Shown here: positions 1 through 64,000 of the stretch, one piece after another
Numbering within the stretch: the stretch's first letter is position 1
How the letters are laid out: the number at the start of each line of letters is the position of its first letter
Source: Caecitellus pseudoparvulus
Taxonomy: Eukaryota > Protista > Bigyra: Bicosoecida
NCBI GenBank assembly: GCA_965644315.1
Contig: CBFFRQ010000056.1
Location: forward strand, 310,001-374,000
Length of the DNA stretch: 64,000 nt
Reading direction: 5' to 3'
Translations under genes and position numbers: made by a program
The notes under the pieces: model-generated
The model's database searches: none
Told to the model about the DNA's origin: nothing
Seen by the model: only the letters and a program-made list of their open reading frames with translations

Positions 1-945
1 CGTGTGCACAGTCACTGGCGTGATGCGGGCAGCATGCACTTGGGCATTCACCGTCGCTACCCACTCTCGCAAGTCAAATGCATCGCTCGCCTGAAAGAGC
101 AGCGCCGTCGGCTCTCGCTGCGGTGTGGCAAGAATGCCACCCCAGCAGTCTGTTGACAAGTTGCTGTCAGCCCGGGAAAGGCGGCCTGTCAGCGTGCCGG
201 CGCGTTTACGGCTTGTGTGGACGGGGCTGGCGCTGCCACTGGATGCCAGGCGAGCAGCACGAGCTGCGGCTGCCTTGGCAGCAATGGCAGCACCTACGTC
301 TGAGGCTGAGCCGCCTGGGCTGCCCATGAGTGAACCCTCCGTCATGCTACGGCCTCGCAGGAAGGGTGCCGGCCGTCCTGGAGGCGAGGTACGAACTGGC
401 GACGCCTGCTCCTTCCCAGCCCCCGCACCTGCGCCTGCCCCATGCCACGTTGCAGATGTTTCGTCCAGCTGTTGCTGTGCGGAGGCTTGTTGCGGCCTGC
501 TGGATATGTCGGGTCCACTGAGCAGCGCCCAAACAAAGTTCCGTTCAGGCTCAGCAGGGTCATCCTCAGACTGACAAACAGCTTGTCGCAGGCCGGGCCC
601 CCACAAGGACACTGCCTGAATTACTTCTTCTGGGCGGCACGTGTGGGAAGCAAAGACGACGAGAAACGTGCCAGACACCACGACGAACCTCCTGTGCCAC
701 TCATATGAGACACGGGATCCCCGAAAAGCCGATCTGGATGTACTGGATACACGCTGCTGAAGGTAACCGGAGAAGGCAGTCCCAGATGGTAGGGGTGGCC
801 ACACAGCAGTCGGCCACTCCTTGTGAAGCCAGCGGAAAGGGTGGAGGGGGCCAACCCACTTGGTACTCTGGTACCACTTGCTGGCGTGCACGTCATGGGA
901 GGGGTCTTGCACCGCATGCGCGGGCTCAAACTGGCTAGCAGACAT
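1..945 (-). CDS. PH-domain protein with a large insertion inside the PH domain; 3'-partial, runs off the window
   Basis: Not in the ORF track because there is no stop in the window. Manual translation from ATG 945 is open to base 1: MSASQFEPAH...FSGYLQQR...YEWHRRFVVVSGTFLVVF...[low-complexity insert]...LLFQASDAFDLREWVATVNAQV. These are typical PH beta1-beta3 strands plus the C-terminal Trp helix. The start codon is uncertain. Confidence 0.7.
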   Translation of the reverse strand, partial: MSASQFEPAHAVQDPSHDVHASKWYQSTKWVGPLHPFRWLHKEWPTAVWPPLPSGTAFSGYLQQRVSSTSRSAFRGSRVSYEWHRRFVVVSGTFLVVFASHTCRPEEVIQAVSLWGPGLRQAVCQSEDDPAEPERNFVWALLSGPDISSRPQQASAQQQLDETSATWHGAGAGAGAGKEQASPVRTSPPGRPAPFLRGRSMTEGSLMGSPGGSASDVGAAIAAKAAAARAARLASSGSASPVHTSRKRAGTLTGRLSRADSNLSTDCWGGILATPQREPTALLFQASDAFDLREWVATVNAQVHAARITPVTVHT

Positions 946-1299
946 ACAAAGCGTTGCTGCCCTGTCGCCCGCTCTGGTCGATGCTGGCTTGCACCACTTG
1001 GTGCAGCTGCGGAAGTTGAAGGGGACGCACCTGCACCCCTCGCGCAAGCCTGGGAGCCGTGGATCAAACGGGCAGGAAGGCAGGAAACAAGCCTAGCTTC
1101 AAGCGGTATTCTATCCCTTTTTTGTTGTTCGGGGCTTCACATCTTGTGGCTCTCATGTATTGTCTGCGCTGCGTGGCTGGGCAGCAGCGCCGGTTGCCAG
1201 GGAGAAGAGGACACAAGCTGCATTTCAACAAATCCGGACAGGCTGTTGTCCCGCTGCTGACCCAGAGAGGACTGCAACAGAGGAACACTGTCGTACACC

Positions 1300-3328
1300 C
1301 TACAAGCAACGGCGTTCAACGATACCGGCTCCATCCTCCTCGTATTCAGCCTTGGAGATCCAGAGTTGCTGGAACGTGCCGAGGGACGAGAGTACCGAGC
1401 CTCCCATCCACACGCCGAACCGCTGCTCCAGCCGACCTGGAGTCAAAACTCGCGGTTTGAAGGCTTGGGGGAGCATGCGGCCCAGCTCAGAGGCAAACCT
1501 GCTCGTGAGGCCTGGGACAAGGGAGCCCCCACCCGTTACCAGCACGTTGGACGCCAGTGCTTGCCTAAGCTCAGGGTCACAGGCAGACAGCGCAGTGTTG
1601 GCCATGCGGTGAATGGGCTGAGGAAACACCGTTGTCCCAGTCAGGGTCGTGATGGACCGGGGAAATCGGCTCTTTCGGTGCAGCATGATGCGCGCCATGG
1701 CTTGGTGCACTGGGGATAGGGCGGATGCCAGTCCAGGCACAGCACCGAAGTCCACCATGTTGCTATTGTTCAAGCGGGCACCCACAACCATGTATGTGAT
1801 GAGTGGAGCAGGCTCAAAAAGCACCTCTCCGACACAGCGCGCCTCGTGCTCCAGTGCCAGGGGGCTTGTGGAGGCTGCCGCTCCGGGCACGTGGTAGGCA
1901 GTGCTTTCTTCCAGGGATTCGTCACCCTGGTCTTCTGAGCCGCTCGTCGGTGTTTCCACATCATGGCTTTCGCCCACCACCGCGGCTCCTGCAGCTGTGC
2001 GCTTGGTGCCTCTGCCGCGAGGTGCCTTGGCAGCCTGGCCGCCGCTCGCAGCGGCCGCTTCTGCAGCATCAGCGGAGCCAGTTGCAGTCGAGGCAGTGGA
2101 GGCGTCCACCATCTTGACTTGCGGCGGAGGCTTAGGGAATGAGAGTGATTTTGATGCAAGGTAGGGAGTGCTGTTCACGAGAGTTGTGCTGGCCTTCACG
2201 TCCTCTAGTGCCCAAAGACGCATGGCTTCGTCATAGCTGGCAGTTGTGCCAAAAGCATCAATGTACGAGTCTTGCAGCTCGCCACCTTGCTGGCCCCCTT
2301 CACTGACATCACTTGGAGAGGCAGGCGTGCCAGTGCGGCGCTTGCCCCACGCGCCCAACCCTGCCAGGTGCGCTTGGAAGGTGCTGCCGCTGGCCGGAAG
2401 ATCCATGCTTGGCACACCGGCCGCTGCCAGGGCCCTGGCGAGGCCCTTCTGAGCACTGTACTGCTTAGGGAGCGAGTGGTCAAAGGATCCCAAGACCATG
2501 TCGGTGTATGAAGTCAAGGCCGCGCCGCCCAGGACACTCTGCTGCACAGACCTGCTCAGCAATCGCCCGTCGTACACTGCTGACACTCGCGTGTGCTCCG
2601 CCCCGAAATCGACTACCAAAGAAGTTGGTCGCCCCACCGAAAAGGCAGCTAGCACGGGGGTCTTGCCAAGGTAGAGCGCTGGAACGCCGCCTTCTTCGAA
2701 GAGGGTCTCCACCAACGCTTCCCGCTGGGCTTGCGGGGCCAGGGGAACTTCTGAGAGCAGCAAGGGGTGCTCAGCCATCTCAGCACCTAGGGAGGCATAG
2801 CCATGCGCCAAAATAGCGCCCCACGCATCCCAGTTTGAGATGAGTCCGTCGTGCATGGGCTTGATCATGCTTTGTCCTGGTCGGTGCTTCCGGGCCCCGT
2901 CCCCCACGAACATCCTCACGGGGCCGCAGCTGATGGCCCCGGCACGAAAGTCATCCAACATGGAAGGCTTGCTACCTGGCATGCTAGTTTCCTCCGAAAC
3001 TTCTGCAGCAGTTGAGCTGGGGCCGTGGGCGCAGGCGGCCAGGCCAGGCATCCACTCCTGACGCTGGTCCAGCACACCAACCTGGGTGGGTACAACGACT
3101 GACGGCATGCTATGCCCGCCAAAACCCAGCTTGAAGCTGTCATGGCCAGCATCTACAACAACAGCGTTAACATCATCTGCGGGGGGAGCAGCGGCGTAGG
3201 CACGTGGGCGTGCAGGCACATCGTCCGAGCGGAAGTTGGAGCTTCAAAAGTAGCGCCAGTGGCCGCGTTTTCTTGCCTGCTGGCTCCAAGTACACGCATG
3301 TAAAACTAAACTTACCACCACAATACAT
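1300..3328 (-). CDS. ARP4: Nuclear actin-related protein 4 (ACTL6/BAF53 family); exons 3328-3316, 3176-1300
   Basis: A 13-nt first exon ATGTATTGTGGTG, a GTAAGT donor and a CCGCAG acceptor give MYCGDDVNAVVVDAG. The C-terminus RFGVWMGGSVLSSLGTFQQLWISKAEYEEDGAGIVERRC is diagnostic of the ARP4 family. Spliced length is 630 codons, in frame. Confidence 0.92.
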
Positions 3329-3697
3329 GGTTGGTGCTTTCCTGCTTCAGCAAGGGGCACATGTGCGCAAATCAGCGCTTTGGGACCGGGCTGTGTCTGC
3401 AGCGCCTGATGGTGCTGTCTGAGCACCCTGTGCACACGCTCTGTGTGTGACTGGCTGCACACGGAGCTTTCAATGTGTGCATCCATCCGATCAAATCATG
3501 GGGTGTTCGGGTTGCGGTGTTTGTGGGAGTGGAACAGCTGAAGGTGCGCCGGCAGGCGTGCACGGAAGTCCGTTCTGCCTCCTGCACACGCTGCTGCGGA
3601 CATTTCACACCATGAATTCTTCACCCTGCGCGGCCCTTTGCCTCCCCTCTCTGCATACTCCAAGCTGTGCCTCCAGCACGGACTGGCCCCGGCCGGT

Positions 3698-5185
3698 TCA
3701 TGCCTGCCCCTCGCATGCCTGCCTCACTGCACTCATCCAAGCAAGTGCATCCGCCTTGTCCTTCCCTTGCAGCAGGTACTGGTCTGTCTTTCCACGTGAG
3801 ATGTCCCTGGGCAGCACAAGCAGGGTATTGTGGGACTTAAACGTGGCGTCAATGGTGATCCTGAACGTGGATGTGTCAATGCAGCCAGCTGGAACTGCGT
3901 CGCCTTGCTTGCGATACCACTCCAAGATTACGCCTCGCAGAACGAACCACCGTCGCTTCCAGAGCATGAATGTCCTTCCCTTTTTCTTCTTGAACAGCCA
4001 CCCCGATTTTGGAGGGGGCTGGCTCTGCGCGGCTCCGCCAGCGGACGCACTGCCGCTCGCCGCAGCAGAAGAGTCGGCTGCAGCTCTCCCCGACGCATGC
4101 TGCGCTGAGCCCTGCGACGACTCGTGTTGAGTTGACGAAATGGTTGTCACAGCATGTGGGTCCGAGTCCGCACGCAGGGAGGGCAGTGGTTTGCTGCCAG
4201 CGTCAGCGTGTATGTCTTGCGGTGCCATGGACGACCCCACCAGCGATGCACGGGGTTGGCGCGGCTTGGAGCTGCCCATGGACGCATCAGCACCCTGCGC
4301 ACCAGGTGGCCCGCTTCCAGACCCGCTGTCAGCCTGTCCACCTCGAGGTGGAGGGGGCGGTCGCAGCGCAACAAAACTGCTCCGGCCACCCCGCATGGTG
4401 AAAGAGCGCAAGGTGCCAGGGGAAGCTTGGGAGGGAGACCGGCTGGGCAGCGTCGGGGAGGATGTGGACAATGCTGCCCCACCGTGCCCCGAACTGGACA
4501 GCGCTGGAGACCCGCTCGGTGAGTGGCTTTGGGCCTGGCGCACCGTTGCTGCAGAGCGCACTCTAAACAGCTTGTCTGAGTCCTGAAAGGGGTCCTTCCC
4601 GCTCACCGACTCTAGCCACCCGCCCTCCACCAAGGCGAGTCCAAGCTGCACAGCTTCCTGCACAGTGCCCACTTGCAAGGTGAAACGGAACCACTGCACG
4701 ACTTCTCGTGCAACCACACAGTCAGGGTAACTGCGGAACCTCATCGACCGGTCACGGACAAGTCCTGCAGCACGCATCCTGGCAACAAGACTCCAAAGGG
4801 TGGCCGAATAAAACGTCCGGGGTGGAACAAAGCTAATAACGGGACTGCTGCCCGCGACAGCAGCCAACAGGGCCCTGGACGGGTGTTGTCGTGGTCGGAT
4901 GTGCAGAGGCAGTGCAGCACACGGAGAGCCAATGGACACTGCAGTTAAGTCCATGGTGAACCTCCCACGGTGGTCTGTGACGAGCCTGGTCAGCGATTGA
5001 AGCAGCCAGAAAAGCGATGCTGCTAACCACCACGGGCCAGCCCAGCAGGAGTGCTGCTAGCGTTGCCCCTGCTCTGGCGTTTCACCTTGCCTGGCGTGAA
5101 GGAAGGCAAGTAGTGACGGGAGGCTGCCGCTGTACGAGGTGCCGAGCCAAGGCAGACGCATGCGGAGGGGCATCGCGATGTCCAT
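3698..5185 (-). CDS. DEP domain + C-terminal PH domain protein; probable exons 5185-5086, 4974-3698
   Basis: DEP motif RDRSMRFRSYPDCVVAREVVQWF...EAVQLGLALVEGGWL...PFQDSDKLFR. PH motif KSGWLFKKKK...WKRRWFVL...ALAWMSAVR. The first exon is inferred from a GTGAAA donor and CTGAC...CACAG acceptor that restore frame; the 5' model is less certain. Confidence 0.8.
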
Positions 5186-5209
5186 AGCATTATCAATTTG
5201 GCACGGATC

Positions 5210-5216
5210 TATAAAG
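5210..5216 (+). promoter_or_regulatory. TATA-like element in an ~85-bp divergent spacer
   Basis: TATAAAG about 60 nt upstream of ATG 5271, between head-to-head genes. Confidence 0.3.
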
Positions 5217-5270
5217 CCCCACCTCTGCAGGTCGCCTTGTGTGGAGTGGCCTTTGCCGTGCGAGTGGCAC

Positions 5271-8200
5271 ATGCCTGCCATGCCGCTCCCTCGGCCGCCT
5301 CCTCGTCCGCCTGCTGCACGTGCCAGGCCACCCGAAGCAAGTGCCACAAAGGCCCCTGTGCATGCACCAAGACCACCAAAACCAGCACAAGCTATCAGTG
5401 GGATCCCACACCCTCCGCGTGAGTATTTGCGGCATATCTGACGGGGGGCAGCCTTGGTCGCTCTGCGACTCTGGCGTCGGTGTCATTGCGTGCTACAGCA
5501 CCACACGCCGCATGTGCACGCAGGCCAAGCACCCAAACGAACACCTTCACATGCGTCGCCACGTCCTCGTCCACCCGTAAGCTCGGGGAAGGGTTCAGGC
5601 AAGCCCACTGGGCGCCTGGTGTCGGTGGCTGGTGCTCGACTGCCACGGCCTCCCCCTCCAGTCAAGCCAAGTGGAGCCAAGCGCGAAGAGGGCGCGGTGC
5701 GAAGTCCGCAGAAGGAGAGCTTAGCCCCCCAAGCCGACCCGAGTCCCACTGGAGAGCTGAGCAAGGGCACAAGGCGCTCAGTTAAACCTGAGCTGGCGAA
5801 AGCCATCAAAGCTCATGGTGGTGTCAGGTCGTTGCAGCGTCCTAAACCGACGGCCGCGCGGAAACTGCAAGGTAGCGGACAACCTGGGCGCTTGAAGAGC
5901 AAGTGGCCTCCCAAGGTTTCATCTGACCTTCCGGAAGGGGAGGCTACCAGTGCGGCCCCCGGGGAGGCAGTTCACGCGTCTGTCCGCGGGCGCAAGGGTG
6001 AGAACGGAGGCAGCCCAGCCCAGCGAGCGTCACGACAATCTGTAAAGTCAATGAGCGAAGCTGGTATGGTGTCCAAACGTTTGCGTGCTGGCTCTTGGCA
6101 GCGCTCGAGCTCCAAGACCACCTCCCGCAAGGGATCTGCGAGCGGTGCACCATTGCCAGGGGTTTCGGAGGAAAACCGGCCCGCAAAGGAGGCGCAGGAG
6201 ACAAGAAGCAAACAAGCAGACGCTTCACCCGATGCAGGAAGCGTGACAGGTACACTTCCTGCCGTGGCAATGTCTACAAAGCTTGCTGGCGCCATGCCAA
6301 CGGCTGCAGAAGAATCGCCTGAGCCTGCATCGAGAGCACAAGGGATAGACCCCTCAGGAGCACGAGGGTTGACCGGGGGGTCGCAACAGGCGCCGAGTGC
6401 GCACACCTTGCTTGACAGCGAGCACCCAGCCCTGGACCTTGCCCGCCGTCTCCGCGCAGCCCAGGCAGACCTTGCGGCAGTGCTGCACACGCTGTACTTG
6501 CAGTTGCACTCGGCGAGGGAACCCGCAAGCGGTGGCGCTCCTTCATCGCCGGGGCTGTCGCTTTCTCTCGCGCAAGAGCGTACTGTGGTGGAGTCTGCGA
6601 GTGTAATTGCTCGCCCCATAGTTCAGGAGGGACGCAGCTCGAACACTGGCGTGTCTGCGGAAGCTGAAGTTGAAGACGAACGCAAGCGTGCAACGTCAGC
6701 ACTCTTGGCAGTCATCCCTTTGCTTCCGACACACATCAAGGCTGCACTGTCTGCCTCCCTGCCTGAACGCTGCCCTGTGCTGCGCCATGCGCTCGCGTCG
6801 CATGAGGTTGAGGGTGCGGCTTCAAGTACAGGGGGGGGGGGCGCAGGAGGACCACCCCGCCCCGAAGCAGTAAGTTGTCCTGTGGGGCCTTCAAGTGGTA
6901 ACGCTGCGGTGGGCTCGAGGAAAGAACCAAGTGCTGGCACCGGGGCTCAAACCCAGCATCCCCACCCTGGGGCACCAGGACTCAGCTCCGGCAAACCGCG
7001 CATCGCAGCGAGAGGCAGGGCGGCTAGTCCCCTTCCGGTTTCATATGGAGGCATTCGTGCAAGCAAGGGCAGGGCCGGCAGCGTGGTTTTTGTGGGGGGC
7101 AGCCCCGAGCAGCGGGCACGAACGAAAGTCCCACATCGAAAGAAGCAAGGTGGAGCAGCACGCGGATCTCCTCAGCCAGGCAGCCAGAGTAGGTCGTATG
7201 GAAAGGGCGATTTGAAATTTCACCAAATTAGCACCCGCACCGTGGATTCTGGCCACAGAGCAGCTCGGACTGCCGGCAGGCAGACTGCAACGAGCAGGTC
7301 AAGGCAGGACATCCACAGCCGACTGTCACCCACAAGGGAGCAGCAGGCATGGGATCAGCATCAGACCGCGAGTCATGGGCAAGTAGGTGACAAGTCTTGT
7401 GGTGCTCGGTCTCGCCGGGGTGGCGGAGGCAAGCCCCGATATCGCGACGCGGCAACCACTGCCCCCCACTCGGCGAGCCTTGCTTTAGCCTCTTCTCCGC
7501 AGCACCCTACTCAAGGATCACCTACTTCTATGCATTCACGTGGTTCTCAGGCTGGGCAACACCCGCGGACGCGTTCTGGGGAGGGTGCTACTCCGGGGAC
7601 CAATCGGCCACTCTCATTGCAGGAAGCCGAGTACTTGGACAGGCTGCTGCAGGCTACGCAGGTGTCACTTGGAAATCTTTGGCCATCAGTTCGCACGCCA
7701 GCTGCCACCCATAGCTCTGGTGGCGAAGCTGGTCAAGAATCCTTCCAGCAGAGCCCGAAGCCGTCCCCAGCGACAGCAGGAGTTGGCAGCACAGGCCTGC
7801 CCGGCAACGAGGCACTGCAGCCAAGTGGGCACGAGGGAGCTGAAAGCACACTGTCGATCGCCTCCACACTGGACTCTTTCTCGACTTCAGACTCTGAAGC
7901 TGGCTCTGACATTGACGCCGAGGAGGCAGCGCAGTGGCTGCACTTTGGGCACAGGGAATCAAGGCAGACGGCACTCCCAGTCAGAGGCGACACTGGAGCA
8001 ACTTTGGGGACAAGTTCCCCGACTCTCGCCACCATGCCGCCCGCTCTGCATGAGGCCCCGACATCCCAGCTGCTCGCCTGCGAACCCGTGGAGATCGTGG
8101 AGGAAGCGGCACCCATCTTGCACCGAAGAGCACCCCCTGTGCGCCCCCTGCGTGCCCCCCAAGCAAGTCCAAGACACGATGCAGTCCAAGCCCAGCTTCC

Positions 8201-8462
8201 CTCATCTAAAGAGTCGAGTCACCTTGGTGCCGCTGCTACTGCGTCACCCCAGCAAGCACGTTCTGCGAGTGGCGCAGCTAGCCCGCGGTATTGGAGAAGA
8301 CAGCGGGCCCCAGCGCAGTCGAGCACACCACAGGCTGGGGGATCTGTACGAGGGGGCAATGGCTACTGGCGCAAGGAGGGTGTGCTGGGAGAAGTTGCGG
8401 CCAGCCGGGAGGCGGGGCGCATGGACCCGACTACCAACTGGGCCAATGCACTTCGCCGGTAA
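5271..8462 (+). CDS. Hypothetical intrinsically disordered Ser/Pro/Ala/Arg-rich protein (~1030 aa); exons 5271-5418, 5524-8462
   Basis: 1002-aa ORF. A GTGAGT...ACGCAG intron (5419-5523) joins an upstream Pro-rich exon in frame. No recognisable domain. Confidence 0.65.
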
Positions 8463-8601
8463 ATGGGTCCTCGTTGATGCAGCCAAGATGAGCAGCGCTT
8501 ACAGGCACCAAAACCAAAGCCCTGAAAGTCCTCTGCACCATGCCGCCCCTTCACCCACAAGCGAATCAAGTCGTCTCATAGGCCATCAGTTTACAAGCAC
8601 A

Positions 8602-9447
8602 ATGACTCTCGCGAGGGCCAAGCAGGGGGTTGCCCAGGTTCTTACGCATGCGAAGCAGCTCAGGGCTTGCAGCTCAGTCTCCTTCACAAAGCGTGTACCC
8701 GCAGGCGACGATAAGCCCAGGCTTGTGTGCGACACTTGCTCCTTCGTTCAGTACCAGAACCCGCTCATCGTCGGCGGGGTGGTTGCGACCACGCATAACA
8801 AGGTTCTTCTGCTCAAGCGGGACATCGAGCCTCGTAAGGGGTACTGGACGTTGCCTGGGGGTTTTATGGAGTGTGGAGAGTCCGTGCAAGCTGGTGAGTG
8901 TGCGCAGCGCGTGTGCCCGTGCTGGTGTCCATGCTGTTGAGCAACACGCCTGGTGTCAATTTCCGCTCATGCAGGTGCCGCAAGGGAGGCTGAGGAGGAG
9001 GGGCTGGCCTCCGTGCAAGTCAAGCACCTTCTGAGCATGTACTCTGTGCCTCACATCAGCCAGGTGCACGTGTGGTTCCTGGCGGACTTGCTTCTCCCAG
9101 AGCACCCTGCAGCACAAGCTGCCGCTGCCTCACGTGCACCTGTGGTAGTTGTGGATGGCGAGCAAGAGCCCGGTAGAACCTGTGAGCAGGCTCTTGGCTT
9201 TGGCCCAGGGCACGAAACAACAGCTGCAGGCCTGTTCCCGATCGAGGATATTCCCTGGGACTCGCTTGCTTTCCCGTCAGGAAGATGTGAGTCAAGGCGG
9301 CGGCGACCCTGAGCAGCGTTGTGCCTGTTTGAACTGTGCCTTCCGCAAGGCTTTCTCGCAGATGCATTGGAACACTTCATCCGCACGAGGGGCTCTGCGC
9401 CGCACACAGATGTTCGCACCATTTCTAAGCAGCCAGGGCTTCCGTGA
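8602..9447 (+). CDS. Nudix hydrolase with N-terminal zinc-ribbon-like segment (NUDX23/FAD-diphosphatase-like); exons 8602-8893, 8975-9286, 9362-9447
   Basis: VPAGDDKPRLVCDTCSFVQYQNP...WTLPGGFMECGESVQAG|AAREAEEE: the Nudix box is rebuilt across a GTGAGT intron. IPWDSLAFPS motif present. An alternative in-frame ATG lies at 8488. Confidence 0.88.
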
Positions 9448-9478
9448 GCTGCTGTTCCACCCTGAGGAAGCTAAGCTG

Positions 9479-11365
9479 CTACTTTTCCTTCCCAGGGAAG
9501 TGTACCGGGGTGTGCGCTGGCCACAGAGCATTGGTCGGCAAATGGGTCAGCAATCCTGTCTTCAACCCTGCCAGCGTGCGCACTTGCTCATGCTGCATCC
9601 AGCTTGAGACCTGGTACGAAGGGTACACGCCGTAGTCCCGGACCGCTGCCAAGGTGCGGCTTTTTGATTGAAAGAAAGGCGTCAATGCAAGTGATGCGAG
9701 TTGATAAAACACACAAGAAGGACCACGGGTCGCTTCGAAGGTCCGAAGGCCGCTGGAAACGGCTGATCGTGCCGCCACGGCAGGAGCAAGGCCAGTGGCA
9801 GTTCGAGCTGATAGGTGGTGTAGCCCGCTGGCACGGGCGCCTGGAACACCAGCCTGCTCACGCGCAGCCGCGTCAGTGTGACGCTCTGCTGTCTTCGTCG
9901 CTCCGCTCGGGTACAAGAGCGGCAGGAGCTCTGCTAGGCTGCTTTGCCCGTGCCGCAGCAAGTGCAGTGCTTGCGGGCGCAAGTCAGGAGCAGCCCCAAG
10001 TGCAACGTCACCTTGGTGCGCGCACGGCACCAATGCAGCCCGCAGACAGGCAGCCAATGCGAGTGAATCTAATAGGCCCATGTTTGCGCCCTGCCCCAGC
10101 TGAGGAGACGTGCCATGTGCAGCGTCGCCAACCACAATCACGTTGCCAGAGGGATGGCGCCATCGGGGCAAGTGCACATGGTTATACTCGGCATACGCAA
10201 AGCTGTCGAGGCTGGACACCTGCTCCTTCACCATGCTACTCAACTCTGGCCACTGCAGTGTGTGTTGGATGTCGTTTGCCCAGGCGTCTGGGCCTGCATC
10301 CTGCCAACGCAGGAAGGAGTCTCCTCCCTCAGGAAGGCTCCAAAACAAGGCCACATGCGGGGGTGCATCATGGCCCTCCGCAAGCCTCCCCACTGGCAAC
10401 GCGCCAGCCATGATGTGGGCGCCCCGGTACTTTTGCTGCAGGGTAGCGGACCACTGAGGGTCTGGACAAGGCACCGCCGCCCACGAAGCACCGAAGGAAA
10501 ACTTCTTCACGCCCTTCTCAAACTCGGCCAAGTCTTCCTTGGCAGAGGAAGCCACCGGCTCCGTGGTCAGCCCCTTGCCCGGCACCCACTTGCATCCGGA
10601 CAAGCTATGCTTGCCTTGCACAACCCTGCGCAGGCGAGACCACGTTCCGTCTGCCACGATCACCAAGTCAAAGGGCTCATCCCCCCAAGGAGCACTGTGT
10701 TTGATCCAGCTGTCTGGATCTGAACCCCACTCGCTGTTCTCTCGTGTGATGTGCTTGTCCACCTGCAACCTGTGATGCGGCGTGTTGCGATCAACAATTT
10801 CCGCAGCATCTGGCGTCCGGCCGGCGAGCAGCAGCGCTCCTCCTGAAGGCTCATGCTGGACAACATCGTGCACGGTATATCCCAGATGAAGCTGAATGGA
10901 TCCACCGGCAGCGTCTAGTGGCTCTGGAGAGCCATCTCCTGCTGCAGCAGACGGGCCCTGCGTGTTTCGGTCGCCCACTGCGTGCCCTTCACGTCTCTTC
11001 ACGGCGCTCATGAGCATTTCAAAGAGCGCCCCACGGTGAATGCCCAAGCCATGGAGACCTTCCTCATTGTCATCATAACCAAGGTCGAATACCTTTCGCT
11101 GATTCAGCACAGACTGGCCCCAGAGCCTCTGAATTGCGTGACCTTGCTCTAGCGCCTGCTGGTGCAGACCCAAGTGGGCCAACACTGAGAGACCGGTCGG
11201 CTGCAGAAGCAAGCCAGCGCCCTTTGGTCTCGCCACATGAGCCTTCTCGATCAAATGCACGTCAGCAGCACACCAATCCCGCAAAAGACAAGCCGCTGCA
11301 GGGCCTGTTGTGCCAGCACCCACAATGCCCACCCGCAATCTCGTCGCAGCAGCAGAAAGGGACAT
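9479..11365 (-). CDS. FAD-dependent monooxygenase (UbiH/salicylate-hydroxylase-like class A flavoprotein), intronless
   Basis: Rossmann motif VGIVGAGTTG, DG motif DLVIVADGTWSRLR, GD motif VVGDAAHGTSPQLGQGANMGLLD. Likely start MSLSAAAT at 11365. Confidence 0.9.
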   Translation of the reverse strand: MSLSAAATRLRVGIVGAGTTGPAAACLLRDWCAADVHLIEKAHVARPKGAGLLLQPTGLSVLAHLGLHQQALEQGHAIQRLWGQSVLNQRKVFDLGYDDNEEGLHGLGIHRGALFEMLMSAVKRREGHAVGDRNTQGPSAAAGDGSPEPLDAAGGSIQLHLGYTVHDVVQHEPSGGALLLAGRTPDAAEIVDRNTPHHRLQVDKHITRENSEWGSDPDSWIKHSAPWGDEPFDLVIVADGTWSRLRRVVQGKHSLSGCKWVPGKGLTTEPVASSAKEDLAEFEKGVKKFSFGASWAAVPCPDPQWSATLQQKYRGAHIMAGALPVGRLAEGHDAPPHVALFWSLPEGGDSFLRWQDAGPDAWANDIQHTLQWPELSSMVKEQVSSLDSFAYAEYNHVHLPRWRHPSGNVIVVGDAAHGTSPQLGQGANMGLLDSLALAACLRAALVPCAHQGDVALGAAPDLRPQALHLLRHGQSSLAELLPLLYPSGATKTAERHTDAAAREQAGVPGARASGLHHLSARTATGLAPAVAARSAVSSGLRTFEATRGPSCVFYQLASLALTPFFQSKSRTLAAVRDYGVYPSYQVSSWMQHEQVRTLAGLKTGLLTHLPTNALWPAHTPVHFPGKEK

Positions 11366-11827
11366 GATAGCATACACACTCTCCGCCAAGGAAAGGGATG
11401 GGCATAAATCAAAACAAGCTTGCCACGACATGTGCGCGGCGAAACGATTGTGTTGGGCATTCCGTGAGTGGTTGCTTGTTTGTTAACAGCCTGGCGAAAG
11501 TGAAACTTCGTTCAAGAGAGAGTGATATCACGCAAAAAGAGAAGGGCTCCCTCATGGTGCAAAGATCTCTTTGCGAGGCACTGTGCGCCGGCTTGTGTTG
11601 AACAGACACCCACAGCACAGTCTGCTTCTGTGTGGACTGGTTCTTGCTCGGACGTTGGCTGCTGCTCAACCTCCGGCTCGTCGGCAAGTACTCCTGATAA
11701 CCAATTCAACGAAGGCGCCATCCAACCAGCGAGTGGTGCCAGGGCCATTCACGGAAGCTTCGTACGACTTCTCCGTCTTGAGCCTTGCGCAGGCCAGTCT
11801 CGTTCGTCTTCTGCCCACCTGCAAACC

Positions 11828-14531
11828 ATGGCAGCTGTGCCAGAGGCGCGTGGAACGGAGGGTGGTGTTGTGAAGAGCGTTGTGCTGTCGCCCACAGCAG
11901 CATCTGGATGTTGCTGCCCAGTGCATGGCTGTGGGGGGTTTCATGCCGCATTCGTATGCGGTCACAGGGTGTGCATGTTGAGTGATGAGGTGTGTCCAAT
12001 TTCCGCAGGCACGCAGGATCGCACCATGCAAGCGTGCTTAAACTAACTCCGTGCATTCATCACAGAGCCGCCAAATTAAGTGGTCAAGTACACCTTGTGT
12101 GTCTCAGTACACCTGCATCGACAGCTGGAAGACAGCGGGACTAGCAGCGGGCAGGCGTGACGGCAGCGTGGACGTCTGGTTTGCTGTTGGAGGCGACAGC
12201 TACAGTGGGCCTCCGCACGTTGACAGTCCGGCATGCTCTGTTTCCCTGGGCCCAGCTGCCGTGATTGCGATGTGTGCTGTATCTTTGCCTGGTGGGCCCG
12301 CCCTCATCGCAAGCACTCAGGACGGGAGCCTTCACTTTGTGCAAGCGGATGCAGCCAAAGGCACTGCAGAGGTGTCGTTCGTGCACTCTGTCGGCGCCGG
12401 CAGGAAGGGGGTGGTGTCACTTGCAGCAAATTGCTTGCTTGGCGTGGAAGGGTCAGCTCTCATTGCAGGGGGTTGCATGTCGGGGGAGGTGCAGGTGCTT
12501 GTTGCCGATGTTGCGGCAGGTCGCTTCCAGCCTCTGGGGTGCTTGGTCGGGCACTCGGACTGGGTGCGATCTGTTCACTGGGGCGCTAGAGATTCGACAG
12601 ATGACAAGGGGGCCTTTTTGCTGGTTAGCGGTGGCCAGGATTCCCGCATTCGTGTGTGGGTGGTGACGCCAACTCCGCCTGGAGCTGCGAGCCCAGACCC
12701 TCACCGCGCTGCTACTGCTATAGCAGGCGCGGACATGAGTCTGCTGTCAGCATCTGCGGTGGACCTAGCCGTTCCTGACATTGCCCCAGCACTGTTCACT
12801 CGTCAATCTGCCCAGTCCTGGGGCTGCACCGCCGTGCTTGACAGCGTCATTTCTGGCCACGAAGACTGGATTACGTGCGTGCGGTGGTGGCCGTGCCCTT
12901 CTCAATCTGCTTCTCAGCGGATCATATCTGTCTCAGCTGATAAGAGCTGTGTGTTGTGGGATGGAGTGGTTGGGAAGGGGGAGGCGCCATGGCAGCCGTC
13001 TGTCCGCGTGGGGGGCATCTCTGGCCGCGCGACAGGGATTGCCGGGTGTGCCGTGAGTAGCGACGGTACATCGCTCGTCACCCACGGGCATGCTGGCGAC
13101 ATCCACTTGTGGAGACTGGACCAGGCAGATCCCACAGCCTCCACCTGGGACCCGGTTCCTGTCCCGTGTGGGCATTCAGCAGCGATCAATGACATGCAGT
13201 GGGACCAAGAAGGCGCTTATCTGTTGTCGGCATCCAGTGACAAGACTGTCCGTGCTTGGTCTCACGTGAAGCCGTCTGCTGAGGTCGCGGCCCGGTCCTT
13301 GCATGAAATTGGCCGCCCGTTGGTGCACGGCCATGAAGTGCGGGCCATCTGCCAGCCGCGAGGAGCAGTGCCAGACCATACCCTAGTCGTCGCAAGCGCA
13401 GAGAAAGTGTTGCGAGCTTTCAACGCCACCCAGGCATTCCTAGCTCACTTGCGGGGCAGTGCGGGGGAGGCGACCAAGCCAGAAGACGCCTGGCTGTCCC
13501 CGGGCTTGCCACGCCCATACGGAGCGCTGGTTCCCGAGCTCGGGCTCTCTGTGCTGGCAACTGGGGGTCCAGCGGATGGGAGCAGTCCAGCTCCTGCCCC
13601 GACGGTGGATGATGTTGAGGCCCGGCTCGCAGTTGAGCAAGAGCTCAAGGACGCTGCCCTCCAGGGGCGGGCCGTGCCGGCACATGCAGCAAGCAGCACC
13701 CCACAGGCTACCAGGCATGCTCCTGAAGCGACTTTCACGATTCCTGAGCGCCAAACTTACGGGCTGCCCACTGTGGATGAGTTGATGAGTGAAGGTCAGT
13801 GGGTTGAGTCGCGCAAGCTGTACGCGCATGGGAACGACGTTGTCGCCGTCGCGGCGTCTCCATGCGGCAGAACAATTGTCAGCACATGCGAGGCTCGGTC
13901 TCACGAACATGCTCAAGTTCAAGTCTGGGATTCGGCCTCCTGGAGTCCACAGTGCCGAGTGGGGGAGCACACAGGCACTGTGGCCAAGCTGTGCTTCTCC
14001 CCCTGTGGACGGCTTCTGGCAGCTGTTTCAAAAGACAGGCATGTGAGCTTGTTTGCCCATGAACCAAATGCCTCTGGGTCTGGTCGTCTGACACAGTTGG
14101 CGCGGTTTGCAGGCCACAAGAGGGCTGTGACTGCAGTGGCGTGGAAGGCTGTCGCGGGTCTCAGGCTGGTTACAGGTTGCCGGGGAGGGAAAGTCAAGAC
14201 TTGGTTAATTGAGGGCCTGCCTGAGGATCCAGCAGCCCCTTTGAACTTGGAAGTGCTGAAAGTCAGTGCCGGGCCCCAACTCCTTGCTGTGCGCAAGAAA
14301 GAGGTGGCGAGCCTCGCGTGTGCTCCGGCTTGCCTTGGCGGGTTCCTTGCTGTAGGGCTGGACAGTGGTGAGACGTGGCTCGTTGAAGGTGTCGACAGTG
14401 CTACTGCAAGGTGCTTGGATGTAGTGGGCTCGTCGGGACCCGCAGTCACAGCTTTGGCTTGGCATCCTTCCGAGCCTGGTACCCTTGCCATCGGCGACGC
14501 TGAGGGGGCCCTCGCCCTGGTGGCCTGTTGA
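11828..14531 (+). CDS. ELP2: Elongator complex protein 2 (WD40); exons 11828-11989, 12066-14531
   Basis: WD40 repeats (GHSDWVRSV, GHEDWITCV, GHSAAINDMQW) plus ELP2-type motifs HEIGRPLVHGHE, AEKVLRAF, GALVPELGLS and WVESRKLYAHG. Confidence 0.88.
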
Positions 14532-14670
14532 GCAGCGGCGGGCCTGCCTCCCTGCTACTCGAGCCGCTTCACATTTCAAAATCCACCCCTTACATGCCCA
14601 CTCACACCCTGCTTAAGGCTTTAGCTCAGTGGACGAACCGCCAAAACTCGATGTGACTGGCGCAAACGCT

Positions 14671-14680
14671 CAATTTCCGC
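14671..14680 (+). promoter_or_regulatory. CAATTTCCGC candidate core-promoter/5' motif (representative copy)
   Basis: The exact 10-mer occurs at 8 positions, mostly near gene starts. This copy ends 1 nt before the PCYT2 ATG. Confidence 0.5.
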
Positions 14681-14681
14681 G

Positions 14682-16176
14682 ATGGCCCAGACAACCGAGA
14701 GTGCACGGTGGAAACCCGAGACAGTGGCGGCGGCAGCAGCTGCAGCCGTTGGACTGACGGGGGTTGCAGCAGCTGCGTACTTCTGGAAGCAGAATGCTGC
14801 CTTGTCTGCACGGCTACGAGACGCTGAAGAGGCTGAATCTCTGCGCTCACGTGCCCTTGCGAACGGCTTGGCCGCTGGTGTTGACACCCCGCCCGGAAAG
14901 AAAGTCCGGATTTACATGTGAGGGGGGCGAAACCACTGCAGCCGCGCAATGTATGGAGCGCGCGCACCGTTGGCTGCCTTTCCTTACAGTGACGGGTGCT
15001 TTGACTGCTATCATTTCGGACACAGGTGCGGCACAGCTGTTCGGACAGCAAGCGTCGCAGCCAAGTGGGCGGGCATCCCCCCACTGCGTGCCGTGCCCCT
15101 TGCGCAGCAATGCCCTGCGACAGGCCAGGGCTGTGGGAGATGTCTTGCTGGTTGGCGTTCACACGGACAGCGAGGTGCAGCGAATCAAGGGCTCGGCACC
15201 TGTGACCCCTGAGCAAGAGCGCTACGCGGCCCTCCGAGCGTGCAAGTTTGTGGATGAAGTGATCGAAGGGGCCCCATACGTGCCGACAAAGGAGTGGATT
15301 GACACGCTGCGGTCTCAGTACGGAGTGGATTACATCGTGCATGGCGACGATCCATGCTTCACGCCTGATGGCCAGGACGCGTATGCGTACGCGAAGGAGC
15401 TGAATATGTTCAAGATCGTCAAGCGCACAGAGGGAGTGAGCACTACGGACTTGGTGGGTCGCATGCTGCTCATGACCCGTGAGCACCACGTTCACACTCC
15501 CGTGGACCCGGCCGCCAGCGGGGACTTCAAGCGACTGCGCTCGGCCAGTTGGGCAGATGAAGCCACCACCACTGCTGGGCAGTCACACTTCTTGCCCACA
15601 GCTCGGAGGATCAGGCAGTTTGCAAGCGACCGCGTTCCCACGAAGTCAGACAAGGTTGTGTACCTGCCTGGGGCATTTGACTTGTTCACAGAGGGGCACA
15701 TCCAAGCAATGAAAGCTGCCAAGGCGCTTGGAACCTTCCTCGTCGTGGGCGTTTACGACGACCAGACGGTCAACAAGGTTCAGGGTGGCGGACACCCAGT
15801 CATGAACCTCCATGAACGGAGCCTTTCGGTGCTGGCATGCCGATACGCGGATGAAGTGATCATCGGCGCCCCGCGTCACGTTACCGAAGACCTGCTCACC
15901 AGCATGAATGTGAGCGTCGTGGCACATGGCACTGCATCCGAAGGCAAGTACCTTGAGAGTTTTGGACAAGGCGTGGACGCCCCAGACGACCCCTTCTTTG
16001 TGGCGAAGAAAGCGGGAAAGTTCCACGTCTTTGCTTCCCCTTCCTCCATGCTGGTCACGACAGTCATCGAGCGTGTCATGGCACACCGTGAAGAGCTTGC
16101 GGCCAAAGTGAAGCGCAAGGCCAAGGCAGAGTCGTCATACTACTCCAATACGAAGACTTATGTCAGTGAGGGGTAG
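14682..16176 (+). CDS. PCYT2: Ethanolamine-phosphate cytidylyltransferase; exons 14682-14917, 14990-15025, 15108-16176
   Basis: Spliced sequence reads KVRIYIDGCFDCYHFGHSNALRQA (HxGH) and KRTEGVSTTDLVGRML. A second CT domain has GAFDLF..GH and MNLHERSLSVLACRYADEVIIGAP. There is an N-terminal hydrophobic anchor. 447 codons, in frame. Confidence 0.95.
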
Positions 16177-16184
16177 CTCTCAAT

Positions 16185-18111
16185 TCATGCTGGCGAGCTA
16201 TGCCGATTGGATGCAACAAGCGGGACAGCGAAGAAGCGCCGCTTGAATGTTCCCCGCGCCCCCGTTCCCCCTCCCAGACTAGTCTTGATCAGGGCAAGTT
16301 GCGTATTTTGACTTTGTTCGACCCCACCGGCGTCTCCACATGCCGCTTCCTTGGGTGTCGATGCCTCTTGGCGAACACCGGCTTCAAGTTCAGGCTGTCC
16401 ACGACCAAGTTGCAGCTGCATACTTGAGGGCAAAAGGGGCTTTCTGGCGGGCGAAACATGGCGTGGAAACCGATGAAGACTCCCCGCTTGGGGCACCCTC
16501 TGCTCCTCAAGCTGAAAGTCAGCCCTGAAGGGAACACTTGCAGTGCACTGCTCTCGATCACCCGCCTCAAAACGAACGAGCACGGACCCTCGCACTGTGG
16601 TAGCAGGCTGCGTGCCTAAGACCATGACGACCAAGGCTGCGTTTATGCCACGTGCAATGTGCCCTGTTGATTGCCTGAGGTGCAGGCGCACTCCTGGTGG
16701 CGGGCAAGCCCGAAGGGAAGCTCGCACCCTCGCTGGGCGCTTGGACAGGTTCTTCACAGCAAGCTGTCCTGCAAAGAGCACCCCTACAGGAATCACACCA
16801 AAGTCCATGCAGTCTGTTGAGAGTGACATTAGATTGCTGGGGCTGTCAGACTGTGAATCTGTGCTCGGGTCAGCCTTTGAGGTGTTCGTCGCATGGAGGC
16901 CCGACATGCTGTTTCGCGCTGTCCAAGCGGTGGCACCAGGATGGAAATCCCATTGCCTCTTTGCTGAGCATGGTGTCACATTCTCAGATGCGTCAGCCGC
17001 CTTGTCTGACGTCAAGGCGGCCCGCCCCTCATGGCCAACATCAGTGGCAACGCCCACGGGTGAGAAGGGGGCGCGCGAAAAGATGAGCTGCGGCGCACAT
17101 TTTTCTGAGCCTATAACATACTGGGCTGACTCAGTTGCCCCGTGCTGGCTGTCACGCGCCAACTCTGCAATATCCTCGGCACTCTGGCGCTCAGGTGTTG
17201 CCGGGGACCAGCATCCGTTTCCTGAGTCTGTGAGGTTGGGTGCCGTGGAAGGATTTTTGACAGGAAACGCAAACGACCCCTCATACTGTGACAGTTGGAA
17301 TCCAGGACTCTTGATTTTTGGAGCTGGCGGCGATGGCGCTGCCTGCGAAGCGCTAGTTGATGCGGCAACATGAAGGTTTGTGTCCAGCAACGCAGGCTCC
17401 GCTTGCGACGAAGCTACCTCCCACCATGAGGATGCAGGTGCATAGTGGGCGCTCTCAACGCCGCCGTGGGTCGATGCAGGCGTACTGAGCAGGCCTGACC
17501 GAGCTGTGCGCTCTGTGCGTTGAGTCGTAGCCAAACATCGTGCTTGTTTGGGCCGCTGCAGGGCACGGCTACGAAGAGTACCCTGTTCGCTAGGCGGCTC
17601 CTCGTCCCCGTGTTCAAGAAAGTTCCTTCTTTTCAAGCCTTTAAGGGCTTCAGTGCTTGCATGCAGGAAGGTCCGTGCTTGGCGTATGAGTGTCGGGCTG
17701 TGGAGGGCGCCTTGTGTGGGAAAGAACCCCTCCTGTTCTACCAGAAGCGACGTCCCACCCAAACCATGAAACGGATCAGGTAGTGCCAGCTTTGGAATGC
17801 GCCCAGCTGCCGTGCTTTGGGGCTCGGGAGCGACCACCTCCTCAGGCTCGTCCACACTGCAGCTAAGCCATGCGCTGCTTTGCTGCAAGTGCTGCACTTG
17901 CTCAACAGGCTGCGATAAGCTATCAGCAGCGGATTCTCGCTCATTTTTGCCCCAAGCTGACCCATTTATAGCCCCCCTTGAGTGCTGGCTCGTCTTGAGT
18001 CCGTGCTGAAGCGTGCCTGCCGCGGAGAGAGAAGTGGGGTCAAATGGGAGAGGGCAAATGCGAAGCCAAGGAGGAGGACATACCCAGATCCGGCTCAGAG
18101 TCACATTTCAT
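16185..18111 (-). CDS. Hypothetical protein with C-terminal ASH/PapD-like Ig fold (possibly ciliary); exons 18111-18084, 18016-16185
   Basis: LSLSTDCMDFGVIPVG...LAVKNLSKRPARVR resembles the ASH/MSP-domain pattern. A GTATGT...GGCAG intron gives MKCDSEPDLGTLQH in frame. Confidence 0.6.
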
Positions 18112-18294
18112 GGGGCCCCGAAAATGCAAGCTGGAGGCAAGTTGTGAAGCTGCTTTGGTTCTTCGCAGCCCTCGCCTCTCGTCCAGAGACTGGTGTCGAA
18201 AATCACTGCCCACGCCTTTGAGCGAGTCGGACGCCACAGGGCTGAACTTGCTCAAGACCTGCATATGAGAGAGCCAAAAGTGCAATTGAAACGC

Positions 18295-18660
18295 ACCCTT
18301 ACTCGTGCCTCGGTAGGTGTTGATTTGGAATGCAGGCAACGCACCTGTTGCTTCAGGCGCCGTTCCCGCGTTGAGCGTTCCAGCGTCCGTGGCGGGAGAG
18401 TCCCGTAAGCAAGGTATTGGGGGTTCGAATCTGGGAGGAGTGAAAGGTTGGTGTCACTTTTTCCGCGTCGCCGAGTTCAACTGTGCCCAAGACCAACCTT
18501 CCTGTGAGCCATGCCCTCCTCGAGTGGAGTCACGCACAGCTGCACGAGCAACAGCAGCCCGCTCATCGCTCGGAGAAGACCGTCGCGGACGCCTAAAATT
18601 CATGGATGCAAGTGTCACAAGCTAGCTGCTAAAAGGTGCACGGGCTTCCTGGGTGGTCCC
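18295..18660 (+). ncRNA. Candidate structured ncRNA (unidentified)
   Basis: Hairpins (GCAAC/GTTGC, TCCCGC/GCGGGA, AGTGA/TCACT), a B-box-like GGTTCGAATC at 18422-18431 and T5 at 18458-18462, within an unusually long intergenic region. No family identified. Confidence 0.2.
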
Positions 18661-19365
18661 GGCAGCTGCCAGCGTTGCGACTTCGTGAGTGTGCTCAAAA
18701 ACCGCACCGCGGGCCAGAGCAGCAGCGAAGCAATGCCCCCGATGTGGGCCGGGCTTCGAAACGTAGTAACTGAGCGGGTGCCCCCTCACGTCTTGTGCCT
18801 AGCTGTCTACTCTCGAACAGCACCCATGAAGTTTGTGGCGAACGTGGGACTGCAGACTCCAGTCACTGGTTTTCTTCCTCTTGCACAGCCCACTTGGGCC
18901 AGCGCCTGGCTAGGAGAGCACCCAACCACACCCACTCACCCTTCTCGTGTGCTGGCGTGTAAAGACCAAGTTTTTGCGTGCCCACACTGCCTTCCTCGAG
19001 CAGCGGGCCGACGGTGTGCGTGTGTGGGGATGGGCACAACCTTTGAGCAGGGTCATGCTCGGGAAGAGCTTCAACTCAGAGCCCATGGCATTCCCACAAA
19101 GAGTAGTGCATCAAAGCACATTTTGCACCAACCTTCGAAGAGAGCGCTGCACCCGCTTTGGACCGCCGGGAAGTGCACCTACACATTGCTCGGGCATTCT
19201 CCCTGGGGAGCTGGTTCGAGATGCATGTGCAGCAGGCTGGGATGCAAGCCTGCCTATTTCAAAATTTGACCCTGTATCCATGACAACGTACAGACTTGCG
19301 AAATATGATTAGGCTTGCTGATTTGTGCGACCTAGCTTCGAAGCGTCAGGGTTTCTGTGTTTGCC

Positions 19366-20567
19366 ATGATCAATTTCCGCGCCCTCGCAACACCAGCGGT
19401 GCGGGCAGCGCACCGCCACATTGGGTTTTCCACGGCGGCGGCTCGTGCCATTGACGTGCGAAGTGATACAGTGACCCAGCCCAGTGCCGGCATGATTATG
19501 GCAATGATGGACGCGCGGACGGGTGGGAAAGCGCGACCGGGTGCTGCTGCCCGCCTGGCTCCTGGTACGCCCTCCTTTGCTGCCTTGCAGGAGATGATGT
19601 CTACGGCGAAGACCCCTCCATCAACGAGTTGTGTCGAGTGGCTGCAGAGACTCTTGGGAAGGAAGCGGCCCTGTTTGTTCCTTCCGGGACGATGGGCAAT
19701 CTGGTCAGCTTGGCTGCCCTTGCAAGTGGCAGCGGCCTCGGGTCCGAGGTGCTGGTGGGGGACGAGTCACACATCTACCACTACGAGCAGGGGGGCATGA
19801 GCACCTTGCTGGGATTATCGCAGCACGTCGTTCGCACTGCCCCAGATGGAACGCTTCCGCTTGAGGAGGTGGCAAAGGCCTGCCGGCCAGATGATGCACA
19901 CTACGCTCGAACCACCGCGGTGGCTGTGGAAAACACACACAATCGGTGCGGCGGGCGAGTTCTACCTCTAGAGTACATGCAAGACCTTCGGGACCTGGCA
20001 GATGAACGCAGCTTGAGCGTGCACGTGGACGGAGCACGCCTGTTCAATGCTGCTGAAGCCTTGAGCGTCCCGGTGTGGAAGCTCGCTTCCTGTGCAGACA
20101 CTGTGACTGTGTGCCTGTCCAAGGGACTGGGGGCGCCCGTCGGATCCGTCGTTGCGGGAAGTGCCAGCTTGATCGCGCAGGCTCACCGCACGAGGAAGAT
20201 GCTGGGGGGGGGCATGAGGCAGGCCGGCTCACTCGCAGGCGCCGGCCTTTTCGCTCTGCGTGAGAACGTTAGTGGACTTGCGCGAGACCACAAGAATGCT
20301 CGCATGATGGCGAAGCTGCTGGGCGCGTGCAAGTTCATTCACGTGGACGCTGCAGCTGTTGAAAGCAACATCGTCTACTTCGACGTGCCTGGTCTGGACG
20401 CGGAAGCTGTTGTGTCCGCCGCAAAAGCTGAGGGAGTCTTGCTGAGCTCTTATGGCACGAGCCGACTGCGACTGGTCACTCACCTTCAGGTTTCTGACAC
20501 TCAGGCTGAGCGAGTAGTGGACGTGTTGGTGAAGGCTGTGGAGGAGGTGGCGCAGCAGCAGCAGTAG
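19366..20567 (+). CDS. Low-specificity L-threonine aldolase (PLP-dependent, GLY1/LtaE family), probable mitochondrial presequence; exons 19366-19522, 19591-20567
   Basis: IDVRSDTVTQP...G|DDVYGEDP, ALFVPSGTMGN, ENTHN, HVDGARLFNA, CLSKGLGAPVGS (PLP lysine), RKMLGGGMRQAG. Confidence 0.95.
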
Positions 20568-23500
20568 GTGTGACAGCATCCCTGTCGCTATCCCGTTTGA
20601 TCATGTCCTCAGCCAGTTGTAGAATGCGCCCAGGGTGCCCACCCACAGCAGCTGCCATTCGCTGAGCGTGTTCGAATGAAATGCCATGATGCTTCACAAG
20701 CTTGGCGCCCAGTCGCTTCCCTAGCAGCCTGCCCGCTGCCTGCGGCGGCAGCCCTCCCAGCGAGTACAGCGTTTCCCCCTCTGCCATTGCTTTGTCTTTC
20801 GTGTGGGGCATCTTCCCATCATCGGTGGAGAGCTGCACCTCTGCTGCCTCCCTTGAAAACCAAGCTTGGAGGACTGGGGCACGGCTCGTGCACAAAAAGT
20901 GCACTCCATGGCAAGCAGTCAGAATATCCACGAGGCAACGCTCCAACCAAGCAGGCGGGGCGTCGTGCGCATCATCCAATACAATGAGCGCTCGAGCAGA
21001 GCGAAAAATGCCTTTGATCATGCGATGTATAGACCTTGAGGACATCCACTTCGTGCCGGGCTGCTCCTCACGTGCAGCTGGCACGGATTGCCTGCGCTCA
21101 CTCGGCCGTGGAGGTGGCGATGGCCCCGCGCCACGGGGGCCTGGCGACGTGGCGCGTGGGCTGAGTCGTTGGCGGCGCCTTTTTCGTCGTCTTCTGCGCT
21201 CATGCGCCGCACTGTGCAGCTGCACAATGCTAGGATTGGTTGTCCACTCGATTGACGCGCCTGTGAGTCCACCGCGAAGCTCGGTACCATCTGAAATGCT
21301 TGCGCTTGCATCAATCATGTGCTGGGCCAAGCGGGCTCGAGCAATCGATTTCGTCACGGCTCCTGCCAGGGGAACAAAAAACACTCCATCATGGAACACT
21401 TGCCGCAAGGCACATGCATGTGCAACCGCTGCAGCGAGGGCTGACTTGCCGACCCCTGCCTCGCCAACGACTGACACAAGTCGACTTTGCGCAAGGAGCG
21501 ACAGGACTGCCTGAGTGCTTGTGTTCCGGCCACCGAATGCCCTAGGCAAGGCAGGGAGAGCCTCTGTCAGCTTTGAAAAGGTCGGCTCGCCGAGATCACT
21601 GAGGCCACCAGCCAAGTATTGCACAGGCTCCGGCAGCAGGCACTGCTGTTGCTGCTCACGCAGGCTCCACTGGCGAGAAAGCACGGCCCAAGAAGCTCCA
21701 AGTGACAGTTTCGGGGTGTCTTTGAATAAACAGGAGTGATGGCACCCACTTGGTGCTTGGTCTTCATGGGGTAGCAGCATGAACAAGCTGGCTTCAGCCT
21801 CTCCTGCAGATTTCATGTTCAGTCGCACAGATTGCCGTCCAGCTTCAAAAGAAGCGGCCACAGGCCAGCCTGAAGCAAGTGCAGCATAAAACGCCGTCGA
21901 AAAGCGAAGCGAGGCTTCGTCACTGACCTTCTTTCCATTCTGAATGCACACGACGTGCTGGATGCCCGCGCCCGCTAGAGCGTCGCCAATCCACTCAGAC
22001 GAACACGCTGCTAGATACACCAAAGACGGACGGTGTGCACTTGTGTCATGTGAGCCTTTCAAGGGCAGCAGCAGTTTATCCAGGTCGCTCTTTCCCACCA
22101 TGTGAGCTTCACCCTGAGCGTTCTCCAACGCCATTCGGCTGGCATCGGCATGGCAGCACAAGTGCAACACAGTCGCACCAGAGTGCAAGGCATGCTGCAG
22201 CGTCTCCATCGTCATGAAGTGAGCTTTAAACCTGATCAGCCTGGCAGCTTTGCTCAAGCCAGCATGCACGGCTGCTCGCTCTGCGCTGATGCCCAACTGG
22301 GCGAGCTCAATGACGTGCCTGGAAGAAGGCTTCAGCACCAATGGGCTGGCAAACAGCCCAATAATCACGTGATGTGCATCGACGAGGTGCGTGTGGACGT
22401 CAACTGCGCTCAGGGGGTTCTTGATGGTGGCCGGGGGCAGAGCACCTGCGGCTGCCTGTAGGGCGGGACTTGTTGGCTCGGGCACGCCAATTGTTGCAGA
22501 TGAAGAAAACCCGACACTCTCCTGCGTCTCACGCGGCACAGCACAGGCTGAAGGACCTGGCTTTGTCCTCAGGACTGCAGTCGGTGTTTGTGCCGCCAAA
22601 AGACGGGTGGGGTCTGCAAGGTCAGTGGCTTTGCTCGATGCGGCGTCACTTGCCGCTGCCTGATGCCTCTGCCGGTTGCCTGCGAGGATGCTGAGGACTC
22701 CTGGTAACTCCATCATATGGAGTGAAGAGTTACCAGCCACATGGCAAAACCAAAGCGTCCCAGGAGATGCATGCAGCGCAGACTGCAGCGCAGGCAAGAA
22801 CCCAGCCGGCAAGAGGTTATTCGACAAATCCATCTCGAGCAGCTTCGGATTGGTGCGGATCACTTCAAGCAAGGCACGAGACGCTGACCACGACGCAATC
22901 CCATTGGCTGCGAGGTCCAAAACCGAGAGTTGGGGCAGTCCAGAAAGTGCCTGTGCGCTGGTGTGGGCTCTCCACGCAGCTGCGGCTGGCTTCAGTACCT
23001 GCAAACAGCTTGATGACAGAAAGTCGCACAAGCCGACGATGAACGCATCCTCCAAACTGTTCAGAGCCATGTGGAGAGCCTTGAATGTGGTCATGCCCAG
23101 CAAGCCTGTGCTGCAAGTCAGCTCGCGCAACGTCAGCAACCCAGCACCGACGGCATTTCGAGACAGATCGAGACACTGCAGCCTCCCAGACGCGGCGACT
23201 GCCTTCAGGATGGCTGCACAGCCTGTGTCACCGAGCATGCAGCCGCTCAAGTCAAGTCGAGTAAGAGCAAGGGACACGGTCAAGCAGTTCAAGCTTGACG
23301 GCAGGCCTTCACTGGCCGCATTGACTTGGTTGTGAATGCAAATATCACAGCCACTAGTAACGTTTTCGAGGAACCTGACACGTCGCCGAGTGTGCATCCC
23401 GGCGGGACTGGCCAGCTCCACCTCTGTGAAGCTGTCCAGAGCTCCCAGGCGTGCCGCAGCCGTGCCGTCGCAACTCGCAGAAGCCAATCTGTCCAGGGTA

Positions 23501-26500
23501 TCCAATACTTCAGCAATGCCTTGCAGAGCCACCTGTTGTGAAAGCCCGGGAGCGCTGACTGTGGGGGCATCAACAAGTGAAAACTCATGCACAGCACCAT
23601 GAGATAGCAAGTGCAAGAAAGCTGCGAACCCTTCCTGGTCCGCTTGCAGGTTCAGGTTTCTGAGGCTGAGACAATGCAAACCAGTCAAGCCTGAGGCAAT
23701 GCTCCCATTCGTTCGCGGAGAGGGAATAGGCTGACTCAGCGCTTGACATAAGCGCCTTGCAAACTCAGCCACTTCCGGGGTCGCGGAAGCACACCCTTGC
23801 GCACCCGTGCTCACGTTGGCAAGCTGGAGCACCTGCAAAAACACTGTCCGCACTGCTGCAGCGGCTCTTTCCCATGACCCTTCCAGAAGTCTGCAAATCG
23901 CGCTTGATGGCTGAGCTCCACCTGCGATGCCGTCCAGGCAAAGAGCACCGCAGAAGGGTGATAGGCAAAGGGCGACAACCTGCGGCAAGGCATGCATCGA
24001 TTCTTCAAAGGACCTGGAATGGGAGAGCACTGGGAGGCCGGGGGTGGGCTCAGTGAAGTCCGTTCCGGTGCGAGGCCGACCTGCTGGGGCCATGTCTGAG
24101 GCCGGGTCTGTGTGAGATGATGCTGGTGGCAACCTCACGCGCGGGGGCACCCCGGCATGGTAAGCTGGGTCAACAAGAGTCACTGCCACAAAGCACTGCC
24201 GCAAAAAGCGTTCTTCGAACAGCCTTGGGGCCAGCACATTTTGCACGAAACCCGGCTCTGCGACGAACCTCCTGGGGTTCTCCAACAAGAAGCCTTGAAA
24301 ACATGAGGTCTGGTCCAGGAGAGCCTGCCACACTCGCACACGTTCGTACACATCAACGGCATGGAAATCCCATGTGTGCTGTGATCCCCGCATCGGCCTC
24401 GCGGGAAAACGACATGCAGCCAGAACAACGTGGCAGTCAAAGGAGGTCGCCGGCAGTGGGAGCACAAGCAAGGGTGCTGCCGCGCCCACTGAGGCGGGAA
24501 CTCTAGGGAAGAGCATCCGTTGAACCAGCCGGCTTGGACACAGGCGTCGGAGGAAGAACATGAGAGTTGCAGACCAGAACCCTTGGCATAGAACAGATGC
24601 TAGCTCGGCGTCAACCAAGCTTGGCTGGTGGCCTTTCAGAGCCTCTGCGTCTTGCCATGTAGGTGGGTCAGGAATCCTGCTTGACCCCCGAACAGTGGAA
24701 GGCGGCCCTGCACAGGTTTCATCGACAGTGGAGCCAGTACCCAACAGTTGGGTTGCTCGAATGAAAACTTCACGTGCGGTTTTCACGATCTCCAGGCTTG
24801 TCACTGGCGGTTGACCCCCAGCAAGAGGGCGCCGCAACGGGCTTCCTGTGATGAAACGACGAAGTCCCTGCACCTCGGAGTGCGCAGGGCAGGATTCAGA
24901 CTGATCAAAACCTGACACATTGTGGTGCAGCAGGGATACAGCAAGAGCCAAGTGCGCCGCCCACTCTTGCCCAGCTTGACTCTCCAGCTCTTCTGGCCCC
25001 CCGCACACTCTCAGCAGGTCTTGCAGGTTTGCTGGGGAGTCAGCCAGGAGAACTTCGGCTGTGGCACGGTCAGAAAACAAGGCATGCATAGGCACATCAG
25101 AGAAGTGGGGGCAAGCCCCGAGTACTTCTTCTGCAGCCCCAGCCAAGCATTGCTCCCAGGCCTCCTTCCACTCCACGCTGATCCCAGGAGCGTGGTCTCC
25201 AAGGAGGTACTGCCCATGAAATCCGGTGTCCTCGCATGTAAACCAATGCTCAAGAAGCGAGTTCAAGGCTTGAACGCCGGAGAAACTGCCAGCTGAGGAC
25301 GCCAGTGCCAGATGGGCAGCCCCAACAGCCACCTCTGGTGTGGACTGCCAAGAAAAAGAATGACCTTCTGAGAGAGCAACAGACAGAGCAACCTGCTCAA
25401 GTAAAGAAAGGGGAAAGCCAGAAGGGTCTTCCTGCTGTGGCAATGCGCTGCCCCGCGTTGCATCGAAGAACTGGGCCAGGGCGAGGAATGGCGTTGGTCT
25501 TGCTTGAGGTGGCTGGGCGGCAAAGTCCCTGGGCGCGAAAACTCCGGGAGCATTGTTCATGGCAGATGCAGCGAAAATTGGCTGAATCCAAGGAGCAGCC
25601 ACGCTTGGGAGCACGGCACCGGCAGCCCACTTGTGAAAAGCTTGCGCGACTCCAGCCACTGCAACGCTAGGGATGATTGGGGACACCCTTGCCCTTCCGG
25701 GCATGAACGTGCGGAATAAAGTCCCGAAGACAGCTGCTTCGATGCACTCCATAAGAGCTTGCGCAAACGTTGTAAATAAGGACTGATCATGCGTGGCTTC
25801 TGTTTCGGTCACAGCCCGGGCACCGGGCGCATCCTCAGCCATCCAACGCGAGAGGTGAGGGAGTAAGCACCGACACAGCATCATGTTTATGCACATGGTA
25901 GACCTGTCCATGGTGCGCTTTGATTGTTGCAGTTGGGACCTCACCACTCGCAGCACTCTTTCTGGTTGCAGCGCCTCGAGTTCCCCGTTTGAGGCAAAGC
26001 AAGAATGAGGGACCCAGACTCCGGCATATCCGAGCAAGCCGACAAGGGCTTGTTGTCGGATTGGTTCGTGTTTTGAATCCAAGAGGGCCAGAAAAAGTGG
26101 CACGAGACCAATTTGGTAAACAGTGGCAAGGGATTCAGGGCTGGGCACAGTCACCTGAGGAAGCCCTTCCCCTTCATGGACCAGGCCGCTGCTGAGGAAA
26201 GGCACCCCGTTCGAGACTAACCAACGCTGCAGAAGGACAGCAAGCTCCGGTGGTGGCTCAAATGTCAATTCTGGCGCCTCATGAAGCAGGTCCTTTAAAG
26301 ACCGGGCAGGCAGGGCAAGAAACGAGCCAGAAGGTGGTCGCAGAGCTTTGAGAGCGGCAGAAATGCTTCTGGCCACTGGAAGCATGTGGCCGCGGTGCAA
26401 CAAGCTGGCAAACCCTGGCTGGCTACTCGGCGCCGCCCCTCCAGGACCGTCGAGGACACCGAGCTCCCTCGGCAATCGCCAAGACCACTCGGCTGGCATC

Positions 26501-29500
26501 GTACCGAGGCAAAGAGAGTGAAAGCGCGCATTTTGCACACTCTGGGCAAGGGCAGTTGTTGCGAAGCGAGCGACTTCAATGTTTGGGCAGCATGAAAGCC
26601 GAATTGCAGTGGTGAGCCACGCTGCAGAGGGGAATGGGCTGCCAGCATTGGGTGGAATGGGGATCAATGCAGCCCGCAACTGAAGAGCTGCACACTCCCT
26701 GTGCATGCGCATTTCAGCAGCAAGACAAGACGCTATATGAAGTTGGGACTCAAGCAAAGCTGCTTCCGAAAGGCCAAAAGCCCACTCATGGTATGACAGT
26801 CGATATGCGTCACCTCTGCTGGCTGACATAGCCAGTGACCGAAAAGATGAAGCAGGCTGCTGCAGCTTGTGGGGAGTGCGCTCATCGTCTTCCATGTCAG
26901 AGCTGCTCATTCCCGATGCCCCAGATGCGTCTGAGGCGTCCGTTGAGTCTGCATGCATGTGCATGGAGTCCAAAACGACCCCGTGAGCGACGACCAGAGG
27001 ACCGCTGCTTGGAGTGTACGGCTGTGCAGCAGCCACTGGCACGAAGCTGTCCCATTCAAAGAGACCACCTTGCTTCAATGCCTGGATGGGGGAAAGCTGT
27101 GTGCATAGTCTAGGGGACGACAAAAGGCAATGGAAGGCCACAGGCGTGTCAGATGCGGCGTGGGCCCGCAGAAAGCTGCGCACACTGCTAGCTGGAAAAA
27201 CCGCTGCGCCGAAGGGGCTGAAGAAGACTCCCTTGACATCTATTCGACCCGAAGGATGGCGCGTGGTCAAGTACCTGAGCACCACGTCCTGCAGCTGCGG
27301 AGTGGCCAGCTCGCACACTTGGACTTGATCTCCGGCTGGCATGTCACCTGCCACGGAATCCAGTACAGTTTGCAGAGCGGAGTCTCTTGCCTGTCCAGCA
27401 TCAGAGCCATGACCACCAAGGCGATCTTTGTCAGCAAAAGGCTGAATCAAGAACCCACGTTGGCACTGCAGGACTGCGCTGCCTGTCGCGCTGGCGCCTG
27501 AGCACCACAGCGCATGCGCAGGGAACCTGCGGCAGACAATTGCCGCCGCAGACCATGCTGGCAGGAAGACATGAGGTGACAAATGGCCCAGGCAGCATTC
27601 GAGGGCCGCAGCACTACTCAAAAGCCACTGCGTGTGGGGCGAACTCCCGTCACGCCCGGTGCGCAAGTGCTGCAGAAGAGCGGCCAGGATCCGGACGCTT
27701 GGCAAAAAGGAATCATCCTGCAGACTGTCAGAACACAGTTTTATCCAGCTGCGGGCGAAAAATGAAGAGTCAAATATGCACACCTTGGACTGCGGCTGTA
27801 CAGCCTCTTGAAGCGCGACTCGCTCAGACAGATAGGCGGAGTGGTGGCGACCAGCAAGCACTTCCAACACGCGTGCCGCATCGCTGGAGGCCATGCAATC
27901 GTGCCACTTCCGTGATATGCAGTCTTTGAGCAGGCCAGCCAGTCTGATAGCGGTGTCTTGCCTTCCTTGGAGCAGGTGCAGGATCGTGGGAGCAGCCGTT
28001 CTTGAGCGGAGCGCATTCTCAACTGTGCCAAGTAGGAAGGGGACAGCAGCGGACGAGTTGGCAGAGTAGGGGTTCCCTAGCCACATGTGAGGAATGAGAA
28101 CCCCACCGGGAGCAACTCCGCCCATGCAGGATCGCAGGACTCTCTGTAGCCTCCACCACCAAAACCCAGCACAGTTTTCTGAATCTGTGCTCGTCTCCGC
28201 TTCGAAAAACCATGATGGAATGCCACTTTCCGGCACTCCAACGGAATCTTGTGACGAGATTGCAGGGTTTGACACTTGCAGTGCGCTCCGCACAACGATC
28301 CGCTCAACATCCTGTGCGGGGATCGCGTCAGTATCGGACAACCCACGAACCATGGCCGACTGCACAGCACAGCGAAGGAACCTGTGCGACGTTGGGACCA
28401 CCGTGTCTCGAAACCCAAGGTCCCGTAAGTGGCTTTCATCGGCCACATAAACGGCTGGGCTGAGGGCACAGCCGCCGCCAGTGCTGTCCACTTCGAGCTG
28501 GGCCAGGCACCAACTCACCCGAAGCATGGTCACATGCTCAAGCAAGGCCGGGAGCAAGTCAGAGCTGAGGAGAATGCTGATCAACTGATTCCAGAGAGCT
28601 AGGGGATCCGAAGATGATTGGCTGCCGGCATCGTAACTTTTCGAGGGGTGCAATGTCCACTTCCACAACAGCCGTGTGACCTCCACCACCATGTCTTGCG
28701 ACAGGCATGCCAGACGCGTCACCCTGACTGCAGTGTGGATGATGTCGCCATCGAGCAGCAGCGAATGGGAGGCTGGTGATGCTGCAGCGTCTGCAAGAGC
28801 CCCAAGTGCAGAAGTCAGCGCTCTCTGCCGCGCAACAGCCCCAAGCAGGCTTGACGCTGTTCCCAACCGAGCTGGCGAGGGGTGTGCGGCGGGCCCGAGC
28901 AAGCTGTCCCCAGCATGGCTCTCAGTTTGGTCCAAGCAATCCACAAGGTCTTGTCCAACAGCGCACAAGGCAGGCACAGCTGAGTCAATGAAGCGCGCAA
29001 AGTACGACGAGTGGCGTGAAGACACGGCTGCGGCGGCTTCGGGCCCCGCCGGGACTTCTCGCGCGGCACCGCCCCTCACTCGGTGGCGACTCAGGGCAAT
29101 GTCCATCAGGGACTGAAACCCCCGCAGCACTACAAGCAGTCCATCTGCATCCAGAGGTGTGTTTTCTCTTGGCTGAAAACCAAAGAGATCAGCTGCAACG
29201 GAGACCACCTGAAGGCCGGCCTGAGTGGTGGGCGGTGGCCAGCAATGGTTGGTGGGGATCCGCTGCACCCCACAGGCCAGAAGAGCAAGGACGAGACACC
29301 AAGAAATCAACTGCAAGTCTCGATCCATGAGGTGCTTCGAAAGTAAGCGCACGTCACCCTTTAGGACCAGAGTGGCAGCTGCGACGCCGGACAGGACGGA
29401 GAGATCCACGGCCGCGTGATGGCCGGAGCGAAGATGGGTACGGACGATCATCAAAAGGGAGGAGAGAAGACCACACTCCAGGAAGTCATTGCACACTGAG

Positions 29501-30360
29501 GGAGTCAGCGAGGCAAGCAATGCGTGCCAGCCAATAGCTTGCTGGTGAGGGGGAAGGTCCGGGTGAACGTGGTCGAGTGCAGCTTCACTGATTCCGAGCT
29601 CAGCAAGCTGGGTGAATACGTCCACCGAAGGCTGAGCATCCACGTGTCCTGAAGCAGTTTCGAAGTCCGCTGCTGCCTGGGTTTTGGGGAGAGCAGGCAA
29701 CACGCCGGCCTTCAGCGGGGGCCTGGCGAACTGAGTGGGCTCCCCCAGAAAGCTGAAGGGCGCCTTGTCACCAACGCTTCCTCCGGGTCGCTCTACTAGG
29801 CTGAAGCGTTGCTCAGGGCTGCCAAAGCTTGCTGCTGCGTCCGTCTCCCATAGGTCGAGCTGCTGCGAGTCACCCCCAATCGTCGAGTGAACGTCGCCAC
29901 TCCACTGCACGAGGTGGTCCATGGAAGCCGCTGTGGGACTGGAACCTGCAGGAACCGGCGATTCAGGTCTGCTGGACTCATGCCCACTCCCACTTAGAGT
30001 GCCTGGTGACCCCGATGCAGCTGTCTGTGATTGGGACGAGTCCCGTGCACGCAGCTGGTCGGAGAGGCGCTGCAGAAGCTCCATCTCTGCGCTACCCCAA
30101 GCTTCAGAAGCCCTCTGAGTCAATCCATCAATCTTATCAAGCACTGCTTGTGTTTCCATGCACCCCACCTGGGGTGCTTGACTTGCAGCCTGTCGTGGAC
30201 TGCCTCCCACAACGCCAGACTGCGCCTCTCTCAGGGTTGCGCAAACACCTAGAAGACGCTCCTGCAACGCTCCAGGGGAAACGGAACAACTTGCATCTGC
30301 TAGCCACGTGGCTAGCTCATCGATCTGGTCAGCTGCCGCCGTTCTGGAAGCACCAGACAT
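20476..30360 (-). CDS. Giant (3294 aa) multidomain protein: helical N-terminal region, RI-type LRRs, CHAT (caspase/HetF-like) domain and C-terminal STAND/NB-ARC-like P-loop NTPase
   Basis: Single uninterrupted ORF. LRRs: LTRLDLSGCMLGD, LQCLDLSRNAVG, LSVLDLAANGI, LLEMDLSNNLL. CHAT: VLHLCCHA...LVYLAACSS...D.ASLRFSTAFYAALASG. Walker A GEAGVGKS, Walker B ALIVLDD, FLCTSR, GGHP. Confidence 0.85.
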   Translation of the reverse strand: MSGASRTAAADQIDELATWLADASCSVSPGALQERLLGVCATLREAQSGVVGGSPRQAASQAPQVGCMETQAVLDKIDGLTQRASEAWGSAEMELLQRLSDQLRARDSSQSQTAASGSPGTLSGSGHESSRPESPVPAGSSPTAASMDHLVQWSGDVHSTIGGDSQQLDLWETDAAASFGSPEQRFSLVERPGGSVGDKAPFSFLGEPTQFARPPLKAGVLPALPKTQAAADFETASGHVDAQPSVDVFTQLAELGISEAALDHVHPDLPPHQQAIGWHALLASLTPSVCNDFLECGLLSSLLMIVRTHLRSGHHAAVDLSVLSGVAAATLVLKGDVRLLSKHLMDRDLQLISWCLVLALLACGVQRIPTNHCWPPPTTQAGLQVVSVAADLFGFQPRENTPLDADGLLVVLRGFQSLMDIALSRHRVRGGAAREVPAGPEAAAAVSSRHSSYFARFIDSAVPALCAVGQDLVDCLDQTESHAGDSLLGPAAHPSPARLGTASSLLGAVARQRALTSALGALADAAASPASHSLLLDGDIIHTAVRVTRLACLSQDMVVEVTRLLWKWTLHPSKSYDAGSQSSSDPLALWNQLISILLSSDLLPALLEHVTMLRVSWCLAQLEVDSTGGGCALSPAVYVADESHLRDLGFRDTVVPTSHRFLRCAVQSAMVRGLSDTDAIPAQDVERIVVRSALQVSNPAISSQDSVGVPESGIPSWFFEAETSTDSENCAGFWWWRLQRVLRSCMGGVAPGGVLIPHMWLGNPYSANSSAAVPFLLGTVENALRSRTAAPTILHLLQGRQDTAIRLAGLLKDCISRKWHDCMASSDAARVLEVLAGRHHSAYLSERVALQEAVQPQSKVCIFDSSFFARSWIKLCSDSLQDDSFLPSVRILAALLQHLRTGRDGSSPHTQWLLSSAAALECCLGHLSPHVFLPAWSAAAIVCRRFPAHALWCSGASATGSAVLQCQRGFLIQPFADKDRLGGHGSDAGQARDSALQTVLDSVAGDMPAGDQVQVCELATPQLQDVVLRYLTTRHPSGRIDVKGVFFSPFGAAVFPASSVRSFLRAHAASDTPVAFHCLLSSPRLCTQLSPIQALKQGGLFEWDSFVPVAAAQPYTPSSGPLVVAHGVVLDSMHMHADSTDASDASGASGMSSSDMEDDERTPHKLQQPASSFRSLAMSASRGDAYRLSYHEWAFGLSEAALLESQLHIASCLAAEMRMHRECAALQLRAALIPIPPNAGSPFPSAAWLTTAIRLSCCPNIEVARFATTALAQSVQNARFHSLCLGTMPAEWSWRLPRELGVLDGPGGAAPSSQPGFASLLHRGHMLPVARSISAALKALRPPSGSFLALPARSLKDLLHEAPELTFEPPPELAVLLQRWLVSNGVPFLSSGLVHEGEGLPQVTVPSPESLATVYQIGLVPLFLALLDSKHEPIRQQALVGLLGYAGVWVPHSCFASNGELEALQPERVLRVVRSQLQQSKRTMDRSTMCINMMLCRCLLPHLSRWMAEDAPGARAVTETEATHDQSLFTTFAQALMECIEAAVFGTLFRTFMPGRARVSPIIPSVAVAGVAQAFHKWAAGAVLPSVAAPWIQPIFAASAMNNAPGVFAPRDFAAQPPQARPTPFLALAQFFDATRGSALPQQEDPSGFPLSLLEQVALSVALSEGHSFSWQSTPEVAVGAAHLALASSAGSFSGVQALNSLLEHWFTCEDTGFHGQYLLGDHAPGISVEWKEAWEQCLAGAAEEVLGACPHFSDVPMHALFSDRATAEVLLADSPANLQDLLRVCGGPEELESQAGQEWAAHLALAVSLLHHNVSGFDQSESCPAHSEVQGLRRFITGSPLRRPLAGGQPPVTSLEIVKTAREVFIRATQLLGTGSTVDETCAGPPSTVRGSSRIPDPPTWQDAEALKGHQPSLVDAELASVLCQGFWSATLMFFLRRLCPSRLVQRMLFPRVPASVGAAAPLLVLPLPATSFDCHVVLAACRFPARPMRGSQHTWDFHAVDVYERVRVWQALLDQTSCFQGFLLENPRRFVAEPGFVQNVLAPRLFEERFLRQCFVAVTLVDPAYHAGVPPRVRLPPASSHTDPASDMAPAGRPRTGTDFTEPTPGLPVLSHSRSFEESMHALPQVVALCLSPFCGALCLDGIAGGAQPSSAICRLLEGSWERAAAAVRTVFLQVLQLANVSTGAQGCASATPEVAEFARRLCQALSQPIPSPRTNGSIASGLTGLHCLSLRNLNLQADQEGFAAFLHLLSHGAVHEFSLVDAPTVSAPGLSQQVALQGIAEVLDTLDRLASASCDGTAAARLGALDSFTEVELASPAGMHTRRRVRFLENVTSGCDICIHNQVNAASEGLPSSLNCLTVSLALTRLDLSGCMLGDTGCAAILKAVAASGRLQCLDLSRNAVGAGLLTLRELTCSTGLLGMTTFKALHMALNSLEDAFIVGLCDFLSSSCLQVLKPAAAAWRAHTSAQALSGLPQLSVLDLAANGIASWSASRALLEVIRTNPKLLEMDLSNNLLPAGFLPALQSALHASPGTLWFCHVAGNSSLHMMELPGVLSILAGNRQRHQAAASDAASSKATDLADPTRLLAAQTPTAVLRTKPGPSACAVPRETQESVGFSSSATIGVPEPTSPALQAAAGALPPATIKNPLSAVDVHTHLVDAHHVIIGLFASPLVLKPSSRHVIELAQLGISAERAAVHAGLSKAARLIRFKAHFMTMETLQHALHSGATVLHLCCHADASRMALENAQGEAHMVGKSDLDKLLLPLKGSHDTSAHRPSLVYLAACSSEWIGDALAGAGIQHVVCIQNGKKVSDEASLRFSTAFYAALASGWPVAASFEAGRQSVRLNMKSAGEAEASLFMLLPHEDQAPSGCHHSCLFKDTPKLSLGASWAVLSRQWSLREQQQQCLLPEPVQYLAGGLSDLGEPTFSKLTEALPALPRAFGGRNTSTQAVLSLLAQSRLVSVVGEAGVGKSALAAAVAHACALRQVFHDGVFFVPLAGAVTKSIARARLAQHMIDASASISDGTELRGGLTGASIEWTTNPSIVQLHSAAHERRRRRKRRRQRLSPRATSPGPRGAGPSPPPRPSERRQSVPAAREEQPGTKWMSSRSIHRMIKGIFRSARALIVLDDAHDAPPAWLERCLVDILTACHGVHFLCTSRAPVLQAWFSREAAEVQLSTDDGKMPHTKDKAMAEGETLYSLGGLPPQAAGRLLGKRLGAKLVKHHGISFEHAQRMAAAVGGHPGRILQLAEDMIKRDSDRDAVTPTAAAAPPPPQPSPTRPLLAQPECQKPEGE

Positions 30361-30735
30361 GGCAGGGAAAAATCAATTTCCGCACGCTCAGCCCTGCAGC
30401 GCGTCAAGCCCTTCTCGCCCTCAGCGCGACGGCGGGGAGACTAGAAAGCAAAGCAACTGTTGTTGAAAGACTAAGTCCCACTCTCACCTCACGGTGTTCC
30501 ACAGGAGTCAGAATTTCCACCGAAGTGCATCCACACAGGGCCAATGGAGACGTGCAGGCCGTGCCTGAGAGCAAGTCCTGTGGAGGAAAAGCACCCGCAG
30601 CTTGAACACCCACTTCGCAGCGTGCTCCATTTTCCAGCTGTTTCGATTTTTCCATCGGGCGTTCTTTCGATGCGTGTCTGCGTTTGGCTGCACTCCCGCT
30701 CCCAAGCTGCGAAGGCTTGCCTCTCTGTCATCGGC

Positions 30736-31638
30736 ATGCAGTCGCACCTTGCGCGAGTCATTCAAACGACGGCATCTTCACTGCAGCGAGCCCGTCTTGG
30801 AAACAAGTCTAAGTGCTTGGCACCACTGTGTTCACCCTTCGCCATTCGAGGCATGGCAAGCGACGCCGCTGCAGGGTGCGCCCCTTGCGTCAGGTGCGGA
30901 ATATCGGCCATCTTCACAGCCCCGCACACTCCCCCGCAGGGAGCGGCGCTTCAAAGTGTACACAAAGACAGGGGACAAGGGAACATCATCTTTGTACAAT
31001 GGAACCCGTGCCTCAAAGACTGACGCCGTTTTCGCCGCATTGGGAGACACAGACGAGCTGAATGCTGCCATCGGTCTGGCTCGCGAGCACTGTGCCGAGC
31101 TGTCTGACGTGGGCAGCCTGGTCGACCAGCTGGTCGTCATCCAGAGCAGGCTCCTGGACGCCGGATCGGCCATCGCGACCCCCACGAGCAGTTCCAGTGA
31201 AGCTCAGCTGGAGAGGGTCACCTTCGACGAGGCTCACGTGGAGGTGCTGGAGGAGTGGATTGATGAGATGGACGAAACCCTGCCACCTCTCAAGAACTTC
31301 ATCCTGCCAGTGCGTAGCCATCCTGAACGCAGCACCTTACATCCCCTCACACCAAACAACCCTCCTGCGCGCAGTCTGGCGGTCTGGCAGCAGCACACCT
31401 CCACGTGGCGAGGGTGACCTGCCGCAGGGCAGAACGCAGCATCGTTCAGCTGGTGCAGAGCGGCGACGCGCCGGCAGTGGTGCAGCGCTTCCTGAACCGG
31501 CTGAGCGACTACTTCTTCGTGGCAGCGCGCTTTGCTGCTGCCAAGAGCGGCCACGCCGAGCAAGTGTACAAGAAAGGCGTCGGCCTCACAGGCAGCTCAG
31601 CAGAGGCCCGGGCGGCTGTGCGGGCAGCCAAGGCATGA
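30736..31638 (+). CDS. MMAB: Cob(I)alamin adenosyltransferase (PduO type), mitochondrial; exons 30736-30875, 30940-31309, 31375-31638
   Basis: KVYTKTGDKGTS, GDTDELNAAIG, LPPLKNFILP|SGG, ARVTCRRAER, FLNRLSDYFFVAAR. Arg-rich presequence. 258 codons, in frame. Confidence 0.93.
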
Positions 31639-31668
31639 CCCGCCCACCCGCGAACAATGCAGAGAGCA

Positions 31669-32875
31669 CTACGCATCTAGGACAGCAGCGCGGATGCGGC
31701 CACCCTCCTTGATGCCGAGGGACACGACTGGGCCGCTTGTAGACTGCGCCTGTTGGAGCAGGCCTTGTGCCAGGGCATCGGAGACGTGCCAGGTGCAGGA
31801 CAGGGGTGTGTCCTTCAGCACGCCCCCCTTCTGAGCTTCCAGCGTGCTCCGGAGGACTTCTGCATATCGAGTTTTCTGTGCAGCGGGGGCGCGGGGGTAG
31901 GGGCGTGCCGTGGCGTGTGGCAAAGGGCATGATTCTATGGCGGGGACTCACCCGCACCGCAGCAACGACTGCCTTGCGACCGTTCGTGACTGCCCGTATG
32001 AACGGCCCGCAGCCTGGCAGACTCCACCAAAACTCATCCAAGCTGCCTGTCGCAGTGCTCAGCAGCCAGCCGCTGCGGAGCAAGTGCCTCGCCATACTCC
32101 GTGCCGGTTGGTCCGTGAGCGTGGGATACAGCTTGCTCCACACTTCACACCACGAGTGGGGCAGGCCCAGCACAGCGGGGAGGGCGTCGCACGTGGCTTC
32201 CCGTGCCACGACACGCAAGTGAAGTGCAGCCTTTAGGAGGGTTTTCTTGTTCACTTGAATGTCACTCGAGCAGGGCCCATGAGCCCACCACACCGCGACA
32301 GCCAGCAGGCACTTTGCTGCAGCTACCTCGCCCTCCCTCTCCAAGCGTGCTGCCTCCGCCGCCATGAAATCCTGCAGTGGGCCCATGGCGACAATGAGAC
32401 GCTCTGAGTGGGCCAGAGGGCATGGGAAGCAGCGGATCCAGCGCTGGCGCCCCAGTTGAAGCATGTGTTGCTCCACATCTGCTTGGCGTTGCTGCTGCAG
32501 CTGGTGCCTCAAGTGAGACAGCAGCGCCAACGGCACGGGTGCTAGATTCAAAAATCGATGATCAGAGGAGCCGGGAGTTGTGGAAAGGGGTGTGCGTTTG
32601 GCCGGCTGCTTCACCACAACGGTACGTTGAAAGGCGTCGAGGAGCGCGCTGAGCGAGGTCCAGGTGTCCTCCTGGGTCCATTCTGTTGTCCCGCCCACGC
32701 CTCCTCCGCTGCCAGAACACCCGGCTGCAGCAGCTGCTGGGGTGGAACTTGCAGCAATGGCACCTTCTGTGTGGTCCAGTGGGCCGGCGCCGTCGCCCCT
32801 GGCGCTTCCAGCGCGCTTCCGCTTCGGGCCGGCGGCCACCAGCAGCGAGTGAATGCGCTGTCGAGCCCGCTTCAT
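31669..32875 (-). CDS. STK19: STK19-family winged-helix protein (transcription-coupled repair factor); exons 32875-31952, 31875-31669
   Basis: LLRSGWL...FWWSLPGCGPFIRAVTNGRKAVVAAVR|KTRYAEVL...WHVSDALAQGLL..AQSTSGPVV matches the STK19 C-terminal pattern. GTGAGT...CACAG intron. Confidence 0.8.
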
Positions 32876-33071
32876 CTCCGCAAACGCAAGCTGCACGCCA
32901 GCACAAAACCCACTGACTATAAATTTGTGGACTATTCCTGCTTTCTCACGTGACGAGTCAGGCAACCCTGCAGGCGACTGAGGCCGCGGGCAACAAGTGA
33001 CCGCTGCGAGTGCAAATGCTCACGCAAGCGCAGCTGTTTCCCTGAGACCCGACTGCCACGTGTATGGCGCC

Positions 33072-33454
33072 ATGGCATCAAGGCAGAGATTTTCAGGCCT
33101 TCAGAAGGATGTTTTGAGTTTATACAGGAGTTGCTTGCGGGCAGCCCTGTCCAGGGGGGACCCCCAGGCCCAAGCCAATGGGGTGGCGCACGTTTCGCGG
33201 GAGTTTCGCAAACACGTACGTCTTTGCGATTGCTCAGGCCACCTCGAGTTCTATGGCACCAGAAGTACGGCTAGAACTCCCCTGCACAGGCAAGTCAGGT
33301 GAAGCGTAGCGATATCATGCGCATTGAGTACCTTTTGCGCAAAGGAAAGCGACAACTCGAGAGCTTTGAGGCCACAGCCAGCGGCTTCGGCGAAACACGC
33401 GAGGCTTCCGTTCCATCGCACGCGCAAGACTACTTCCACCAGAAGCCAAGGTAG
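33072..33454 (+). CDS. SDHAF1: Succinate dehydrogenase assembly factor 1 (LYR protein, SDH6); exons 33072-33215, 33290-33454
   Basis: SGLQKDVLSLYRSCLRAA...REFRKH|ASQVKRSDIMRIEYLLRKGKRQLE. Confidence 0.88.
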
Positions 33455-33710
33455 TCTACGCACCGACGGGGCACGTATCCTGAGCAGACCGAAACAGCTC
33501 CAACCGTGCTGGGGGAGGGGCAGGCTCGCACGCAAGCCGACGCAAGTTGCCCGCTGCACACAAATATGAGGGCCCAGCCATCACCGCCCCGTTTCAATGC
33601 ATGTTTCTCCCTGCTGATTGCAGCCCTGTTAGCTTCGCAGCGCCCCTGCCTGTGAACCTGGCAAAACAAGGGTTGGGTGGGAGAGTTGCAATTTCCGCAG
33701 GCCAGGCGCC

Positions 33711-36700
33711 ATGGAAACTGCAGATGCGGTGGCGAGCGTGGAGGCACCCGCAGACTATTCCGAGAAGGAATTACAAAAGCTGAGGAAGGCGGCACTTAAG
33801 TCTCTACGCGCCAAAGAAAAGGTATGGACTGCAGTGTGAGGCCTTCAGCGCCTGCCCGCGCCCGATCCATGATCGGTTCGCAACAACCAGGCCACTGCCA
33901 CCTGCCCTGCTCCCGCAGAGACGGAAAGCAGAGCACAAGGCTTTGGCTCGGAAGCTCAAGTCCCGTGATGAAGAGGAATCTATCCTTGCTGCTCAAGCTC
34001 CGGTCGACCTGGACTTCCTTCGCAACGGCGGTGGCATGGAGGTGTACTGCCGGCTGGTGCTGTCCAAGTCCCCCAGGGTCGCTCTCGCAGGCTTGAGGGC
34101 CCTGGAACGCATCCTGTGCCCGGATGTGGAAGAGTTCAGCGCGCCCCCTGCTTCTTGCGTGGACAAGGAGCTCGAGCGCCAGTGCCCTGCTTCTGCGGCA
34201 GATGCGGTGCTCTTGCTGCAGACAAGTGAAGCTGCTGGCAAGTGGAACTCGCTCGACTTGTTCGCTCGCCACTTCAGAAGCCACCATGAAACTCTCGTCC
34301 TGCCTGCTCTGCGCTGTTTTCGTGCAGTGGTCGCCAGCGTGGCAGCCCTTCCCCTGGACAACCCTCACCGATGGCGGTGGATGGCGGTGGTGTTGACTGC
34401 GGGAGACCCCCTCCCGGCCCTGCTCGAGGTGCTGGCGACGGGCATCGCAGCCGAGCAGAGTGGGGCACATCGTGCATTCAAAGCAAGGCAGGCTCTTGCC
34501 AAGTCCCTGGCGCTGCAGGCCCTCAAGGAAGCAGACGCCCCCACACCAGGCGAGCCGGGGCACGACCCTGCCTTGATGTCTGCCGCGCTAGGAGCCGCCA
34601 CAGAGCACCTCTTGGGCGCTGCGGAGGGATCTCGCAAGTCCCAAGCTCCTGTGCCGCCACCGGGCCCTGAAGCAGTCCTCGAGGCGGCACGTGCCTTGCG
34701 AGTCCTGTGCGCTGAAGTGTTCCACCCCTTGCGCCAGCCAGCCCACAAAGAGGGGGCGGCAGAGAACACAGCCCGCGAGGCCCTGGCTGCTGCCGCCTAT
34801 GGCCAAGCCATCGACTCAGCCCGGGTCAAGCTGGAGCGATTCCAAAAGCCACGGGCCGCTTTGGCGGAAGGTGCGGCAGAAGCACCTTCGACAAGCGTGT
34901 CTGCAGGCGCCGCTGCTGAAGGCGCTGCGCAGTCAAGCCCAGCTCACGAACAGGACCACGCACAAGAAGATGACCGTGCGTTGGACTTCGCAGATGCAGA
35001 CGCCTTCTTGGGCCCCCAGCTGGAGACTGAGGAAGGGGCAGATGACATTGAAGAGGCGCTGCTGCTGGTGTCGGAGGGATCGGACGCCGTCCTGCGCCAC
35101 TACGGGCAGGCTTTCCTGTTCCAGACCGAGGCGCCTGATTCGGGAGAGTCTGGTGGGGCTTCCCTCGCCTCTGATGCTGCTGCTGCTGCTGCTGAACTTG
35201 CTGGGACAGCTGGCGCAGTCGCTACTTTGTTGGGGCAAGCCAGCGAATGTGGCCGCTTGCGCACCTGCAGTGCGGCGGTGGTCACTGCTGATGGCTTGAC
35301 TCTGCCTCGTCCGGATGCCGAACCAGCACGCTGCAGACCTGACCTAAATGGTTTCAGCAGGGTTGCTCTTGCGCTGGGGGGCGCACAAGAGGATGGCACG
35401 GTGGCAAACACTGACCTTGCGGGAATGGTGGCTCCCCCTCACCCCGCCAGAGTTCCCGCCCTGAATTTGCTGCGCAGTGAAGTTGCGCTGCAAGGCATCC
35501 CTGAAGATGACTGGGATCTCACGGGGATGGAGGTGCTTTGCGGCTTACTAAACTACTCGGTGCTGCCTGATGCAGCCACAAGTACAGAAGCATCGTGGGC
35601 CACAGACACCGTGTTGGCACATGTCTCTGAGACGCTGGAGTCACACATGTCCTCGGCCACCGATGAAGCAGTTGAGTCCACACCACTGCCCGCGCTGGGC
35701 TCAGAGCGCTGTCTGTTAAGTGCCCCGCTTTCCGCTGCCAAAGCTTCGGCCCTGCAGCGCAAAATTCGCCAAGTGGGACTCGCACTGCTGTCAGACACGA
35801 CATTTGGCGCCAGTTTGTCGCGCAGTTGGCACAGTACAGCTGTGCTGCCTCGCTTGCTCGCGAGCCTGCAGCATCTCAAGCATCAACTGGCACAAGCAGT
35901 GCTGGCCGTCAAATACTCCAGGTTGAAGGCTGGGCAAGCCCGCGGCTTGGCACCGAAATCAGCAAGGGCCTCGCCTCGCAGCGCTAGCAAGGGGCGACGA
36001 AGCCCTTCGCCGACATCTGGCAAGCGAGAAGGCAAGCGCCGGAGTGCAAGCCCTCGCGGCCGCAGCCCGGACCGCCATCCTGATGGTGAACATGCTCCGG
36101 AAGCTTCAGCAGAATTGACGCCACAACCAGGGGACGCCGACTGGTCTCTCCCTGATGGAGTATGCTTTGACGATGTCCCGGGGCTGGATCGTTCGGTGGA
36201 GGAAGAGCTTCTCCGTGAATACCAAACAGAACCCCCGCCCTCATGCAGCAAGTCCCCGGCGGACAGATTCCTGGCAGAAACCTGTGCGGCCATTCAGCAT
36301 GGCCTTAACGCGGCATACAGGCTGTGCTGCGGGCTGCAGAGCGACGAAAGCAGTGTACGAGGTCAGCAAGCTGCTGCAGCGCGTGCGTTGTCTCGATTTC
36401 AGAGGGCAGCTGCGGCAGCCAGCGTTACCGGAGATTCAGCAATCACAGTGCTGCACTCGGGCATTGCCCAGGAAATGGCAGCTGCATCCGCAGCAGTGTC
36501 AGCTGTGGAATCTCAGTTGCCCCCAGCCGATTCCTCTGCAAAGAAGAAGAAGTCCAGTTCCGGGAAGGAGAAGCGGAAAGCGGGCGTAGCCGGTGACGAT
36601 GATGAAGGCAGAGACAGCCGCGCTGACCGCATTGCAAGGGCAGAGGCTGAGGCTCGCCACCGAATGGGGTGGCTGAGAAGTCAGTATGGGGCTTGGATTC

Positions 36701-39700
36701 CCGAGGAAGTGCTCGCGGCGGCTGAAGCGGCTGACGTGGAGGAGGCTCAGCGCTTGATGTCTGCGTCAGAAGAGCATGCGCAAAGTCACTCCGCCGGCTC
36801 GGCTGCCTCTGAAGACGTCTCACAGCTTGCGGTGGGGATGACCCGCATGCTTGGTGGCCAGCTGCCACCAGATGGCTGCCGTCCGCCTTCCCTGCTGCAG
36901 GGAGCCGAGGATGACCTGCGCCAAGGGGCAGCAGATGACAGCTGCGCGGAGCGCCAGCGGGGCTGGCTGCTGCAGCTCATGGTCGTAGCCTCACAATTTG
37001 CAGCCTGTCCGTATGACGAGAAAGTGGAAAGTGTTTTGAGAGCAGGCATGGGGCTCATGCGAGGTTTGCTGTGGGGAGGGGCGGAGGTGGTGCTGGATGG
37101 TGATGGCAAGTCGATCAAGGCTCTTCAGCTGGGTGCCGGTGCATTTGGCTGCGGCGATGCGTTTCGAATGGCTGCTCTGGAAGAGGCGAGGGTGCTTCCC
37201 GCTCTCTTTGGGATCTTACGTCACCCAATGGCGCCTTTACACGTGCGCGACGAAGCTGAGGCGACTCTACACCTTCTCATCACTTTCTGTGAACCAGTAG
37301 TGGTGGACTCTTCCCTGCGTGCGCGAGAGGTAACGATGGCGCAGGGCTCGTCACCTGAGCCACCTTCGACGGATGAGAAGCCAGGCCTCGCCTCTCGCGA
37401 CGTTTCGGCACTGCTTGCCCGCCTGCAAGAAGAACTACAAACGCAGAGCAGCTCCGCCAGCGTCGCTCAGCAGGACTTGCTAGAAGTGCTCAAGCAGACT
37501 ATGGCCCGGGTTGTTCCGGCGGACGACCCCCACCACCCACTGTCGAGGACGGCTGATGAAGTTGCGCCCATGCCTGCCTTGCCGGGTGAAGAGCTCTCCC
37601 CTTGGCGTGTCGGTGGTGCTGGACAAGTAGGCTACCGGAACGGCTCCTTGCTACCTTCCATGGCACCTTCGCTGGGCCACTTCCCGGCTGCGTATGTCGC
37701 TGGCGGCTCAGTCGACCCTCGAGTGCTCGCACCACACGATGATGTGCGTCTCGCAGCGGAGGGTCAACTCCCATGGCATGCTTGGATGGCGGGCTCGTCC
37801 CTCGCGGCAGCTTACGGGGCTTTTCAGCATGCGGAGGCGGATGCCACCCCTTTTTCCCCCAAGCTCCGGCAGGGAGGCAGCCCCTTAGGACGATGGCTTG
37901 GTGCAGCTGACATCCTCGCCTTACTTGTGGCGGATGCCTTTTCAAGCTTTGTGCGGGTACTTCGGGGCGGGGTGGCCTTGGGCGACCCAGTCGATGCGGC
38001 TGCGGAAGGGGCCGAAACGCCCCTCCCGTCTGACGGCCTTCCTGAAAGCGTTGGCCATGCTTTGCAGCTCATGCTGCAGAGAGCAGGGGGCGTAGCTGAT
38101 GAGCCTCTGGAAAAGGCCAGCGGGCCTCAAGCTCCAGAGAGCGGAGAAGGTGATGGGGCGGATTCACGCTCGCTGCCCTCGCCTCGAGTCAGTGTTTCTC
38201 TCCAGCTCCTCGCCTCTTTCGCGCGGGCTGCGCACGAAGAAGGCATGCCAGCAGACACTTTGCTTTCCCTCGCCAATACCCTGTACAAGTATTCACCTGG
38301 GAGTCACAGCTTGATGCTCAGGTATCCGGACCCCGAAAGCTTGTCGGAGCACCCTTTCCCGCCCCCAGCTGATGCCGACGCTGTTGCAGCTTTAGATGAA
38401 GCCGCAGCAGCCGGAAAAGGCAAGAAGAAAAGGCCTAGCTCCATGCCTGCAGCTGGAGGCGCTGAGGAGGTTAGCCGTGACCCTGGCGTTGCTCGCATGT
38501 CTGAGCTTGCGCGAGATGCACAGCTGCTGCTGGCGGCTACGATTGGGGTCCCTTTGCCCGCCGATCCGCACGTATTGCATAGCAGAGTCCAAGACCCTTG
38601 GGTATGCCGCATGCTTGAGAGCTCGTTCCAAGGCGGGGACGTAGATGAAGTGGAAGCCGAGGCGCTCATTCGCATGGTACTGCCTGTCCTGGCCGTCCCG
38701 CCGATCGCCAGCCCAGACCCGTCCATTTCCTTCGGCGGGCCGGAGCGGAAAGGCAAGGACAAGAAGAAAGACAGAAAGAAAGCCCCTGGCTCAAAGTCCT
38801 CCCAACAAGGGACAGATGATGGCGAAGATGCCTCGGCTGCATTCGATGCTGTGGCCCGCCTGTTACGAGGTGCCTCTGGGGCAATGGTGGGCACAGTGAG
38901 CTGGGCGGTTGATACGCAACTGCGTGGAACACGATTTGTGTTTGCTCTGCTTCAAGGCGTTGCGTCGGGGTCTACACCTGTTCAGAGCAGCGCAGCAACC
39001 TTGGCGCATTTCCTGGCGGGAGCGGGGGTCACTCCACTGCTGCTACGCGCGGTAGTTGGCAGTTTGACGACCACAAAAGGCGAAAGCTCAGCGTCTGGAG
39101 CGGGGGTTGCGACTGAAATGCCAGTGCCAGCATTCGTTCCGGGGCTCGCTGGCGAGTCTGCTTCGGTTGGTGGCGAGCTTGGCTCCTCGCCTTCGGTCGC
39201 CACAGGAAATGCCGACGCCAAAGCAGAGCTCTGTGCTCTCAGCTGTATGGCCTTGAGCGTGCTATTGAGACTCAGTCCGGTCGCTGCTGCCCATGCCGGC
39301 ACACTCGCGTCCAAAGTGGTGCCTCGGCTGGCTGGGGAAGTCCAGGCACCGTCACTGAGGCGCGTGGCAGTCCTCAAGGCATGGCATGCGATCGGCATTC
39401 CCGCTTCCCCCCACCCCTTCATTGTGCCGCAGTCGGCGGGGAGCGGCTTTTCAGCGTTCGAAAAGTCTGGTCGCTCCTCGGCAGCCATGGCCAGGAACGC
39501 GGGCCTCACAGCTGTTTTTTCACCAGTCTCCCTGCCGGAGTGTGCGCTGGACGTGCTGTGTGCCATGGCAGAAAGCGACGGCTTGCATCGGAGTGTGCAT
39601 AGCAAGCGGCTCACCCCGGCCCTGCAAGCGGCAGGCCAAGAAGCGCTGGCAGTTGTCTTTGCGCAGGGCATGCCTGCGGCTGCAGACAAACCTTCGCCGC

Positions 39701-42700
39701 GCAGCAGGGCTGAAAAGTCCCCAAAGTCTCGCGGCTCGAAGAGTCCAAAGGCGAGCACAGCAGATGCTGCGAGCCCACCGCCACAGGTCCACTCGGATGG
39801 TGTGGATGGTGCTGTGCCATCGTGGTCACCTGGCTATGCTGCGGGGCGTGCCGTTGTGCTGCAGGTGCCGGGATTGCTGCAGACTAGCACAAACGCGTCC
39901 CTGATTGCTCAACGTGGACTCAGATTTTCGTGTGCTTTGCTTGCCACTGTTGCTGCTGCTCTGCGCGTGCCAGATGCCAAGGAGCTTTTGCTGTCGATGG
40001 GGCTTGAGCGCTGCACGGAAGCTTGGTGGGCACAGGTGACAGACCTGCGGACAGCCTTGAACACCCTTGCCAGGGAAGCCCATGCAGGGTACACGCGATT
40101 GACAGAGCCCGCAGGGGTTGTCGACGAGGCAGCAGCTTCAAGCATGCCTGCATGGATGCTTGACGCCCAAGCAGAGGCCATCCGCAGGCAGCACCTTCGA
40201 GACGCAAAAAAGTGTCAGCAACAAGCTGCTAACCTCTTGCAGCGCTCTGTTGACACGCTCTTCCCCACGTCAGTGGGTCCCTGGGCTTTCAGCAGCCTCG
40301 CGTCCATCACCAGCGGTGAAAGCTGCGAGTGGCCTGCCATACCTGCCGAAGACTTTACGCTTGGAACCCACAACATGTCCACGGATGAAGATGTGCGCGG
40401 GAATGTCAAGTCTCCTCGGAGCAGTCGAAGAGTACCAGGTAGCCGCCGAGAGGTGTCGAGACGGGCGTCTCGATCGCCTGAAGGGAAGCACAGCGGGCCA
40501 ATGCTATCAGATGCTGCCCTTTGGGGTTTGCGATTGGAGCCCAGCCACCCTGTCATGGAGGAGGATATGGACAGCTTGTGGCTGCAAGGCGGCGACTTTG
40601 CAGGCTCTTTTGCTCCATCGATGGTGCAGCTGACTGCTTTACTTCCGCCTGGCGTGGAAGTGGATCGGTTTGTTCCGGCAGATGGGAAGAAGAGCCCCCG
40701 GAGCAAGAAGGGGAGAAGTCCCAAGGCGGCAGATCACGGCTCAGTTCCACCAAGCAGTGGTCCAGGAGTCTGGACCGCTTTCCTCCCGCAGGATGATGTG
40801 GGCGATGGCTCGGGCGACTCTGACGAGATGGACAGCCCAGCTCTGGCATTGAGAAAGGCTGCTGATGCTTGGCGAGAAGTTCAGGCTGCTGTACGAGGAG
40901 TTGGCGCACTGCTTGCGACCGCATCTCGGGGCGATGCCTCGTGCCCTTTGCGCCAACCACGGCACTTCTCATTGACACCAACGCAACATGCCATGCAATC
41001 GCTCGTGCAGCTGCAAGTGCTTTCTTGTACTGGTTCTGGAGTGGATGATGCATCAGCCTCTGGCAAGTTGCCTCCTTGGGCGGCTCTTCAGAATGACACG
41101 GTTGAGGCATCACTTGCGGCCCCCGCCGTTGACTCTGGGGCTCGACTCCACTCTGACAGTGTAGAGGGTGCTGCCAAGGGTGAGGCTGAGCTTTCAGCCC
41201 TTGAAGTGGCACAGTCTCATGCTGACTGGGGCAGCTTGACGCCTGTAGAGGCATTGCGAGAAGCCTCTCGCTGCGGCTTTGCGACAGACCTGCTGGAGTT
41301 GCTGCTCGTCCAGCCGCTGTGCAGCCCCAGTGGTGCCGGGCACTTGGCCCCACTATCCCTTGCTTGCGCTATTGCGCCGCTTGATGGAAGCGTCGCAGTA
41401 GGTATGGCACACGTGTGCCAGCTGGTCGTCGCCTCTGTCGGTGTGCTGTGGGGTGCGGCCGTGGATCAGCACCGATCCCTTGGCAGCCAGAGCGTTGTGT
41501 CTGACGCTATTGCTGCGGCAGTCGTCCGCTCAGGCGCACTTGTGCAGCTGGTGTCCCTCTTGGATCCACTTCCTCAACCTGAACTGGCCAACGACTTGCC
41601 TGAAGTGCTGGACTTTGACACGTGGCAGCAGCAAGTGCAGTCAAGCAGGCATGTGGATGAGCAAGGTCTCGAAGGAAGCTCAACAGAGTCAACAAGCTTG
41701 GATGACCGAGCCGCCATCCTCGCGTGGTCTGCGGTGCTTGCAAACTATGATGAGTTTGTGAGATGTTCCCAGGGAGCTCACGCCATTGCTGCGGCTGAAG
41801 CGTGCCAGCCGCCTGCTACCGGGCGCTCAGCACCTCCGCAGGCCTTGTCATTAGAATTGCAGAGTGAGTGGCAGGCCTGTCTGCGGTGCCTGGTAGCGTG
41901 CATTTCTATGAGGGGCGTGCTAAGGGCTGGCCAATGGCAGACAAGCACGGAACTCGTCGAAGTTGATGCAGCAGAGGCAGGCGCGCCGGCAAAGAAGGGG
42001 AAGCGTCACAGTGGTGGTGGGGATGCTGAAGGGTCCCTCCAAAAACGCATGGAGCCGCGAGTTCTCGGGCGTCAGGACCCAGCCATGGGACCGACAGTGA
42101 AGCAGTGGGGCATTTTGCTAAACGCCGCGCAGCCTTGCGCCAGGTATCCGACCCAGGAGTCCCTGGAGCGGCAAGCAACCTCCAGGCCAGCATCTGACCA
42201 GCAACTCCTCGCTGAAGCAGTGCGCACAGGTTTTCAGCCGTCCATCATGACGCCCCTGCATGCGGCAAGTGCGACAGGTGACCTGTGGGCGCTGTCGGTA
42301 TTGATTGGCGCAAGTGCCAGCAACGCCGGGGCTAGCCTCCTACATGCTGTCAGCGCCACACACAGCGACAGCATGGTCGGCGAAGAGCAAACGTTGCCTG
42401 ACTTGGCTCCCTCTCCGGCGTTGCTGGAGCGCTTGAGCCTTCGTCCTCAGAAGGAACTTGACTCCATGCCCGCTGGCTTCCACCCTCTTTGTGGCGTGGA
42501 TGTCAACGCTCGAGATGATGCGGGGCGGTCGCCTGCCATTGTGGCTCTGACCCACGGGCATGTACATGCGGCTTTGGCTCTCCTTGCTTGTGGTACAGAT
42601 GTTGATAGCGCTGACAACGCAGGAAGGCCGCTTTTGAAGTTTGCACTGCTAGCCCCAGATCAAGGCGCTTTCCATGCCGTACAAGGAGCTGCAGAGCACC

Positions 42701-45700
42701 TGCCGAATGCCCAGTGCACCCCGTTCCCTCTGCCCTGCTGGGAGTGGGGCCGAGTGCCTGGTCCCGACGCACAAAAGCTGGCCCAAGCCTTGTCTCGGAC
42801 GAGCTCGCATGGCACCCAGGCAACCACCGCTGGAAACACACCTGACATTGCAGCCTCACGCATTCAAGCACTTGCTCGGGGGAGGGCTTCCAGACGCCGG
42901 AGAGCCATTGTCACAGACCAGCGACCCGACGCCCATGAGGCAGCAACCAAGATCCAAGCTTTCGCTCGAGGCAAGGCAGCTCGCGCAGCACCGTACAAGT
43001 TCGTTGAACACAGTAGGCTGCTAGTAAACCAAGCCACTGCACGAGCGCTGCACTCACCAAATGCCGAGATCTTGCCCTCCGATGCTCGGGTGCTCATCAG
43101 CATTCCCTTGGTGTACGCTGGCGGCTTCGCTGCGGCTCTCTTCAAGTTTCTGCTACACTCCGGTGCGGATGGGGGCTGCAGCGATGCCCGAGGCAATCGC
43201 CCTCTTCATTGGGCTATTTCTGGCTGCAGCGCAAGAACCCGGGTGGGCAGCTGCCAGGTGCAGCTCACTGCTCTTTGGAGCCCTGCCCAAGCCATGAAGC
43301 TGTGTCAAGCAGCAGTGTCAGCTCACGGTTTTGGCGGTCTTGACGTAGCAAATTGCCACGGAGAAACCGCACTGCACGCCTGCTTCGCAGCTGGTCAACC
43401 TGCGTTGGGGGCTTGGCTGTTGCGGGCTGGGGCGCACCCGAACCTATGCGATGCCCGAGGAAACTTGCCCCTGCACTATGCGGCCCTTGGCAGGGGATGG
43501 GGAAGTGAGAAGCAGCAGCCCCTTACTTTCACTCACCCGGGAAGCGCTCCAGGTGACTCGTGCATCGCGGAAGCTGTGGCACAGCATGGACACCAAGCTG
43601 AGGCCGTGGCCCTGCTCTTGGAAGCAGGTGCCAAGTGGCCTATCGCTGATGCTGTTTCCCAGAAGCCTCTGCAGGGGACGTCTCCTGCGGAAAAAGCTGA
43701 GTCTCGCCTTCACCTTGCGCTCGACACGGCTTTCAAGAGCGTCGTCGAGCCAGGCGCACTGACCAGTGTGCCTGCTTCTGTCCCCAAGCTGCTGTGCACC
43801 CGCAACCAGGCTGGCCTCACACCACTTCATGTCGTGGTGGGTGGCAGCATACATGACTGGCACTCTCAAGCTGCTGGCTTGCCTGTCACCCGGCAGGCGG
43901 CACCTCCCATCTCCCCGCTGTCGCTTTGTGGCGGCGTGGACTCTCAGCGGGGCACTGCGGGCGGGCAGCTCTTTGCGTCTGCAACGCACAGTGCGCACGC
44001 TCTGTCAATCCTGACAGCCTCAGCTGTCGTACAGGAGCGTGCAGGTGATCTGCACGCGAGCAGTGAGCTTCTTGCTTCGTCCACTGGCGCAGAGCCCCCT
44101 TCTGAGCGGTGTTTGGACCTAACACTGGGCCAAGCAGCTGAAGAAGCAGCTGCTCGTGCAAGCATCCTTTCGCTTCTTCTCTCTACGGAAGACTGGGAGC
44201 AGGAAGCACGACCGTCGACATGTGCCGCGGCTAATGGCTTGACGGCCGGCCACCTCCTTGCGTTGTCGTGGTACGACTACCTCCGTGTGCTGCCGTTGCA
44301 GCTATCAGAAACTGCCGCAAAGCCAGGACGAAAGGCCATGCCAAGCCTAGGTGCACGCAAAAGTACTGATGGCGGCAGCTACTGTGCGGGCTTCATTGAA
44401 GTGCCGCTGCCTCCGCCGCCTGGAAAGCCGGCAAATCAACCCACAGCCAGCCCCTGCTCCTCAGCTGCCGAGTCCAAGTCTTCATCACCCCTTGAGGTGA
44501 GGCCAGCACGTAGTAGCTCACCTTTGGATGCTCACATTGATGCTGTTGTGGCGGCTGTGTCTGGGGACGCTGCCAATGCGCCAGCTGCCGCGAACCCTGC
44601 CTCTCACCCGAGGGCTGATGCCCTGGAGGCGGGTTGGAGCTCTGCTGTGTATAGCGCAGACGCCTTTACGCATGATGGAGACCACAACGTGGACATGGAA
44701 GACTCTAAAGTGGCACAGTGCGACGAAGCGGCTTCTTCTGCGGATGGCACTGACTCCTCACCAGCGAAGCTTGACACCGCCGGTGAAGAGGAGCACCCAG
44801 CGTCTTCCGTACCACCCGGCGTCAGCAGCCATTCTTCGGTCTCCTCTGGTGACAGTTTGAGCCCGATTCCGCGAGCTGTGCAATACTTCTTGCAGGATCC
44901 TCAGCAAACGCTGCCCGAAGAGCACGCGGCGCTGCTTCACGAAGCCGGGACCCTCTTGCGCGCATGGGGGCAAGAGGGCGCCCCTGAGCAAGCCCCGCCG
45001 TCTGCCACACCAGCTGCATCAGATCTGTGCGAGGATATGCAGGGCAGCCCTGATGCACTGTGGAGTAAGCCCGCTGGCTCTTCGGTGCACTTCACGCAAG
45101 AGTGTGGACCTGCAAGTGACTCCAGCACGCAGCAGCTCGGTGGCGTGGTGCACCCTGCTTCCAAAATGTGGCATGCCTCGTATTGCAAGATGGCCAAGCT
45201 TCTGGCAGGCATTCCTGTGGTGGATGCACTCAGCAGGCTTGTCTTGCCTGGGAGCCAGCACTCTGAAGACGGTCCAGCTTGGCCACAGCCCAGCTGGACC
45301 GCCCTCGCACCGCTCCACTGCGCCTTGATAGCCAAGGCGAATGTGCCAGCCGGTCTGTTTGCTGTTGCTGTAGATGTGCTCCAAGAAGACTCTCCTGATT
45401 GTGCTGCTTGGGGCTTGTTGGCTGCGGGTGCCAAGTGCATGCCATGGCTAGAGACACCGGGCACACCAGAATGCTCAAAGCCGCAGATCGAAACGGCGGC
45501 GCCTTGCATCCCAGCTGTGCTCCCATTTCCACCTGCATTGCACCTTGCCACAGCTGCCCAGTCCGAGCTTCCCTTGCGAGCCGAATTGCTTCGCCGCATG
45601 GCCGCTGAAGAGCTCCAGTTTGTTCACTGTGGAATGGAGCGCCAAGAGCAACATGAGAAGACAGCAGACTCAAGCATGGCACTGCAAGACCTGGGTTTCG

Positions 45701-46818
45701 GGGCGCTGGCACATGCCGCGTCACGAGGCAGCATTCAGCCATCAGTGCTGAAAGCCCTTCTCAACGGCTCAAGCCTCCAAACAGAGGTACCGGTCCCTTC
45801 GTCAACAGCGATTCGGGCGGTGCTGGTGGAGAGTGACAGTGCCCATGAGGTGCTGCCTTTGCCGCCAAGCCGGTGGAACGCCAACTTGCTTGGCGTACCC
45901 GCCACAGTGTCCCCGGGTTCAAGCCAGGAAGATGCCCTGATCACGCTGTTGAACAAGTTCTCGGCCAGCTGGCCCTCGAAGTCTGTCTCAGCTTCGCTAG
46001 GCACAGCAGCACATATTGCAGCTGCAATCGGGGATGTCAGCGGACTGCGCTTCTTTTTGACAGCTCCCGGTTTTCAGCCTGAGTCCAGGCTCGGTGATGG
46101 ACTCTCCCTTGCAAATCGCGTGAACGCCGCTGTCAACCCTGGCATCCTGGCAGAAGCCCACACACAGGCCACCACTGCCCCTGGTTCTGGCTGGACCCTT
46201 CTGCACATAGCCGTCGCGTTTCAGCAAAAAGCATCTGTGGTTTGCTTGCTCGAGAACCTGGCCGAGGGAGATGTTGAGTGGATTCTCCACGCAAGAGACT
46301 GGCACGGTCACACAGCCCTCGCATACGCCGTTGCGAGTCAGCGCCTTCCCATCGTGAGGCTTCTGGCTGCGCGTATGCGTGCCGAACAGCTGTGGGAGCA
46401 ATGCGAATCGGACGGCTCGGAGGCATATGAAGCATACAAGGGCTCGCCACTTCTTCTGGCTGAAGTGTTGAACTTGCACTTTCACGAGCTACATGAGCAA
46501 TCCTCGGCAGATGCAGGAGGTGATGTCTCTGTGGCGTCGCAGCTTGCTCAGTCGGAAGCAAGCACCGCAGGTGGTCTTGAAGCTGGGTTGCTCTCAGAGC
46601 GTAAGACTGGCGGCATCCCCCCCGGGGAGCTCTCTTTGCTCGGCTTAAGTCGAGGCAGCAATCAGCGAGAAAGCCCCGCAAACTCTCTTGCAGCGTCGGA
46701 GGCCATCGCTTCGTTCCTTCTCGAGGCTTCTCGCTCAGCGGTTGGTGTTCCACACTTACACCCATGCTTTGAAACGGGCAAGACCCGCTCGGAGTGGGAA
46801 GTGGCAGAGAAGAAGTAG
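33711..46818 (+). CDS. Giant (~4336 aa) ankyrin-repeat protein with two IQ motifs and a long helical (ARM-like) N-terminal region; exons 33711-33821, 33919-46818
   Basis: Single 12.9-kb exon. Ankyrin motifs: TPLHAAS, VNARDDAGRSPA, HGETALHAC, GNLPLHYAA, GWTLLHIAV, GHTALAYAV. IQ motifs: AASRIQALARG, AATKIQAFARG. A GTATGG...CGCAG intron adds a 37-aa first exon in frame. Confidence 0.85.
35176..35193 (+). repeat. (GCT)6 coding microsatellite (poly-Ala)
   Basis: gctgctgctgctgctgct, in frame within the ankyrin gene. Confidence 0.7.
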
Positions 46819-46863
46819 AGAAATTCACATGAATTACACATACCGCCCGGCGCACACCTTCAC

Positions 46864-49800
46864 TCAACGAGAGGAAACGTTGATGGCACTGAACCTGACC
46901 ACGCCTGCCTCTGCAGCCGGGCGCTCCATCGACAGCACCCGCTCAGCAGCAGAGCTCCACGGACCGTACTGTACTGCTCGCGATGCCTCTGCTTGGGGGG
47001 AATGCCGCGAATCTGGGGCGCCTAGAGGCGGCAAAGTCCCCCTGGAAATGGGCAATCGCAGCAGGTCACCGGGCTTCCCCCTCCAGACAGCCCCATGAAG
47101 GGGGGCAGGGGTTTCCCAAGAAGTGACGGTCATCTCTTGTCCTTGTCCCAGTGAAGTGTGTGCTTCAGCGGGTGCAGCGGAAAGACTAGCGTGCTCAAAA
47201 TGGAGGATGGGAACATGCGCTCCCGGAAGCACGCCACGCCAAGCTGCAACTGTTTGCTGAGCAAAGGTCCGACCGCTGGGGTGCCACGTCGCAACAATGA
47301 CGCAATGCACTCCCCATGGCTGAAGAGGAGCTTTCTTCTGTCGCTGCAGCTGGGAAAATAACTCGGGGTCTAATATGCAAGGCGCCGGGGCATAGCACGG
47401 CGGAGCACCCCCAGAGGACGTCGACGAAGACCGACCTCCTTCGGCTGGACTGCCCGAACGGGCCAGGGTAGGCGGGGCAGACGAAGCCTGAGAAGACAAG
47501 CTGCCTTGGTCGCCAAGCCTTGGCCGAAACCCTCCTCGACTGGTGTGATGAAAAGGGGCGAGACTGGACAAGATTGGGTCTTGCTTGATGACCTCCTGCC
47601 AAATCGCCGCAGGCACTTCCAACTCCGCGAGAGTTGACACTTCCCGCTCAGCTTCCGAAGAACTGTCACTTTCCGCATGCAGCAGGCTGTGAACAACTTG
47701 AAATGCAGCTCCTGCGCAACACAGTGCGCGCTTCAGCCCCTGGTCCAGCGCCTCTGCTGATGTGAACACGGCAGGCACGGTGTGTCCGTGTTCAAGCAGG
47801 CATGCCTCCAAACCAGCTGCTTGCTCAGCATCATCAGTGACAATGAGGAAGCTTCTCGTCCGGACAAGGCGCTCGACTGTCAGCAGCAGGCGGTGGCGAT
47901 CCACAGGCTTCGCCTCCACCATGGACATGCCAGCAGCAACGTAGTGCTCAACATCCGCTGCGTCGCTGTTCGCTGTCACAGCAACCACCGGGACAAAGGA
48001 GCTCAACGCAGCGACCTCCAGCAATCGAAGCAAACGCGAGGAGGGCATGCCTCCGATGCCAGGTGACATGTTTATGTCGAAGCACAAGACACTAGCTTGA
48101 GTGCTGCACGAAGCAGCTTCCAGGTGCCCACTGCGCCATGGCTCGCAAGAGAAGTGTTGCGTCAGCAGCGAAATGCCGTCGCTTGCCTTCAAAATAGACA
48201 AGTGGGGCTGCTTTCGGAGGAAATTCACCATCATTCTGCGCTGGGCAGCATCATCGTCAGCAACACCAATGACAGTCGGGTGGCCCATTCCCCACATCCA
48301 CGTGGACACCACGTCCGTGGCGCGTGCTTGGGTTGTGAAGCTGGAAATGCGATGCCGCAGCGTGGCTAAGGCCTTCAGAGCGGCACCCGGCTGCTGCATG
48401 CACATGTCCCAGTCTGTGGCAGGATGCCATGGTGCCAGCACACGCAGCATGGTCCCGGCTTCTTCAGCGTCGCCGTCTTCGTCAAGAGCCGGCGTGCCAC
48501 TCTCCGCGCGCCCCTGAGAGAGCCTGCGCCCGGAACGGGAGCTACGCCTGCCACTGGCAGCTCCTAGGCCTGGCATGGAAGCTGCCCCTTCACCTGGCAG
48601 GCCCACCACCCGACTGGCCATGTTAAGGTCAGCTAGCATTACTTCAGATGCTTGCTTCAACGCTGCGTGGTGTGGTGAAGCGGTACTGGAGCTGCTGGCG
48701 TCATCTAGCTGAACGACAGATGCCGACGGCGGTGTGGCATCTGGCAGCACTTCAGGCACGAGAGGAGGCAAGCGGCTGGTGTACACGCGAGCAGAGGTGC
48801 CCTTCTGGTCGGGGGCGTGGCCGATCCCAATGAAGCTGGAGCTTGAACTTCGCGTTATCATGTCTCCATCGTGGGAAATACTGCTTAGCACTCGCGCCGC
48901 CGCATCTCCAGCAAGGTCTGCTGCGCTGGGGACTGCGAGGTGGGATGACAGCTTCCTTGGCTTGCAAACCTCGTGCACCCTCCAAATGAGGGCACTCCCC
49001 AACCGGGGTTCATCGCTTCCTGTGCAGAGCGGGGCCCAGCTGGAATCTGGGTGGTCGCCTTCCCACTGTGGAGGTGCAGGCACTGTACACGCATCATGCC
49101 AGGGCTTCAGTCGCTCGCACCCCGCCAAGAACTCCTGGAACTCTGGCCAGCTTGTACTCTCTTCTTGGGCACGAGGGCGTGCTGGGGTGGAGTCATCGAG
49201 CATGGGGAAGTCGAAGTGGGCTGGCTTACCTGCGCCTGCCTGGAAGTTCAGTACGCTGCCACCACCACTGTCCACCGAGTCGGTCGACGGCACCCGCACG
49301 CCAAGGGAGGCATTGAACCAAAATGTGCTGCCCTGCCCATGAACGCTTGCAAGGTCAGCTCCTCCTCCCATGTTCTCAGCAAGGGTTCGGACGATCATCA
49401 GCCCAAGCCCCGAACCGCCGTGCTGCCTTGCGACTGACGCACGGGCCTGCTGAAACGACTTGAACAAGCGTGAGGCTTCTGAAGGAAGCAGCCCTGGGCC
49501 ATTGTCGATCACACGAAAGAGAATTCTTACTGCAGCAGGGACAGACACTGTGCGAGGGGTGGCGGAATTGCCGCGGCGCCAGCCCCACCCGCCCCCTTCC
49601 TCCTCGTCGGAGGCGGTGCTTTCTGGCCCTGACGCACCCGCTGTCTTGTACCTTCGGAGTGAAAGGCGGGCATGTGGAGACTGCCACATGGCCTCACCGC
49701 CGGGGTCTGCGCCTTTTAAGACACTGCGAGAGCTTCGGCTCACCGTTCTCAGTTCACTCAGTGATCGCCTGCGGCTGCCCCGCCCACGAGCACTTCCAGG

Positions 49801-51587
49801 ACGAGAAACCGCCTCGTCGCTTGACACCTTTCTGTCTTGCCAAGATGGGGAAGTGCCTCGCTGTCCAGGTAATGCAGAAAGTTTTGGGGCGGAGGCCTTG
49901 AAGGTGCCCTCGCTGCTCGTCGGCTGGGACGCAGCAATGGGAACTTGCGAGGTGCTGAGGACCTCTTGCATATTGACAAAGACATACACTCTCCCGCTTT
50001 GTGCAGGCACGAACTTGCAGGCATTGCTGACCAAGTTCGTCAAGCACTGAGCTATCCTGCTTGGATCCCCAATGACCAGGGAGGGTACGTCGCACGCAAT
50101 GAAGACTTGCACATCCAAACCCTTCAGCTCCGCGACGCCTCTGAACTGATGCACGCACGTCGTGACCAGCGTGTCAAGGTTGAACGCCACAGACTCTGTG
50201 CTCATTGCACCGGACGCAATCTTGTTCATGTCCAAGACGTCAGTGAGGACGCTGCGCATCTGCCTGCATGACAGTTGCATGTCGTGCACCTGCTCCCTCT
50301 GGTCACCAGACAGCTCCTCATCTTCTGCTAGCAAGTCACAGTTCCCATTCAAAGCATTAAGGGGATTACGCAGCTCGTGGCAGATGAAGGACAAGAAATC
50401 TGTGACGTTGCCTCGCTCTTTTTCTGCCCGCAGATTTGCCAAGAAGGCTTCTCGCGTGCTGGCCTCCACTAAGAACAGCCAAATGCAAGTGATGAACAAC
50501 AGCCCCACATAAATTCCCAAAGATGAGAAGAAGTCTGCCGTGGAACCCTCTGGGATCTCGCCACTTGCCTCGGCTTCACGAAGTATGGGAGCCTCCCAGG
50601 CGAGTCGGCTTGCAACGGTGAAGGGAACGCTGGAAGGGGAGCACGAGTAGGAAGCGGGGTGACAGAACAAGCTGCAGGTGGGGCCTGTGGTGCGCGACTT
50701 GAACGCACAGGAACAGGAGGAACCAAGCAGCTGTTGCGCTGGGTATGCGGAGGAACATTGGAAGGCTGAACCCGAGTGCCACCGCCCAGATGATGTCGAA
50801 GGCCACCTGCAAGGAAGGAGGAACCCAAGCTTGCGATTCCAGGTCAACATGTATAAGGCCCCTTGCTTCGTCTCTGAGAGATCTGGCTTGCGGCAGGAAA
50901 CGCAGGGCTCAAGACTCACGCGAAGAATGGAGGACGAACAAGTCAAGCACCCGTGGTCTGCTGGAATGACAGACCCAAGGGAAACAGATAGCACTGTCAC
51001 GAATGCAGAGAGACAAAAGCACCCCATGGTGGCCACATGCCTGAATCGCCAATTCATGACGTGGGCACTGAATGGAACGAGACTGGGAAGGGCGTCGGAG
51101 CAGTCTAGTTGAGTGCGCAGGCATGGCGCGGCCAACCAGAGTTGCTGACTCACACGTGCAGGACAAGCAAGGCAGAGAAGGCTGCTAGTTGAACGCAGTT
51201 CTCTATCAGCCACAGGGCCTGCGTCGCCTCCTGGTTGAAGCTGGAATCACGGTAAGGGAGGCCATCATTGGCCACAAAGCCACTGAGCGCGATGCACCGC
51301 TGGGCAACCATGGTGCCCAGCACGAGGATCAAACCACACCACGTCAATCCCACAGAGGCCAGGGGCTTCATACTAAACTCCATGTACTGCAGCTCCACTG
51401 ACTGCTCCTCGCTATCCGCCTCCTCTTCAAGGGGCGAGTCCCGACGCGGAAGTGGAAGCACCCATGCACGTGAGCTGCTGCCTCCACAGCACACACACAG
51501 CCTGCGGGGGGCACCCTCTCCTCCTTGGACAAACTCATATCCACCGCAGACGCTGAATCTGACGTAGTACCCAGTGGGGTCCGCCAT
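46864..51587 (-). CDS. Multi-pass membrane hybrid sensor histidine kinase (TMs-HisKA-HATPase-REC-degenerate REC); exons 51587-51154, 51082-50920, 50806-50709, 50629-46864
   Basis: H box FLSFICHELRNPL, N box LTNLVSNACKF, G1 VIDNGPG, F/G2 LFKSFQQA...GGSGLGL, GSTFWF. Receiver VADDD...CFDINM...VAVTA...AKP. Three GT-AG introns join the hydrophobic N-terminal exons in frame (1487 codons). Confidence 0.9.
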
Positions 51588-51832
51588 GCTGAGAATGGCG
51601 GTGCCCTGCTCGCAACGCCCAGCGGGTCGCTGCGACCTCCGAAACCCCAACAACGCACTGTCCCAGGCTTGGAGCGCAGGGCCTGGAAAAAGAGCAGGCA
51701 TCTACCTGCCACATGCAATTATTTTCATTTTATCGCGGTTTCTGAACGCTCGTGAAAGACTGCTCGCCTCTTCGCCCCCCTGGGGGGCTTCGTGACGCTT
51801 GGCTGCCGGCGAGCACCGTAAGCAGCAGGACC

Positions 51833-54511
51833 TTACCCAAAGACAGCTGAGAAAAGCCCTGCTCCAGCATCAGATATGCTCGAGGAGAAAGAGGCTTCCT
51901 TCTGCAAGGCTTGCTGCACTTGCTGCACCTCTGACGGAGACAGCTTCAACAGTTGCCTGATCGCAGGCACCATGCGTTGCTTTTCCCCGCTGTTTGTGCT
52001 GGTAATCCAAGCCAAAACAGCGTTCTTCAAATACAACAGCCGCATAGACGATGGTGTATCGGACTGCCCTTGTGCCTCAGTGCTGTGCGAGGAAGGCCTC
52101 CCTTGGGCTTGCTCCCCATGACCCCCAAGCAGCTCTTCTTCTCGAGCTGCCGCCAACCGCATGTCATCAACTGCTCCTTGAAGGGCTGCGACTCGCTCGC
52201 TTTGTCTCTGCAATTGTGCCCGATAGCTTTCTAGCTCATCTTGTTGTTCTTGAATGCGCTGCTGTGCGGCAGCAACGTGTGCTTTAAGTGCTGCTTCTTG
52301 ATTGTGAGCTACTGCAGGCGCTTCTGCTGACCCTTCAATCCTTGCGCTGCTGGACGACGATCCGGGCTGCTGAGGAGATGAAAGAGCAGCAGACACGGCT
52401 GCTGCTAGTGTCTGCGATTCACTGGCTTCGTCTTTGCGCAAAGATGCCTTGGGAGCCTCAGGCCGGGGGGGTTCGAACGGCTCACTACTACTTCGTATCT
52501 CAGAACTGCCTTGGTCATGATGCGGGGTGAACGTGGGCTGCGAGGAAGGCATTGCTGCCAAGGATGTGTGCAGTGCTTTGTTTTCCGCCCTCAGCTCGAT
52601 AGCTTCCCCAAGAAGCGCCCTGTAGCGTTGCTCTGCAGCCTCGCGCTCAGCAGCAGAATTGTCCACTTCTGCTTGCACTCTGGCACGCTCCTGTGCGATA
52701 GCTTGCTTGATCAGAGCTGCGTGTTCTTTCTTAAGGGATGAAGCTTGCTTCACTTTGGCATTCGCTGTCCCCAGCGCGTCTTCAGCGGCTTCAGCCCTCG
52801 CCTCGGCTTCGGCTAAGGACGCTTTGAGGCGCGGGACCTCCCGTGCCTGAGCCTCAAGGACCACTTGGGCCTCTTGTAGTGAAGAGGTGAGTGCTTGTGC
52901 TTCGTCTAATTCTTGTTGAAGAGCTGCCGCTCGCTTGCTTGCAGCGGCGCTTTCCTTTGCGTCTGCTCCTCCGCGACGAATCGCTGCAGCCGCTCGTGCC
53001 TTGTATGACGCAAGCTCATCTCTGGCGCTCTGCAAGCTTTTTCGAAGACTAGAGGCATCCTCCTGTGCGCCATTTAGCTGCTGCTGCAGTTTCTCGCGCT
53101 GTGTTGCCAAAACGGTCGCACATGCGGCGTTCAAAGTGGCACCTGCCGAGAGTCCAGACAGCATCATGCCGCCAACATGATCTGCCAGGGAAGCGGTGCT
53201 TCCTTGATCCCCGCCGATCCCTTGGAAATCATCGCACCTGACTTCACTCACGCCAACGTGCCTCACACTCTCACCCGACAGCCATGGTGTGCCAGGTGGG
53301 ATCACTACCACCTGGTGACCCTCCTCCGCATGCTCCACAACAGCACATGTCCAAACAGCTTCGCAGCCGCTAGCGACGTGCACAGACACTGCCTCAGGGT
53401 GGCCATCAGCACCTTCGGTGCCCAGTTCTGCAGACAAGCTTGGAAGGGCCACCGAGAACAAGGGCGCTACCCACCCTGGCTGGGCTTGCACAGCAGAGAG
53501 CGATGCCTTTAGCTGCACGACCCGCTGCGCCTGCTTGCGCAACAGTTCTCCGGCCTTCTCCAGCTTCTTACGCGCGTCGTCCAGTTGCTCCTTCGCCGCT
53601 GCCTCTGCAGCTTCCGCACGAGCAGCGACCTCCTCAGCCTCTGCTGCCTCTGCCTGGGCTGCTGCCAACGCATCAGCTGCTTGTGCCGCCTCCTCCTTTG
53701 CAGCGTCGACTGCTCGCTCCCGCACAGCTTCCTCGATCTCCCACTTGGTTCGCTCAGACTCTATCCTCGCCTGACACTGCTCGTTTGCTTCTCGGAGTGC
53801 TTGTGCTGCCTCAGCCTGTTGTTGCGCTGCTGCTGCTCGAGTCTGCTCCAACTGGGCAGCCAACTCTCGGCACTGAGCCGCCCCAGCATCTTCGCATTCA
53901 GCGACAGATTCCTTGGCTGCTACGGCGGCAGACTGCGACGCTGCAAGTTCTCGCTGGAGGTCTGCAGCTGAAGCCCTTGCAGCCTCCAGCTGCGCCTCAC
54001 ACACTCGAAGCTGCTCGTCTCGCTGCGCGAGGTCCGCCGTGAGCTTCTCCATGCGGCCTTTCAGACCGCGCACTCCTAGAAGCATCTCTTTGGCTTTCCC
54101 AAGTTTCCTCTTCAAGTCCTCAACCTCCTGTTCGGCGGCTCCGGGAAGGTGCTCTACTGAAGCTGAGCGGGAGGCCAGTCCACCCTGCCCAGGCGTTGCC
54201 TCTGCCGGGACAGCCCCTTGACCCGACTGCGCTGCCCGAAGTTGCTCCTTAAGGATCTTCACTTCCTCTTGAGCCGACTGCAGCGCTTGTTTCTGCTGCT
54301 CATGGTGCTCTGCAGGCGACGAGCAGAGGGGTTGGCGGGGTGGCAATCTCCGCAGTCACGTGGAGCACGCACCTTGAGCTGCCTTCAGCGCTTCAATTTG
54401 GGCCGCATCCTCCAAGCGCTGCGCCCGCAGCTTCTTGATGTAGGAAACAAGTTGTTGTCTGCTTGGCTCCCCTGTAGCGAGGGGTGCCACGTCGCCTTCG
54501 TGCTCAGCCAT
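51833..54511 (-). CDS. Coiled-coil golgin with C-terminal GRIP domain; exons 54511-54373, 54309-51833
   Basis: Long Ala/Glu/Gln heptad regions. GRIP motif LYLKNAVLAWI...QRMVPAIRQLLKLSPSEVQQV. Confidence 0.85.
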
Positions 54512-54656
54512 GCCGCGGCATGGGAGCCAGCACGCCGTGCCTGCCTTCACGCCGTGTGGGGGGCATGCAACCACACCGGAGTCACGGCTGTGTCCGCTTG
54601 AGTGGCGGCTAGAAAATGTTGAATTCTCCCCCCTTGTGGCTGCACACTGAACGAGC

Positions 54657-56846
54657 TCAGTCAGAGGGTGCAGCCGCGGCACCCTGTCCTGCCGATCCAT
54701 CCACGGTGCTTACCTCAGATAGAGCAGCGATCTGTTCCTCCCACACATGGAGATTCGAAGACAGCTGTGCATGGCAAGACTCCAAGATGTCCAGACCTGG
54801 CAGTGTGGTCAGGGCTGTAAACAGAGGTAAAACCAGCGCCCGGATGAAGCCAGCCTGCGCCTTGCAGCGGGGCACCTTTGAGTCTCGGTCGTTCAGAGGT
54901 CCGACAGGAAGGCCCATCGCCTTCTCGCGGTCTCCCTGGCGCTGGAACTCTTCGACGATTCGGTCCGTCCACTCGGTGTACAAGTGCCAGGGCCGTGCAG
55001 GGTTTGAAATGTCACAGGCGTGCACCAGCATGGACAGCACAAGCAGCTCGTCCTCCGTGGGACTGAATGTGGCCGGATCGGGCAGCGAAGCAGTGGAGCT
55101 TGTGCTGTCACTGCGCGCTTGAGGCTGCCCTGGCCCTGCACCTCCATCATCCCCAGCGGGTGGCAGAACTGACCATGCGATCGGCGTCCCAGAGCCGTGA
55201 CCTTCCTGCGACTCGGTGTCGGCAGCGACATGGCAGGTTGACGGCGATGACGGCAAGGACTCCAAGCGCTGCTGCAGCGCGGCGACATGAGTAAAGTGCA
55301 GCGCATTGTCAGTGCTGAGAATCATGTGGATGATAGCCCGTCGAATGCCTGGCACAGTCCCTTGCGCAAGCCGCCGCAGCGGGTTCTTTCCGCTGTCTTG
55401 CATCAACGAAAACAGCGCCGCTGCGTGCATGTTCTCCAGCGGCGACGCATCGTTGTACTGAATGGCCAGCTTGTGGCTTGTCGCGATGAGGAAGGGGTTG
55501 TTCACACCTGGGTGCCCCATGTCATGCGCTGCCGCAGCAAGGATTGCAGCAAGCTGGGTTTCGTACCGCAGTCGAGCTGCCTTGGCAAGGCCTCCACCAG
55601 TCTCGCACAGCATGAAGAAGACGCCGTGTGCGACGTCGGCCCCGTGCAGAGCATTGTGGTACGGGTTCAAGGCATCGTAGCCCGCAGCCACACCATCGAG
55701 CAGCGCGAGGAGCCTGCCAGGATCGATATCCAGTGCTGCCAGCACGCCCAGCTGCTGCAGGGCCGCCGTCCCAACTGCTACCAGGGGCCGGCAGCCAAAG
55801 ACGGCGCTGTCTTGAAATCGCGCCCGATGCTCACTGAGGATCCTGTCGGGGTTTGAGTCCTGTCGCATGCAGGAGATGTCAGCGACTGGCCCTGGAGGAG
55901 GAATGCTGTCGGCTGCCGTCGTCAACGCTTGCTCGTCATACGCTGCAGACAGAGCGCCAGCACCCTTGAAGATGTCGAAGTCCCACGAGTCCAACGCGTC
56001 CAGAAAGGCTGCCTCGGGGGTGCTTGGCTGCAGGGCTTCCTGCACTGCCTTGTCCGCATCGCCGTGCTGAGCGTAGGCCGCCTTCACGCTGCTGGCAAAG
56101 GACTTGGGGCCAGCAGCGCCGCCCACCGTCACCACGGACACCCGCCGGGGGCTGCCCAGCTGCACATCTGCATCGCTGCCTCTGTTGGTGACAGGGGTGT
56201 GGCTGACCATGCCCATGATGGTGGCTTGTGTTTCAGGGTCGAAAATGTGAGGCTGGGCCGCAAAGGTCTCCCACAGAGAGTCCTCAGAGCCAAGACTGTG
56301 CGCCGAGGTGGTGCGGGACAGTGCTGCCGCAGGGGATGTAAAGCCTGTCTCCCGCCTGCGGCGCGAAGGCCGGGCCAGGGCAGACGTCACGTTGCTTGAC
56401 AGCTCCGATATGGATGCGACGAGGGCATTAATGTCTCGCTGTGTGAGCAAGACTCCCGTGGAGGCAGAGTCTGCAGTCGCAGCGTTTTTCAGCTGGTGCA
56501 CTGCCTGAGTCACGCTCAGCAAACTCTGCTGCAGCGCTGCAGTTCCGCCGCGAGAACGGGCCATCGCAGCTTCCCTTATCCTTCCCATGGAGCCAGGATG
56601 TGGCAGCAGAGGAGGGGAGCTGGTCCCAGGCACCGCTGGTGGCTGGGCAGCCAAGCCTGGTGGTGAGGAGGTTGCTGAGGCACTGCCAGTGGGAGCAGCC
56701 TCCAGGATGGGGCTACCTGCAGAGGGATTCCGTGCCAGCAGAGCAGTTGCGGAAGCTCGACGTTGCTTTGTCGGCCTTGTTGACGCTAGAAGACCCGCCA
56801 AGTCGACATGTGTCGCCGCCACTGGCTGCTGGGTGGTGTCACTCAT
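54657..56846 (-). CDS. Class I 3',5'-cyclic nucleotide phosphodiesterase
   Basis: SWDFDIF, YHNALHGADV, HDMGHPGVNN, YNDASPLENMH, HACDISNPAR, EEFQRQGDREK, AQAGFI. Likely start MSDTTQQ at 56846. Confidence 0.93.
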   Translation of the reverse strand: MSDTTQQPVAATHVDLAGLLASTRPTKQRRASATALLARNPSAGSPILEAAPTGSASATSSPPGLAAQPPAVPGTSSPPLLPHPGSMGRIREAAMARSRGGTAALQQSLLSVTQAVHQLKNAATADSASTGVLLTQRDINALVASISELSSNVTSALARPSRRRRETGFTSPAAALSRTTSAHSLGSEDSLWETFAAQPHIFDPETQATIMGMVSHTPVTNRGSDADVQLGSPRRVSVVTVGGAAGPKSFASSVKAAYAQHGDADKAVQEALQPSTPEAAFLDALDSWDFDIFKGAGALSAAYDEQALTTAADSIPPPGPVADISCMRQDSNPDRILSEHRARFQDSAVFGCRPLVAVGTAALQQLGVLAALDIDPGRLLALLDGVAAGYDALNPYHNALHGADVAHGVFFMLCETGGGLAKAARLRYETQLAAILAAAAHDMGHPGVNNPFLIATSHKLAIQYNDASPLENMHAAALFSLMQDSGKNPLRRLAQGTVPGIRRAIIHMILSTDNALHFTHVAALQQRLESLPSSPSTCHVAADTESQEGHGSGTPIAWSVLPPAGDDGGAGPGQPQARSDSTSSTASLPDPATFSPTEDELLVLSMLVHACDISNPARPWHLYTEWTDRIVEEFQRQGDREKAMGLPVGPLNDRDSKVPRCKAQAGFIRALVLPLFTALTTLPGLDILESCHAQLSSNLHVWEEQIAALSEVSTVDGSAGQGAAAAPSD

Positions 56847-57035
56847 GGCTGATGGCCGCAACGAAGGTGGTGGTAGGATGGAGGGAGGCACTGCACCCGG
56901 CCGTGCTCAGCTTGGAAACCCTGTGCCCCATAGCGACAGGGGCAGCGTGATATTCGTGCAGTTGTTCTGTCATGGGTGAATTGTTGCTCATTTGCAGCAC
57001 TGTGGGTATCGGCTATCCATGCGCCCTTCGCAGAC

Positions 57036-60000
57036 TCAGACTCCGTTCAGGTGGGCACTGAGGTGGTCCTGCAGCAGCTGCTTCACCATGGGCGAGACGT
57101 CAGCTTCCAAGCCGTGGTGCTGAGTAAACCGCTGCGCCAATTCGCCCAAGTCATCCCCCTCTGCCACTTCGATGCGGCCTTGCCGGCCCTCATCAATGTC
57201 GATGTCCAAGCTGAACAGCACCGCTCCCTCCCCTCCACTGCGCACGACGAAGTCGGAAGGCTGGTCCGCGTCCACTTCAGCACTGGCGCCGTGAAAGGCG
57301 TGTAGATCTGGAACAGGGATGCCTGACGAGCCTCTGCTGCTTGGACCCACGCTGGGAGGCGAAGGTGCCTTCCCCTCAGACTCATGGTCAGCCTTTACAT
57401 CACGCGGAGTATCGACACCGCCAGGCCCCTCACCCCCCCCCCTTCTGGGCGGTGGGGGTGGCGCTCGAACTTGCCCCTCTGCAGCTCCACCGGCGCGCCT
57501 TCCTAGAGGCGGCTTCTTCTGCTGCACAGCACCATGGGTCTGCCCTGCTTCCATTCGGGGAGGAGTGGCGCGCCTCGCCCTGTGCACCGCAGCTGGGCGT
57601 GCGTGGCTCATGGACGATGCTGCGCTTGCACGGCGGGAGTGTGGCATGCTGCTCACTGAGGCATCGTCAGTTGTCCACCCAGTGGGGGGCGGAGGGGGCA
57701 TGCTGCGGGGGGCAGGTTCCCGCCCGCGAGAGAGCTGGCCTGCGACCCCCTCCAGTAACTCCTCGCTGGAGCTGTGTGAAAGTTGCTGAGGGCTGTTCGG
57801 TGCCGAACTACGGCCTGCAGGCAGTGACCTCTTGAAGTAAGGCTGGAAGCAAGCGCGGTCCATCTGGCTGACTGATTCGTCGGAGGACGTGGAGCTCGAG
57901 TCGGAGTCATCGTCGCCCACCTGCCACGTTCCGCCGCCTGCACGCCTGAGCAGCTCGCTCATCGCGGCCTGCTGGGGTGTCATCTGCACAAAAGTTGCCA
58001 GTTGACCTGCACTTGGCCGTGCGGCGAGAGCTCCGATGCTAGCGTCGGCATGGGGTCGCGCGGGGGGTTGCTGCGCCACCACATCGGACTCCCTGCGCAT
58101 GGATAGCAACGCTGAGTGAAGCGCATTCGGCACACCGCCGTGATCAGGGTGTGTGGGGAAGCCGCCATCCTTGCGGGAAGGGGCGGACGGCGGCGAGACA
58201 GGCACTGTGGCAGAAGGCCAGGAGTGCACAGAGGAGCTTGGCGGCTGAGCACTTTGCACGAAGCCCTCCAACTGGCTACGCCGAGGGGAAGCTGGTGATT
58301 GTGCGGGTGCTGTTTCCTGCGCTGCGCCAGGGGGCTCTCGTTCTTGCCCTCGGATGTGGCCAGGGCCCCCTGCCACAGAGGCCAGCCAGCCATCCCGACT
58401 GCTGCTGACGTGAGCGAAGGTGGACCCCGGCCTGCTGTCCCGCCCCTGGTCAGGCTGCTTCACGGGCTCAAACGAAATGGAGAGCTGCTCGGCCGTCATG
58501 GCTTCTCTGGAGGCTGCTTCGCTCAGGGCACTCTCCGTTGCAGCCTGCAGTCGGTGGGCCACCTCTTGCCGCACCTTCGCCACCGCCACCTCCGGAAGCA
58601 TGTGTATGCGTGCAAACTCGCTAACAACGGCGTTCGCATCATCGCCGAGATGCAAGTGCAGCACAGCTGGGTCCTGGCCGCCTCCAAGGTTCACGTGAAC
58701 GCTCCCGACGGGCTTGCCGACGAGAAAGGGTGGGAGCTCGGGCCCGGCCCTGCGCTGCACCTGGGCATCGCGACGGCGAACCTTCCGCCCCCTGCGCACC
58801 ACCGCCCTGCGTGGCTCGGGGGCTTCTGGCGCTGCACTGCGCGGCGCGGCAGCTCTCCGGCCAGATCGCAGGTTGAAGGGCTTGGGCACCGTCACACCCC
58901 TCCGTTTGTGGGAACGCTTGCGCGGGGGCGCTCCGCGCACCGCTGCCGTGCGCTGGGTGATCAAGCTTGCAAGCCGGCGTACAGCGTCCTCTTGCAGGCC
59001 ATGCTTGCGCGCAAAGCAGCGCGCGAGCACCATTGCCGGCACGCCTTCTTTCACAGCGAGCTGACCCAAATCCGCACCGTCCCACTTGACATCTATGTAC
59101 AGTAACACGTCCGCTGCCGGCTGGTGGGTGGCAGCGATGGCGGCAGCCCGGTGCATGCTGGCTGCAGTGGGCCTGGTCAAGCGATTGGATGCAGCCGATG
59201 GCATTCCGTCCACGCCTGCCGCTGGCGTCCGCTCCTGTTGGGTGGGCTGCTCGGGTGGGGCCACTCGCTGCGATTCTGCGGCGTGGGGTGGAGCCGCTAC
59301 AGGCGAACGATGGGGGGCGTCGTGCGGCGGCCAGGCAGGGGTGCTTCGGCCAGGCAGAGGGGCGGGTTGACTGGGAGCATGCCTGTGAGAGGGCGGGTGC
59401 AGGGCTTCACTTGCCTCATGGCTGGTGTGTGTGGACTGTTCCCCCGAGCGTGCCCCGTCTTGGCCGACCACCTGCTCCTCCTGCGGGGGCAGGCTTTGCC
59501 CAGACGCAGCATGTAGCGTGGGACTTGCAGACAGCTGCTCCACGTGTGATAGAGCTGAAGCCAGGGCAAAGTCGGCAGCGGCGCCCAGCGCTGCAACGCC
59601 AGCTGTGCTGTGCGGCAGTGGGCTCTGCATCGGAGCAGTCTGTCGTGGGGGCTTGCCGACGAGAGAGCTGACCAAACTGAGGCACTCCAGCAGCTGGAAA
59701 CCAGATTTGGCGCTGATGGTAGTGTGTGCCGCGCCAAAGCGCGCCGCAGCCTCTGCCGCTGAAGCTGGCGGCACGAGCGCGGGTTGGTCTGCACGGCTGC
59801 CAAGCAACACCACGGGTACCTCGGGGTGGGCAGCCGCTAAAGATGGCAAGTACTGCATGGAAAGAGAGAGGTGTGTGCAGGTGCTCCGAGTGGCCTGGGT
59901 GGGGGGACCTCAGGCGTACGCACTGTAGACGCAGCCTCGTGGAAGCTGTGCGGGTCATCCACGGCGTAAAGCACTGCCGCAACAGACAAACCAGCCAGGC

Positions 60001-60398
60001 TGCTGAACACTGATGTGGCAGGTGAAGAACCGGACGTGTCCATGATGGTCAAGTGCAAGCCCTTGGACGGGTCATCTGCATCTTGCAGCACTGCCTCTCC
60101 TGACGCGACCGTTGCAGTGGCTGCGGGGACAAGGTGAGCGTTGAAGATGAGCAACGCAGCAGCTCCTCAGAAACCCCACCGTAAATGGAGCGCGGCCACG
60201 CACGGGTGTACTCTTCACTGAATTCATCAGCGGTGATTCGATGAAGCAGTGCGCTTTTCCCTGCGGAAGCAATGGAGTACCAGCAACAATGCGGAAGTGG
60301 GGTGCCAGCACCCAAGCTGCTCTGCAAACACCGGCAAAGTGCACGAGACTCGCACCTGTGCAGGGGCATCCAAATAGCCAAAGCGTAGCTTGCTTCAT
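57036..60398 (-). CDS. Ras-superfamily (Rho/Rnd-like) GTPase domain fused to a long disordered tail with three repeated ~55-aa domains; exons 60398-60356, 60260-60204, 60120-59924, 59852-57036
   Basis: Spliced motifs: G1 GCPCTGKS, G2 EEYTPT, G3 MDTSGS, G4 LLGSRAD, G5 ISAK. Three introns restore frame (1038 codons). Confidence 0.8.
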
Positions 60399-60521
60399 GT
60401 TCCAAATGCGCTGTGCTACCAGGGCGCGGCAGGCGCCCTGAAGAGGGGGAGGGGTAAGCAGTTAGGGGCTGCGGAATTTGCTTGTGCAGCGACCCTTCAG
60501 CTTGCTCTTGGGAGCCCGGGC

Positions 60522-60537
60522 GGGGGGGGGGGGGGGG
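60522..60537 (+). repeat. G16 homopolymer in a divergent promoter
   Basis: 16 consecutive G between the GTPase and LYR gene starts. Confidence 0.85.
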
Positions 60538-60659
60538 ACTGAGCAGGAGCACTCGTGCAGAGCAGTCAAACATGAGATGCTACAAAGGTGAGCAGCTGGA
60601 TTTTACCCTTCAGCGTGAGGGTGGAATAGAGGCGGCAGATTTGGGCGACGATCGTGAGC

Positions 60660-61292
60660 ATGTCGGGAGGGCGCTTCGCACGGGCTTGCAGCAGCTGGGC
60701 GCAGAACATCCATGGGGGGACCAGCGTGGTGGGCAAGCAGCTCCAGGGCCCCAACCGTGAGGCGCTCTCGCTGTATCGAGAAATTCTCAGAACATGCAGA
60801 GGCTTTTACTGGCAGGACAGAGACGGCGGAAATTGGTGCGTGGCACGCTTCGGGAGACAGCTTTTGCTGACTGAGCAGGCAGGAAGATGCGCATGTACTC
60901 CCCCTACCTGTTAGCAGGGGTCACAAGCTAGCGGCTTCTGCAAGGCAAGAGTTTGAGGCCTGCAGACATGAGAAGGTGCGCTGCGGCGAGGCAACGCTGC
61001 GAAGCAAATCTCGCATATTGCCTGCCTTGTGCACAGGACCCCCTCCTCGTGGCACGCATGTTGGTTGTTGGTAGACAAGCCCTCATGGAAGTACAGAACA
61101 AGGTGTGTTGCCTGTGCCAGTGATCCCCAAGCCCACTTGCGTGGCAGACCACTGCCCGTCCAAAAAGCGCAGGTGGCTGAAGCTGATGCGGCGTTCAAGA
61201 GCAACGTAGCGAACACAAGAACTGATACGGGGTCTGTGGGTGTTGACGCAGTGCTGCAAGGCCCGGCCTCGAGACGCACTGGCTCGCGGTGA
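60660..61292 (+). CDS. Complex I LYR-family protein (mitochondrial); exons 60660-60835, 60918-60975, 61037-61102, 61173-61292
   Basis: REALSLYREILRTCRGFYWQDRDGGNW|GHKLAASARQEFEACRHEK|DPLLVARMLVVGRQAL. Three GT-AG introns, 140 codons in frame. Confidence 0.85.
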
Positions 61293-61298
61293 ACGCAG

Positions 61299-61970
61299 TC
61301 ACCCTGGCTCCCCTCCAGCTGCGCTGCCATCGCTCGCCCCGTCCACCACGGCAGCCTCGTGCAGCGCCACCCGGTGCGCTTTGTCGTGTATCGCCGCAGC
61401 CACCTCGGGCATTATTGTCAAGGGGTCTTTGCCAGTCGTATTTGCGACGAATGCCGTGGCCGAGGCAACCAACATGTCACAAGTCTCGTCGCTCATGTGC
61501 ACCATGGACCCGACAGGAAGCACCAAGCCAGTTTCGTGCTCATCTTCAGCAGTGAGATCCCCTGTAACGGCGGAAACTTGCCCCTTTTCCAGTGCTAGCA
61601 GCCAGTACATCGCCTGATGCCTTGTGCTGTGAGCTGCTGAAGCCGAGCTAGGGGTCTTTCCCCACAAGCGCACTAAAGAACGCAAGGCAGCCTCACAAAA
61701 GGCCCCATGGTCTTTAGCAATGTATCGTATAGGCCCAGACTTTCCTGCGCCTACCTTTGCGCCCGCGCATTCACTGACAAGGGCGGGGAAAGTTGATGCC
61801 ACAGTGTGAAACGAGTGTGAAACTCCAGCTATACCATCAGCGCTGCTTCCTGCCGCTTTGAGCGAGTCGGCACAGGCGGCAGCTTCAATGAACAGGCCTG
61901 AGAAAAAGTCTCCGTGAGGAATGGCGCACTGGGTGCCGATCCCGTGAGCACTAGATTCCAGAGGCTGCAT
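61299..61970 (-). CDS. Hypothetical protein (223 aa)
   Basis: ATG-initiated ORF with globular-like composition filling the gap tail-to-tail with the LYR gene. No recognised motif. Confidence 0.5.
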   Translation of the reverse strand: MQPLESSAHGIGTQCAIPHGDFFSGLFIEAAACADSLKAAGSSADGIAGVSHSFHTVASTFPALVSECAGAKVGAGKSGPIRYIAKDHGAFCEAALRSLVRLWGKTPSSASAAHSTRHQAMYWLLALEKGQVSAVTGDLTAEDEHETGLVLPVGSMVHMSDETCDMLVASATAFVANTTGKDPLTIMPEVAAAIHDKAHRVALHEAAVVDGASDGSAAGGEPG

Positions 61971-62536
61971 GCTCCCTCAGAACGAGCTGGCTTGCGGCAC
62001 TGTGCAGACTGGCCTCCCCTGACACGGCACCCCCGAGTGATGCCCCTTCACAAAGACTAGGCCCTCCTTTCACTGGCGGGTGCACAGAGCGGGAAAATGT
62101 ATACAAGTCGTGTGTTTGAGCCACATCGAGGGCGCAATGGGCGGGTGCGGTTGAGGCTGCCGCCGGACTACCGCACCAAATTTACCAGGACTCCACAGAA
62201 GCGGCGGTCTCAGAACTTCTGTTCTCGCCTACATTCAAACGATTGAGGCAGCAGGGGATGCTGGCCCGCGGCGCGCCCATAAGACGGGGCCTACCGGCAC
62301 ACCTTGGTTCGCACTGAATCTAGGGCAGGCAGGCCATTCATGGAAAAGGCCTCCACGCAACCGGCACAAAGCACTGATACATGGAGCGAGAAAACCTAGG
62401 AAATCATTGCCAACCAGTGCCCGGCACGCTCTGGCACAGTGAAGCACACTGCACAAACTCTGAAACGCGAAACGCAGCGATGCTTAGGCTATGCGACCAA
62501 AGCAGACGCTCACATCCAGCCTCTGCCAGCAGGTTC

Positions 62537-63580
62537 ATGCGGCTAGAGTTCTTTCTTTTAATCCTTTTCAGCTTGCTTTTCCACCCTTGCGAGGCTTGGA
62601 ACGCCAGCTCCTTGCGGGACAGCTTGCCCATGTCCGTCGGCGCGGCGCAGACGCACAACACCTTCCAAGTCCAGAAACAAAGCGAAAACGCAAGCCCAGG
62701 GGTAGATGAGTACTCAGGGAAGCTGTGGCAGCACTATACAAGTGGAGGGGTTCCACCCTCGTGGGCTGTTGCCTTGTACTTCCACGTCGATGCCATACTG
62801 CTGAGTGACGACTTGCTTATCTCGCTGGCTGACCAAGAGGCTCTCATGTTTGGCACCATGAACGGCATGAAGTTCCCTCCAGCATGCAGCGCATACGTCA
62901 GTCTGTTTGACAAAGAAAGCAAGTCTGCAGTACAAGTGGTGCCGTCTCTCCCTGCATTCTCTGCCTGGCAGCAGCTGGATGCGGCTGCTTTGAGTCACTC
63001 TGCTGCCCTGCTGGACCCCGCCAGGCGGCGAAGGAACGCAAAGCTTGAAGTGCTGTTAATCTTTGAGGAAGAGCGAGATGCTAGCACGTACCTGCAGCAT
63101 GTGAAGGCTGCCCATCCGGAAATGCCTCACTTCACGCACGAGCTACGCAGCCAATGGCGAGAGTTCCTGGTGTCAGCCAGGGTGCTGAGCAGAGAGGAGC
63201 CCAGAAAGCTTCAAGTTATCTTGCAGCACACATGCCAACCTCAGATCTGCGTCAACGTGACAAGTGCCGAGTTCATGTGGGAGCCCCCCCCCGGTCAAGT
63301 TCCTTTTCGGCTGCACAAGCCCTGCTGCGACGCATGGACGACACACTTGATATGGATCTGTGGCTCCGTCCCCGTGGGGCTCCTTGCAGCATACTTGGCC
63401 TCCGCCTTCACAAAGGACGGGATCGGTGCGAGTCAGGTGTCTTCTCAGAGGATGCAAACGGCTGGTGTCGTGCCCCTGCCTCCATTCTTGCAGCATCAGG
63501 CCCACTTGCAACTTGAGCCTCAACAGCAGATGGCACGCGACCGGCGACCAGGAGCACGAAGGGCAGTCCAGGGCCGCTAA
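62537..63580 (+). CDS. Hypothetical type I membrane protein (signal peptide + one C-terminal TM)
   Basis: Signal-like N-terminus MRLEFFLLILFSLLFHPCEA. Hydrophobic segment LIWICGSVPVGLLAAYLASAF near the C-terminus. Confidence 0.65.
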   Translation: MRLEFFLLILFSLLFHPCEAWNASSLRDSLPMSVGAAQTHNTFQVQKQSENASPGVDEYSGKLWQHYTSGGVPPSWAVALYFHVDAILLSDDLLISLADQEALMFGTMNGMKFPPACSAYVSLFDKESKSAVQVVPSLPAFSAWQQLDAAALSHSAALLDPARRRRNAKLEVLLIFEEERDASTYLQHVKAAHPEMPHFTHELRSQWREFLVSARVLSREEPRKLQVILQHTCQPQICVNVTSAEFMWEPPPGQVPFRLHKPCCDAWTTHLIWICGSVPVGLLAAYLASAFTKDGIGASQVSSQRMQTAGVVPLPPFLQHQAHLQLEPQQQMARDRRPGARRAVQGR

Positions 63581-63831
63581 CGCCAAAAGGGGGGTGTGCC
63601 ACACTGCCCTTGACCAGGCAAGTGTGGAGCACCACGTGTTGAAGCTTGCAAAACTCTTCTATCCGCTGTTGATCGACGCCAACCCGACGGGCTCTGGGGG
63701 TCATTCAAGCCAACCCCCCACTCAGTCGCCCCCTTCGCACACAACACAGCCAGGAGGTAGAAGAATGCATCAGCTCGTGCACCTGGGCGAGCTGCGCGTT
63801 CCCGACCCCTTCCCACTCTGCTCTTGGCTCT

Positions 63832-64000
63832 ATGGCAGCAACAACTCAGGCAGATGCTGCCAGCCTCGTGGCAGGCATAGCCCAGGGTGACGCCAGCGAA
63901 GGAGCCTACCATGAAAAGTATGTGAAGATTGGCAAGCTGGGAGAAGGAACGTACGGGGTTGTGTACAAGGCGCATGACCGGACCACTGATGAATACGTGG
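63832..64000 (+). CDS. Cyclin-dependent kinase (CDK1/2/5-like), 5' part only
   Basis: Not in the ORF track. ATG 63832 gives MAATTQ...HEKYVKIGKLGEGTYGVVYKAHDRTTDEYV, containing the CDK glycine loop GEGTYG. Confidence 0.92.
   Translation, partial: MAATTQADAASLVAGIAQGDASEGAYHEKYVKIGKLGEGTYGVVYKAHDRTTDEYV

Follow-up and report, generated by a model that had tools for sequence, protein, structure and literature searches.

The locus and its gene

In the window, i.e., the whole 64,000-nucleotide stretch of Caecitellus pseudoparvulus DNA that was analyzed, a single unbroken open reading frame (ORF) extends over positions 20476..30360 of the minus strand. It encodes 3294 amino acids plus stop, contains no internal stop codon, and its frame stays open for just four codons upstream of the ATG. 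This is the giant intronless ORF of the original prediction, and mapping of its translation by residue and nucleotide recovered every motif named there where it had been placed. The neighboring threonine-aldolase-like gene (19629-20567, plus strand) is convergent, and its ORF lacks the first 37 profile positions; its 3' end overlaps, in antisense, the short Pro-rich C-terminal tail of the giant protein (residues 3273-3294; 20479..20544, minus strand).

On a metagenome scaffold, a second strain encodes the same 3294-amino acid product with 98% identity and no indels. Between the strains, dN/dS is 0.34 for the whole ORF, 0.11 for the leucine-rich repeat (LRR) region, and 0.08 for the CHAT protease domain, while the linker joining these two domains shows seven nonsynonymous versus two synonymous differences; the gene is under purifying selection. 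Two orthologs, P0002 and P0004, are 27-30% identical and preserve the order LRR-CHAT-NTPase, the domain order proposed for this one gene being kept in two further lineages. A Beta_elim_lyase neighbor is arranged tail-to-tail at both of these loci, too, and in each of three lineages the gene is present in one copy at the orthologous position.

It is highly improbable that the ORF is an artefact of the gene model which merges two or more genes or hides an in-frame intron, for example in an insertion at residues 3020-3115, so that the real protein would differ from 3294 amino acids. Introns are present in other genes of the same genome, the positions missing from the aldolase ORF would fit such a defect, and the matches to paralogs on contigs C18 and C43 are broken into separate segments. 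Against this stand the 9.9 kb frame, which in a genome of ~60% GC remains open and free of indels in the second strain, the equally open frames of the two orthologs with their identical domain order, and the stop-free passage from LRR to CHAT. Furthermore, in relatives known from transcriptomes, one complete ORF comprises LRR, CHAT, and NTPase.

Domains of the encoded protein

The N-terminal region (residues 1-2219; 23704..30360, minus strand) is mostly helical and evolves very fast, with about 20% identity between orthologs over the N-terminal two thirds of the protein. It has no Pfam match at E ≤ 5, and its AF2 model (pLDDT 27.8) is unusable. Its weak collinear homology to P0002 and P0004 exceeds that of 200 local-shuffle decoys. 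A profile of the three orthologs matches designed ARM proteins and importin-alpha at about residues 1410-1447 (26020..26133, minus strand), with whole-sequence E-values of 8e-5 to 1e-2; this is the one recognizable armadillo-type repeat, in which G1418, P1421, L1426, and L1427 are invariant among the orthologs. The region probably is in part an ARM/HEAT-like solenoid, and HEAT/ARM families are also its language-model neighbors, to be taken as a lead only.

The LRR region of the ribonuclease inhibitor (RI) type (residues 2220-2543; 22732..23703, minus strand) was delimited by AF2 fold and structural alignment. As expected of RI-type repeats, which are tandem units of ~28 residues (LxxLxLxxN plus a helix), the model shows a strand-helix solenoid, with about six units in the confident core (residues 2365-2534, pLDDT 85-94). 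In VIA, the solenoid aligns with ribonuclease inhibitor at Z 17.4 and with the NLRP3 LRR at Z 16.5, the LRRs of NLRP3 and NOD2 lying within Z 15-17. The RI-type LRR that had been proposed is, thus, found in the model, although Pfam LRR_6 stays just below threshold in the 3294-amino acid protein (22.3 versus 23.4 bits); orthologs clear the cut-off, P0002 with 27.8 bits. The linker that follows (residues 2544-2655; 22396..22731, minus strand) is of low complexity and predicted to be disordered (pLDDT <50).

The CHAT caspase-fold protease domain (residues 2656-2894; 21679..22395, minus strand) was recognized by Pfam, Foldseek, and VIA. The Pfam check that had been recommended gave a clear match to CHAT (PF12770; E 5e-10), with 39.7-40.8 bits versus a cut-off of 24 bits and 43.4 bits in the genome-level search. 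The AF2 model (pLDDT about 90) has the caspase-like alpha/beta fold. The family profile finds SAVED-CHAT (8tl0) with E 8.7e-16, and the domain itself matches this structure with E 1e-8 in Foldseek and with Z 23.2 in VIA (rmsd 2.5 Å, 203 residues); gingipain RgpB follows at Z 14.1 in VIA, and TPR-CHAT/Csx29 is among the Foldseek matches. The putative catalytic residues are His2737 (codon 22150..22152, minus strand) in the motif LHLCCHA (residues 2732-2738) and Cys2786 (codon 22003..22005, minus strand) in LAACS (residues 2783-2787). Of the 139 family rows, 136 have His in the first of these columns and all have Cys in the second; the two columns align with residues 355 and 402 of the 8tl0 chain, which are native His375 and Cys422. 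The H375A/C422A double mutant of SAVED-CHAT is inactive. A CHAT domain with both catalytic residues had been claimed, and the agreement with this validated dyad upholds it; judged by its intact His/Cys dyad, the protein is a putative peptidase.

The NB-ARC-like NTPase (residues 2934-3272; 20545..21561, minus strand) consists of a nucleotide-binding domain (NBD) and the first helical domain (HD1) only. Its Walker A motif is preceded by FGGR (residues 2942-2945, minus strand), in which F, G, and R vary little or not at all across the family, while the ExE part of the hhGR(ExE) motif is absent. As in STAND NTPases, there are a Walker A motif, a Walker B motif of the form hhhhDD, a sensor-1 Arg, and an HD1 with a GxP motif, all on the minus strand. 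In the Walker A motif GEAGVGKS (residues 2966-2973; 21442..21465), G2971 is invariant, while the position of K2972 is occupied by K in 106 and by R in 26 of 139 rows. D3129 of the Walker B motif LIVLDD (residues 3125-3130; 20971..20988) is Asp in 120/139 rows; in the sensor-1 region CTSR (residues 3157-3160; 20881..20892), Arg is the most frequent residue at 3160 (53/139). HD1, for which AF2 gives confident helices at about residues 3206-3262, contains GGHP (residues 3240-3243; 20632..20643) with Pro in 117/139 rows, the equivalent of the GLPL motif of NB-ARC. Between Walker A and Walker B lies a low-confidence insertion of about 95 basic, Pro-rich residues (3020-3115; 21016..21303, minus strand), which the orthologs have as well.

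For the C-terminal piece of 654 amino acids, Pfam reports AAA_16 above cut-off (37.1 bits), NB-ARC with 25.3 versus 23.5 bits but only at model positions 17-71 of 248, and NACHT with 26.6 versus 26.7 bits, confined to the P-loop part. In relative P0026, the NB-ARC match extends over positions 18-212. The family profile finds AfsR (7.5e-13), Sr35 (1e-10), and Apaf-1 (4e-7), the alignments covering NBD and HD1 alone (Apaf-1 117-356, Sr35 205-400). Structural comparison by VIA gives Z 16.6 for Apaf-1, about 15 for CED-4, NRC4, and ZAR1, and a value within 15-17 for Dark, with Cdc6/ORC and MuB nearly equal at Z 14-15.5.

Beyond the GxP motif, the protein continues for 51 residues, the last ~22 of them Pro-rich and disordered, and then stops. 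Therefore, it has neither a winged-helix domain (WHD, ARC2) with MHD-type sensor nor a C-terminal repeat sensor; nothing follows the NTPase. The absence of C-terminal sensor repeats had been anticipated. The predicted STAND NTPase stands as an NB-ARC-like P-loop NTPase with intact motifs, but its nucleotide-binding oligomerization module (NOD) is incomplete. Lacking a WHD, the NTPase is formally nearer to a generic AAA+-like NBD-lid pair. It is this NOD, cut after HD1, which is the distinctive feature of the protein, and it had escaped the original prediction.

Relatives in protists and comparison with known systems

An exhaustive search yielded 1658 cluster representatives at E ≤ 1e-3, 507 of which are at E ≤ 1e-10. 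CHAT and NTPase occur together in 138 of the 150 best relatives, in agreement with the earlier guess that such fusions exist in other protists. Named members come from the stramenopiles Platysulcus, Mucochytrium, Triparma, and Aureoumbra and from the chlorarachniophyte Amorphochlora, and include complete transcriptome ORFs in which a single mRNA encodes LRR, CHAT, and NTPase. The original prediction had singled out the LRR on the N-terminal side and the very long extension as unusual, which does not hold, since an LRR is detectable upstream of CHAT in about 24 of the 150 best relatives and more than 800 amino acids precede CHAT in 34 of the 120 rows of the tree set. Two forms can be distinguished, namely, CHAT-NOD-TPR, with at least 290 amino acids after the GxP Pro, and N-terminal domains (SPRY, ARM, discoidin, or LRR) followed by CHAT and a truncated NOD. 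All 32 long-N-terminus members analyzed end 20-156 amino acids after that Pro, 31 of them within 20-76. The gene represents one subfamily of this large protist CHAT-NB-ARC family, whose fusions in SAR protists are apparently uncharacterized and undescribed.

The genome itself contains about four loci of the CHAT-NTPase family, each of different architecture. The architectures CHAT-STAND-TPR and CHAT-AAA16-SH2 are represented among the other members, and the gene on C43 is canonical (CHAT-AAA_16/NACHT-TPR_MalT); one further STAND gene is of the type DUF4062-STAND-WD40. A copy-number expansion, which had been suggested as something to look for, is not found in this genome, the gene itself being single-copy.

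A tripartite NLR of the order effector-NOD-LRR was rejected as an identity; the LRR lies ~400 residues upstream of the NTPase, before the protease, and nothing is C-terminal. The designation "permuted NLR" goes too far; CHAT followed by NTPase is the canonical order of effector and NOD, and the putative sensor alone is displaced. Likewise, in the bacterial and fungal CHAT-NB-ARC/NACHT-TPR/WD40 proteins, a type to which many family members belong, the CHAT effector directly precedes a P-loop NTPase of the STAND type; NLR sensors with a CHAT caspase-like domain have been reviewed for fungi (PMC12881547). In contrast to these, the Caecitellus protein lacks C-terminal repeats and a WHD, its NOD stops after HD1, and a solenoid of ~2500 amino acids including the LRR lies upstream of the protease. 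Also, no gasdermin partner was found here; Pfam PF04598 had no match in the genome, which is a weak test, as the control genomes gave none either. With the Apaf-1/CED-4/Dark apoptosome and plant resistosomes, the protein shares a homologous NBD and HD1 and also the logic of an NB-ARC ATPase coupled to a caspase-fold protease. Its protease is, however, fused in cis instead of being CARD-recruited, its LRR is N-terminal, and WHD, HD2, and a C-terminal WD40/LRR sensor are missing. SAVED-CHAT (8tl0) and the TPR-CHAT/Csx29 of type III CRISPR, the best matches of the protease in structure and sequence, have identical dyad columns; they are prokaryotic, and in place of an ATPase they are regulated by a SAVED domain that binds cyclic nucleotides or by a Cas7-11-bound TPR.

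Among eukaryotic proteins, metazoan TPR-CHAT (TTC28/TPRBK, expanded in corals) has long N-terminal repeats before a C-terminal CHAT (PMC12314368), but no NTPase after it, TPRs in place of ARM and LRR, and a CHAT of another subfamily, as compared by Pfam family alone. In LRR-ROCO proteins (LRRK-type, candidate immune receptors of brown algae), the LRR is N-terminal to a signaling NTPase, also in stramenopiles (PMC3341825, PMC11378527). Their NTPase, however, is not of the NB-ARC type but a ROC GTPase joined to a COR domain, and they lack a CHAT protease. Separase, too, combines a giant helical N-terminus with a protease of the caspase-hemoglobinase fold, but the Caecitellus protein matches CHAT instead of C50 and has an ATPase. 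An identity as separase was also rejected, the Peptidase_C50 profile matching a 2216-amino acid frame on C48 (E 2.4e-29), a true separase, and not the LRR-CHAT-NTPase gene.

Proposed mechanism and role

Summarizing, the gene is an apparently undescribed variant among those for CHAT-bearing NLR-like proteins. With a probability of roughly 0.55, it is a single real gene for a cytosolic giant composed of ~2200 helical amino acids, LRR, disordered linker, CHAT, and an ATPase of NBD and HD1, acting as a nucleotide-driven protease switch. ATP-dependent self-association of the C-terminal NBD-HD1 would gather or unlock the adjacent CHAT domains, modeled on machines of the apoptosome/resistosome type and on filament-activated SAVED-CHAT, and the activated CHAT would then cleave a single substrate or a small number of them. 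Ligand or partner binding and autoinhibition would fall to the N-terminal solenoid together with the LRR; we infer this "sensor" role from position and analogy. With no WHD, the protein cannot be held inactive by the common ADP lock between NBD and WHD, and its regulation must be exerted by the N-terminal region or by a partner.

That the NBD-HD1 is instead an intramolecular ATP/ADP clamp, which would open and close the CHAT active site without any oligomer, appears unlikely. Such a monomeric mode would resemble Csx29, also a structural match, which is activated through conformational change and not through assembly, and it would agree with the lack of the WHD, which in Apaf-1 and plant NLRs aids oligomer contacts and the ADP lock. 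On the other hand, SAVED-CHAT, the closest solved CHAT, is switched on by filament formation, and the NBD relatives, namely, Apaf-1, CED-4, resistosomes, Cdc6/ORC, and MuB, are all oligomeric.

As output of the proposed self-associating switch, defence or cell death would be likeliest by analogy with the bacterial and fungal CHAT-NLRs. The gene's single copy, its conserved synteny, and the purifying selection on it are atypical of fast-diversifying immune receptors. Together with the lack of family expansion in this genome, they speak for a possible, though less probable, conserved non-immune role, in which the giant solenoid would position a nucleotide-gated CHAT for housekeeping in cell cycle, cytoskeleton/cilium, or proteostasis. 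Precedents for this are separase and metazoan TPR-CHAT/TTC28, giant helical proteins with a similar caspase-fold domain; TTC28 is tied to cytokinesis and usually present in one or two copies (PMC12314368). It is opposed by the true separase elsewhere in the genome, by the placement of the NTPase in the Apaf-1/R-protein/AfsR clade, by the fast evolution of the N-terminal two thirds, and by the relatives, which exchange N-terminal SPRY, discoidin, ARM, or LRR domains or C-terminal TPRs in the modular pattern of conflict systems.

Caspase-fold proteases coupled to NB-ARC/NACHT ATPases are at the core of animal cell-death and immune machines, and fused protease-ATPase forms exist in bacteria and fungi. 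From this locus and its hundreds of relatives, it is seen that marine stramenopiles and rhizarians have many CHAT-NB-ARC fusions, with a recurrent form in which binding modules precede the protease and the NOD is truncated after HD1. As the truncated form cannot use the WHD/ADP lock, it is a natural experiment on minimal NOD-driven protease activation. No metacaspase is detectable in this genome, and, quite speculatively, there may be a SAR-wide "inverted", self-contained apoptosome-like class, in which a C-terminal WHD-less NB-ARC would fire an in-cis CHAT, exchangeable N-terminal modules (ARM solenoid, LRR, SPRY, discoidin) would sense, and which would provide the main death or antiviral executioners where metacaspase is undetectable. 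The locus and its relatives also offer concrete candidates for pathways of regulated death or antiviral response in plankton of ecological importance. If the protein were a housekeeping protease instead, it would still be a conserved, uncharacterized, ATP-gated CHAT enzyme.

Domain Architecture of the LRR-CHAT-NTPase Gene

The query gene is an uninterrupted minus-strand ORF of 3294 codons (20476-30360), the start of which is the first ATG of an open frame that extends just four codons further upstream. Its contig, C56, belongs to a 30.6-Mb assembly with 215 contigs and ~60% GC. The motifs named in the original prediction were all confirmed at their places on the minus strand; these are the putative catalytic residues His2737 in LHLCCHA (codon 22150-22152) and Cys2786 in LAACS (codon 22003-22005), the Walker A motif GEAGVGKS (21442-21465), the Walker B motif LIVLDD (20971-20988), CTSR (residues 3157-3160), and GGHP (residues 3240-3243). 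According to Pfam, residues 2691-2849 form a CHAT domain (E 5e-10, over the cut-off) and residues 2944-3139 a P-loop NTPase. When the 654 C-terminal amino acids are scanned by themselves, AAA_16 (37.1 bits) and NB-ARC (25.3 bits) pass their thresholds and NACHT scores level with its own, with the NACHT and NB-ARC matches spanning mainly the P-loop part of the NTPase. The LRR models remain slightly below the cut-offs (LRR_6, 22.3 versus 23.4 bits).

The last 1100 residues were modeled with AF2 from the 139-row family alignment, which gave three confident blocks, namely, a strand-helix solenoid (residues 2365-2534), an alpha/beta domain (2689-2894), and a Rossmann-like domain with a helical bundle (2934-3272), which is broken by a low-confidence insertion. 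The modeled CHAT domain matches SAVED-CHAT 8tl0 (Foldseek E 1e-8; VIA Z 23.2, rmsd 2.5 A over 203 residues) and, further, Csx29 and gingipain; the modeled LRR matches ribonuclease inhibitor (Z 17.4) and the LRRs of NLRP3 and NOD2 (Z 15-16.5). For the modeled NTPase, Apaf-1 (Z 16.6) is followed by Dark, CED-4, NRC4, NRC3, ZAR1, and Roq1 (~Z 15), with Cdc6/ORC and MuB scoring just slightly under the NB-ARC proteins. The family profile matches 8tl0 (8.7e-16), and it assigns the NTPase to the NB-ARC/AP-ATPase branch, since it also matches AfsR (7.5e-13), wheat Sr35 (1e-10), and Apaf-1 (4e-7). A word-indexed homolog search with this profile found, for the most part, NB-ARC-TPR regulators of bacteria (AfsR/SARP, adenylate cyclase, and HTH fusions), which helps to locate the NTPase clade but does not bear on the taxonomy. 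The corresponding search with the 654-amino acid CHAT-NTPase piece yielded no homologs, its prefilter being flooded by low-complexity words. The search with PADLOC defence models gave noise-level P-loop matches only.

Cys2786 is invariant in the family alignment, and the column of His2737 contains His in 136 of the 139 rows. In the profile alignment, the dyad columns fall on residues 355 and 402 of the 8tl0 chain, that is, 47 residues apart, which is the spacing of the native SAVED-CHAT dyad His375/Cys422. The H375A/C422A mutant of SAVED-CHAT is inactive, and in the active filament the dyad is ~4 A apart. The NTPase has kept the Walker A Gly and Lys, the Walker B Asp, the sensor-1 Arg, and the GxP proline of HD1, and, upstream, it has the F-G-R motif that is characteristic of STAND NTPases. 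As far as residue conservation goes, nothing suggests that the CHAT-NTPase portion would be a pseudo-enzyme. The query is firmly considered a real gene that encodes a long helical region, an RI-type LRR, a predicted intact CHAT protease, and, fused to the protease, an NB-ARC-type NBD-HD1.

The NTPase has an insertion of ~95 residues between its two Walker motifs (21016-21303, minus strand); this insertion is basic and Pro-rich, with an Arg/Lys run and subsequent SP/PP repeats. It could be a nuclear-localization-like or regulatory loop, or else an unspliced in-frame intron; orthologs, too, have an insertion at this place.

Orthologs and the Wider Protist Family

Besides two 98%-identical copies on metagenome scaffolds (P0001 and P0003), two distant relatives of the query were obtained, P0002 (3014 amino acids) from a GenBank assembly and P0004 (2956 amino acids) from JGI/ENA metagenomes. 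Both have kept the LRR-CHAT-NTPase order at 27-30% identity to the query. In three of three lineages, the gene is arranged tail-to-tail with a Beta_elim_lyase (threonine-aldolase-like) gene, and this shared neighbor identifies the query, P0002, and P0004 as positional orthologs. The last 92 nt of the query (20476-20567) coincide, in antisense orientation, with the 3′-terminal part of the Beta_elim_lyase ORF, which is convergent (19629-20567, plus strand); in the two distant orthologs the genes of this pair are 15 nt apart or overlap by just 4 nt.

The 1100 C-terminal residues of the query were searched exhaustively with HMMER against 1.84 billion representatives, giving 1658 hits at a threshold of E≤1e-3, of which 507 reach E≤1e-10. 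Domain-wise phmmer found CHAT followed by the NTPase in 138 of the 150 best hits, and ~24 of these 150 have a detectable LRR upstream of CHAT. Upstream, Pfam recognizes SPRY, Arm, GAT, and LRR_6 in the long forms and a discoidin (F5/8 type C) domain in a sister group; in the canonical forms, TPR_12 or TPR_MalT is found downstream. The query clearly belongs to a large family of protist proteins, in which two alternative layouts exist. Family members include proteins of Platysulcus tardus, Aureoumbra lagunensis, the chlorarachniophyte Amorphochlora amoebiformis, Mucochytrium quahogii (annotated just as "B30.2/SPRY domain-containing protein"), and several Triparma species (annotated as "CHAT domain-containing" or "NACHT domain-containing"). 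A giant SPRY-(GAT)-Arm-...-LRR-CHAT-NTPase architecture of 2200-3300 amino acids recurs in Mucochytrium and other protists (P0026, P0036, P0061, and P0092). Some relatives are complete transcriptome ORFs, which shows that LRR, CHAT, and NTPase share one mRNA in these relatives. A gene-model artefact is a less likely explanation of the query.

The query ends 51 residues past the GxP motif, which is the HD1 equivalent of the NB-ARC GLPL, and the last ~22 of these are Pro-rich and disordered. This leaves no winged-helix domain (WHD), no MHD-type sensor, and no array of repeats at the C-terminus; when the family profile is aligned to Apaf-1, AfsR, and plant NLRs, the match also ends with HD1. When the residues after the GxP proline were counted in 116 family members, the 32 members with >800 amino acids before CHAT had 20-156 (median ~30; ≤76 in 31 of the 32), and the 30 members with a C-terminal extension, that is, WHD plus TPR, had at least 290. 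The truncated NOD (NBD and HD1) is a family trait and no accident. A C-terminal, WHD-less NOD preceded by sensor-like modules is the distinctive and apparently undescribed trait of the query, and many SAR protists share it. The known kind is that of CHAT-bearing NLR-like proteins, of which the query is a variant; bacteria also have such proteins. CHAT-bearing NLRs occur in fungi (PMC12881547) and TPR-CHAT proteins in metazoa and corals (PMC12314368), and NB-ARC-TPR and LRR-ROCO candidate receptors are reported for brown algae (LRR-ROCO: PMC3341825, PMC11378527). The literature search revealed no paper describing the protist CHAT-NTPase family.

The first ~2200 residues align weakly between orthologs (~20% identity), with matches that are collinear and above 200 decoys. 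Pfam is blank for this region at E≤5, as is the PDB profile search for residues 1-1150; for residues 1150-2340 the latter gives one armadillo-type repeat near 1410-1447. Language-model neighbors from HEAT/ARM families offer a HEAT/ARM-like fold as a lead only, and the AF2 model of residues 1150-2340 from four sequences is helical with a pLDDT of 27.8, too low to use. A degenerate Sec7-PH module at ~1700-2020 was dismissed for want of Pfam support. Among the relatives, 30 of 37 long N-termini group into one homology cluster. A link of the query N-terminus to the SPRY-ARM N-termini was not recovered above decoys with a profile built from 18 giant relatives; this profile does match the pre-LRR/LRR of P0002 and P0004 (1e-7 and 6e-10). 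FastTree and IQ-TREE trees of the CHAT-NTPase core separate a giant SPRY-ARM-LRR-CHAT-NTPase clade from a mixed group in which canonical CHAT-NOD-TPR proteins abound. The query, P0002, and P0004 form a long branch outside the giant clade, near discoidin-CHAT-NTPase proteins; a constrained clade uniting them with the giant proteins was not rejected (p-AU 0.24, LG+G4). The ARM repeat and the profile match on the pre-LRR of P0002 and P0004 lean towards a shared origin of the LRR-before-CHAT arrangement.

Possible Mode of Action and Genomic Context

The original prediction of a permuted NLR-like immune or cell-death receptor has been borne out in part: LRR, intact CHAT, and NTPase reside in one real gene, while the immune and self-association reading stays an analogy. 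The best reading, drawn solely by analogy to apoptosomes, resistosomes, and SAVED-CHAT filaments, is that the C-terminal ATPase would self-associate in a nucleotide-driven manner and so switch on the neighboring CHAT protease. Recognition would fall to the N-terminal solenoid/LRR, which would also be autoinhibitory in lieu of the missing WHD lock. The main rival is a conserved regulatory protease of non-immune function, which agrees with single copy, synteny, and purifying selection. Relative to the 98%-identical strain, the query shows no indels, and its synonymous and nonsynonymous differences number 47 each; dN/dS is 0.34 overall and, from small counts per segment, 0.08 for CHAT, 0.11 for LRR, 0.23-0.58 for the N-terminal portion, and ~1.3 for the linker. 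A monomeric switch is possible, too.

The window neighbors (the aldolase, a 4291-amino acid ankyrin protein, and others) give no hint of function. The ankyrin protein is encoded by a single ORF (33943-46818, plus strand) divergent from the CHAT gene, with repeats near residues 3140-3180 and 4070-4145, and is found also on a 98%-identical metagenome scaffold.

In this genome, the family-profile search located some four loci of the CHAT-NTPase family, each of different architecture, and one further STAND gene. Besides the query on C56 (LRR-CHAT-NTPase), there is a canonical CHAT-STAND-TPR_MalT gene of ~1865 amino acids (C43:645315-650912; L007 2316-7913, minus strand), upstream of which another CHAT-matching piece suggests an intron. 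A paralog (C18:250565-253795; L018 4066-7295) combines a CHAT domain split into three by introns or frameshifts, AAA_16, and SH2 (Pfam E 5e-7), which is an unusual CHAT-NTPase-SH2 architecture, and C53 carries a CHAT-like ORF. The further STAND gene on C65 (L020 2420-7945, minus strand) encodes a DUF4062-STAND (AAA_16/nSTAND1/NACHT)-WD40 protein of 1841 amino acids, shares the NTPase module only, without CHAT, and is a canonical effector-NOD-repeat NLR-like gene.

The possibility that the query is a divergent separase was rejected, the genuine separase of this genome being located elsewhere (C48:74399-74938, within a 2216-amino acid frame). Gasdermin gave no match in the genome in a weak search, in which control genomes also gave none. 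A six-frame first-look search of the genome, to be taken as tentative, gave no match to Peptidase_C14 (caspase or metacaspase). If this absence is real, CHAT proteins, together with separase, would be the main caspase-fold proteases of this genome.
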